Assembly: GCA_038087875.1 (NCBI GenBank)
Contig: CM075988.1
Location: 27,530,001-27,594,000, forward strand
Length of the DNA: 64,000 nt
Source: Malacoraja senta
Lineage: Eukaryota
Direction of reading: 5' to 3'
This document shows positions 1 through 64,000 of the stretch, one piece after another. How positions within the stretch are numbered: position 1 is the stretch's first letter; every line of letters starts with the position of its first letter. The notes below the pieces were generated by a model. It worked only from the letters and a program-made list of their open reading frames with translations, was not told where the DNA came from and searched no databases. Made by a program: the position numbers and the translations under genes.

Positions 1-533
1 TCTGCGGTCGACTATGTACTAATGCATTTAGGCATGCTTTGTGTAAAAGCTTCAAGAAATCAACCAATGACACATCCTACAATAAGTAAAAACATCTCAG
101 TCACTGAATCTCCAAGGCACGACTTCCGTGCTGCCTTTATCTCCGTCTCTTCTATCACTGTGACTAGCCACAGGACATTTGAATCAACACCAATGGTGCA
201 TCTAATGTGTAGCTATTTAGAATCTTTCTTTAAAAAAAAAGCTTTTTTAGCATCCTAGAAAAAAAAATCTTTTTGGCAACTGAAGAACAATATTATCCAT
301 GATAACATGTCTTTATCACTGCCTTGCTTGTTGTTTAAATTCAGCTAAGACTGATAAACCCAGGTCATTATCATAACCATAATAATCCTTTGTAAGATTA
401 GTGGTGCGTGTAAATCATTGTATTCAAGTGAGATTTCACTGACTGGGCTGGATTATACTCACAGAAGTTGTCCTCCAGTATTTGCTATAAATGGTCTCCA
501 CTTCCCTGAGTTTACTCAAGCTAAATATGTAAC

Positions 534-1021
534 ACTTATTTTCATTTTTTAAAGTTCTGAATGCCATTAAATATTGGAAAAAACGGACTGTTTTGTCAGC
601 TGGCAAACTACAGGGTGGAGATCCAACAGCCGGCAAAGATGTCCGCTAAAACCTCATGGGTGTGGTCATATCAATCGATTGCATTGCTCAAAGCCTGTGG
701 GGAGAAAGCAGGAGAACGGGGTTGAGAGGGAAAGATAGATCAGCCATGATTGAATGGCGGAGTAGACTTGATGGGCCTAATGGGCCTAATTCTACTCCTA
801 GACCTTATGAACATGAACTAAATCTTCTTTGACCATATGGTCCCAGAGTCGAACAACAAAGGCATTGAGCAATGCGATAGATTGACATGACTACACCCAT
901 GAAGTTCTACCAGACGACTTTGCCGGCTGTTGGACCTCCACCCTGTAGTTTGCCAGCTGACAAAACAGTCAGTTTTTCCAATATTTGATGACATTCCGAA
1001 CTTGTAAAAATGAAAATAAGT
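534..1021. mobile_element. Long inverted repeat (MITE/foldback-like), ~165-bp arms, interrupted by a CR1 3' tail
   Basis: 534-697 is an imperfect reverse complement of 857-1021 (e.g. gactgttttgtcagctggcaaactacagggtggag / ctccaccctgtagtttgccagctgacaaaacagtc). Confidence 0.8.
697..820 (+). mobile_element. CR1/HER1 LINE 3'-end fragment
   Basis: ggggagaaagcaggag...gatcagccatgattgaatggcggag...gggcctaattctactcct resembles the 3' ends of the CR1 copies at 10.1 kb and 38.6 kb read in reverse. Confidence 0.8.
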
Positions 1022-1339
1022 ATGAAATATTATAAATGCCTTCAGTTGTGTTTATTTGTATAATTTTTAAGTAATTCAAAAAAACAATAAATAATTTTAA
1101 AAATAACTTCCCATATGAAGAAGAGTTGCATCCCAAAATGCCACCCATCCTTTTTATCCAGACATGCTGCCTGGCTCGCTGAGTTACTCCAGCACTTTTG
1201 TCTATCTTTTCCCATATTACTCCACTTTCTATTCTTATGCAGAATCTGAGAGCAGATTCCCTAGATACAATGGCAGGAAATCTCATAAATCATCTTCTAT
1301 TTATAGGAGACCCCAGGGGAACATCGTACAGAGATACAA

Positions 1340-1535
1340 ACAGTAGAGCTGCTGTCTCATGGGTCCAGGGACCCAGGTGTGTTGTGCAGGAAGAATTTGC
1401 ACCTTTTCCCTGGGTTTCCTTTGGGTGTCTGGTTTCCTTCCCACAACCCCAAAGCGTGTGGGTTGGTAGGTTAATTGGCCATTGTAAGCCGCTCCATGAA
1501 TGTAGGTGGGGTGAAATCCTGGGTGAATTAGTGTC
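1340..1535 (+). mobile_element. Degenerate HE1/V-SINE-like tRNA-derived SINE
   Basis: cagtagagctgctgtctca...gggtttcc...ccacaacccccaaagcgtgtgggttggtaggttaattggc resembles the copy at 34131. Confidence 0.65.
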
Positions 1536-1536
1536 T

Positions 1537-1705
1537 ATGTAGATAGACACAAAATGCTGGAGTAACTTGGCGGGACAGGCAGCATCTCTGGAGAGAAGGG
1601 ATTGGTGACATTTTGGGTCCCGCTGCCTGTCCTGCTGAGTTACTCCAGCATTTTGTCTCTATCTTTGATTTTAATCAGCATCTGCAGTTCCTCCCTTCAC
1701 ATAGT
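1537..1705. mobile_element. Penelope-derived pLTR unit, head-to-head palindrome
   Basis: agatagacacaaaatgctggagtaac...gcagcatctctggag followed by its reverse complement ...gagttactccagcattttgtctctatct...cagcatctgcagttcct. Confidence 0.75.
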
Positions 1706-2403
1706 ATATATGTAGAGTAAATGGATTGCAAAGAAATTAGTGGCTGAAAGAGATTGCTCTGTTGTAAGAAAGTGTGGAAATGCAACAAGGACAGGGCTGA
1801 TGGAGTTCGGTTGTTACGTTTGTCACTGCCTCCATTTACCTGCAAACTCCATGCCATCAATAGTCTCCTGAAGACTTGGCAAAATGAAATCCAGACAGTA
1901 AAATCACAACTTCAGACATATCCCAAGAAATCCCAACTTGCACAAGACTTCTGACATGTTCAAGAAAAACAGTTAGGTTTTGCCATGTATCAACTTAACT
2001 TTGTATCTCTGAAACAAAAGTTTAATCATTTGTAAATGTATGCTGCACTAAATCTCTTAATTCAAGTTATTAAATAATTCATTTCATTTAATAATACATC
2101 ATTCATAGACTGTACGACACATTTTTTGAGATCTGGGCTTCAGTTCACTTTTCTAGGAGGTGTTTGTGAATGAGTTTAATAATATTTATTGATTCCCAAT
2201 GAATTAACTTTCTAACTATAGATCACACCAGCTTTTGTGAACTAGATATAATGATAACCCAGCTCTTGATCACATTCATTGGTGGATGAATAAACTATTT
2301 CTCATGATATGGAAGTCTACTGCCTCACCTTGCATTATGAAGATGAAAATTATAAGATGAGCAATCAACATATGCTCGCATGTGGGTAACTGCAAGTTTA
2401 AAC

Positions 2404-2816
2404 TCAATGTTATGTACTACCTAACAATGGAAATCTTGATGTAGCTTTGCTACTTGATTGCATGGCACATGGTCCTTGAGAGTTATCTTTACTAAGATTA
2501 AATGCAAATAGAGGATTGAATAGCATGTAATTTATTATTAGATATTAATGTTTTTATGATTGGTAATAAAGAATTAGAGAGTGCGCAAGATTTCAATAGA
2601 TCAAAATCTATGTACAAGTTGACACTTTAGAGCAGAAATTTATAGTATGGTAACTGGGGCTTGTGGACAAGTAAATAAATTGTGTCTGAAAAAAGACTGC
2701 AAGTTGTCAGAGTCCAGTTGATCGGAAATGACTGTCAGTGTAAGTAATGAAAAATCAATGTTATGTACTACCTAACAATGGAAATCTTGACGTACTGTAG
2801 CTTTGCTATTTGATTG
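2404..2816 (+). repeat. Dispersed direct duplication of ~57 bp (2404-2460 and 2755-2816)
   Basis: 36 identical bp (tcaatgttatgtactacctaacaatggaaatcttga), then a 5-bp indel and tgtagctttgctaYttgattg. Confidence 0.95.
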
Positions 2817-4384
2817 TAATTAATTAACACAAGCTTTCCTGTTGTGGATCAAAATTAAGGGACAGTAAGTGGAATGGGGAAGAGGGGAAGGAGAGGGTAA
2901 GCAAATGTTTCCTTCTCTCTTTCGTAATGTGAAAAACTAACATTTTTGACAGCGACAGAGAGGTTGACTCCTCATTTGAAAGAAGATGGTCCAAAACATC
3001 ATTTTAAAATGTTGTCATTACAAATTAAATTATTAAACTCAAATGGAGCTGCCAAACAAACCTATCTGGAGGCAATACTCTTGGGATGCAAATAATTGAT
3101 CTGAATGGCTCTGCTCCTCTCGTGGAGCATGTCACATTGCTGAGATGTTTTTTTTAAGGGATTTTCTTATATTAAAGAAACCCAAAGAATTTCCATGTAG
3201 ACTTTGTATTTGTCCCCTACATGCTGTGGCAGAAAGAAAGAATAAATTGTAACCCGAGAGATTATGTTTAGTTATTGAAATCCTGTGACTGTTGATTGCT
3301 GCTTAACTGGGGGGAAAAAAGTGACATGATTGAGAAAGTAAATTGAATGTTCAACAGCGAAAACGGTATTCCCAATGGGCCAGCTGCTGAATATGAAAGA
3401 AAATATTGTCTTATTAAAACGCATGTTGGCTCAAAGCCTTTATAAGAAGAATCAAAATACAGAATAACATTACAACCCAAGAACAATTATAATGCAGAGA
3501 GATTAGTAAATTTTGCCCAATACTTATATGCTAAGTACTGGTTACTATTTTATTTATTTAATCAGCATTTTCCCATGTGGGGTCTGGAGTGAAATATTTA
3601 ATGTTTTAATCAATTTTATTGACACATCTGTCAAAACATGATGCTAATGTGTCACAAAAAAATATATATCTATGGGAGAAAAATGCAAGTTCAATGCGTT
3701 GGTCTTTATGTGTCGCATAAACTGTTGAGACTAAAACAATATGAACACTTGAATCAAAGCAGTTACTGTCTGGAGGGATTGGGCTAGAGACAAAAGCAGA
3801 GACAGCGGAATATGTCGTAAGCAGCATAATGCCAGGCATCTGAGTAAAACCATTACTTCAGCAAAAGGTTCAGTTAAAGTTTAATTACTATGTTAAAACA
3901 GCTTATTTTCTTTCAAACCAGGCTTGCTACCTTGTGTAATTAGATTTAGAATACATAAAAATACACGATTTGCTGGGGTTCAAGGCTGAATATAACCTCA
4001 CTGACGCCAGCCTGTTTATGGTGGAGTAGATGAATATACAGAGCACTCAAAAAGACAGTGCATTATGATTTTTATCTTACAAATCCGCAGGCCTGTTAAT
4101 TCACTCACCATTTTAATTGAAATATAAATCATATCTCGCAGGATTACATTAAGTAGGAAGACACTGCACATGCACAAGCAATTGACTTCATTCTTGTGAC
4201 TATTTATGAATAGTATATTTATGATGGAGAACATAGAATATTTTTTATTTCTATGTTCTATATCATAGGTTAAAAATGAAATCTTAAAAACAGAAATTTT
4301 ATTAATTAAGGAGGTTTGAATGTGGCTTCCACAAGCTTGGTATCAATGATGTTAAGGGGAGTATGAATGTCAATCTGGCATCAG

Positions 4385-5650
4385 AAAAGCTTGTTGTTGT
4401 GTGCTATCCAGTCAGTGACACGACTATACATGATTACAACCAAGCCGTCCACAGTGTACAGATACAGGATAAAGGGTCAATGTCTAGTGCAAGATAAAGA
4501 CCAATCGAGGCTGATTAAAGATAGTTCAAAGGTCTCCAATGGGGTAGATGGGAGGTCAGGACCACCCTCTAGCGCAGGGGTTACCAACCTTTTTCGTCCC
4601 ATTTACCCCTGCCAACTTTAATAGCACACAACAATATATTTTCACTTATTTATGAACAACTAATGATGAACAGATACCAGTATACCAGAACCAAACACAG
4701 TCAGTCAATGAGAAAAAATATGTAGAAATCCAGAATCAACAAATTTACCCCCTGAGTAGGTGAAATTTACCCCTGGGGGTAAATTTACCCAAGGTTGGGA
4801 ACCCTTGCACTAGTGGATGAGAGGACCAGTTAGTTGCTTGATAACAGATGGCAAGAAACTGTCCCTGAATCTGGACGTATGCATTTTCAAACCTCTGCAC
4901 CTCTTGCCTGATAGGAGAGGCGAGAAGAGAGAGCGACTGGGGTGAGACTGGTCCTTGATTATGCTGGTGGCCTTACCTAAGAGTAGATGGAGTTAATGGA
5001 AGGGAAGTTGGTTTGCACGATGGTCTGGGCTGCATCCACAACTCTGCAATTTCTTGCTGTCTTGGATAGAGCTGTTCCCAAACCATGCTGTGATGCATCC
5101 CAATAATATGCTTTCTACGGTGTATCTGTGGAAGTTGGTGAGGGTTGTTGGGGACATGCCGAACTTCCTAAGCCTTTTAAGGAAGTTGAGGCGTTGGTGT
5201 GCTTTCTTGGCCATTGCTTAGATGTAGCTGGTCCAGGACAAATTGCTGGTGATATTTATTCCTAAGAACTTGAAGCTTTCAACCATCTCTACTTTGGTGC
5301 CATCAATGTACACTGGTGTATGTATACCACTTCACTTCCTGAAATCAATCACAATCTCCTTTGTCTTGATGACATGGAGGGAGAGGTTGTTGTCTTAGCA
5401 CCAGGTTATGAGGTTCTCAATTTCCTTCCTTTATTCTGTTTCGTCATTATTTGATATCCATCCCTCTACGTTGTTGTGGTCTGCGAATTTATGAATTTGG
5501 CTGGACTGGTATTTGGCTGCACCGTCATGAGTATATAGTTGGGGGCTGATAATGCATCCTTGCACCAGTGTTGAGGAATATCATAGAGGATGATTTGTCA
5601 CCTATTCTCACTGATTGTGGTCGTCAGGAAGTCGAGGATCCAGTTGCAGA
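4385..5650 (-). mobile_element. Rex1/Babar non-LTR retrotransposon, degenerate 3' part
   Basis: ORF 4993-5214 AKKAHQRLNFLKRLRKFGMSPTTLTNFHRYTVESILLGCITAWFGN is the characteristic Rex1 post-RT region. Confidence 0.85.
4575..4807. mobile_element. Non-autonomous hAT (Charlie-like) MITE inserted in Rex1
   Basis: TIRs caggggttaccaacct / aggttgggaacccttg; 8-bp flanks ctctagcg / cactagtg (6/8 match, NTCTAGAN-like); subterminal tttacccc repeats. Confidence 0.85.
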
Positions 5651-5811
5651 TTTAGAGAATATACATTTTAGAAGATGCAGTCGTCATGTGGTCTCTTAGT
5701 AAGCATGAGTTAGGAAATCAGACGCAATCAGGAAATCGTGGTACACCCCATCTCCATTACTGCATACATGGTCATCAGTTATAGAACCTCCCAAATCATC
5801 TCAACTTATGA

Positions 5812-6000
5812 TTTTTCCAGCATCTGCAGTTCTTTCTTAAACATTTTGTCTACTCCACTGTGAAATCTCCTCAAGGTATGTCTACTTTGAAGAAGTTCTC
5901 CTCCTCTCTCCGAAGACAGTTTAGCAACCTCCTCTGCCTATTCCTTCTCTCCATAGATGCTGCCTCACCCGCTGAGTTCCTCCAGCATTTTTGTCTACAT
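5812..6000 (+). mobile_element. Penelope-derived short insertion with 11-bp TSD
   Basis: Flanked by tcaacttatga (5801-5811, 6001-6011); contains gatgctgcctcacccgctgagttcctccagcattttt. Confidence 0.75.
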
Positions 6001-7515
6001 TCAACTTATGAATACTTTCTTTACAGAATTTTAGAAGGAAGAATTTTTTTTGCTTGAATGTTATTCAACTTTGGCCAAGAAATCCTATTACGTATGCAAA
6101 AACGTGCAAAATCGAATTTATTCTAAAGTCAATCATTAAATACAGTTTGGTAGGTCATGCAGTTAAAATGCATCCCAGAAAATTCTGTGAGGGGCCCTCC
6201 ATGTGTATAAAATGCTTGGAGATACTGCACACATGAACACAAACAAGCAATTGGCACCACTCTTGTGACATTATTTATGAATAGCACACAGGGTTGAGGG
6301 TCTACGCTGGTTATATTCAAAAGATCCACTCTTAACTTTCCCAACATTTTTCAGTTGGCCAGAACAGGGATACCTATATATAAATATAATATTCCCAAGG
6401 CCAACCATCGAACAGCCCCAAGCACAATGATTCCTGCTCAAGCTGCCTGTCTCCAATGGCATAATGTCCAGCAGAGCAACAAGATATGGCAGTCATTTTT
6501 TTTCTAATACTTACTGAGAGCCAGTCAGTCCCAAAAGTGACATCAATGTCATTTTAAGAGCTGGAGTCACAGTCGGACCAGACAGCAAAGTTTGCAGTGA
6601 ACCCAGACCTTTCCTGTTAACACCAGTTTTATGTATTGAGAATCTATCATGTGCAATGCATAGCATTGAAGTCAAGTGGGGTAAAATGTTGTTGCTCAGT
6701 CTAGATGGATCTCCTATCAGTGCAACTTTAATGCATGTTTTCTTATGCATAAATATTTCTAGTCCTTTATCTTTTATGATAGGAGATTGTAGGTAACTTT
6801 AAAACTGAGTGACAAAGGGATAATGTCAGCTTAAAAGGAGGTTAAGGTCTGAATGGGACTTATGTTTCAGCTTCTGCAACCTGGTAAGAACTTCCAAACC
6901 AGACAGCTGAGAGAGAGAGAGGCTCCAGCTTTCAAGAGTGCACTACAGTACAATGTTCTCATCTCTGTCAATTCACATTAATTTCTGTCTGATGGGGCTT
7001 TCATGTTTGAGTTTATTTATGTTAATACAGTTACAAATGAGTCAAGCACATTATCATCAATTTTCTTTTGACTAAATAGACGATCAACGCAGAAACACAA
7101 AGACAGATGCTACATATGCACACAATCTAGCCAGACATTGTGTATTGCAGCTAGATACATTTCAAACAATATGATCACACTGCACCACTGTTCAAGTTCA
7201 CCACTGACTACATTGGAGAAGGGACTCAGGAATATCTAGAGTTAAACCACATCATCGCAAGTAGAATTAGTGTGACGTATATTATTGCAATGACTAGTGC
7301 AAAAATCATTACATCTGGAAAGAAGAAAAGCATGGAAAACTATTTCACAAATAGATGTTGGAACAGAAATAGTGTTGTATCATGAAGATGGAAGGAAATT
7401 CATCACAGAAAACACCCTTCTTTCCAAATGTCTTTGACGCACGATATGTAGTCAACATATGTGGAACCATTCTCGGCTAAGTATTACATGATTTTCACTG
7501 AGTCTTAAGTTCAAC

Positions 7516-7572
7516 ACCCCCGCCTCCACCCCCGCCTCCACCACCTTCCTCCCCCCTCCCCCCCCCCCCCCC
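7516..7572 (-). repeat. C-rich low-complexity tract (G-quadruplex-capable on minus strand)
   Basis: ccccgcctcca x2 followed by a poly-C run. Confidence 0.7.
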
Positions 7573-7689
7573 GATTTCCCCTCTCCCAAACGCCACTTAA
7601 ATTTGTTGCACATAATCTAGGCAGATTTTGCAGGGCAGAGGGACAATACATTCGATGCAGTTAATCCAAGGTCCTGAAAAAACATTTAT

Positions 7690-7900
7690 AGAGCAGAAGG
7701 AGTTTCTGCCAATAGTTCTAGTCAACATTTATCCCTTAGCCAAACATACTGTGGTCATTTTTCTTGTTGCTATTTGTGCCATATTTGTGTGTGCTGCAAG
7801 GAGAATTTCCCAATAGTCACATTTCAAAGGTATTGCATTGGCTGTGGAATGGCTTGAGTTATTTGGAGATTGCGAAAAGGATTAAATAAATATCTATAAC
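7690..7900 (+). mobile_element. Old SacSINE1/Deu-SINE 3' fragment
   Basis: gagcagaaggagtttct...caacatttatccctt...ggtcatt...ttgctatttgtg...cattggctgtggaatggcttg resembles the Deu-SINE body and tail. Confidence 0.55.
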
Positions 7901-8229
7901 TTTATTGCTCCAAGCCGCCATCTGTGTTCTTAATAGTCATTTGCCTGGAAATGAGTCCCATATGGTGAGTGGCATCAACTTGTTGCATCTTATCACAGGA
8001 CTTCATGTCTAGAAGGTAGAGGACTATGTGTTGACATGACTACACAACATATATCTGATGTTACCCAGTGAGCATGAATTTCTTGAACACATAAAGTAGG
8101 GGCAGGAGAGGGCGTCTTGGCCCCTCGAGCCTACTCTGCCATTCAAAATGATCATGGCTGATCTATACTGGCCTCAATTTCTCTAATTTAATATATCCAA
8201 TGATCTGGCCTGCACTACCCTCAGGAGTT

Positions 8230-8631
8230 GCAGAGAATTGTGGACGCAGGCCAGACCATCACACGAACCAACCTCCCTTCCATTTCTTCCATTTATACCT
8301 CACACTGCCTCGGCAAGGCCACCAGCATTATCAAGGATGAGTCGCACCCTGGGCATTCCCTCTTCACCTCTCCCATCAGGCAAAAGGTATAGAAGTGTGA
8401 AAACGCATACAGTAGTCCTGAACTACCATCTACCTCATAGGAGACCCTCGGACTATCCTAGATCTGTCTTTACTGGCTTTATCTTGCACTAAATATTATT
8501 CACATTATTCCCTTCATCAAGTATCTGCACAGTGAATGGCTTGATTGTAATCATGTATTGTCTGTTAGCACATAACAAAAGCTTTTCACTGTAGCTCGGT
8601 ACAATAAACTAAACTAAACTAAACTAAACTA
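8230..8631 (+). mobile_element. Rex1/Babar 3' end with (TAAAC)n tail
   Basis: PLPSGKRYRSVKT motif in ORF 8238-8492; ends acaataaactaaactaaact. Confidence 0.75.
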
Positions 8632-9721
8632 GCAAATTCCAAAGAATCACTAGGCACACGATGGCTGGCATTTACTTTGGGATAATTAAAGGACAATACA
8701 TACAAGAGATTCTCAATTAGCATTTAGCAGTAGGAGAAAAAATAAGCTGGAAAATAGGAAATAAAGGGGCAGTCAGTTAAATTTTTAACGTTCTTAGCCA
8801 AGAGAGGGTACTGAGTGTGTTCTTCACCTGTGGCTGGATAGTAGCGAACGGTCTTTATGAATACAAAACATTCTGTGCTTTGGATAAACACACCAGCAAC
8901 ATACATATGGTCAATGGTTTCTTTATTGTCACATGTACCAGGTACAGTGAAAAACATTCTCCGCAAGACTATCCCCATACATAAGCACCCTCGCCACAGT
9001 TAGTATAGTATGGAACGGCCCACCGAGCCCATATTTTGTATATCCACACTAATGTTCACTGTAAAACAACTATTTTTTAAATAGTATTTCAATGGAATGG
9101 AAATACAATATGCCAATAGCAGTGATATTCTACAAGAGAATGTAGGAAAATCCATATTAGTCTTCCTTGACAACACACCTTGATTTGAAACTTGTGCGAA
9201 TATTGCAGATAAGGTAGATATATAGCCTCCAATCCCCTGTGAAGAAAGTGGATATTTACCATGCTGAACATGTCCACATTTCTGTAATCTTCAATTTAAA
9301 TATGTATTATCATGCTAGAAGGAACACTCTTTCTAAAATTAACATGTCCCCATCACCTGCATTACTCAGGAAGTTGAAGTGTGCATCACTGAGTCTGCCA
9401 CATCCCAGAGTTACTGGCAAATTTATTCTGCTAAACTGCTACCACGGAAAGAAACATTGCATCCTTGGGAGTAAACATAAGACTGTTTGGTCAGGTTGAA
9501 AATATCACTGCTATTGGCAACACATCCAGTCACGCTGGTCTGTCCATGAGAATATCTAGCCTAATGTCTTCAAATAAATTACACCCCATGGTCTCCTAGC
9601 AATGATATACTGTTTGGTTGGAACAATTAACAGCAACATATATTCATGTCAGCATGTTGTATTATACTCCATAAATTTATTCTGTGCACTTTAATGCTTC
9701 CAACCAAAGATGATTTTCTAG

Positions 9722-9837
9722 ACGGAGATAGACACAAAATGCTGGAGTATCCCAGTGGGTCAGGCAACATCTCTGGAGAAAATGAATAGGTGACATTTTG
9801 GGCCGGAACCCTTCTTCAGACAATTCCTTCCTGCACC
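9722..9837 (-). mobile_element. Penelope-derived unit with degenerate hammerhead core and 12-bp TSD
   Basis: atgattttctag at 9710-9721 and 9838-9849; minus strand reads gtctgaagaagggttccggcccaaaatgtc. Confidence 0.75.
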
Positions 9838-10097
9838 ATGATTTTCTAGGCATTGCTTTACAACTTTTTGAAATACTTCATACCTTTAGTCCCACATATA
9901 ATATAGAATTATCCATTGTCTTGCTATTTTAAAATAGAGGATATTCCATTTATACCTCTGATATTAGAAAATTAATTTCCTATTAACATATTTTAATACC
10001 ACTGAACGATTACCATATTGGGTACACATTATTTTTCAAAATAGTTACCATTATTATTTAAAAATCAAAAGGGCTTCAATAGATTTTAACTTATTTT

Positions 10098-10710
10098 CAT
10101 AAGGTCATACGTGATAGGAGCAGAATTAGGCCATTCAACACATCAAGTCTACTCTGCCATTCAATCATGGCTGATCTATCTCTCCTTCCTAACCCCATTC
10201 TCCTGCCTTCTCCCCATAACCATTAACAACCATACCAATCAAGAATCTATCTATCTCTGCCTTAAAAATATCCATTGACTTGACCACCACAGCCGTCTGT
10301 GGCAAAGAATTTCACAGATTCACCACCCTCTGAATAAATAAATTCCTCCTCATCTCCTTCCTAAAGGAACGTCCTTCAGGCTATGATCTCTGGACCCAGC
10401 CTCTCCCACTCGTGGAAACATCCTCTCCACATCCACTCTATCCAAGCCTTTCACTATATGGTAAGTTTCAATGAGGTCCCCTCATTGAGTCCTTCTAAAC
10501 TCCGGCGAGTATAGGCCCAGTGTCGTCAAACTTATCATATGTTAACCCATTCATTCCTTGGATCATTCTTGTAAACCTCCTCTCCAGAGCCAACACTTCC
10601 TTCCTCAGATATGGTGCCCAAAATTGGCCACAATACTCCAAATACGGCCTGACCTGCGCCTTACAGAGCCTCAGCATTACATCCCTGTTTTTGTATTCTA
10701 ATCCTCTAGA
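10098..10710 (-). mobile_element. CR1 LINE 3' fragment
   Basis: ORF 10495-10758 RGLEYKNRDVMLRLCKAQVRPYLEYCGQFWAPYLRK; CR1 3' UTR follows. Confidence 0.9.
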
Positions 10711-11509
10711 ATAAATTGTGTTTCTCTTGAATCTGTTATAAATCTTTTTGAATGACACTTCAGAAGACCAGCAAGTGTTTTTAATAAACAGTAAAACCCA
10801 CTGATGCCAAAGCAGGCATTATCCCTACATTCACGTTTGAATAATTTAGAATTGAAGCAGGTTTACAACCTGCCAAGGCAGCAAAGCCAGTCACTACCGC
10901 CAGCCAAATGGACAGCCAAAAAGGAGAATGGTGACTGATAACTTCCCTTGGTCATGTCAATGTATGACATTCCAGCTGCACTTCTTCAAAGAATATTAAT
11001 GAAGATATAAACAAAATAAACAAAATGCTGGAATTCTGGGGCAAAATCAGAAAATGGTGTAACAGCCAACATTTATGAAGAGAAAAGACAAATTTACAAA
11101 TTGGGTATACTTTTCTATCTGAACTGAAAGTAAAATAATTCTGCATCATATGTAATTATTGCAAGTTTACCTACTTCCATGTTTCAAAAATTTGTCTTGC
11201 CAAACCTTCTACTATTTATTTCTTCCCGAACTTGTCAAACATGAAACAAAGTCACAAGGACCTATACACTCTTAAAGATCCAAAATAGATTTAAAATATA
11301 TTATAGATGGCCAATGTAGATTGCGTCTTGTGTGTGGAAGGATGGTAGAACTTTAGTGGTGGGAGCGGAGGGGGGGAGGGTAGTTGATGGAATTGTGAAG
11401 AGGATAAAATGGGTTAAAATAGGAATAGGTTTCTAGAGGTGTTCAATGATCAATGTCGACTCAAGAGAGTAGAAGGACCTGTTTTGTGTTAACTTTAAGA
11501 CTTTGTAAC

Positions 11510-11720
11510 TGAGACGACTGCCAGGCAACTCTCTAAGGGTAGTTGAGGCAGGTATAATAACAGCATTTAAAATCATTTGGACAGGTACTTGGATAGTAAT
11601 GGTTTAAAGGGATATTGGCCAAATGCGGCAGATGGGACTAGTATAGATGGGGCGTCTTGGTCAGCATGGGCAAGTTGGACCGAAAGACCTGTTTTAATGC
11701 TGTATGATTCTATGACTCTA
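11510..11720 (+). mobile_element. CR1 LINE 3' end
   Basis: gtagttgaggcaggt...catttaaaatcatttggacaggtacttggatag...ggaccgaaagacctgttt...tgtatgattctatgactctatga tail. Confidence 0.8.
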
Positions 11721-13487
11721 TGACGTGTGCAGTCTGTAAATGCCTGAACTTGGGAAGCTTTCAATGCAAATTCTGCATTGCCTGCTCCTGTTCGCGGAAT
11801 GAAAAGTAAAGAACAAAGCTTATGTGATCTCTCTAATACAACAGCTGCGAGATGCCGTAGACATCAATGGCAGTAACCTGAAATTATCCCAGAACCAGGA
11901 AGCTGAAGATGACGGTACCAAGAGGTTGAAAATCTCGCGCAATGTGTAGTTTTTTAGTCACATGAGCGTTGATGCCATTTGGGGAAGTCTTAAACCTGAA
12001 CAATGCATCTGGGAGAATGAACACCATCAACAACAAAAGTGGAGACAAGGTTTCCTGCTGGGCTTTAAAATATCCCAAAATGTGCAGAGAATTGATCTAC
12101 TTTGGGTTAAGCCAATTTTCAGGAGCAAAATACTATTTGCTTTCCTGTGTTTTTATTAATGATTTTTGAGCTTGTATTTTATGAATGAATTTCTAATAAT
12201 CACAAGCTTGTATCAGCAAAATGATGTTCAAAACATCCAGGCACAAATGGGTATTAAAGAGCCACCTACACAGATCCCTCAAGTTACACACAAAGTTTGT
12301 TACCAAAAAAGTTGTAAAGACATTGACTTTGAACTTTGGAGCTATCTGTGTTCAATGGAACTAATTTGAAACTCTAAAATTAGATCTCTAACTGGATACC
12401 TTTAATCTTGAAAACTCTTATTGCTCACCTTCAACCTATGCTCTCTTGTTTATAATGCACCTACCATGGGAAAAGATTTTGACTCCCTCACCTATTGATG
12501 ACTCTCAGAGTCTTATATACTTCAATCAGGCCACCAGTCAGCCTTCCTCACTCCAGGGTAAAAAAAGCCCAGTCTACCCAATCTCAACTGGCAGGGCCCT
12601 GGCCCCAAACTAACCCACAAACAATTACAAATATTCCATCGTGTAGGACGGGTTACAATTTCTTAATAATTTTTATTAGGTTGGTGTACCAACAGTCTAT
12701 TTTCAGCTGCTCATTGAGAGGGGTTATTCTGTTCCCACCCACCCTCATACCCACCTCCTCCCCCCCCAACCTCATGTCACTGCATTACGACACCCAAGAT
12801 CCTGCTATCACACAGAGCTTTGCCATTTTCCATCTGGATGTCAATCAGCCTATGTCTATTAACTTTCTTTGAGCCAGTATTGAATACAAGAGTTTTCCTT
12901 TATGATATCTGTTGAGATCTGATTTACAAGCCCTAACCAAATTCCTAAACAACTGGAAGCATTTCCCAAAGGTATGACAGATCTTGTATGTAAGCTCATG
13001 GTGAGAAATGGTTGACTGGGCTGAAGAGAAAATTAATGAATTCTCCTCAAACAAAAAGCATCAACTGCACAGAATGAGGAATGTTGGCCCTTTTAGTCAA
13101 TGTCTGTTCTCTACAACAGCAATGCAGTGGTCCCACTCTCTCAGCAGCTTTGAATTATTTTTCTTTCAAGAATTGCTCTAATTCTGTTTTTGAAAACCAT
13201 AACTAAATCTGCTTCCACTATCTTGCCAGGCAATTATTTCCAGATGCTAACCATTCACAGTGAAAAATATATATATTCCCTCATGTTGCCTTTCATTCTG
13301 TTGCCAATCACAAGTCCTCTGGTGTTTGATCCTTGGAAACTCTTTGTCTCTGTCTAGATCCCTCAGTCTTATGAATATCTCTATTCTTCCAATCCTGAGG
13401 GATATCTCTTAAGTCTGAGTAACCCTTCTATATTTGTTATTCATTTCTGTTTTCTTGTCCTTCAAATTTGCTTTCTCTGTCAAGTGC

Positions 13488-13712
13488 TGGAAGGAACTGC
13501 AGATGCTGGTTTACACCGAAGATAGACACAAAAGGCTGGAGTAACTCAGCAGGACAGGCAGCATCTCTGGAGCGAAGGAATTGGTGACTTCTCGGGTCAA
13601 GACCCATCCTCAGAAGTCTGAGGAAGGATCTCGACCCGAAACATCAACCATTCCTTCTCCCCAGAGATGCTGCCTGTCCCGCTGAGTTACTCCAGCATTT
13701 TGTGTCTATCTT
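13488..13712. mobile_element. Penelope-derived head-to-head palindrome with two degenerate hammerhead cores
   Basis: ~95-bp inverted arms centred at ~13616 (cctcagaagtctgagg); + arm reads ctgaggaaggatctcgacccgaaacatc. Confidence 0.8.
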
Positions 13713-16312
13713 TACCTGAAGTGTTTTCTATTATGGACTGTTTTCATTGATAAAATTACAGATGTAAAATATAATCTTAAAATTAGACAGCGGTAAGATA
13801 ATTTAAACATTCCATGCACATACAGATAACTGATCTGCAGCACACTGTGGATCCATCCGAAAGTATTTGCCAAAAAATACATCTCCCTGGTATTGTCCCT
13901 TAAGTTTCATATTACTACTATACATGGTCATTGTGTGATATGCTCACGAGTTACTGAAAGCAGGCATGTTAAGTGGTTGCAGGTTTAGACAAAATGTACA
14001 CAGCCTTGACATTTACAAAAACCAAGAGCTGCTCATGCTCCAGCTAAACTCACACTTCACAATTCTAAATTCTGACGAACCATCAAGAGAGCTATGTGAA
14101 TATAGTTTATATAAATTAAAACGTCACTCCAGATTGATTGCCAAAGCAGTCATTTACAAAAGACACATTGGCTTGAAGATGAAGGCATTGTTCTATCGTC
14201 CTGTAATATTTTTATGACTGCAGAAGGACTTTCGGCTTTTATGTTGGGGAACAAAGGAACTGGAAGAATTCAGAGGTTTGACAAAGAGCCTTGTCACTGC
14301 AATTAATCAAAGCTTTTGCTGAACAGTATTGTAAATTTCCTGTTGAATGGAGAAAGGCGTAGCAAACTCAGAATATTAGTAGGCAATTCTAATACAATCC
14401 AACAGCAAATAAACAAACAAAACTGTCCCAACCTTATATAAAACCATGTATACATCTCCTCCAGAATACAGAGCTATTTGCTCAACCTGCTCCTGAACTT
14501 AAAATATGTGTTGGTCAGCTGTGTGTCACTAAGATGATGCACTTTATATTTCCATTGGGGAGGATTCTAATTTCCAGCTTTTCACAAAAATACAATTAAG
14601 AAAGAGGATGCCTTAAGTACCTTAGGCTGAGACTATTTATATTTCTAGCTCAGACCTAAAACGTTAACTGGTTGTCTTTCCACAGATGCTGTCTGACCTG
14701 CTGGGTGTTTCCATTTAATTTCACGTTTACATGATCTGTAGTTTTTAAAAATATCTATTATGGTGGTGGTAACAATATGCCAGAAGATATATAGCGGAGG
14801 AAGTGAGCGCCACAATTTGTGTGGAGTGGTTGTCACTGCTCTGAAAGCCTTAGACAGATTCTGTCTCTGTAAAAGAAAACTCTCCAAAGTCCAAATTGAA
14901 GTTTGCCAGATTAAAAATCAAATCACAATGAGAATACAAACTCTGTTTCAAGATTACTGTCCAACTGTTTCTGAGTGTTTTTAAATAATCAATTTATCTT
15001 TTTCGGCAATCCTTAACCATCATCTGAAAACAATCATCGAGTTATAAACACATTTTATAAAATACCACAAAAATCCAACATGCAAACTCTGCCTTTCCAC
15101 TCCTGACTTTCAACAGCTATGCCCTGCACATCTGGATCTAGTTGACGACATCCGATTCCTCAGACAGACTGTTGCTTCAGGGTCAAATATTGTTTGACGA
15201 TGCTCTCGTGAAGCACCAAGTACTACATTAAAAGCGCTAGTTATTGTTGCATAATAAGGAGTCAACACTAAAACGATCGTGCAAAGACAGAGAGATCCAC
15301 CCTGGAAATATGGAGGATAAAGTTAACTTGCACTTGTTTTTGATCCTTTACTTGAGAGTACTTTTCAGTTTTTAGTGCTTGACAAGTATTGAAAATACTT
15401 ACAGAAATCTGAATACTTTTCACATATCTCTGAAAATGTGAGACATTTACAAATTTTAAACTGCAAACTATAGCAATTGAATCTATTGAATTGAATTGAA
15501 TTGGGCTGCAGACCAAATACGGGTAAAGGGGTTGGTATAGACAAGTACAATAGTCTACATAGATGTAGTGGGCCGAATGGTCTATTTCTGTGCTGTACCA
15601 CTCTACAGTCGAGCTTGGTCAGCATTCAAAGTTCCACCTTCTCCTTTAACTTCTGTCAAAGGCTGTCAGAATGGGGTTCAAGGACACTCCACTGAAAGCC
15701 TGCTTGTCACCGAGTTTATGCTACCCTTCAACAGACAACTCCGAGTTGTGGAGGCTCAGCTCTCTCAGCTCCCCGCATGTACACAGGTGTTGCATGTTAG
15801 TGGATTTGGCACAGGTGGTGGCCAAATCCACAAATATCCGACCACTGCTTGGCAAAAGTCAAACCAAATCTCTGTTTTCATTAATAGATACAGACCAGAC
15901 CACTTGCCTCAGTTGGCTCTTATCTGTGTGTATGTGATTCACTGCAAATTATATTGTCAAATTGCTAACCTGATTAGCTCAAACCTGTCTTTATTAACAA
16001 CTCATTTCCAATGGCAGAGGGAACTGCAAGCAATCTCTCTTGCACCTTTGTGGCCAGATACACATTGAGGCCCAAAGTGAAGAATAGGTATTTCTGTGGA
16101 TCAGGAAGTGAAAGTAAAGTCTGGTGCACTGGACAACACATTTATTCAAGTGAGTAAAATAGACTGCATTTAATGTGAGCATAACATTTAACATTTGACT
16201 GTAATGGTAAGTAACAGAAAAAGACACAACATGCTGCAGTAACTCAACGGGTCAGGCAGCATCTCTGGAGAAACTTAAGGTGCATTCAGTCCTGACTCCA
16301 AGTTTGGTCATC

Positions 16313-16660
16313 GGCTTTAGTTGGTAACACTGCGACCTCTGAATAATAAGGTTCCAGTTTCAAGATCTATTCCACAGATGTGAGCACAAAAAATAAGTTA
16401 ACATTCCATTCCAAGACTGAAGGGGGAACTGCACTGCTGGAGGTGCAGTCTACCAGATGGGACATTAAACCAGGACCCTGCCTGTTCTTCCAAATGGATG
16501 CAGGAAACACCATGGCACTGTTTAAAGAAAGGCAGGGGTTAATCTTCAGCCAACACCTATAAAGCACCTTATATTAATATTTATCCTTATAAAATACCTG
16601 ATCATTATCACCCTCCTCTTGTGAGAGCTGCCTGCGTGCAAATCGGCTGGCATTATGCCA
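16313..16660 (+). mobile_element. SacSINE1/Deu-SINE-like ancient SINE
   Basis: tRNA-like head (ggctttagttggtaacactgcgacctctga...) and body ctgcactgctggaggtgcagtct...cattaaacc...ccatggcactgtttaaagaa...gcaaatcggctg; a probable tail at ~16980-17045 after a Rex1-tail insertion. Confidence 0.7.
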
Positions 16661-19600
16661 ATGTCTACAAAGTTACTCTAGGTTCAGATCCAGGTTTATG
16701 TTTATTATTATCACACGTACCGAGGGTGGAAAGCTTTATTTTGCATGCTTTCCAACCAAATCAGATAATACCATACATAAATGCAATCAAGCCAAACTCA
16801 AGTTAAATGGGTAGAGCAAAGGGGAAGGCACAGAGTGCAGAATGTAGTTAACAATTAGAAATGGTGCTGGATTTACAGATAGAAAAGAGATCTAAAAAAC
16901 GAAAGTGATTGTATTGTATGATAGTAGATCCTCCTCTGGGAAGAGCACAAAGAGTCGCCACGCTCCGGCACCTTATTGGAATGCTCACTGGTTGTTCAGA
17001 TGCTGCAAAACCTGTGAAAGGCTCAACATAAATGGAATTCTTTTTTTCTCATTCAATCATCCACACAGACAGTGACGAGATATTGAGATATCCCATGTCT
17101 GAATTTCATCTCATCACATTGGGCAACGCACTTCCGAGCCAAGATTACAGGCCAGAGGAAAAAAAGCTTCAGCTTGCCACAACTCTTCCATGACTAATTG
17201 TATGTGCTTCACCGGTTCCAAGCCACATCAATGAATCTCCTTCACTCTGAGCACCGAAATCATGAAGAAGTATTTTTAAATAGTTTAAATACGCTAATAC
17301 TCGTTAACTAGAAGCCAGAGTTTTAACCCAGGTAAAAAAATGAACGATAAGTGGTTAATACTGGATGGGAGGTCAATTAATTAATTTGCTAATGAGCAGC
17401 AGAATGTTATTCATCATCAGCAGAATTCATTCTCTCCAATAAAACTGTGTCATGAACAAGGGTGAATACCAACTTGACATGTATAACACAGGGCTTTGTG
17501 GTTGGGTGGGCCAGGTGTCTTTCATTGTGGAATCTAATTACTCGGAGTGCTTTCACTGCTAAGGTTTGTCTGTCCAGGGCACTAGCTGATTGAAAAACCA
17601 AGTAACAACATCTGTGGTTGTTACTGGGGCCAAGAGGCTGCGTAAAACAGGCATAGAACCTCAATGACGGATCCGAATCTTTAAGCGTAAAGAAAGGAGC
17701 AACACCACTCACACCTTTGATTAACTGTGCCCACGGCAATGATACCCTGGTGGTAATTACAGAGTACTGATTACTTGAACTGCCTAACTTTTAAGCCTAA
17801 CGACAATCCAACTAACTCATAACAGCTTACATTTTTATTTTCACTGCACCCCCGATGAATCCTTTTTCCTTCTATTGAAATATGCAAAGGAACAAACTCC
17901 CTGGAGAATACAGGTCGTAACGCAACTGGAGGAGAAACTAGTTATAATAGTCTTCTAAATATACTGTATCACAGAGAAATCTCTTTAACTCATTGTTTAC
18001 TAGCCAAACTAGATAGCAATTTCAGATTTAAGTTCTGATTCATCTGTGACTATTATCAGCATTTTTTATTCTACAGTTACATTTTTGTGAATTTTACGCA
18101 AAGCTTTATGACTTGCCATCCGTTTCAGACCATGCAACTCCTGTTAGTTCTAAGCTGAAGTTCTCATCAGTTTCAATCACGGTGATGATGACAACACCTG
18201 ATTGTCATAAAGATCGATTTGGTTCCTTTATGAAGTTCAGGAAAGGAAATCTGCTGTCCTTACACAAACTGGTCTTTATGTGGCTATGGCTTTATGTTTG
18301 ATTCTCAACTGCCCTCTAAAATACCCCGCAGAACTCTCAGTTCAAGGGCAATTAGGGATGGACAAGGAGTAGTCTTTCTAACGACATCCACGTTCTATAT
18401 ATGAACTAAAATAAGTCGTCACATACATTTCATAACACTAACTACTGGCTAGTGTGAGCAATGCCCATCACAGAGATAAGAACTTTTCTTTGCTCATGTT
18501 GACTGTATGCAGACTGTTAACATAGAACTGTACAGCACAGAAACAGGCCATTCGGCCCGCAATCTCTGTGCTGAACATGATGCCACGACCATCTCTTATC
18601 TTCCTACACGTAATCCATATCCCTCCATTCCCTGCATGGTTGTAGGTCCAGTTACTGCAAGAACTCCAATTCTCCTTCTGGAAGAACTGTTGGACAATTA
18701 TAATTTACTCAAAGAAATTGACAAGACCAAGATTAATCCAAGGGGCAGAATTTTTATTGTGTTCTTTCATGCATAAATGTATCTGCAGAATAACAAAAGA
18801 TATGTTGTGCGGTGAACATGGGCAACAAGGTTTTATTTACAGATAAACATCTTGCAAAACGCTATCTCACATTATATATCAGTCAACATCAAAACTTTTT
18901 GGAGGCTGCATCTTAAAAACATCTCCATATAAAGATGAAAAGTACATGATTCAAATCCCTGACACACAAAGTTATGTGTACACATTTCAGTCATTCAGCT
19001 ATTCATGCTTTGCATGCGTAGCTGGCTTCAGTTAATGTAAATCTGTGGAAAGAAAGATCAGGAAGACACCAGCTGGGTGATAGGACATGTCCCCACAAAT
19101 ATTGTGCTATTTATGCACCCCAATAATTTTTTCCCTTTCATTTCAATGACAATTTTGATTCATGAAAGTAATAATGTTTCTATTTGCAAATTCAATTTGA
19201 AAAATCCACGCTTTGATGTAATGTTATTTGGTTCTACAAACATATATCCGAGCAGTCCAGAAAAAATCCTGAGCAAGCAAGCAAGCAACTGCTTGAAAGT
19301 AAACAATTTTATTGGGATTGCATCCTAGAATCCATTATTGAGAAAGCTGTGACAGGGCTCTTACAAAATAATAATATATATGAAAAGGAAATGATGTCTG
19401 AAAAATCTATTCATTTTTGTGGTTAAAAAACTTACAAAACAATGAGGGTAGCAGTTCATGTTGCGCATATTTACTTTTAAAAGATGTGGAACATGGGATT
19501 ATTTAATAACAAAATTAAATCACATGGGTAAGAAGGAACTGCAGATGCTAGATACACCGAATATTGACACAAAATGCTGGAGTAACTCAGTGGGTCAGTC

Positions 19601-19805
19601 AGCATCTCTGGAGAAAAGGAATATGTCATGTTTCGGGTCGAGATGGATTAGGATCATTCGAATTGTGAGGCTAATCTAAATCACAATCAAAATCACTGAT
19701 TTGGGTGTAGTGAACATGCATGTTAATACATAATACTACATGTTTACTTTGATACAAAGTTAGGTGTTGATGTGAGTTGGATCCAAAAAGTTTTCATGAG
19801 GATAT

Positions 19806-20017
19806 AAATGCAGAAACAAAGGACAGCAGGTGCTAGTTAATGCACTAAAGGACACAAAGTGTTAGATTAATTCAGCATGTCAGGCAGCATCTCTGGACAA
19901 CATGGATAGGTGACCTTTTGAGTCGAGACCTTTCTTCAGACTGACCCGAAACATCACGTATCCATGTTCTCCAGAGATGCTGCTTGACCTGCTGAGTTAC
20001 ACAACCACTTTGTGTCC
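19806..20017. mobile_element. Penelope-derived palindromic unit with 13-bp TSD
   Basis: Flanks ttcatgaggatat (19793-19805) / ttcatggggatat (20018-20030); inverted arms meet at ttcttcagactgacccgaaac. Confidence 0.75.
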
Positions 20018-20029
20018 TTCATGGGGATA

Positions 20030-21560
20030 TGGGTAGGCTAAGGGAATGGGTGAGGACTTTGCTGAAATAACGTGGAAATATGTGAGGTCCTCACTTTGAT
20101 ATTGAAAAAATGGAAGGACGAGAGCACAACGTCAAGTTGTTGTTATTTAGAAGGATCCATATGTTCTTCTACATGAATCATAGTTGACAAGCAAGTGTGA
20201 GGACAACCAAAAGGTAGGTTTGAAAGGTAGGCTCAAATGCAAGAGGATTTGAGTAGCTGTAAGGACATCCTACTACAATTATACAGGGCCCTGCACATGT
20301 ATCTGGATTATGGAGTGCAAGTCTGGTCATTCTAGTTAACAAAGGATATAGCTGCTTTAGAGGGAGCACAACAAATTCTTACCAGAGTGATTCTAGTGGT
20401 CTAATGTCCTACGAGGAGAAACTAAGCAAACTGGGTCAATGCTTTTGGAGTGTAGAAGAATGAGAGATGATCTCATTGAAACCAACACAATTGTGTTGAG
20501 ACACAATGAGCTGCAGATGTTGGCTTACAAAAAAGACATAAAGTGCTAGAGGCTGAAGGAGGATCCCACTCAAAACGCAACCAGTTGTCCAGAGATGCTG
20601 CCTGACCAATTGAGGCACTCCAGCTTTTCATGTTTTTGAGGCTTGGCAAGATAAATACAAGGATGATATCCAACCCCCCAACCCTCCCTCACCTCCCTTA
20701 GCTGAGGTGACTAATACAAGGAGTACAAAATTGGCCATTCGGGTCAGATATAAGACATTTATTCATCCAAATGTGGTGCATCTTTGGAATTCTCTACTCA
20801 AATTGGTTGTGACACGTTAGTCAATGAGTATAATCAAGGCATGATGGAACTGGCAGCCTCCAACTGGAACCGATCTCGAGGCTCCGGAGGCAGGGCCTGT
20901 GGACTCACCATCGCGAAGCTGGCCGACTTCGGGGCTGTGGTGGCGCTGCGGCTGCGGCCCGACTTCGGAGCTACGGAGGCTTCGGCCGCGGGCCCAGTGG
21001 ACGACAACATCGGGAGCTCGCAGCTCCCAGGTTGGTGACCGATTCTCCGGAGCTCCCACAACAACAGCTTTGTCCGCTGGACTGGAGGGTGGCAGCTTCG
21101 TCCGCCCCGGGCCGCGTAGTTTGAATCGGCCCGTTCGTGGAGATTGGATTCGGTCGCGGGACTTACCATCACCCGGCCGGGGACCCAACATCGAAAGCCT
21201 GGATCGCCTCAATGCAGAGGGAGAACAAGCAAGGAAGAGATAAGACTTTAAGACTTTTTGCCTTCCATCACAGTGAGGAGGTGCCTGGAGTCACTGTGAT
21301 AGATGTTAAACTGTGTTCATTATGTGTTCTGTTACTTTATTTTCTGTTATGGCTGCAAGGTACGCAATTTCGTTCAAACTAATAAGTTTGAATGACAATA
21401 AATGAACTCAACTCAACTCAATTTGTTTGTTTTTTGGATATTAATGGGAACCAAGATACAGGGTTAGTTCAAGAAGAGTTAAAACATCAGTCATGGTCTT
21501 AGTGAAAGGCTAGGCAGGCAAGAGGGCCTGGGTGACCTGCCCCTGCTTCTATTTCTTATG
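20030..21560 (+). mobile_element. Old CR1 RT/3' fragment with nested younger insertions
   Basis: Degenerate tgtgaggtcctcactttg, gcaagaggatttgagta, ttttggagtgtagaagaatgagagatgatctcattgaaac, tggaattctctactc. Confidence 0.65.
20846..21421 (+). mobile_element. CpG-rich SINE-like retroposon with Rex1-type tail
   Basis: GC-rich body; hairpins atcacagtga/tcactgtgat and ttcaaac/gtttgaa; ends gacaataaa + (ACTCA)n. Confidence 0.6.
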
Positions 21561-24500
21561 CTGTTACATGTGCTCAAATGTTAACATTTGTTACGGTGTT
21601 GATCAAAAAGTTCTGCAGTTAAGGATTCATTACTTATTGTAATATTAAGGGTCCCAACATGAAAATTTTTACAGTCATTTAGTATATTTGCAATAGAACA
21701 TAGAATAGTATAGGAACAGGCCCTTTAGTCCACAATGTCTGTGCCGAATAAGTTGCCAAAACGAACTCTTAAATGCCTGTGTATATAATCCACATCCCTC
21801 CATTCCCTGTATATCCATGTATCTATCCAAAAGCCTCGCATCTGCCTTCGCCACCACCCCAGCTGCACAATCCAGGCACTCACTAGCTTTCTGTCAGGTA
21901 AAGTATGAATACATTGGAACAAAATCACTTCAATCCATAAGCAAATAAAATATTAAAAACATAATTACATTATTCTATATTTGATTTACCACTCTCAATG
22001 TATGAATTAAAACATCATGTGATTGCAACAAAATGCACATTCAAATGTATACAGAACATGCCAAAAGTAACTTGCACCAAGTGACAATCTGATAATGAAC
22101 CATAATTTCCATTCAGCAGTGAGGGGTGGTCACTTGCCAAAAACCTTAAAGAGGCCAGGCCACAGAGATGAAGCAGCTTCTGCTGTATGTACTGCGTACC
22201 CAATGTGATTCGCAAGAAGCCACCTCGTCTTATGTAGGATAGACACAATATGCTGGAGTAACTCAGTGGGTCAGGCAGCATCTTTGGAGGGTTCCTTCCT
22301 ACTCATCTAATGTAGGAGATGTGTGGGATTCAGCAATAATGAGGTAATCAAGTATGCACAGCAGACAATTTGATGAGAAAGTCCTCGCAGCGCACAAGAT
22401 AAGAAATAAAACTCACTCAATTTTACAACTTTTCAATAACTTTATAAAAAAATGATATTCCCGGCCAGGATTTTGCTGGACTTTTCCAGACAAGAGAGGT
22501 TCTTCAGCATTAATTAGAGCTCCTTACATTCTTAAAGCTCTTAGTTACACTTCATTTATTGTTGCTTAAACGTTTCACAGTAAGTATTGACGCATACCAT
22601 TGAACCATCGACTTCTGAACTGATTTAATCCACAACTCTTGCAACAACACAACAAACTTCATCTGTCGAGAATCCAATAATCTCTTACTGCTAGAATGTC
22701 CTGTCTAGCTGTGCACATATACGCACCATCCTGGTCATTTTTACAGGGACATCTGTTAAGGATTATACTGTCTTTATAATTGGAAAGTCCATGCTATTTT
22801 GTGATTGATGATAAGAGCTAATTTAACTTTATGCAAACCCAACTGTTGTAACATATGAATTATAGTATATACATAATTCAGGGGGTTCAGCCGCAGCAAT
22901 TGATGTAATACTGCAGCTAATAATTTAATGAAAATGAAAATGTTTGCGTGTTGCTCATATGTCCATTAGACTGTTATTTTTGGCACTTATCAGGACAATG
23001 GTAATTTTCCCAGATCAAAGTTCAGCATTTTTCATTCCTCACACATTCTATTCCCTGTTGGTTCTTTAAATGCATTTCTGTACATTTTCTTGAATAAAGC
23101 AACCTTTTTAAACATTGCTAGGATTCCATTTTGAAGAAACCAGAACCATCCAAATAATCCATTTGGTGAAATTGTTGCTGACAGACCTATTTAATTCAAA
23201 AGACAGCCTTTCACAATAAGCCCATGCACAGAAATGGTCAGCTTGGCAGAGTCTTAACATAGCCAAGGTTCATTCACTTCAATTCTGCATATATTTCTGC
23301 CTTCCAATCCTGTTAATAATATAACCACTCATTTCACTTCAAGAAAAATAATGTATTGAACAGCGGCTTTGACATAGCCAAGTAGGTCAAGTATGATAAA
23401 AGGGCATTATTGATTTAAAAAATGACGGGCGCATGAACACACTGAAAGCTTAGAGTCAGAGGAAAGAGGTAGAAAGCCTTGGAGAGAAATTTTATGTTTA
23501 ACATCTGGGGCAGTTGACAGTGGGATAGAAGATAGAATTTGAGGAACACAAAGATTTCAATGCTGGAGGAGGCTAGATACAAAGAGGAGACGGGGTTATA
23601 TCCAAAACTGATCAACTTCTCTTGGGATCCCCGCGTTTATAAGAACTTCCTTCTCAGCAGAATTGGTCACACACTCATGGAACCAGGGGTGAAGGAGATC
23701 ATTAAACTCATATGTTTTCCCCAGCTCTTTCAACACACAAACCCGTCCACATCACTCCCTGCACCTTTTCCCATTTTCCTGCATTAAAAAAAATTCTTTA
23801 TAGCTCTTCACACATTGAAAGTGAACAATATAAAATTACATTACTGATGCAAGTTGCATAGGATGTTATTGAATAAGAAATGGTTGGCAAAATGAGATAA
23901 AGAATGCATCAACAAGACCTACAGGACAGTCATTCTTAAGAAGGAATGCAAGCGTTGTTTGTTGATCTATTACATTCAGCATGCTTTATTTACATCTATG
24001 ATCAATATTCATATATAATCTGCCAAGCAACTATAAATATTATCAACTAAAAGAAGAAGAATTGTTTGAGAGATTTGGAGTAAGTAAAACAAAATTTTCA
24101 AGGAATCCAGTTCATAATGATTTTGTTTATTGGCAAGAACTGATAGCAGCAGTTACTAAATCCTGATCTAAACGCTATTGTAAGCATTGTGAATCGACCA
24201 AATAAACAGCCTACAACTAAACACAAATAAAAATATTGCCTTTTCTCTCCGCAGTGCACAACCACAGGAATGTCCTGAATGTATTTAGTCACTGCAAATC
24301 AGAGACTGACTCTGTGGAGAATGGTTTGCAGTGATTCATGCTTGATTATATTTATCTGTATATTAAATGAATCAAAAATACTAGCTAAAGCTGACTGATC
24401 TCCTGTTCACAACAGAGAATATTTCAAAATCAATATTGCCAAAGATAGAGCAAGGTGGTTATGTAATAAATAACTTTTGGGAAAATGGTTAAAATGAATT

Positions 24501-24844
24501 ATAATTGAAGTGAGAATCAAGTCTCAAATATGCCTGCAAGCTGTAATACCAACCAACATTTTACACACATACACAATATTCAGAATATATTTACTTTATT
24601 AAAATTCACTGTGTGAACACCAATAGAAATTCTATTATAAATATGACATTTGTCAAAGTTGCATTTATATCAAGTGATAGACCAACTTCTGCCATGACCA
24701 ATTCCAAGATCAAATCAAAAATTGAATTCTTTCAACACTGCAAGAACCTTTGCAATATTAATATTTTATTTTCAGCTCGAGTCAATCGGAATAATCATAT
24801 TTCGCTTGGGCAGCTTATAACCCAGTGGTATGAATATTAATTTC

Positions 24845-25125
24845 TCTAACTTCAAGTAGCCCCGGCATTCCTCTCTCTCTATCCCTCCCCCACCTAAATC
24901 GCACCAGCTTCTAGTTTTCACCCAACACATAGCTAACAATGCCTGTTTCCTTTATCATCATTACGTGTTGGAATATCTTTCATTCATTGTTCTCTATCTC
25001 TCTACATCATCGTCGCTATCTCTCGTTTCCCTTATTCCTCTCAACCCGAAAAGTCACCCATTCCTTTTCTCCAGATATGCTGCCTATCCCGCTGTTACTC
25101 CAGCTTTTTGTGTTTATCTTTGGAA
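24845..25125 (+). mobile_element. Longer Penelope pLTR fragment
   Basis: tctaacttcaagtagcc plus a pyrimidine-rich stretch leading into acccgaaaagtcacccattcc...gttactccagctttttgtg. Confidence 0.65.
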
Positions 25126-25246
25126 TAATCTTATTGCCTGCTCCACCATCACTCATTGGCACATAGTCTTCAATTGTCAGTCTCCTAAAGAGATCAAGGA
25201 TGACTGGCATAATAAATTGAATAATCTCACATTGGATGGTCAAAAG

Positions 25247-26507
25247 CAGGGCCGGCCTTAGGAGTTGCAGGGCCGAATTGGGAACAATTTTGGTGAGCCC
25301 CAGGTTCCCAGCTGTAGATTCATAGAAATATAATTAAAGTCTATTATAGACTTTATATCTCTATGGAAGAATGGAAAGTAATCAAAATGTGCACTTAAAA
25401 AGTGCATGCGACTTAATGGACCAAACAGATCTAACTACATTTTAATATAAAATTGCATACATGTAAGCCTACAAGTAACAAACAAAATGTGTAGATCACC
25501 TCTGAAAAGTACACAGTTACAAAACCACATGTTTTAGTGAATTTGAAATGAAAATAAAAAGTAATTTAATTAAATAGATCCTGGAAAACCAATAACCATT
25601 GGTGAAAAACCAATCCAGGCATTACATTTTGGGCTTCTACCCCATCCTAACTTAGTTGTGTCTGTTAGTTGTCTGTGCGTGATGTGCGTGTGTTAGTTGT
25701 CTGTGCGTTATGTGTGTGTGGGAGGGAGGGGGAGAAGGGAGGGAGGGAGAGAAGGGAGGGAGGGAGAGAGAGAGAGAGAGAAGGGAGGAAGAACAGAAGG
25801 GAGGGAGGGAAGTAGAGAAAGGAGGGAGGGAAGGAGAGAAAGGAGGGAGGGAAGGAGAGAAAGAAGGGATGGAGCGAATGAGAGAAGGGAAAAGAGAGAG
25901 GAAGGGAGGGAGGGAAGGAGAGAAGGGAGGGAGGGAAGGAGAGAAGGGAGGGAGAGAAGAAGGGAAGGAGAGAAGGGAGGGAGAGGGAAGGAGAGAAGGA
26001 GAGAAGGGAGGGAGAGGGAAGGAGAGAAGGGAGGGAGAGAAGAAGGGAAGGAGAGAAGGGAGGGAGAGGGCCGGCGGCGGGAGTGGATGCCGGGGTCCGG
26101 GCGGACGGGTGTGAGCTGAGGCCAAGGTTTGTAAACGTTGCTCCAACCCCCGGCCCGGCCCGGCCCGGCCCGGCCCTCCGTGTATTGTTCACCGCGTCTC
26201 CCCGGGGAGAGAGAGAGTGGAGCCGGGGTTGTGTGCGTGAAGCACGGCGACTGGAGGGGCGGGAGCGCTGCCGTGAGCGAACGACCCACCTCCCCCTCTT
26301 CCCTCTTCTCCATTCCCCCTCACACCCCCCTCCCCGTCAACCCCTTTCTACCCCCCTCCACCCCTCTACTCTCTCTCCGCCCCCCTCTCCCCCCCCCCCC
26401 TCTCCCCCCCCCCCCCCCTCCACCCGGGGTAGATTACTCCAGGACCCCAGCGCGAGGCCCCCTTACTCGCGGGGCCCAATCGGTCCAACGGTTTAAGGCC
26501 GGCCCTG
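25247..26507. mobile_element. Non-autonomous hAT-like DNA transposon
   Basis: Perfect 14-bp TIRs cagggccggcctta / taaggccggccctg; degenerate ~8-bp flanks gtcaaaag / gatcaaag; gggccSaat subterminal motifs. Confidence 0.85.
25720..26070 (+). repeat. Polypurine (GGGA/GGAGAGAA)n tract
   Basis: ~350 bp almost exclusively A/G; source of the low-complexity ORFs in the track. Confidence 0.95.
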
Positions 26508-27463
26508 GATCAAAGCATATTGGGGGGGAAACCTGGATGATGTTTGATTAGGGTGTCAGGATAAGGCTCATGCAATGTTTGCAGTATTAATAAGCATTAA
26601 AAGTCACATCTGTATTTATCTATTTTAACTTTTTTTGACAATTTTGCTAAATAATGCTGACTGCGTCTTCTGATAGGTAAATGATAATTACATTTTGGCA
26701 CCTTAATCTGTATAGTAGGTCAATGATTTATCTCCGCTGTTTATAAGTAATAGGACCTTCCATTTCCTTACATTAGTTTTATATTATCAAGCTCTGTCTC
26801 ATTGACAGAGGATAAAAATATCCCATTTGCGTTATTACAATTACTAAAGGTTGCGGTTGGTTGCACCAAAAACTATTCAAGATATGTATTCACATATGGT
26901 ACATAATTTGAACCATATTGTCAAGAATGTTTTAATCAATAGCACATATATAGGCATGCTATCTTTTCCACAATAGAATATGTCTAATATTTGAGTAATA
27001 CATTTTTTACATTTTTAAGAAATAACCAGCAAGTAATAACAATATGAGATGGAACTATTGATCAGATCTTGTAGATTATTTTTTAATAGGATAATAATTG
27101 TATGCTAATCTGATTTCCCTGAGAGGCAAACAGTGGCAGAATGATTTCTATTCAGAATGAGGCAGCTGAGCCATTTTGGATACTCAATATGAGTCACTCA
27201 ACATGCCCATACATTAATAGAAAACAAACATTGGATTAATGGAATGATTGGGAAATATACATTGGGATCACAATCAGAAATGAACTCACATCAATTTTAA
27301 CGGGGGAAAACTTCAGGGTCCTGACATGAAACGTCGCCTATCCATATCCTCCAGAGATGCTGCCTGACCCATTGAGTTACTCCTGGACTTTGTTTATTTT
27401 GAAAACCAGCATCGGCAATTCCCTGTGTCTACCTTTAAAAGCCGACTTACTGAAGGTATCATG

Positions 27464-27558
27464 TAGATAGACAAAAATGCTGGAGAAACTCAGTGGGTGA
27501 GGCAGCATCTATGGAGCGAAGGAAATAGGCGACGTTTCAGGTCGAGACCCTTCTTCAG
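27464..27558 (-). mobile_element. 95-bp Penelope-derived insertion with 15-bp TSD
   Basis: actgaaggtatcatg at 27449-27463 and 27559-27573. Confidence 0.85.
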
Positions 27559-27560
27559 AC
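27528..27560 (-). ncRNA. Minimal type I hammerhead ribozyme-like core
   Basis: Minus strand GU-CUGAAGA-A-GGGUC-UC-GACCU-GAAAC-GUC-GCC contains CUGANGA, stem II, GAAA and a GUC triplet, as in Penelope minimal hammerheads. Confidence 0.6.
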
Positions 27561-28625
27561 TGAAGGTATCATGCGGTGCTTTTATGAATAAGATGCACAT
27601 AAAACTGATGTAAACCAATAAATAATACAGCTAAATTACTTTTAATGAAGTAAGAGGTGTTGCCGCATTGGATATTTGCCTGCACATAGGGCAGGTACAA
27701 AAATCACTAAGAAATGCAGCAATCTCCATTTTATATTTCTGCACATTCCTCTTGTTGCAAATTGTATCTGTTTCCATTTTGCCTACAACAGAAATTATTT
27801 GTAACAAAGCCCCAAGAGGAAGGACTGCCAAGAGTCACAGCTGGAAAAAATATAAAGTACGCCTAAAAGAGTTGGCCATAATTTTGAGCAAAATCTTATC
27901 ACGGTCATAAGTCTTTGCATAATAAAATTGTCATATTTCAATAAGAGATAGCTAAAATCTTGGTGGCCCTGCATCATCCTAAAAAAAACTTTCAATAAAT
28001 GGAAGAATAGAAATATTTTATTTGTTATTTTAAACCTTATTCGGCTGGTTTCACATTAAGAAACGGATTTCGATTTCAGATTACATTTCCCCATCAAAAC
28101 TCACTAATTATTACAGTATTTAACAATGTGTCGAGAAATGAAAGGAAATAGATTAATTCATATTTACAGTAAAGGGATTGATTTATTAATCTAAGAAAGG
28201 TTATTCAAGGTTACATTTGTATGACTGTTAATGGAATTCCACCAGTGAAGTGCAATGAAGAACAAGGACTAAATCATTCGCCTTTCATCTCTGGGATTTA
28301 GTACTGAATTCAGTATATATAATTAAAAGTCTCATCTTGACCACTTCCTGTTTGCACTGTGCTTTGATTTTAGAAAAAACGCTACCACATATTGCTGTGA
28401 TTTTTTGGCCATCTTACTCGTCCTCCTCCGCTGCGCAGGCCCCGAGGATTTTTCCCATCGATGAAAAATAAAATACTTATTAGTGTTTAAAAAATCTTGA
28501 GATTCTCTCTCCTGTCAATCGCCGCCATGAAGGCCACGCTCCTTCCGGTGGGAGGGGGAGGGACTATAAAACACGGAAGTGTGGGCATGGCTCAGTCTGT
28601 CTGCAAGATGGCGAGGGAGAGGTCA

Positions 28626-29452
28626 AGATTCAAGAGAGTTTATTGTCATGTGTCCCAGATAGGACAATGAAATTCTTGCTTTGCTTCAGCACAACAGAAT
28701 ATGGTAGGCATGACTACAGAACAGATCAGTGTGTCCATATACCATTATATAAATATATACACACATGAATAAATAAACAGATAAAGTGCAAATAAACAGA
28801 TAATGGGCTATTAATGTTCAGACTTTTGTTTGAGTTGAGTTTAATAGCCTGATGGCTGTGGGTAAGTAGCTATTCCTGAACCTGGACGTTGCAGTCTTCA
28901 GGATCCTGTACCTTCTACCTGAAGGTAGCGGGGAAATGAGTGTGTGGCCAGGATGGTGTGGGTCCTTGATGATGCTGCCAGCCTTTTTGAGGCAGCGACT
29001 GCGATAGATCCCCTCGATGGAGGTCAGAGCCGATGATGGACTGGGCAGTGATTACTACTTTTTGTAGTCTTTTCCGCTCCTGGGCACTCAAGTTGCCGAT
29101 CCAAGCCACGATGCAATCAGTCAGCACGCTCTCTACTATGCACCTGTAGAAGTTAGAGAGAGTCCTCCTTGACATACCGACTCACCGTAATCTTCTCAGG
29201 AAGTAGAGGCGCTGATGTGCTTGCTTTGTAATTGCTTCAGTGTTCTCGGACCAGGAGAGATCTTCAGAGATCTCTCCTGGTCCGAGGAATTTGCACGCCC
29301 AGGAATTTGAAGCTCTTGACCCTTTCCACCATCGACCCGTTGATATAAACAGGACTGTGGGTCCCCATCCTACCCCTTCCAAAGTTCACAATCAGTTCCT
29401 TGGTTTTGCTGGTGTTGAGGGCCAGGTTATTGTGCTGGCACCATTTGGTCAG
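28626..29452 (-). mobile_element. Rex1/Babar 3' fragment nested in the Helitron
   Basis: ORFs 29182-29382 (ISEDLSWSENTEAITKQAHQRLYFLRRLR) and 28915-29175 (TLSNFYRCIVESVLTDCIVAW). Confidence 0.88.
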
Positions 29453-29542
29453 TCGGCCTCTGTCACGTCTCTGTCTGAGCTGGGAAACTACAGAACACTG
29501 TGAGTATGCAATGTACTTGAATAAATGATTTGTTAGCCCTTA

Positions 29543-29770
29543 ATGAAAATGAAATGAGTTGTCTGGCCTGCCCTGTGCTTGAAACTGCAATGGCAATGGA
29601 AATGAAGTGAAAATGCAATCAGCTGTTTGGCTTGAGCCTGCCCTGTGCTTGAAAGTGCAATGGCAATGGAAATTAAGTGAAAATGCAATCAGCTGTTTGG
29701 CTTGGCCTGCCCTGTGCTTGAAACTGCAATGCAATTGGAAATGAAATGAAATGAGTTGTTTGGCCTGCCT
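29543..29770 (+). repeat. ~69-bp minisatellite, ~3 copies
   Basis: gcctgccctgtgcttgaaaStgcaatggcaatggaaat...gctgtttggcttg repeated. Confidence 0.9.
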
Positions 29771-29885
29771 GAAACCACTAATTTCGGCCCACACGGCCCC
29801 TATTAGCCGAGAAACCAGTCCCTTTTGCCCAAAATACCAGTATTAGCACAGGAAGAGCATTTAGGCCCAAAAGGCCCGTGCCAGG

Positions 29886-30065
29886 TACACAAAAATGCTG
29901 GAGAAACTCAGCGGGTGCAGCAGCATCTATGGAGTCTGAAGAAGGGTTTCGGACCGAAACGTTGCCTATTTCCTTCGCTCCATAGATGCTGCTGCACCTG
30001 CTGGGTTTCTCCAGCATTTTTGTGTACCTGGGATTTTCCAGCATCTGCAGTTCCTTCTTAAACAC
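29886..30065. mobile_element. Penelope-derived palindromic unit with hammerhead core and 14-bp TSD
   Basis: Flanks aggcccgtgccagg (29872-29885) / aggcccttgccagg (30066-30079); ctgaagaagggtttcggaccgaaacgtt at ~29936. Confidence 0.8.
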
Positions 30066-30406
30066 AGGCCCTTGCCAGGCCAGGAAAAGTCCAGAAAATG
30101 TGCCTTTCACTGAGATTTCACAGATTTTTTTTAAAAGGGCCCCTTCATCCCATCTGGCCAGTTCTAGCCCAGGAGTCCGTTCGGCCCATCCGTAAGTATT
30201 CCTCCTGCAAGTATTAAACCTCACCCCAGTATTTTTCTCCCTCCCTTCATTTGCTCCCTGTGAGATCCAGGCCAGGATAGACTTTCCTCCTTCACTGCTG
30301 TGGTCTGCAGAAAAAGATGAAAAATGTCTAAAATTGATTCTCCACCCTCTCCCCCTTCTCTCTCACAGAGTCTCTCACCCGTTTTGGGCAGAATTTCTGG
30401 CAGTTT

Positions 30407-30540
30407 CTGAGCTGCCAGCCCACCAGGCCTGAGTGACTGAGCTGCCAGCCCACCAGGCCTGAGTGACTGAGCTGCCAGCCCACCAGGCCTGAGTGACTGA
30501 GCTGCCAGCCCACCAGGCCTGTGACTGAGCAGCCAGCCCA
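30407..30540 (+). repeat. 30-bp minisatellite, ~4.5 copies
   Basis: ctgagctgccagcccaccaggcctgagtga x3 perfect plus 1.5 imperfect copies. Confidence 0.97.
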
Positions 30541-31742
30541 AGAATCCATTCCCTCCACAATGTCCATACTAGCCCTCTGGAAACCAGTCCCTTTGGCCCA
30601 CAACACCCATACTAGCGCTGCAGAAAGCCCCCCCACCGGCCAGCAACAATGGAATTGGTGGAGAGGTGGAATATTGCGTTGGGGGACCAGCCCTCCCGTG
30701 TGAACATGGGGCCCAACGGGTCCCACTTATAGTGAATTAATAAAACCTTAGAATACCTTTTAACTCCCCGTATTCTCTTATGATTTACAGGCTAGTTTCC
30801 ACACACTGATCATAATGAGAAACTCCACCATCAAAAACTGGCAAATTGATCCTTAAACCACATTCTCTGCTCAACAAATCAACAAGAATAACGAGCGTGG
30901 AAAATGGTAAATACGGTCTTCTGTGCAGATGGATTAAACTCCATGTTGAGAGGCAGTAGGGAAAATTTTACCCCTTAGTATTGTACCTGACCTGAATTCT
31001 ATTCCTTAGTATTGGTCCTGATCTGGACTGTTTTATTTTGACAACGGTTGCCAGAAACAAGAACATCTATATAAAACTGATAGTTCACTCAATATATATT
31101 CATGGCTCAGTGTTTCAGCCTAAGATGCAGGAACCCATGCTTGTTTTCCCAGTATTACAAAAAAAGATCTAGACCAAAGATAGCCAGCTAAGATTAACTA
31201 ACATCACCAACCAAGGATGTCCCCAGTCTGCTGAACTCAATGAAGTTAGTCTAAAATGGCTGTAGAAATAATACAGATAGAGCATAGAATGTCGAACAGT
31301 ATACAGCAGGCCCTTCAGTCTACGATGTCTGTGCTGAACATGATGCCAAGACCAACTTTTATCTGCCTGCACATAATCCATGTCCCCGCATTCCCTGCAT
31401 ATCCATAGGCCTATCCAAAAGACTTAAATGGTTCAGGATCTGGAACATCCTGGCTTGCTAGCATCAGTGCTTGATATTGCAATCACGGTGTCACATTTGA
31501 ACCTTAAATTAAGTTTCCAACCTTATTTCCATTCTATCACCAAGATCACCTATTTCTGCCTTCTTAATACCACTACTCCATTCTACCAAAGCTCATCTGC
31601 TACTGGGCCTTTCCCATGCCCTTATTATTCCCTGACTAGATTATTCCAATTCACATTTGGAATGCTTTCCATATTCTACTCTCCATAAACTTGAGGTGAT
31701 GCAAAGCAATGTAGCCTGTAGCTCAGACGATCAGTAAGCACT

Positions 31743-32045
31743 GGCAGGCACAGTGACGCAGCGGTAGTGTTGCTGCCTCACAGTGTCAGAGACCCAGGCT
31801 CAGTTCCGACCATGTGGGTTTTGTACGTTCTCTCTGTGACCGCGTGGGTGTTGGATGGATGCTCCAATTTCCGCCCACATTCCAAAGACGTGCGGGTTTC
31901 CAGATTAATTGGCTTCTGTAAATTATCCTGAGTGCATAAGATGCGAAACTGGTCTAGCATGTAGAACTAGTGTTATAGGCGATCGATTGGTCCCGTTTTA
32001 GTGGGTCAAAAGGCCTGTTTCCTATCTATCTCTAAGCTAAACACT
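31743..32045 (+). mobile_element. HE1-like tRNA-derived SINE
   Basis: ggcacagtgacgcagcggtag...gctgcctcacag...agagaccc head, V-like core cccacattccaaagacgtgcgg, CR1-like tail. Confidence 0.8.
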
Positions 32046-34130
32046 GGCACCTAAATGCTTGCAGAATGAAAGGGAGCTAGAGCAGGAGAGGACTGAGGTT
32101 GTTCCACATGGAGGAAATGAAGCTGATACTGTGCTGGGCATGGGGCCATGCAGAGTCTTAATGTTGTAATGGGTTCAAGGCTGTGAGGATGGACTGGACT
32201 AACTAAAAGTGATAGGGGCTGGCTAAAATGCTGACAGCTGTTAAAGGTGTGGTCCAACAATCTAATAAGTAATCTGGCTAGTTTTGCTCCTTTGAAAATA
32301 AGGCATTAATCTAAAGGGGAGATGCCAAAAGCGATTTCACCAGACAAAGGAGTCAGTGATCAGAGCAACATCTAACAAATTGAAACAGATTATTGCAAAA
32401 TTGGATAACTGATTCAATAAATAAATGTTTTTCATAGACTGTAACACATGCACAAACACATAAGAGTCAGTATTAGTCATCATTAATTACATACAGACTC
32501 ACAGGAAGAAAATGTTCAATCAGGGATTTTAAAAAAATAATAGGACAAAGGAAATGAGATTTCTTCTGGTCATTATTTGTGTAGAACACACAAAAATATA
32601 TGATGTTTACCATTTGATTCTAAAACGGAATGCTGGAAATCTTCCACTTTCCCTGCCATCACCATTACACCAAGTCCCTTTCATCAACAGTCATAGGCTC
32701 AAACTGTATTTTTAATTAACGTATAACAAAGGGAAAATGTTGCACAAAAGTATTGATATTTAGTTTCAGAAGGAACTGCAGATGCTGAGAGACACAAAAA
32801 GCTGGACATGGTGGGCCGAAGGGCCTGTTTCCGCGCTGTATCTCCAAACTATAAACTAAATATCAAAGATAGACACAAAAAGCTGGAGTAAATCAGCGGG
32901 ACAGGCAGCATCTCTGGAGAGAAGGAATGGGTGATGTTTCAGATCGAAACCCTTCTTCAGTCTGAAGAATTAGACATAAGATAAATTACTATTTGGACAG
33001 GAAGGTCAGCTGTGCTTATTCAGATGGTGTGTTTGAAAAAGAGTAAAATTGCTAATCTCATAAAAGAAGTGAGGTCCATTTCAAGAGGAATGGAAATATA
33101 AGTCATGGCTAATTTGGAAGTACGTAATGCAGAACGTTGGCATGAAGTTGAAAACATTTTATTTCATAGCATTGCATTGCTTCATCTTGATGCATGTACA
33201 CAGAAGAAATTAGTAAGACCTAATTGGGTCCATTTGTGGCCAGCTTCCAGAAACCATCTGTTCAGATCTGCCTTTCTTAAAAGCAGCTGAACAGTTTATA
33301 AAAGTCCTATGAGCACAATTTCCCTCTGCCTTCACCATAACTATTCTCAATTTTCAGACATGACTTGTCAAGGACCTATTACAAACATGCCTCCATATAT
33401 ACGTAACCCAAAAATTTCTTGAAGTTCTGAGAATGATAATGTGGTAGGTATGAAACAACCAGAGCCACAAGAAGCATGAACAAAGTTCATCCATGCAAAT
33501 GGAATTGGAGAGATGCCCAGGATAAAGGAGCCTTCGTCTTTACATCCAGAACAGGTCATTCCTTGGCAGGAGTTGTGCAAGAGTTATGTACCGTGTAGGG
33601 GCAGGAAGAAGAGTCCTTGTACGGAAGGTCTTCTACCTACTGTTTCTAAATGGTAGCTACAGTAAATGATAGTCTGTAGAATATACATTATCTACTGTGT
33701 TACATCTAAACAAAGTGTAACATTTCCTCAATGGTAATAGCATCCAATAGTCTGGAAAGTCTGCTAGACTGGCACCAGCAGAATACTGACCATTCTGGAT
33801 TAACTATCAAGAATCAAGAGTCAAGAGATGTAACTTTTTAGAACAGCAGTTGCCTAAATCTTATCCTAAATAAATCTTCCAGCTTGCTACCCTTCCCTAT
33901 TCATATTGATTCCTTCTTTCCTATAAAGTTTTGACCTGCTCTCTAAATGAACTGTCGTGATTTTCGCTACAGTACTGTGCAACACCAGTCAAGCAGATGG
34001 AAATGGTCCAAACCTCATGCCATTAAAAATGGGAAGACAGTGCAATTGTCGAGCTTGCTTGATAAATCATTTAAATTGTCCCCCAAATTTATCAAACATC
34101 AATCATATGAATCTTTCTATATCTTAAATA

Positions 34131-34422
34131 TGGGGCAACATGGTGGTGCAGCAGTAGAGTTGCAACCTTACAGCACCAGAGACCCGGGTTCGATCCTGAC
34201 CGTGGGTGCTGTCTGTACAAAGTTTGTACATTCTCCCCGTGAAACATGGGGTTTCTCTGGGAGCTCCGGTTTGCTCCCACACTCCAAAGGCGTACAGGTT
34301 TGTAGGTTCATTGTGTTTGATATCTGTAGGATAGTGCTAGTGTACTGGGTGATCGCTGGTCAGTGCAGAATTGGTGGGTCGAAGGGCTTGTTTCCACACT
34401 GTATCTCACACCAACTAAATTA
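34131..34422 (+). mobile_element. HE1-like tRNA-derived SINE, near full length
   Basis: A-box-like tggtgcagcagtag, B-box ggttcgatcc, core ctcccacactccaaagg, CR1-type tail gggtcgaagggcttgtttccacactgtatctc. Confidence 0.88.
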
Positions 34423-35849
34423 AAAATACCTTAAGTGATCTCTTGATTGCCAAGATGGTAAATATGCAATGCCACATCATACTGAGCAATGCAGAACAGT
34501 CATGAGCACAGTTGTCAACTCCAGGCTGAGTTAGTTGATCTCACTCTGGGATGAACATCAGTCCCAATGGGCTCGTGAGTGGAGGGATTGCCTTGCTGCC
34601 TGCTCCTTCTCACTAACCTTAACTCTGACTCATATACCAATGAACATTGGGCGACCACACACAAACGCGCACATAGTTTCCAGTACAGCTGTTGGTAACT
34701 GGTGTACCATACTACAGATGTTAACAGCTGTCCCAATATCTGCTGCAATCAACAGGGATTGGGAACAAACATTGGTACAGCTAACAACTATACCACAAGT
34801 TTAACTGATTATAAAAGGATTCCGAGACAGTTAATATCTTCATGCATGAATCAGCAAGGACACTGGCAATATGTACCTCCTGTTCTTATTTATTCAATTG
34901 ATCTTTATCTACTTTTATTTGACTCTCCTCCCCGATTCCACATGAATTATTGTGTTACTTGCCTTTTAAGTTTTCTTTCTGTATCCTTTCCATGATTTGT
35001 TGGTCTTATGCATAACATTTCTGGAATGTTAACAAGCATATCCAAAACCTCAAAACAGACTCCATTAACATTTAAGGGTCACAAAATATAGAAATGTGTT
35101 TCCAATTGAATAAATGCAGCAGAACACAAATTATGTTCAGCCTAGCATTTCAGCATTTAATAGTTCGTTCACTGATGGTTTTTCCTCTGCTTCTGCAGAA
35201 ACATTGCATTTACTTCACAATTTTTATATTGTTTCAAAATTTCTTCTCTTTCCAGAATCCAAACTTTAGAAAAAGTGCAAAATATTCTGCAACTTTTCAG
35301 AAAGAGTAGTGCAACACTCCTGATTTTCATTGCAGGCATTTACTTTTAAAGGACATCACAATGGCACAGCAGTTGTTATTCCAGAGCGATCCTTGCTTCA
35401 GATGCAATCTGTATGGAGTTTGCATGTCTTCCCTGTGACTGAATGGGCTTTCCATGGGTGAGATGGTTTCATCTTGCACCTCAAAGATTTGTTGGTGAGT
35501 TTATTGTCTACCTCAAATTGTACAGGTGGATGACAGGAGAATCGGGACAGAGGTAATGGGCATGTGAAAGAAAATTGGTTATGGGGGCATAAGTAAAGGA
35601 AGGGGGTTGATGGAAATGCTAAGGGAGACAGCTTTGAGAGGCCGAATGATTTTGCCATGTCATAAGGAAATTTGTATTTCTTTGGCCTGCTTAATAGAAA
35701 CGAAAGTAAATCTAAACTAAATGAATATGGGATGGAAATGTCATTGTTCGTTTTCAATGACATAGTATTTTGAGGTACAGTAAAAAAATCTGTTAATCCA
35801 GCATATTCAGAACTTTGGAGGTATTGGGCAGTGAGATTTGGCATTGGTT

Positions 35850-36215
35850 ATTAGTCTAGTATTGTCACAGGTATTGAGATACAGTGAAAAACTATGTTTT
35901 GTGTGCTCTCCAGTCAAATCACACCATACATGAGTACGATCAAGCCATACACAAGTACATTGGATGGTGCAAAGAGAAAAATTGCCCAAATGCAGACTAT
36001 CGTGCTACAGAATTACACTATTATAGCTGTAGAGAAAGTGCAGATTTTTAAAAAACCTGCAAGAATGACAATGAGGTAGGTTGAGAGAATGGTCTATACC
36101 TTTAGGTTATGCGATGTCCATTCTCTACTCTGATAACAGCTGGGAAGAAGCTGTTCCTGAGTCTGGTGCCACGTACCTTCAAGGTTTAGTATCATCTGGG
36201 AGAGGGGAAAAGAGG
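35850..36215 (-). mobile_element. Rex1-type 3' end, degenerate
   Basis: tattgtcaca...tacagtgaaaa...ctgataacagctgggaagaagctgttcctgagtctgg, similar to the 4.9-kb and 28.9-kb copies. Confidence 0.6.
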
Positions 36216-37619
36216 GCACTTTCCAGACTATTACATGTTATGCCAATTAATATTCCAATGCACTTTTACTTTTTATTTATTCAGATGTGATGCAGTGCAG
36301 TAGTATGTTACATTTTCTGGTAAACCTGGAATTTTTCCATAATTTTCTGTTTTATCTCACCTACATTCAGTTTACTTGATCATTACTGCCTGTGCAAGGT
36401 TAGTTTTCACAAATCCACAATATCCAAAAAGGACATGAAAGGCACCATATTAAATAAACTCTTTCTTCTATCTCTTCTTATTTAAGTGCTACAACTTTTA
36501 CCCATCAGAGGGAGTGTATCAGTGCTGGCATCAAAATATCTCTCATGGAATGTTCCAAAATGCACAAGTTTCATCGGATTAATTCATTATGTATGACCCC
36601 ATAACAGGCCAGATTCCCTGAGTGCGGATACGTTTGACTTTTGAAGGACAGTCGAAAATGGTTGGTATTGACTCAGATGCTTAAATAAATCTTTCCTGTT
36701 TTCATTTCCTTTGACCAATCAAAATCAGAGCAATATGTCATTTTCGTAGAATAAGACAAAGTGGTTCTCCAACCAATATAACTTTGATACATAGACAAAC
36801 TTGGGAACTGAGTTTATATTCCACAGGCTCACACAAATGAGAAATACATAGAATTAATAATTAATCTTGTAGTGTTGCGAGAAGATATAAAAAAAGATTC
36901 AACATATTCTATGTGCGTATGGAGGTGCGTAGTGCAACTTCTAAAGGACTTTAGAATCAACACCCAACATCAAAGGACTATTGAAACTTTGTTCTTCAGC
37001 CTCGCATCTGTGGAATTTTCAAGTGCTGAGATTTATCTTCTGTCTATGACATCTAGTAGAAATAATACAGAAATAACGCTGAAGCAAAACTCACTTGGGT
37101 TTCATCTTCACATCCAAATAACATTATTGAAAACTAGATTTGTTGACTCAGCTAAATCTCAAAGCCAAACTGCAGTTTTACATACATTACATTTCCCCAG
37201 TGGAGGCCACATTTCATATATCCTGTTTTTATTACTTTTGTTTCCAAGTACGCTGTGTACCAAATCAAAATAACTATTTGTGGTGAAGTACATCAAGGAT
37301 ACTTTTGCTTTATTACTCCCTGACTCAGCCAATGTCATTAGCTGTGGCAAACTAATGCTTTAAGGTATAGTCATGATAAAGGGTTTGCTGCTCTAGGATT
37401 CCGCAAGAAGGCAAACAAATTGACGAATTGTGAATCCTAAGTCCCATAGTCATAGTGTCTTGCAGCGTGGAAACAGGCCCTTCAGCCCAATTTACCCACA
37501 CCGGCCAATATGTCCCATCTACACATAGTCCCACCTGCCCGCATTTGACCCATATCCCTGAAAACCTGTCATATCCATGTACCTGTTTAAATGTGATTCA
37601 AAAAGCATTTGGATCACTT

Positions 37620-38100
37620 GGTATTTTTAAATAGAGGAATGGGATATAAAAGCAAAGTGACGACATCAAAACTTCATAAATCACTGGTTAGACCTCAGTT
37701 GATCGAGGTGGACCATTCTGAGTATCATAATTCCAAAAAGCATAAACCCTTAACAAAGGGTACAAAGGATGCTTACTAAAGAGATTCCAAGCATGAGGGG
37801 CTTCTGACATGATTCCATGTAAAAATCTCCAAACACTTCAGAAGATTTCAAGAACAGGTTAAAAAAAATAACACATGCAATATGTAATCTATTTTACATC
37901 TTTTTCAGAACATCGCTATATCCTTTTTATCCAATGAAGTCAAAAGAGTGTAGGATGTGCCATAATGTAGGAAAAACAATTACATACCAATAAGATAATA
38001 ATTAGTAGTTTTAACATCAATGCTGAGTGACCTAGAAGGAAGAAGAGGAGCATTTTTCCACTGTGAGTTGTTAGATATGGAACACTCCCTTGCAGATCAA
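37620..38100 (+). mobile_element. Old CR1 fragment
   Basis: aatagaggaatgggatataaaagcaaag...aaatcactggttagacctcag...attccaagcatgaggggcttc corresponds to RGxxYKSK...LVRPQ...IPxMRGF. Confidence 0.65.
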
Positions 38101-38612
38101 AAAGTGAAAAGATACAGATGTTTCAAAGCTGAAATAAAAATAGAAAATGCTGTTTTTAATTTTTCAACAGATGAATCAGCATGAGACGGAGTCAATATTT
38201 CAGATTGATGACCTTCCTCTGAACTGAGAAGCCTTAAAAATCAAACATGGTTTAATTTGCAAAGGAGGAGGGAGGATTGGCGAGAACCATGGGAGAGTCT
38301 ATGACAGGGAGAGGACCAAATGTCACACATGGTGGTGGTGTTGGCATAGAATAGGTGGTGAAGGCTTTTTTAAACATAGATAATCTCTCATGAAAAGATG
38401 TAAGAAGAAGGCAATTGAAAACGGAGAAGGAGTAATAAGGAAAAAGAAAAACAAGAGTTTACTTCCTTTAAGTCAATGGAATCTAATTCCATAAATAATG
38501 TTCTAAGCTATTTGATCAGGTAATTGAAGGCAGGGTGTTGTAGAGATATAAGTAAAACTGAGTCTGCAGAATTGCTCTTTCAAACAGCTGTTTCTGGCAC
38601 AATGACTAGTTA

Positions 38613-41600
38613 CATAGATACATAGAAAATATGTGCAGGAATAGGCCATTCGGCCCTTCGAGCCTGCACCGCCATTCAATATGATCATGGCTGATCATCC
38701 AACTCAGTATCCTGTACCTGCCTTCTCTCCATACCCCCTGATCCCTTTAGCCACAAGGGCCACATCTAACTCCCTCTTAAATATAGCCAATGAACTGGCC
38801 TCAACTACCCTCTGTGGCTGAGAGTTCCAGAGATTCACCACTCTCTGTGTGAAAAAGTTTTTTCTCATCTCGGTCTTAAAGGATTTCCCCCTTATCCTTA
38901 AGCTGTGACCCCTTGTCCTGGACTTTCCCAACATCGGGAACAATCTTCCTGCATCTAGCCTTTCCAACCCCATAAGAATTTTGTACGTTTCTATAAGATC
39001 CCCTCTCAATCTCCTAAATTCTAGCGAGTATAAGCCAAGTCTATCCAGTCTTTCTTCATATGAAAGTCCTGACATCCCAGGAATCAGTCTGGTGAACCTT
39101 CTCTGCACTCCCTCTATGGCTATAATGTCCTTCCTCAGATTTGGAGACCAAAACTGTACGCAATACTCCAGGTGTGGTCTCACCAAGACCCTGTACAACT
39201 GCAGTAGAACCTCCCTGCTCCTATACTCAAATCCTTTTGCTATGAAAGCTAACATACCATTCGCTTTCTTCACTGCCTGCTGCACCTGCATGCCTACTTT
39301 CAATGACTGGTGTACCATGACACCCAGGTCTCGCTGCATCTCCTAATCGGCCACCATTTAGATAATAGTCTGCTTTCCTGTTTTTGCCACCAAAGTGGAT
39401 AACCTCACATTTATCCACATTATACTGCATCTGCCAAACATTTGCCCACTCACCCAGCCTATCCAAGTCACCTTGCAGTCTCCTAGCATCCTCCTCACAG
39501 CTAACACTGCCCCCCAGCTTAGTGTCATCCGCAAACTTGGAGATGTTGCCTTCAATTCCCTCATCCAGTTCATTAATATAAATTGTAAATAGCTGGGGTC
39601 CCAGCACTGAGCCTTGCGGTACCCCACTAGTCACTGCCTGCCATTGTGAAAAGGACCCGTTTACTCCTACTCTTTGCTTCCTGTTTGCCAGCCAGTTCTC
39701 TATCCACATCAATACTGAACCCCCAATACCGTGTGCTTTAAGTTTGTATACTAATCTCTTATGTGGGACCTTGTCGAAAGCCTTCTGAAAGTCCAGATAC
39801 AACACATCCACTGGTTCTCCCCTATCCACTCTACTAGTTACATCCTCGAAAAATTCTATAAGATTCGTCAGGCATGATTTACCTTTCGTAAATCCATGCT
39901 GACTTTGTCCAATGATTTCACCACTTTCCAAATGTGCTGCTATCCCATCTTTAATAACTGACTCTAGCAGTTTCCCCACTACCGATGTTAGTCTAACTGG
40001 TCTGTAATTCCCCGTTTTCTCTCTCCCTCCCTTCTTAAAAAGTGGGGTTACGTTTGCTACCCTCCACTCCTCAGGAACTACTCCAGAATCTAAAGAGTTT
40101 TGAAAAATTATCACTAATGCATCCACTATTTCTGGAGCTACTTCCTTAAGTACTCTGGGATGCAGCCTATCTGACCCTGGTGATTTATCGGCCTTTAATC
40201 CATTCAATTTACCCAACACCACTTCCCGAATAACCTGGATTTCACTCAGTTCCTCCATCTCCTTTGACCCGCGGTCCCCTGCTATTTCCGGCAGATTATT
40301 TATGTCTTCCTTAGTGAAGACGGAACCAAAGTAGTTATTCAATTGGTCCGCCATATCCTTGTTCCCCATGATCAATTCACCTGTTTCTGACTGCAAGGGA
40401 CCTACATTTGTTTTAACTAATCTCTTTCTCTTCACATATCTATAAAAACTTTTGCAGTCAGTTTTTATGTTCCCTGCCAGTTTTCTTTCATAATCTATTT
40501 TCCCTTTCCTAATTAAGCCCTTTGTCCTCCTCAGCTGGTCTCTGAATTTCTCCCAGTACTCTGGTATGCTGCTTTTTCTGGCTAATTTGTATGCATCATC
40601 TTTTGCTTTGATACTATCCCTGATTTCCCTTGTTATCCACGGATGCACTACCTTCCCTGATTTATTCTTTTGCCAAACTGGGATGAACAATTTTTGTAGT
40701 TCATCCATGCAGTCTTTAAATGCCTTCCATTGCATATCCACCGTCAACCCTTTTAGAACTAATTGCCAGTCAATCTTGGCCAATTCACGTCTCATACCCT
40801 CAAAGTTACCTTTCTTTAAGTTCAGAACCATTGTTTCTGAATTAACAATGTCACTCTCCATCCTAATGAAGAACTCAACCATATTATGGTCACTCTTGCC
40901 CAAGGGGGCACGCACAACAAGACTGCTAACTAACCCTTCCTCATTACTCAATACCCAGTTTAGAATAGCCTGCTCTCTCGTTGGTTCCTCTACATGTTGG
41001 TTTAGATAACTATCCCGCATACATTCCAAGAAATCCTCTTCCTCAGCACCCCTGCCAATTTGATTCACCCAATCTATATGTAGATTGAAGTCACCCATTA
41101 TAACTGTTTGCCTTTGTTGCACGCATTTCTAATTTCCTGTTTGATGCCATCCCCAACTTCACTACTACTGCTAGGTGGCCTGTACACAACACCCACCAGT
41201 GTTTTCTGCCCCTTAGTGTTTCGCAGCTCTACCCATACCGATTCCACATCCTCCAAGCTAATGTCCTTCCTTTCCACTGCGTTAATCTCCTCTCTAACCA
41301 GCAACGCTACCCCACCACCTTTTCCTTTCTCTCTATCCCTCCTGAATATTGAATATCACTGGATGTTCAGCTCCCAGCCTTGGTCACCCTGGAGCCATGT
41401 CTCCGTGATCCCGACTATATCATAATCATTAATAGCCATCTGCACGTTCAACTCATCCACCTTATTACGAATGCTCCTTGCATTGAGACACAAAGCCTTC
41501 AGGCTTGTTTTTACAACGCTCTTACCCCTTATACAATATGTTGAAAAGTGGCCCTTTTTGATTTTTGCCCTGGATTTGTCTGCCTGCCACTTTTACTTTT

Positions 41601-41870
41601 CACCTTGCTACCTATTGCTTCCGCCCGCATTTTACACCCCTCTGTTTCTCTGCTCACCCATTTAAGAACCCCACCACCTCTTATTGTCTGTTTATTATTG
41701 TTTTCTTCTTTCCCCCCTACATGTTGGGTCTGAGTGCTTTCCTTCTCTGCCTCCTGCCTCACACACTGTCTAATAGCTTTCTCTATTTGAGTCCCTCCCC
41801 CCAACCATTCTAGTTTAAAGTCTCCCCAGTAGCCTTTGCAGATCTCCCCGCCAGGATATCGGTCCCCCTC
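38613..41870 (-). mobile_element. Young CR1 (HER1-like) LINE, 5'-truncated within the end of ORF1
   Basis: ORF1 C-terminus GTDILAGRSAKATGETLN*, full ORF2 region, 3' UTR with ctatgtat-type tail; possible short TSD agtta (38608-38612 / 41871-41875). Confidence 0.97.
38704..41804 (-). pseudogene. CR1 ORF2 (APE endonuclease + reverse transcriptase), disabled
   Basis: CLNARSIRNK, GITETW, GVVYRPP, IMGDFN, SDH, YLDFQKAFDKV, GVPQGSVLGP, FADD, RPHLEYCVQFW; lesions near 41535 (frameshift), 41357 (TGA), 41107 (frameshift) and 39342 (short deletion). Confidence 0.95.
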
Positions 41871-44719
41871 AGTTAACCTTCCTTACTATAAACTTCTATG
41901 ATTTATGTATACCGTAATTCATGTTTTTGTAAGTTTAAGACTACATGCATGTGATGCTGCTGCAAGCAATAATTTCATTGTACCTGTACCTCATTGGGGA
42001 TATGACAATATACTCAAGTTGACTGGACTATCTAACTGCAAGGTGCTTATTACACAATTACATTTATTGCACTGCTGTGAACGCTTGCGTTTTAATAGTT
42101 TCAACCAACCAAGCATTTCAGCTGTTTCACCAGTGCTGTAGCCCTCACATGTCTTCGATGGAGCTAGAAATGTGAGTTAAGATTTGGATGAAATGTATTA
42201 TTATTATTATGCAGCACATATCTCATGTGGACTTCCAAATTGCTGGATGCAATGCTTTCCAGGATAATCAATTTCCCGCTCAAACCTTTTGAACTAGCCC
42301 TATCATACATCCATGCATTGCACTTAACATTCTTTTCCAAACACTAATGAGACCATTGGCTGGTGGCCAAGCAGTCAGACATGTTAATTGGCACTTTGCT
42401 GAATGCTTGCTCACATAAGGCCCACTGAGAAAGCAAGTACAGAGCAGCCCATATTAGTCAGTTGAGATTCCAAGCATGAGGGGCTTCTAGGTTGTCAACG
42501 TCAGCTCTGTGCTATAATGCAGCCAGAACTGCTGGCAGAACAGTTCCATTGTTCTATTATTTAAATGTTTAAGATTCCAGGTTTATTCTGTCATTGATTG
42601 CACCAAACAAAAATTCCCCCTAACAATTAGGACCAAATATCAACGATCTCCACCATCTTAGGAATGCGCAAGCATTCTTTGAATCCAGTGGTAGTTCTAA
42701 TTCCCCTACTACCAAACATTAGCAGAGAATAAGTGAAAAAGAATGGTTGATATTTTTAGTCGGAACCTTCTTCAGACTGAAAGTAGAGGTGACTGAAACT
42801 AGAGGCGAGAAAAGGCCAGAACAAATCAGTGTCAGCAACGGATGACCTCAGTTGGCTGGGAAGGTGGGATAACAAGAGGGATACAAGGATGCCAGTGGCA
42901 CTGGTAGGATGACGAGGGTGGGGGATGGCTCCTTCCTAACCGTTCTGACCTATCCTACTCCAAACTCTTGTCATACTTAAGGTAGTAGTTCAACCTCTTG
43001 GTAAGCTTCACACTCCTCCAGGAGTCTTTCCAAGAACTAAAGGTCATGGTCTAATGTTGATACCAGTTGACTCTCCTTCCTCTGCCTGCACCCTCCCCTT
43101 CAAGAATTTTGCCCTTTTAGCTGCTTGTTAGGTGAAAGTATGATGGTTGTTAATTAAATTATATCCTGCCATTGAAATCAGAAGGACCTTTGTCTTATTT
43201 ATCCATTATCATGCCCCACCAATGCTGCTTCCTCTTTAAAATCAAGCTTATTACTTTGATGGGAAAAATTAAGAAAATATATTATATATGGATGATTTCA
43301 GACCAAGGGTCTTCAACCTGAAACATTAACTCAGTTTCTCTTTCTACCAATGCCCCCAAGTGTTTACAGCAATTTCTGATTTCTTGAATGTTTCTTAATC
43401 ATTCTATTGACTAGAATGTGCTCACCTATATTTAGGCAAAGGTATTGCTTTTCAAGTCTCCTGTTTGCAGGTGAGAAAATACAGTCCTGTTGGCAAAAAT
43501 ATGCTAAATTGAAGAAGAGAACTGGAAATTCTGAGTATGTAACAGAACCAAGTGATCTCATTCATATTTATGGCGTGATTTTAAACTTTCATTTATCAAT
43601 GTCTGCTCTGTTACCTATATTTCATTCCTCTGATTTTCTCTGCCAATATGACTTGTCTCAATAAAGCTGTTAACTCCTTGCTGGGTTACCGTTCCTTTTT
43701 ATGCTACCATCTACAGGTTGTCACCAACAATGTGTGTAAGGATTCAGTGAAGGTTGGTTGGTTCCTTTACCATGGTCGTCGGTGGTTGAGGTGCTAACAT
43801 GATCAATCACAACCCTGTCATCAGATCATGTCAACATGTGCGCCTTCACGGCCAAGAAACGTAGGGGATTCCACCAGACTACAAACAACATCAAGAAGAG
43901 TGAGCAATTTTCCTTTCCTAGTTTTGAGCGATTGGGAGCTGTGTTGAATCCCTATAAATTCTCTACAGTGTCTGAATTCAAGAGCATTGTGCCTAAGAAC
44001 ACAAAATCCCATTGGTTTACAAGAGACAGCTAACAACCATCAAGCTCATATAATTCACCTTAGACTTGGAATATATTTGGTTCAAACACAGATTAACTAA
44101 ACTCAGGGAGCCATTGATAGCCATTTGTTATTCATAGAATATTACAGCAAAGAAGGCCATTCTCCATTGAAATCATACTAGCTCTTTGCAAAAACAACTC
44201 ATCTTATCCCAGTGACCTGCCACTTTCCATGGCCCTGTAATTTCTTGAATCCAGGTATTTATCCAGTTCCCTTTTGAATGCTACAATTGAATGTACCTCC
44301 ATTCCTACCAGATGAAATGGATTGCAGACTCTGACCATTTACTGCATATAAATATGTATTTTATCGTGTTCATTTGCCAATCACCCTCATTCAATATCCT
44401 CCATATTTTCACCCCTTTGTCAATGGGAATAATTTCTCTCTGCCTACTGCAAACATAGCAATTATACCTTTAAACATCTCTCACAGATCCTTGTGCAATT
44501 TCTTCCAATACAACAACCTGACCCTTTCCAAACTACACAATCAAAATTCTATTGATGTAAATCTCTATGTTGAACTCGGGACCTGTCTTCTGCCATTAAA
44601 CTACTTAGAACATTTTTATACCCCTAATCAAATTATCCATGCCTGCATTGATAAAAAAAACGTGGGCATCAGTAGGGCTTGGGGGGCAGGGGGGGGGGGG
44701 GGGGAATTGGCAAGTGGAT

Positions 44720-44990
44720 GTCAATCCCCTCCCTCCTATCCCCTTCCTCTCCAGCTTCACATTTCACTCCTCCTCTTCTTTCCTTATCTGACACCCGTTT
44801 GTCTCCTTTTCACCTGTGTATACACCGATTACTTGTAAAGTTTCGCCTCAGCTCAACTTCTCCTATCCAGCTTTCTCCCCTCTACTCCATCAGACTGAAG
44901 AGAGGTCATTACCGGAAACGTTGTCTGTCCATTACCTCTGCAAATGCTGTCGGACCTGCTGAATTCCTTCAGCACGTTGTTTTTGAATTA
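44720..44990 (+). mobile_element. Penelope pLTR fragment with degenerate hammerhead core
   Basis: Pyrimidine-rich body then gactgaagagaggtcattaccggaaacgttg...gctgaattccttcagca. Confidence 0.6.
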
Positions 44991-46545
44991 AAAGAGAAGG
45001 TCCTTCAGAACAAGCAAAAGGCTAAAAAAAAAGTGAACTACTATGGTTGACGTAAGAAATGTCACATGAATGGCCTTAAATAAATCAACCACAACCAAGA
45101 GAGCACTGCTGCTAACCTATGACAGCCATGGGTGTTCTGACAAAATAAACCATGGGTGCAAAATTTCACACATTCACTTCCTAGCTCTATGTCCTCTCAT
45201 CCATGGAATATGGAATAATTGGATCAGGGTCACTTGTCAATCTGAGAGACTTGGTCTGGGTGGATTAGGTAACTGATTTCCTAATTACTTTAAAATATGG
45301 GAACCTTTGTAAAGAAAATATCCTTTATTACATTATTAATTTAACAGGGAGAAAAGAACAAGGTTATATATCATTTAGACATCATTCTGTTCACTGTTCA
45401 ATATTTAATAATCATCATTACATCACGTTGAATTTAGTGTCACATGCACAATTACAGTGAGGTACATACAATATATAGCAGAAACAAGGGAGTTTTCTCA
45501 GATAACATTGTAGTTATACGTTTTAATAAATGTAATAATGATCCAATATACATGACATTCTATCCAATTTTAAACTTTGCTACAGTTCTGTATGTAATTA
45601 TTTTTTCAAACAAAATTAATATAACAATCCAAAATGAATCAAATTTCTGTTCATTTTTTATCCAAATGAAGCCAAGGCCACTAAGTACAATTGTGAAATA
45701 ATACCAAGAGTTTAAGTCCCTGATTGTCCTTGTGTAATTTGTGTGAATGTAAATGCATCATTGACTTCAATCTGTCTTATGGCCCCCACTAATTCTGCAT
45801 CTTGTCACCAACCTTTGCATCTACTCTTATTTTCTGACTCTGGCCTATTCTGCATTGCCACTCTGTGAGTATATTCAACAACTATACTGCTGTGTGCTAG
45901 AACCATCTATCTAAAGACTTCCTCTTGACCAAATCTCTTACCAAAACCCCCATTAAAACTTCTCACCTTGATCATACATTCCCTAACTTCATCAACTATT
46001 GCTTTCCAAAAAAAGCCCTCTTTGTCCATCTCCTAGATGAAGAACCTTCCGGACAATGCCCCTGAGAGTGCAGTTCAAATCCAGATTCAATGTTAAACTA
46101 ACAACCAAAGTGCATGCCTCTTGTCGATTTGTGTTAAAGTCCAAAGTTTGCAGATCCAAATATTTATGCAATGTCCCCAGAGCACACAATGAGATAATGT
46201 GTGTAAATATCAGAAATACAAATGAATGAATCTTTAGAAATAAAGTTAACAATAGATAAAAACCAACAGGAGTGTAGAGTTTGAACTTTGCCCTATATAT
46301 CTCCACTATGAAGCAAAGCAACATAACAACTAATAGAAAGTCAGCTCATTGAAAATTTCTTCCAATGATGGTTTGTTTAAAATTGATACAGAAGGAAATT
46401 ATGTTATCTATCAAAAACAGATTCATCCCTTCTTGGCACTCTGGTCCTAATGCAGAACATACTCGTTTTATTTCAATCAACTTTACGCTAAAACTTCAAA
46501 AATAAAATCAAAAATAAAACGAGCTATTCCCTTGTTGTGATTCAC

Positions 46546-46699
46546 TTGTTCTCAAGTCCCTCAGTCCCAGATGATGCGGCGAGGACAGCACGCAGGGTCA
46601 GCGCAGATCGCAAGGGCTGCAGAGCGCCTCTCAAGTGGCTCACACCCAATTGCGACCGGCTCACGCTCCGGGTCAATGGCTCAATCTCTATCCAGATGC
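46546..46699 (-). CDS. Possible second exon of the same unidentified gene
   Basis: Acceptor ctgctgtcttcag|GC; only the phase-1 frame is open (GIWIEIEPLTRSVSRSQLG...GLEN), matching the upstream exon phase; weak donor AA|gtgaat. Confidence 0.25.
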
Positions 46700-47391
46700 C
46701 TGAAGACAGCAGGGATACTGAGGCCACACCATCAGATACTCAGTAATAATCGGTTCCCCACAGAACAGGCAAACAATATTAAATCTTTCTCTTCAACGTT
46801 CAATTACTTTTCTTTCTTTATAATAAACTCCACCCATCCGCCTCATTAACCCAGTGTGCCGCTTTAAAAAAAAACGTTTTGGTCTGGAAACTGTTAATGT
46901 TACAGTCCACATCTGTTTCCAATATGGGTCGAGTTACATCTTTTGGAAACAATGCTGCTTTTTACTTAGTGAATTGCATTTTAAAAAGTTTTCAAACCGA
47001 ACTGAAAAATACATAAAGGACACGAAAGTACACAACGGCATCACCTTATTTAATTACAAATAGCATATTGTCCATGGACAGCAGAAAAAAATTCTCTGCT
47101 AATGTAAAATTAAAATATTAAAACGTTTAAAGTAAGCTGTAAAAGGCAGACCCATAAAGGAAAGCGTGTATTTCGTGAAGTAACTATGAAAGTCGCTGAA
47201 GATTTTTAAATGTTTGCACTACCCCAACTCTTTATCAGTCTCGCCCACACTGGTACATTAAATATTCGATTTCAGAAACCAGACATTAAAAAAGCGATCC
47301 AAAACTATGGTGCGAAGTTTACAAATGCATCTTCTCATTTCTATTAGCGAGACTAAACGAATTACAAAACACGATTATCCGAGCTACTTAC

Positions 47392-47428
47392 CGACCATCA
47401 GAACCAAAGTAAGAGAGGGCAAAATCAT
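47392..47428 (-). CDS. Probable first coding exon (signal-peptide-like MILPSLTLVLMV) of an unidentified host gene
   Basis: Kozak-like GCCAACATG; 37 nt of hydrophobic codons; consensus phase-1 donor G|GTAAGT; candidate upstream acceptors at 47531 (gtgctcag|) and 47790 (ttttcag|). Confidence 0.55.
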
Positions 47429-49210
47429 GTTGGCTTTATAAATTCGACATTTAATCCATAAATTGATGAGGAAATTTCGTGCTGATATTCTCCGCCTCCT
47501 TGTTTTTTGGGACTGGAATGCTGGGACAGACCTGAGCACATTGAAACATCAGGAGAGGGGGATGCCACTGCGGGATATTTACATCTTCACAACGCACGAC
47601 TCTCCAAGATGTCCCTTTACCAACTCATTCCGTTCATTGCAGCTGCCCAGATGAGCAGTGGAGTGTGCTGGAACCGTCTTTCCAGGGATTTGATATGACA
47701 GGTCCGTTTAGTTGAAGGTTGATTGATTGGTTTCAACGGGTGAACGGAGAACTGTGACTGCCCGAACTGACATTGCACACACTTTCCTGTCTGAAAATTG
47801 CAGAGAGCAAGTCTAACCTAAAGTCTGCTAAACGTATAACACGTTGTTTCTGTGCGAGCACAGAATGGCTTGCTGCCTACTTGTGACTGACTCTGTTCCT
47901 TCTTGCAAGTTTTATTTCAATATTAAAAGCATGTTGATTTAAACATGAAATAAAAGAAAAGCTACCATCTTTAGTTTAAATTTAAACTAGATCCCATCAG
48001 TTCCCTCACCCAACAGTTATTAAACCATTGTTTTTGCTGCCTGCTGAAGTGCTGAGAAATGTAACTGAATATTTTCCTGCAGATATGTCATTGCAATATG
48101 ACACTTGTTTTCATCAGCCATTTCCAACGTGGTGTTTAACTATTTCAATTAAAAAGGAATGATTACAAAAATATCGTAGTATGCACAAACGTCAACATTT
48201 GAGGTCACAGATAATGGTTTTGAACTTTCCAAATTCTATTCTAGCTTCCAATATTGATACCTGATTTCTCCATTTAGTGGAGATACAAGAGATGGCAGTT
48301 GCTAAAATCTTGAGCAAAACACATAGTGTTGGAGTAACTCAACGGTCAGGCAATGTCTGAAGAAGTGTCCCGAACCAAAACGTCGCCTGTCCATTCGCTC
48401 CAGTCCGAAGAATGGTCCTGACCGGAAACGTCACCTATCCATTCCCTCCACAGATGCTGCCTGACAAAAAAACAATGCTGATGAATGAAAACATTCCCTT
48501 AATGTACATTTTCTTCCTCAAAATTCCTTGGCAATATTTTTTTACTTTGTTGTTCTACCAGAGGAAGGGCAGTATTTGTTTACTTTGTTCTACAGAGACT
48601 GTAAGATTAGACGAACAACTCTTTTAAAGAGTTAGTACATGTATAGTGGGCTGAATAGCTTTTAGTGTGTTGTTGTATTCTACTAACCATCAACAATCGC
48701 TGTCTTGCCATCAGGCCAAACATTGATCCAACCTCACAGGTACAAAATGGATTCAGTAGAGCTAATAGGACTTGATGTTTCAATCCCTGTAGTAAGTCGG
48801 CACTCTTGATATTGGCAGAGGGATTGGAGTGGTGAAAGGTAGGGAAGGTACGTCATCGGGGTCGTCAGGTGGGCACCATCCTTCTTTGACGTTCCATTGA
48901 TAAGCCCACAACATCTCCAGAGACTGATCTATGCTCTGTATCTAACTTAATCTGCAAATGTCTTGACATCAACAATAGGTCCAAAACTGTGTGTGAGAGT
49001 GGAGGGGGTTGGTGGGGTGAATGGTGCTTTGGATGAAAACATACTGTCACAGCCACTGGCACACTTCACATTAGTGTGAACTTGGACATAAATAGAGGTT
49101 GAAGACATTTCTGTGGCATCAGTTCAAAATGACTGCATAATAAGCAACCATTGGCAGCGGCAAACTGTTTGAAGTTGTCAGGGTGGCATAAGAACGTCAG
49201 GGTAGGCTGT

Positions 49211-49436
49211 GTAGGAAGGAATTGCAGATGCTGGTTTAAACTGAAGATAGATATGAAAAGCTGGAGTAACTCAGAGGGTCAGACAGCATCTCTGGAGAAA
49301 AGGAATAGATGACGTTTCAGGTCGAGATCCTTCTTCAGACTGTCTCTGAAGGGTCTTGACCCGAAACGTCACCTATCCCTTTTCTCCAGAGATGCTGTCT
49401 GATCCGCTGTGTTACTCCAGCTTTTTGTATCCAGCC
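49211..49436. mobile_element. Penelope-derived palindromic unit with two hammerhead-like cores and 14-bp TSD
   Basis: Flanks tcagggtaggctgt (49197-49210) / tcagagtaggctgt (49437-49450); arms meet at cttcttcagactgtctctgaagggtc. Confidence 0.85.
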
Positions 49437-50299
49437 TCAGAGTAGGCTGTCATCTACTGGTTGCTCAGAATTTAATCTACTTCATAACTCACCTCTCAGG
49501 TGCAAGAGTCCAATAGGCAGCAACTATAGACAGTGGGCTCAGGTATTTTTTGAAATGTTGGCATCAAATTGTGATCTGAATAGCAATGCCAAGCAAAAAT
49601 AAAACTGTTGGTATTAAAATATGTTTTGATGTTTTTAACATGATAAAACTGACAATAATGGTCACATCCTACATAATAATTAGGAAACATAAGCAGAGAA
49701 ATACTTCTGCGGGATAATGTTCAATATGGAATCCATTGCAGAATAGTACCAAATGATGACTTGATTGTTTTATGGCTGTAGCTGCATTGCCTGTGGCCTT
49801 CAAGGAACAACTATGTCAATTTTCTGGCTGATGTTTTGTGACACCATTTAGTTCTAATGGATTAGTGAACTACTCCATAAGTGTGAAGAACCAAAGATGA
49901 CAGAAAATTAAAAGAAAAACAGTTAACAAGATTCTGCCTATTACAAAATAATTGCTACAATCTATCATTAAGGACAAATTATTTGAGCTTTTAAGAGAGT
50001 TAAAACAAGTCAAATTAGAATTTGTGAGAATTAAATTTTCTAATAATTAGAAACAAACTTAATAATTTAAAATCTGAGTATGATATATTCTTACTATGTA
50101 AGGAAAATGGAGGTGAGGCTTGTGGATGGCATTGGAATACAATTTTACCAATCAGGAGAACAATTATATAACAGCTTCAATTACATAAGACATTGCTGAG
50201 AAAAAAGCAAACAACTGGTGGAACTCAATGGGTGAGGCAGTGTCTGTGGAGGGAACTGGACTGATGGTGTTTCAGGTCAGGACCAAAAGAATTGGCGAG

Positions 50300-51495
50300 A
50301 CTGCATCCCCAGTGCAGTGTACTGTAATATCTCTTTACTTAAGGAAGGTTGGAAATAGGTTGGTTAACTAGACAAATACCTAGAACATACAGCTTGCCTT
50401 ATCATGAAAGTTGGACCAATTAAGCCTGTATCCACTGGAGATTAGAAAAGTAAGAGTGGATTTGAGTGAAACATATCAGAAGGTTGAGGAGCCTTGATAG
50501 GGTGGATGTGAAGAGATGACCTTCTTGTGGAAATTAAAAATAAGGGGTCACACATTTAAGGCAAAGGTAAAGCATTTATTTCTCTCTCTCTTTAGTACTC
50601 TCTTTCCAAAAGAACAATGGAAACAGTCCCTAAATATTTTTAAGGAAGAGTTGGACAAATACGATAAGCAAGATGGAAAGGTTACTGTGGTTAGATGGAG
50701 ACATGTCATTGAAATTGCAACCTAATTGAAAGGCATGATCATATTGAAAGCAAGATATGCTTCAGGGACCAATTGGCATATGTATATTTGAGGGGTTATG
50801 TGATCTATTCCTGCTCCTAATGTTAATGGCTGGTCTCTTAACAGCACTGATGCATAGAGGGATTTCAAGTTCATAGCTCCTTGAAATAGTCAACACAAGC
50901 AGATAGAGTGACAAAAAAAGTATATGTTATGCTTGCCTTCATCAGGTGGGGCATTGAGTAAAAGAGTCAGGAAATCATGTTACAGCTTTATAAAACTTTG
51001 GTGAGGCCAAATTTGAAGTATTATGTGCAGTCCCAGTTGCCCCATTACAGAAGCTTTGGAGAGGGTGCTGAACACTTTTACCAGGATTTGAAATATTATC
51101 TGTGAGAGGTTAGCCAAACTTGTATTATTTTCTCTGGTGCATCAGAGGCTGAGGGGATACCTGATAGAAGTTTATAAGATTATGAGACACATTGATAGGG
51201 TCAGAATCTTTTTCCCAGAGTGGAAATGTCAAATACTAGAGGCCATAGTTTTATGGTGAGAGGTGAAAAGATTAAAGGAGATATCCATAGCAAATTCTTT
51301 AAACATATCTGCCTGGGTGCTGGTGAAAAAAGCTACAATAGTAGCATTAAAGAGACTTTTCGACACATGAATATGCAGGGTATGGAGGATATGGATCATG
51401 TGCGGGCAGCAGAGATTAGTTTAATTTGGTATCATGATCAGCAAGAAACATTGTATCCCAAAGCGCCTATTTCTGTGCTGTACTGTTCAATGTTC
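50300..51495 (+). mobile_element. Two tandem degenerate CR1 3' fragments
   Basis: tatgcttgccttcatc...gagtcaggaaatcatgttacagctttataaaactttggtgaggcc; ORF 51220 SNTRGHSFMVRGEK; earlier copy KIRGHTFK. Confidence 0.8.
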
Positions 51496-51496
51496 T

Positions 51497-52150
51497 TTAG
51501 TTTAGTTTACAGATACAGCACAGAAACAAGCTCTTAAGGGCCTGTCCCACGGGCATGCGACTCCATGCGGCAAGCGCGACCTAACCGGAAGCGGGGGCCG
51601 CGCGGAGGTCGCGGGGCCGGTCCCACTTCGATCGCCGGAGCCGTATGGAATTGTGCGGAGTCGGTCCCAACATCGCTAGGGGCTCCGAAAAACTGACACT
51701 GTTAAAAAATTCTGCGCAGCAACGGACTGCCGCCCCGCAGCCACATCGAGGCTGTGCGCGCCGCATCGATGGCCGTACGCACCGTCTTGACGTCACTCGA
51801 CCTCCGCGTGGCCCCCGCTTCCGGTTAGGTCGCGTTTGCCGCATGGAGTCGCATGCCCGTGGGACAGGCCCTTTAAGTCAACACTGACCATCGATCACCT
51901 GTTCACACTAGTTCTCTGTTATCCCACTTTCCTGACTACTCCCTACACATTAGAGGCAATTTTTAAGAGGCCAATTAACCTACAAATCTGCACGTCTTTG
52001 GGATATGGTTGGAAATCAGTGCCACGTGAAAACGCACGCAATCACAAAGAGTACGTGCAAACGCCACACAGACAATATCTGAGGCCAGGATCGAACCCTG
52101 CCTGATCTCTGGCGCTGTGATGTAGTGACTCGATCAGCCGCTGTGCTGGT
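51497..52150 (-). mobile_element. HE1-like SINE interrupted by a MITE
   Basis: (tttag)n tail, ccaattaacctacaaatctgcacgtctttggga core, ggatcgaacc B-box complement. Confidence 0.8.
51537..51872. mobile_element. 336-bp PIF/Harbinger-like MITE
   Basis: 75-bp TIRs beginning agggcctgtcccac (2 mismatches); TTA TSD (51534-51536, 51873-51875); CpG-rich. Confidence 0.9.
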
Positions 52151-53451
52151 GGGTTCTATATTCTTAGTGTGTTCTACATTCTTATCACATGTTCATATGC
52201 TCATAATAGGCTCAAGAATGAAAGGCCAACACTTACTCTTAGGAAGTCCTGGAGTTACGTGAAACCTCTTTAGTTAATGACTGCCAGATAATTTTAATGT
52301 TAGGCCATCACATTAAACCCCTGAAGCTCTGTAAAATCTGGAAGAGTGAGGGTGATCTCATTAAATCATAGAAGGTTTTGAAATTACTTGATGAGGCAGA
52401 TGTTGAGACATGGATTTCCCTTCTGAGAGTTTAGAAGTAGGGAAGTAAACTAAGAACTGCGAAAGGGAAATTTCCTCATTTCAAGTGTGGTGATTTTTTG
52501 AAATTTTCTATTCCACATGTCTGAAGATACTCAGATATTAGATATATTCATGGCTGAGAAAGTGAGCCATGACAGACCAACAAGAATATATCTACCAATA
52601 AGGAAATTATGATTTAAAAATGAAGTTATTTTCACCCCTTGTTGAGATGTATGAACTTGTACTCTGGAAGATGGACACTGGGAGGCAGATGATAAAAAGA
52701 CCATAAACTTATTTAATAGTGGAGAAAAAAAACAAAATGCTGGAGGAACTCAACGGGTTAAGGCAGCATTTGTGGAAGGAAATGGGAAGACAACATTTTG
52801 GGTCAGAACACTTCTTCAGATGTGAGAACGAAGCCAAAGAACAGTAGAGCTGCAGGAATCACAGAGAGGCTGAAGTGAGAGAGGGTCTCACTGAACTCCC
52901 ATCCGAGAATGAATGAGAACTTCAAAGTGGGCATACTTTAAGGAGAATCTGCAGATAAATTGTAAGATGATATCCTGTTCCAGTGTTTATGAGGAAATCA
53001 GCATGATGACTAGGTAACTCGCACACATGCTCATTTTTTAAACTAGTACGAGTAAATTGAATTTTAATCCTGTACGGACAGATTGAAGGACTGCAGAAAC
53101 TAAGGCAGTTCTTGAATTTAGGCAGGCAATGTTCAAAAAAGATAGATGAACCATAGATGCTGCTATATCAGGAACAAGTTCAGGTTAGTTTAAGGCACAA
53201 CCTCTGGTTCACTTAATTTTTGGAGCAGAGTGCCACCTAGTGTGGGAAATGGTGATATAATTAAACCATTCAAAAGAAAAAAAGATTAGTGCTTGATACA
53301 GTGATCAGAGCAAAATGTTGATTTAAAGGCAGTAAAAATATTTGTGAAAAAATGTCTAGAGCATTTAATTATCAGAATAGAATGAATCATGTTAATTAGC
53401 ACAACTATCAGCAAAGATCTAGAAATTGCACTCAGATACAACAGAGTACAT

Positions 53452-53645
53452 GTGTAGGAAGGAACTGCAGATGCTGGTTTACACCGAAGATACACACAAA
53501 AAGTTGGAGTAACTCAGCAGGTCAGGCCGCATCTCTGAAGAAAAGGAATAGGTGACATTTCAGGTTGAAGAAGGGTCTCAACCTAAAAGTCACCCATCCA
53601 GAGATGCTGCCTGACCCGCTGAGTTACTCCAGCATTTTGTGTCTA
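53452..53645. mobile_element. Penelope-derived palindromic unit with 14-bp TSD
   Basis: Flanks acaacagagtacat (53438-53451) / acaacagagtgcat (53646-53659). Confidence 0.8.
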
Positions 53646-54338
53646 ACAACAGAGTGCATCCCAGGCTGTAGTCAAAGTCTTTCTTATGAACATCAGGTGC
53701 TTTGCAATTAAGGTGCAAGGGCTGAAGCAAATACTGGTCAAGCAATAGAAAATGGAAAATTTTAAAATTGCAGATGCTGGAAATTGTAGATGTCTTCATT
53801 TTGGGGAATATTTCTCACTATCTATACCCCTAAGTGATAGTAGAGTGATGATAGGGCAGGAGCTGTATCTCCATTATTTGCATGGGGTCAGGGACCAGCT
53901 GAGAAATTGGACGTGATTAAAGAACATACAGGAGATTGCAGAGGGAACAGTCCCTTCAGAATGTTAAAAAGTGGAGAGTATCAAGAATTAATATGCATAT
54001 GCATTAAAGTGTTATCTCTGCTGAGTGATAGCACTCTCAGTTTTCAAACTGAAGTTGTACATTCTGAGATTAAATATAGGAATTTAGCACTTCATTTCGG
54101 CTGTCAATTTTTGGATTATTGAGAGGCTGGCAAAAATACTCTGGTAATTTTAAACTGCGTCACTCTCAGTCTGTTTGAATGGGCAGGATGTGTTTGGGGA
54201 TAATGTTAAGTGGGGATCCAGAAACATCTGCTAATGTCTCGGTGTCATTTATCTTTCAACCAAAAGATATTACCTGGCAAAGTCTTTCATTTTCTGTCAG
54301 CATACAGCTTTTTAACACAAATTGATGGCCACATTTCT

Positions 54339-54650
54339 ATAGACAATAGACAATAGACAATAGGTCCAGGAGTAGGCCATTCGGCCCTTCGAGCCAGCCA
54401 TTCAATGTGATAATGGCTGATCATCCCCAATTGGTACCCCGTTCCTGCCTTCTCCCCATATCCCCTGACTCCGCTATCTTTAAGAGGCCTATCTAGCTCT
54501 CTCTTGAAAGTATCCAGAGAACCGACCTTCACTGCCCTCTGAGGCAGAGAATTCCACACTCACAACTCTCTGTGAGAAAAAGTGTTTCCTCCTCTCCGTT
54601 CTAAATGGCTTACCCCTCATTCTTAAACTGTGGCCCCTGGTTCTGGACTT
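54339..54650 (-). mobile_element. Young CR1 3' end with (ctattgt)n tail
   Basis: ORFs SRTRGHSLRMRGKPFRTERRKHFFSQRVV and WNSLPQRAV...RGYGEKAGTGY. Confidence 0.92.
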
Positions 54651-54849
54651 GCAGTACAGAACCAGGGTTTCTTTGCAGTACAATAGAAATTACATCTAAA
54701 AAATATAGGATTATTCGTGAAGTACTTTGCAATGTGAAAACCATTTCTCGATGAAACAAAACTTTATTGGTAAAGCAAGCTATTTTTTTCCTTATTAATG
54801 CATAAAGATTTGAATGGCAAGGGAATATAAAAATGAACTAGTGGTGGAA

Positions 54850-57150
54850 CAACTTAATAGAAGGTGCAATAAAACGATGGTAACCTATTGTTATTGCTCA
54901 GATTCAGGAAGTTGTTGAGTGTTGTTATACATCTCCCATGGGTAAGGAAATTAAGGCCAGAGTTTCATGGATGACTAAAAAGATATAGTTTTAAATAGAG
55001 CAGAAAAAAATAACATGAACCAGGCTGATTACAGAAAGCAGAGAGAATGTCAAAATGAAATAAGAGAGAGTGGAAAAGGACTTGCAGCAAAAATAAAAGA
55101 GAATGTAAATATATTCTACAGACACTTGAACAGACAAAAAAGGTTCAAAGAAGAGGTGCAGCCAATCAAAGACCAAAATGTAAACTTACACTTGGAGACA
55201 AAGGGAACACATGAGATAGCAAATAAAGACATTAACTGAGAATCTTTATGTACCAAAAATCAGTCCAGGCTCCATTTTATAAATCAGTGCCACCGAGGGA
55301 AGTTGCAGAGTTTACAGCTATAATCTCTCAAACATCAAAGGTTCAAGGGTGGTGCCAGAAGTGGAAATTTGTAACACCCCTACATTTGCAGTAAAGAGTG
55401 CAAGGATAAACCCAGTAACTACAAACCACTTATTTTATCTTTGGCGATGGGAAATATTCCAACAGCAAAAATCAGCGATAAAGTTAGCAATCATTTGGAT
55501 TAATTAAAGAAAGTCTATATGGAGTTGTTAAAAGCAATGGACAACATACAAAAATACAACAGACCGAGCAGCATCTGCAGCAGAGAAATGGACAGTCAAC
55601 GATTTGGGTTATAACCCTTCACCTAGACTGAAAAAGTAGAGGCGAGATGTCTAGTTTAAAGAGGTGATGGGGAGGGGGTGGGGCACGATCTGGCAAGATA
55701 ATAGATGGATCCGGTTGGGGAGAGGTGAATTGGTAGATGTGGTCAGGAAGAGGAAAGGGTGGAAATAGAAACAGCAACTGGGAAATGATAGATGGAATCT
55801 AGTTGGAAAAGAAGGTGAAGTATGGAACCAAATAAGGAAGATAAGGTGGGCAGATGGGAACAGCGGAGACAGGGCACCCATTGAGATGGCTAACGAGGGA
55901 CATAACATTGACATGGTATGTATTGTCCTCCAAAAGCATTTAAATGATGTTGCATAAGAGTTTTGTCACTGGGAAGGAAATATATGAATAAAAGGGGTTG
56001 TGGCAGCATGGATTTATCATTGTCTAATTCAGAGGAAACAGACAGCTGTAGCAGATCGGTATTATTCAAAGTAGAGGAAAATGGACAATAAAGTTACCTG
56101 CCACTGATATTAGAACTACTGCTGCTGTAGGTAATTTGTACTTGGGTTTACAAGTCACAACTTCCATATATGTAGATAAAACAAAATTTAATGGTTAGTG
56201 AACAACAAGGAGGATAATGTTAGATTCCAAGGAGATATTGATAGGCTGGGGGTATGGGCAGATAAAGGAATATGAACTTCATTTTTTTTTAAATGACACA
56301 ACGTGCTGGAGTAACTGAGCGGGTCAGAACGCATCTCTAGAGAACAAGGATAGGTGAATTTTCAGATTGGGACCCTTCTTCAGAGTTAGTGAAGTTGTAA
56401 TATTTTATTTGGATGAATAGAAAGAGACAATATACACCAGAAGTACAAGAACAGATAGATGTGGATATATATGTGCATGGTTTGTTGCAAGTGTCAGGGC
56501 ATGTCAGAAAGTAATGAAAAAGGCATACAGGTTCCTGGGTTTCAAAACTAAAGGCAGAGGATAAAAACAAGGATGCTATAATCAGCCTTGAAAAACTTAC
56601 TTTTGCCACCACGAGAGTGTTGTGATTAGTTATACATGTCACACTTTTGGGAAAACGGAAAGGCTTAGAAATGGTGCAGAAGGGAGTCACCAAAATTATT
56701 TTATGGATAGACTGGAGAATCAGTAGTTATTGACTTTTGAACAGAAGAGGTGGTGGGGGGACATACCATTGAGTCATAGAGGACAGAACCAGGCCATTCA
56801 GCCCACTATATCTGTGCCGACCATCACGTATATTTACTTGCTCTGCTCTGTAGCATACTATGCCTTGGTAATTCAATGGATTTTCCAGATTCTCCTTAAA
56901 TGTTATGAAAGTACCTGTCTGGTTTTAAACGCATTGTGCTTAAAATTATGAATGGAGTAGATAGTAAATAGACAGAAAATAGATAATACACAATGAAGGT
57001 GATTGGTAATGGAACCAAAAATGACACCAGCAAACTATATCCAGGAAACTATATCATACAATACTATATCATACAATAAATGAGTCTGAAATGTTCTCAT
57101 TGGGCACGAGGCAAATTCAATTATGGTATTCAAAAGTGATTGGAATAAGT
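54850..57150 (+). mobile_element. Highly degenerate CR1 ORF2 remnant with nested Penelope fragments (~55550-55870, ~56295-56385)
   Basis: ORF 55015 LAAKIKENVNIFYRHLNRQK...PIKDQ; gataaacccagtaactaca; ttccaaggagatattgataggctg. Confidence 0.65.
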
Positions 57151-58712
57151 CTCCTGGCTCTACCTAGAGAAAACTACTTTCTATTAACTTTGTTCTGTTC
57201 TGTTCTGTTACTTCCTCAAGCAGCAACATTCAATTCATTGCTGAAGTGGGGTCTGTCAGCCCTATGGTATTGTGATTGCAAATAAAAGAGTAAGAGCTAC
57301 TCGCTAAACCACTTTACCAAGGACAACCAGCTCCCATTGAAGAGCAGTGATTGGTATAATGTAGCCAAAGTCTGAGGACATGGCATACATAGGGTCTTAA
57401 ATGTACATTGATACTCATTTATACCACGCCTATTCATGTTTGAAGTGTTAGGAAAAACAGGATTGATTCTGAGCTCCATAGAACGAGTATTTTTGCAGTT
57501 GTTTTATGATTGAATCCTCTCTCTGCACCTCAATATAGATATATCTCTTTCTGGTCTGGTGGCCACCTGGATATTACTGCATTATGTGGTCTTGAGGTAG
57601 GTCACACCAATGTTAATATGACTTTTTGAATTCATTCAATAGCCATTAATGGGATGTGGCAAGCTCAAAAATTGCATGTGATCTTGGCAGAAACAACACA
57701 CTTGTGCTGGTTTACACAAAAGGACACAAAGTGCTGGAGTAACAGCAGGTCAGGCAGCTTCTCTGGAGACCATGAATAGGTAACACTTCGGGTCAACCCT
57801 CCGAATCATCAAAAGGTAAAATTCTTAAAGGGAACAACTCATTGGGCATGATGGCCTCACCTAAAGGCAATCGCTTTGTGGAAGCTTCAAATAAAACTCA
57901 TTCCAAACATTCATGTCTTGTGCCAAGCACCATTTGAAATTGGGTTACAAATTACAGGGATGATTATAATGCTTCACAAGCTATTTTTAAATGATTAGTC
58001 TGGAAATAATTTCTGGACTTTCTAGTAAGATTTATTACTGACTGTGTGTACAATCAAACTCAGCAGATTTATTGTGCTCCAATATGCAAGAGTACTTTGC
58101 ATCCAAGTCAAGAGTATTACTTAGCAAAATGCTCTCATTGCTTTAGCTCATGCTGATTAAATTGTGTCTGGAACTGTTATACTTTGCAAGACCTTATGGG
58201 GCCCCTTGAACATTTAATCAACAAATCTAGTATATCTATGCAATTGCCAAACCTTTCTGAATGTTAATCAGATTTGAAATCTGAATACACAAGAATTATG
58301 CCACTCAAGCTAAATCAGTGTATTTTGCTGCAGGCCATCTAAGCCATTTTCATATTGCTCTTCAACTAATGAAGGGTTATTAGTACGGGGACCATAACCA
58401 TCCAGATCTTTGCACTCATCAGCAGTCTAAGTGAATAGAACTTACTGGCAGCTGGCGGGCTTTGGTATATCCCATAACATCCTTGCAATCTGCTGATCAA
58501 CATCACTTTCCTCACACATGTTATCCTATCTTATGTATACCTTGCTTGTTGTGACACTAGTAATACATAATAGTGACACATCCACCCTGTGGATTCACAG
58601 TGGTCAGTGCATAGTGGCAGTTGATGAAAAGTTTTATTTTCAGGCCAGTTGGCAGTGGAGACCAATGTGTGATCTTTATATATACACATGGTAACTTAAG
58701 ACTTGTAAATTA

Positions 58713-59635
58713 CTTTGGCTGGGAGAGGATCCAGCCTGCCCCCTGTGTGCAGTTCCAGCAAACCTCAAGCACATCCTGGTCGGTTGTAAGACCAGCCTAA
58801 CACAAGGCAGATACACCTGGCGACACAACCAGGTGCTGAGGTGTTTGGCAGCTGAACCCGACTGCAAGAGAGTTACCACCAATGCCATGACTATCAATGC
58901 CCAGATAACATTCCAGCAAATACCATTCTTCATCCGGGAAGGAGAGAAACGGAGGACTAACCCCTCGCCTCTCAACTCATGCCCACCGAACGCAGCCAGG
59001 GACTGGGAAATGCGTGTTGACCTAGGCCAGAGGCTTTTGTTCCCAGTTGAAATCGCAGTTACCAACCTGCGACCAGACCTCGTTCTCTTGTCCAACTCCT
59101 GTCGGCGTGTTTTCATCATTGAGCTGATGGTCCCATGGGAGGAGGCTGTGGACGAGGCTTATGAAAGGAAAAAGCTTTGATATTCAAACCTTGTAGCAGA
59201 GGCAGAGGAGAGAGGTTGGAGTGTAAGGGTGTGTCCAGTGGAGGTGGGGTGCAGGGGCTTTGTAGCCAGTTCCACCGCAAGGCTCTTGAGGGAAGTAGGA
59301 GTCAAAGGGCAGGCACAAAGGAGGGCAATAAAAGAACTTGCCAATGCCGCCGAACGGAGCAGTCACTGGCTGTGGCTGAAGAGGAAAGATGCTGTCTGGG
59401 CTGCCACGTGACCATCTAGAGGCTAACAATAAGACACACACCCAGGTCTGATCAACCTGCGGTGGGCCTGCCTCGAATGAGGGTGTCTTGTGATAAAAGG
59501 CCGAAACACCCAGTGACGTTGAGGTACACAACTGAAGATGTGTCTGATTGTTAGCAATTTCACCTAGTGATCATACCCGAGAATGTCAATTGTAGTGAAA
59601 TCTTAGGGATTGTAACACCCAGTCCTACTAATCAA
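58713..59635 (+). mobile_element. R2-Hero non-LTR retrotransposon, 5'-truncated 3' fragment
   Basis: One frame 58713-59411 with a single TGA (59178-59180): CPLC..LKHILVGC zinc knuckle, RYTWRHNQVL, restriction-like endonuclease LRPDLVL...IIELMVPWEE, PVEVGCRGF, SSHWLWLKR; structured 3' UTR. Confidence 0.9.
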
Positions 59636-60149
59636 CCAAGACCTAATTTATGAAATTATTATACCTTAAATCCGCACGAGAGATCACAAAGGACTCAGTG
59701 AATTAACATTAGGCATATAGAACATATTAATGGTGAAAGTCAGGCTTGACATGTTTGCGGGCTTCAGCAAGGATGCAATTGAAAACACATGAAATTGTCC
59801 AAAACCTTCAGTATTGAATCAGTTGGAGGGTTAAATGGTTCTGCTGAAATGTTAATTGTTTATGCAGTTAGATATTTCTTTGCTGCAGGAGGAAATAATC
59901 ACTTGAATGATTAGGAAGAGATCATATATCACTATGATTCCTGAAATAGCTATCTGTATATTTGCATGAGAAGGATAATGAAGATTTTTTTTAGTACCGT
60001 ATCTAATTGTCTCTAGATTATTCCATGTACTTAAAATCAATTTAATCCATTCATTTTCATTAGTCGGTAAGTGACTGCAGCCAGATTTCAACAATTCCAG
60101 GAGAAATATAGATCTCATAAAATAACTGGGTTCAGTCATCTGTCATAGA

Positions 60150-60450
60150 TTCTTTGAGTCAGACAGAATGAAAACAGGCCCTTCAGTTCGTCAGTCCATG
60201 TTGACTATCCGACACCCATTTATACTAATCCTAATCTCACATTTACATCAGGCTCCATTCTACTCACTGGGGATACATTTCAGTGGCTAATTAACCTACT
60301 GAATTTCATGTCTTTGGAATGTGGAAGGAAACTGGAACAGCTGGGAAAAATCCATGCGGTCACAGCGAGAATGTACAAATTCCTCACAAAGAGCACTAGC
60401 TATCAGGATTGAATGCAGCACCAGACTGGTAAGGCTGAAACTCTACAATT
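60150..60450 (-). mobile_element. Degenerate HE1-like SINE
   Basis: aacaggcccttcag tail; ctaattaacctactga...tgtctttggaatgtggaaggaaactgga core. Confidence 0.7.
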
Positions 60451-61596
60451 GTGTGTCAGTAAAAACTCGCCAATGAGACAACATATATTAGTACCCCACA
60501 AACATGCCTTGGAACATTTATTAAATAAAATAATTTGGTTCATTAGATTACTATAATAATGGGACTATGAACCTGTATCAGCTACTGGGGGGGCCATTTT
60601 TGACAGAATTAATGGCCTGGGAAAGCTACTGGCCCCATTTTTTAATTGTTTGTAAATTATAAACTTCCCGTTAATACCAGATGGAAGCATTAGTAATTTC
60701 TCTTAAGAAAGGAAAATTGCATTAGAGAAATACCAATGGATAAAGAACAAGTTCATGTCAAACTATTTGAGACATGACGCAGTAGAGAAACTGCTGGTGC
60801 CTCAGCAGTTAAAATCATCTTTGTTATCAGAAAATAATGGAAACAAAGAAAGTATCAGGCTGTTTAGAAACATAAGATTGAAGTGGAATTGGCTGCTAGC
60901 AAGAACAAAATCTTGATTATTTCATCCAGCAACCAAGTCATCACATGAATCAAGACTTCCTGGGTTACCTAGGTGACAATTTAGACGGCCAACATTGAGG
61001 CCTATGAAGAAAACCAAGGATCAGATGGTCATTATTGCGGTCATGATTTGCAAACCTATTTCATTTATATGAAGAGTTGCTCTTCATGATATAATTGGCT
61101 AGTTCTTCTAGCACAGGTGTCCATTAACTGTTGTCGTGTTTGAGACTTTGCTCCATCCTTGTCACGGCTCTTGAGCAATTATTTTGCAGAATATGTTGAT
61201 ATTAATTTGGAGATCAGTTATAAAGTCAATTTGATGTCAAGTAGGAATTAGTTTGTTCTCAATCATTTAACATCTCTCAACATTTCCAATTCAATTTGTA
61301 ATGGTGGCAGCTGTTTGGGGGGAGGGATATTCTACTGTGGCTGTTTTATATGATTTATATCAAGGGAATTACTGAAATTCTCTATTCATGACAGTGGTAT
61401 AATTAAAGCTGTCGCTAACATTGTTTTCAGTTATGAATACTCCAGATAGTGAGGATTTGACTGTTGAGTTATCCAGAGCAATTCTAAAATTGTGCCACAG
61501 TAGTTCAAATCTGTGATTGCTGGGCAATAATTTTGCTTTTTATTGGTATGCAAATCAAATTCCTCATATGTTGCAAAACATACTTGGCTAATAAAG

Positions 61597-61632
61597 TATG
61601 ATTATGATTATGATTATGATTTTTTTTTTTTT
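61597..61632 (+). repeat. (TATGAT)4 + poly-T microsatellite
   Basis: tatgattatgattatgattatgattttttttttttt. Confidence 0.9.
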
Positions 61633-62473
61633 AATGAATCAATCTTTGGTGCCTGTTCATTGACTTCCATGCAGAAAAGGAATTAGTGATTTTAATTATT
61701 TATCCTGAATCTGATTATTTTTTGATAAAATTCACTTGTCCGAATGAGCAATGTAAAATGTTTATGAGCTGTTTAACCAAACATTAATGTATTGGGAGTC
61801 AATTAGCACGTCACAATTGTTTGGGACATGAAAATAGGTTAGTACGGTAAATATATTTGTGTGATAAACATAGTACAACCTTATCAGTCCTGTACTTCTT
61901 ATCACCTTAAGTGGGAAGAAAAATTCCTGTAATAATAGGCATTGCATAGATGCTGTGACAAGTAACAATGATTGCTGTTATTGTTATTGTTAGCAGCAAA
62001 GTAAAATAATTTAAACTTCCCTTAAAATGATTTCTATTTTATAAAATAACATGACCAAATAGGGCAATGTATTCACACATTCCTAAATCAAATAGTGGAG
62101 CACTTGATTTTGCTTGAGTCGTGGATTTACTATCAATCTCCAACATCCTGATTAATTATAGTAATCAGTGAACAAAATACTCCAAAATGAGTGGTTCTAA
62201 TTTGGTAAATTGTGATGGTGGGTTTCTGTATTTAGGAATCCAGACTGCAGTTTTTTTTATACAGCCTCTTTTATAGGAGAAAGTCTCCAGCTTCATTTGT
62301 ATAATTTGATTAGAGCTAGCACGGTACAAGGACTAAAACCGGTTGTTCATCTGATTTAAAAGTTACCACTGGACTTCAAAAATAATGTTGAACAAAGATT
62401 GTCAATGAATAACTGATTTCTGAAGTTTCATTATTGCATGAATAGGTGATAAAATATTGCATCAAGACATTTT

Positions 62474-63736
62474 GTTTAGTTTAGTTTAGGGATGCATTGC
62501 GGAAACAGACACTTAAGCCCACCGGGTCTGCGCCGACCAGTGAACCCTGCATACTAACACTATGCTACACACACTTGGGACAATTTTCAATTTTACCAAG
62601 TCTTCTTCTTTTTGCGAATGAAACATAAATAATCCAAAGGAACAGTTAGATCTCAAGCCGGGTGTTGAGCAGCCAGGTTGTTGTCTCTGCGTCAATGTCT
62701 GCCAGGCCCTGAGCTCCATTTGGTGGGTGGTAAAGCGGGCACTCAGAGATGACATGGTTTGCTGTCTGTTGTTCTGCTCCGCATTCACAGGCTGGGCTCT
62801 GGCGGAGCCCCCATCTCCACGTGCTGGCATTGAAACGCCCAACTCCAGTACAAAGTCTGTTGAGCTTCACCCATGCTCCTCTGGGGGGGGGTCAGACCCT
62901 GGACAGCTTTTATCTGGTGAAGAGATGTAGCTGTGTAATTGAGATGAGGTTGCCTTCCACTCCTGTGACCACTTGGTGGCTATCCAGTGTGCTCTTGTCT
63001 CAGTTGACTGGATGGATGCTTGGAGTTGTTTTCCATGTGGAGCAAAGGGGTGACGGGACTTTAGTCGGGGTGGCCTCTGCTCTCTGCTGATAGCCTGATG
63101 GAGGAGGTGATCTGGGTCCATGGCACGATGAGATAGTGCCAGACTTGCTGCTTGCCTTCGGATCCCTGCAGGCGAAATGCCTGCAAGTATAGGGAGCTGC
63201 TCGGCTGGAGTAGGTTGAAGGCACCCAGTGATGGTTCGCAAGGTGCTGTTCAGGCTCGTGTCAACCAGACTAGTATGTCTGCTTCTGCTCCATGCGGGTG
63301 CGCAGATCTCAGCTGGAGCATACACAAGAGCTAAGGCAGAGGTGCGAAGAGTTGATGGATTGGCTTTCCAACTTGTTCCTGCCAGGCGTCGGATGAGGCC
63401 GCTATGTGCCATGACCTTGTCGCGGAGACCAACCAGGTGTTGACGAAATGTAAGCGACCTGTCCAGCTTTACGCCGAGGTAAGTAAGTGTTTCTTGGAAG
63501 TCCAAGCACCTATTGTTAATGATGACAGATAGCTCGTCAATTACCAAGTGAATTAGCCTACAAACCTGCATGCCTTTGAAGCATGGAAGGAATCTGGAGA
63601 TCCTGGAGAAAACCAACGCAGGTCACGGGGAAAATGTAGAAACTCCGTACACACAGCATCCATAGTCAGGATCGAACCCGGGTCTCTGGGGCACTGTAAG
63701 CCACCAACTCTATCGGTGTTCCACCGTGCAGCCCAA
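62474..63736 (-). mobile_element. HE1-like SINE split by the Vingi insertion
   Basis: Tail half 62474-62601; head half 63541-63736 with gagacccgggttcgatcctgac on the minus strand. Confidence 0.85.
62602..63540 (-). mobile_element. Vingi-like (I-group) non-LTR retrotransposon, 5'-truncated, 9-bp TSD
   Basis: YLGVKLDRSLTF...RRLAGTSW...LRTSALALVY...ITGCLQPTP...RLKSRHPF; C-terminal CECG..QT..H...C knuckle; very short 3' UTR ending (GAA)n; TSD ttaccaagt at 62593-62601 and 63541-63549; frameshift in the G-run at ~62883-62891. Confidence 0.88.
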
Positions 63737-64000
63737 TTTCAATTAGTTGTGGAATTATTCCCTTTTGATATTTCTTACAAATAACAGAGGTAGCATACTT
63801 GAAATGCACCACCTGTGTCCTCACCGAGTTTTTCTTGTGTTCTTAGTATAAGAATACCGAGCAATAGCTCCATATTTCCAGTTCCTTTCCCTTGGTTTAT
63901 AAATAGCACCTCCATCCTTGAGATTGTCTTGAGGATCACAGTTCTATTCCTCTACATTGTATGTAGGAAGGAACTGCAGATGCTGGTTTTAACCAAAGAT

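Follow-up and report, generated by a model that had tools for sequence, protein, structure and literature searches.

The insertion at 27449-27573 raises the question of what kind of element leaves short, hammerhead-bearing units of this sort dispersed through a genome, and whether the units seen across the whole 64-kb stretch of Malacoraja senta DNA that was analysed (the window) form a family of their own or are by-products of Penelope-like elements (PLEs). It would seem that they are short insertion products of EN+ PLEs belonging to several old subfamilies, a reading to which we give a probability of roughly 0.8, and they are best read as short cDNAs of the PLE pLTR that were primed at two internal RT start sites.

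Composition of the family and the focal copy

Iterative nhmmer searches of the 64-kb window identified 34 related arms that merge into 26 loci (0.4 loci per kb) and occupy 5.1% of the sequence; this agrees with the initial annotation, which had claimed about 25 related units. Thirty of the arms have no upstream extension and four do. Units of 70-300 bp, as they had been described, are indeed present, but most of them are composite and not single units: the seven loci for which direct repeats had been listed comprise five head-to-head pairs, one circularly permuted copy and one plain monomer, which is the focal copy only. Positions along an arm are numbered from C3 of the hammerhead. The focal copy and its neighbour are as follows.

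27449..27463 (no strand): left copy of the 15-bp target site duplication (TSD), identical to 27559-27573, with a score that 0.6% of random placements attain
27464..27558 (minus): tail-less focal single arm that extends from the first core base of the hammerhead (27558) and ends at the short 3' site (about +94)
27531..27558 (minus): minimal type I hammerhead, with features as described in PMC4209133
27559..27573 (no strand): right TSD copy, with microhomology to the upstream sequence of the element on the minus strand
27314..27432 (plus): older, oppositely oriented arm with a tail, an independent neighbour of the focal copy

The 95-bp insert was previously said to open with CUGAAGA, stem II, GAAAC and GUC, and it does so on the minus strand, with an A between CUGAAGA and stem II, between exact 15-bp repeats at 27449 and 27559. 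In the focal hammerhead CUGAAGA is followed by an additional A, a stem II of 4 bp, GAAA and a palindromic ACGU, loop III being absent, and the cut is predicted between 27531 and 27530; stem II includes a G10.1-U11.1 wobble, and stem I has 2 bp only, one strand of which is supplied by the right TSD copy. Because the final 5-7 nt of the TSD (minus strand) match the element's own upstream sequence, the 5' edge of the focal copy is ambiguous between -7 and 0. An E-value scan of 27300-27700 against Rfam gave five matches, all sub-threshold and none of them a hammerhead, the best of which (MIR7723) was rejected as a hairpin between the focal arm and the opposite neighbour arm. Further single arms were found at the following positions.

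1108..1217 (plus): single arm with a 9-bp TSD candidate, from nhmmer and repeat scoring
14648, 16206, 19541, 32856, 50187, 56283, 57706: further single arms, from nhmmer

All seven direct-repeat pairs of the initial annotation were recovered where it had placed them, with lengths of 11-15 bp and 0-1 mismatch. When direct repeats were scored at all 26 loci, a score of at least 10 was reached at eight of them, the eighth pair being 22224/22302, as compared with 2.5% of 3000 random placements (binomial p 1.5e-7); weaker or borderline pairs lie at 1108/1209, 1529/1702 and 19516/19677, and a convincing TSD is absent at the other 15 of the 26 loci. The TSDs vary in length from 9 to 16 nt among loci, variable length being a feature of EN+ PLE insertions. 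As the TSDs directly flank short inserts these are separate retroposition events, and the earlier view of them as individual events and not eroded elements is borne out.

DNA-type contigs of four runs were compared over 26600-29500, three of the runs being from relatives with flank contigs that are ~3.5% divergent. In all three relatives the orthologous contig starts at 27540-27541, 18-19 nt inside the insert, and runs through the right flank to about 28340; the focal insertion thus appears to be common to 3/3 relatives, with contigs that cover the right part of the insert and none that spans it. The empty-site check that had been proposed yielded no empty site among the three relatives, and the TSD is neither confirmed nor refuted by it. 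Copies of the family are clearly very numerous in each of the four runs, with a summed depth over the focal unit of 15.7-23.1 million as against 21-96 in the unique flanks, a depth that is not a copy number. Another very high-copy repeat, whose summed depth amounts to millions in every one of the runs, lies at 28250-29500, and at 25650-26550 there is a GC-rich low-complexity island with GA-rich and C-rich repeats that is possibly a host promoter region. A pattern scan of metagenomes returned one locus with a 21-nt match and no similarity beyond it, which was put down to chance.

The hammerhead and the probable Penelope-like origin

A strict hammerhead descriptor has seven matches in the window, all of them in family arms (7/34), as compared with five in total in 50 shuffled windows. 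The motif is of the minimal type I, with a CUGANGA/GAAA/UH core, an extra base before stem II and a palindromic 15.2-16.2, and it lies in the pLTR as in EN+ PLEs. The excess conservation that the initial annotation had expected of the CUGANGA/GAAAC core is found, with 6/167 mismatches to the majority at non-CpG core positions against 133/964 elsewhere and a mismatch as low as that of the core in 0 of 20000 base-matched column draws. This test used the 17 arms that cover the core and extend to +60, one arm whose projection included its partner arm having been dropped, and it favours arms with an aligned 5' end, such that too few arms with an eroded 5' end are represented. At G12, which is a CpG site, 7/17 arms show decay. 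The combination of a conserved non-CpG core and a decayed CpG G12 points, at the level of sequence, to a hammerhead that would be under selection in the source elements and decay neutrally in the copies.

No covariation was seen in the stems of the 14 gap-free arms among the 19 that span the motif (five arms with indels were left out), the observed score being reached by 50/500 shuffles, and 81% of stem cells are paired in the same 14 arms. The hammerhead fold is not predicted for monomers, the probability of stem II being 0.0 in three copies and ~0.14 in the majority profile, and the focal arm as a monomer folds with z = -0.6; in the short copies stem I has 2 bp. Minimal hammerheads are described in PMC4209133 as cleaving poorly and as dimers, and the anole minimal hammerhead, as reported in PMC11167929, cleaves only with its protein.

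Four arms extend upstream into pyrimidine-rich sequence, and one of these is linked to the end of an ORF.

24791..24859 (plus): end of a broken ORF, identified by motif pattern, with a GIY-YIG-type terminal motif and a stop codon; one internal stop
24860..25139 (plus): pyrimidine-rich 3' UTR/pLTR followed by a family arm that is 92% identical to the short arm at 32856; a long 5'-truncated copy
42736..42930 (minus): older arm fragment with pyrimidine-rich upstream pLTR, the upstream similarity being weak and judged mostly by composition
44730-44999 (plus) and 55558-55900 (minus): copies resembling 42736..42930, again with weak upstream similarity judged mostly by composition

The peptide encoded by the ORF end at 24791 (~22 aa) was first presumed to be the end of a PLE protein, and database searches gave no confirming match to any PLE protein. 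Its final residues fit the pattern that closes PLE endonuclease domains in the supplement of PMC8557442, and this terminal motif has its sole match in the window here, with an arm in the same orientation ~230 nt downstream of it, as compared with 0.21 matches per shuffled window. The arm itself has an internal deletion over the 5' half of the hammerhead.

Two copies (5801 and 52717, described below) carry the element's downstream, ORF-start-like sequence. Only a Leucoraja erinacea gene model was matched by the ORF-start-like peptide (82% identity over 39 aa), with arm, tail and ORF-start-like segment in colinear order, whilst the Atlas gave nothing usable (best score 0.76); judging from a 41-aa open frame, the ORF-start-like methionine would lie ~45 nt past the tail. 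Residues about 313-375 of this L. erinacea model, which is TRIM-like, are a translated family repeat and reflect either exonisation or an error in the gene model.

The Penelope origin that had been proposed is supported; searches with the two peptides did not find a partner that encodes RT and GIY-YIG and has the same pLTR, and since they found no PLE protein the identification as a PLE rests on the hammerhead, the anatomy of tails and inversions and the short terminal motif. A CR1/L2-type LINE at 38.7-41.1 kb was considered as the partner and rejected, because self-comparison of the window shows no sequence that it has in common with the arms. This LINE (38704-41128, minus) has a 633-aa frame (RVT_1 E 1.5e-32, with an endonuclease remnant) followed by a 212-aa frame, and related fragments are present at 10114-10640 and 54346-54650. 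A 251-aa frame at 62867-63622 (minus) with no Pfam match resembles what we take to be the C-terminal part of another non-LTR RT, and a 161-aa frame at 58695-59180 (plus) has a CCHC-like start and motifs presumably of an R2/Hero-type restriction-like endonuclease, for which Pfam gave only a weak zinc-binding match.

Arm ends, paired arms and the proposed template of the short copies

The arms have two favoured 3' ends, at about +92 to +97 and at +129/130, and the interval between the two is the tail, an optional feature of one end as it is in EN+ PLEs; no repeat tail is found on the arms, which end at these fixed internal sites. The arm at 32856 is split from its tail by ~70 nt that resemble the end of another repeat (32760-32856, minus), a nested insertion; an isolated tail fragment is found at 53766-53783, near locus 53438, and a further tail arm at 63964-64000 is cut by the edge of the window. 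Head-to-head pairs, which correspond to the inverted copies of EN+ PLEs, occupy 10 of the 26 loci (no strand is assigned to them).

1529..1716: pair with the tail on the right arm; probable TSD
9710..9849: full arm paired with a 16-nt tail-only arm; 12-bp TSD
13484..13711: pair with the tail on the left arm and with two arms that extend to the hammerhead; without a recognisable TSD
19793..20030: pair with the tail on the left arm; 13-bp TSD
20490..20640: older pair with the tail on the left arm
22224..22317: pair with a 12-nt tail-only arm; 16-bp TSD with 2 mismatches
29872..30079: pair with the tail on the right arm; 14-bp TSD
48285..48465: irregular locus with one inverted arm and two partial tandem arms, both of which start at the hammerhead
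49197..49450: pair with the tail on the left arm; 14-bp TSD
53438..53659: pair with the tail on the left arm; 14-bp TSD

In nine of the ten pairs the tail aligns on exactly one arm, the exception being the irregular locus 48285-48465. The partners of a pair are usually near-closest to one another, with ranks of 1-4 out of 29 and one of 15 in the six pairs compared. Each arm carries sequence that is missing from its partner in 5/9 pairs, which favours two primings over fold-back; fold-back as the sole source of pairs was set aside, as in these pairs neither arm contains the other. The asymmetry of the arms could instead reflect later deletion at the centres of palindromes, and PMC3846280 proposes for inverted copies self-priming on antisense RNA instead.

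The 5' starts of the 30 short arms, which were set by eye, fall at -5..+2 in 16 cases and at the cut site in one, with the remaining 13 scattered from +7 to +51, and their clustering has a p of about 1e-6 against uniform truncation. Given these proportions (16/30 and 1/30), the template was in most events not set by hammerhead cleavage. The context before the arm in the long copies is a run of pyrimidines, then TCAG, then the arm itself. The initiator consensus is YYANWYY, and by its sequence this upstream context would fit an initiator and also a 3' splice site. In Drosophila virilis Penelope an intron ends at the 5' edge of the hammerhead (as described in PMC4209133) and the start site is 46 nt upstream of that intron. 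There is no first exon common to the short arms, which would favour an RNA that begins just before the hammerhead.

In the scheme that we would propose to accommodate these ends, transcription of the element would begin within the pLTR a few nt before the hammerhead, or processing would fix the 5' end of its RNA at that place. A GIY-YIG endonuclease would cut the target with the 9-16 nt stagger that is seen in the TSDs, the enzyme itself being putative, and RT would start inside the RNA at ~+94 or ~+130 from the hammerhead, the interval forming the tail; the two ends are those observed, and there is an in vitro precedent in PMC11167929. A start in the 5' pLTR copy would run off the end of the RNA after 95-135 nt and leave a solo arm, priming of both target strands, one per site, would give a head-to-head pair with one tail, and priming in the 3' pLTR would give ordinary 5'-truncated copies, of which 24791-25139 is the single example seen. 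The copied RNA would be mostly uncut, with the hammerhead probably maintained by selection in source elements and decaying neutrally in the copies.

Two copies have their parts in a permuted order.

5801..6011 (plus): permuted copy with an 11-bp TSD, in which tail and ORF-start-like sequence (5812-5935) are joined to an arm that begins at the cut site (5936, +-1)
52717..52955 (minus): second permuted copy, older and without a TSD, in which an ORF-start-like segment is joined to an arm starting at -1

In the first of these the tail and ~90 nt lie ahead of an arm whose first base is the one past the cut site (+-1 nt), and since the L. erinacea model reads arm, tail and segment in order the copy is permuted by nearly one full turn. 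From the short RT site its path leads back to the cut site, crosses to a 3' end within the ORF start and returns to where it set out, in very nearly one complete turn of a ~200-nt circle; copy 52717 follows the same path via the -1 end. The segments of the two copies are homologous (70% over 70 nt, E 4e-6), and the 52717 segment scores above all of ~1000 random stretches of the window. With n=2, these copies could be explained by any of a circular RNA, a jump of RT from the 5' to the 3' end or a tandem donor with a deletion. They hint at a circular or end-jumped RNA template, and that small PLE RNAs, circular or end-jumped, served as templates for some of the insertions is a tentative proposal that we consider unlikely to hold. 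If true and common genome-wide, it would be fossil evidence that the minimal PLE hammerhead cuts in vivo, and, on the same condition, a very high-copy vertebrate family would have a short fixed-end 5' pLTR RNA as its main template.

The separate retrozyme- or SINE-like family of a tiny RNA mobilised in trans, as first put forward, is unsupported, and cis and trans donors are indistinguishable in this window. It is opposed by the 92% identity of an ORF-linked arm, by the ORF-start-like sequence in two copies and by retention of the hammerhead at the 5' end, and at the 26 loci there are no whole-unit head-to-tail arrays and no tRNA head. A SINE is defined by a Pol III small-RNA-derived head and a LINE-like or simple-repeat 3' end; scans for tRNA genes and Rfam families reveal no such head on the arms, and their fixed ends are of neither kind. 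No tRNA gene is present in the window, and Rfam matches at gathering thresholds number 0 across it.

A more specific form of the idea is a dedicated non-autonomous, SINE-like family derived from the pLTR, whose own short masters would be transcribed from the pLTR promoter, giving transcripts that comprise the tail and the first 100-160 nt of the ORF and are mobilised in trans by PLE protein. The numbers of short and long copies (30 vs 4), the fixed 5' ends and the two permuted copies, which imply RNAs with a 3' end a little way into the ORF start, all speak for this, as do reports that rotifer pLTR sequences can act in trans (PMC3846280) and that Chlamydomonas has non-autonomous PLEs (PMC8557442). 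We nevertheless hold it to be distinctly unlikely: short and long copies fall within one subfamily (92%), the 5' end of an autonomous mRNA would yield identical products, and a tRNA head is lacking. Furthermore, the anole PLE, as described in PMC11167929, requires as template a sequence 3' of the RT start; the arms lack this sequence and are therefore probably dead ends.

Very improbable is a non-LTR retrozyme, in which the hammerhead would cut tandem arrays to monomers that are circularised and reverse-transcribed. Retrozymes share with the units a type I hammerhead and long TSDs (as described in PMC7229834), are pLTR-derived and have been found in one chondrichthyan (according to bioRxiv 10.64898/2026.07.22.740005), and copy 5801 is permuted with its junction at the cut site; the other side of that junction, however, is the ORF start and not a second hammerhead. 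Within the window a whole-unit head-to-tail array is seen at 0/26 loci, 48346/48402 being two partial arms of ~50-60 nt, and 16/30 arms retain the whole core 5' of the cut site whereas 1/30 starts at it. The motif is minimal and not the canonical one, which has a 6-bp helix I and loop-loop contacts, stem I being of 2 bp in the short copies.

Finally, that the units are eroded or recombined remnants of full-length PLEs, with solo pLTRs left by deletion, is scarcely credible despite the 15/26 loci without a convincing TSD and the recombination to which TSD-less solo pLTRs are ascribed in PMC3846280, as pLTR recombination would retain the pyrimidine-rich upstream part that is missing from 30/34 arms and would not yield TSD-flanked head-to-head pairs or tail-only arms of 12-16 nt.

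Relation to known systems

By four of six features the units are EN+ PLE insertion debris, the defining ORF, a single frame for a telomerase-like RT and a GIY-YIG endonuclease, being represented by putative remnants only. A full-length copy of the partial tandem form pLTR-ORF-pLTR is absent from the window. The pattern is real and has mostly been described already for Penelope-like elements; the classification is an ordinary one, dispersed pLTR fragments with minimal hammerheads having been published since 2014. No published name for the M. senta pLTR family was found in the literature searched; it may already have one in Repbase or Dfam, or in supplements to the bioRxiv preprint, which lay outside the comparison. 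The value of the family is as a large natural sample of how PLEs integrate and of the role of their hammerhead. Testable predictions on RNA start, two-strand priming and in vivo cleavage follow from the fixed 5' ends, the rule of one tail per pair and the two permuted copies, and at 0.4 loci per kb one skate assembly would yield ample counts.

EN+ PLEs are described as leaving 5'-truncated copies, solo and inverted pLTRs and an optional tail of 30-40 bp (PMC8557442, PMC3846280, PMC8969392). The loci of the window resemble such insertions, as described there, in their head-to-head arms, one-end tail, 9-16 bp TSDs, 5' junction microhomology and pLTR hammerhead, and differ in that nearly all inserts are without an ORF, half of them start within an 8-nt window before the hammerhead and two copies are circularly permuted. 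The hammerheads are like the minimal type I motifs of metazoan PLEs described in PMC4209133 in having an extra base between 9 and 10.1, G10.1-C11.1 and a palindromic 15.2-16.2 without loop III, and in being mostly single and dispersed with some opposite-strand pairs; unlike those motifs they have a stem II of 4 bp and a stem I of only 2 bp, the latter as in D. virilis. The hosts named in the parts of PMC4209133 considered here are fishes, coelacanth, frog and reptiles, and cartilaginous fish are not among them.

The anole Poseidon element PAc, as reported in PMC11167929, likewise has two internal RT starts that bound a tail ~100 nt downstream of the hammerhead, and in vitro both target strands were extended there with uncut RNA as the main template, a likeness to the scheme proposed above; the ORF of PAc starts in stem II, whereas the ORF-start-like methionine here would lie beyond the tail. 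With the metazoan non-LTR retrozymes described in PMC7229834 and bioRxiv 10.64898/2026.07.22.740005 the units have in common that they are non-coding, carry a type I hammerhead, are related to pLTRs and have long TSDs. Those retrozymes, as they are characterised in these sources, consist of tandem units of 150-450 bp with canonical motifs and form circular RNAs, whereas the skate window contains solo and inverted arms with minimal motifs.
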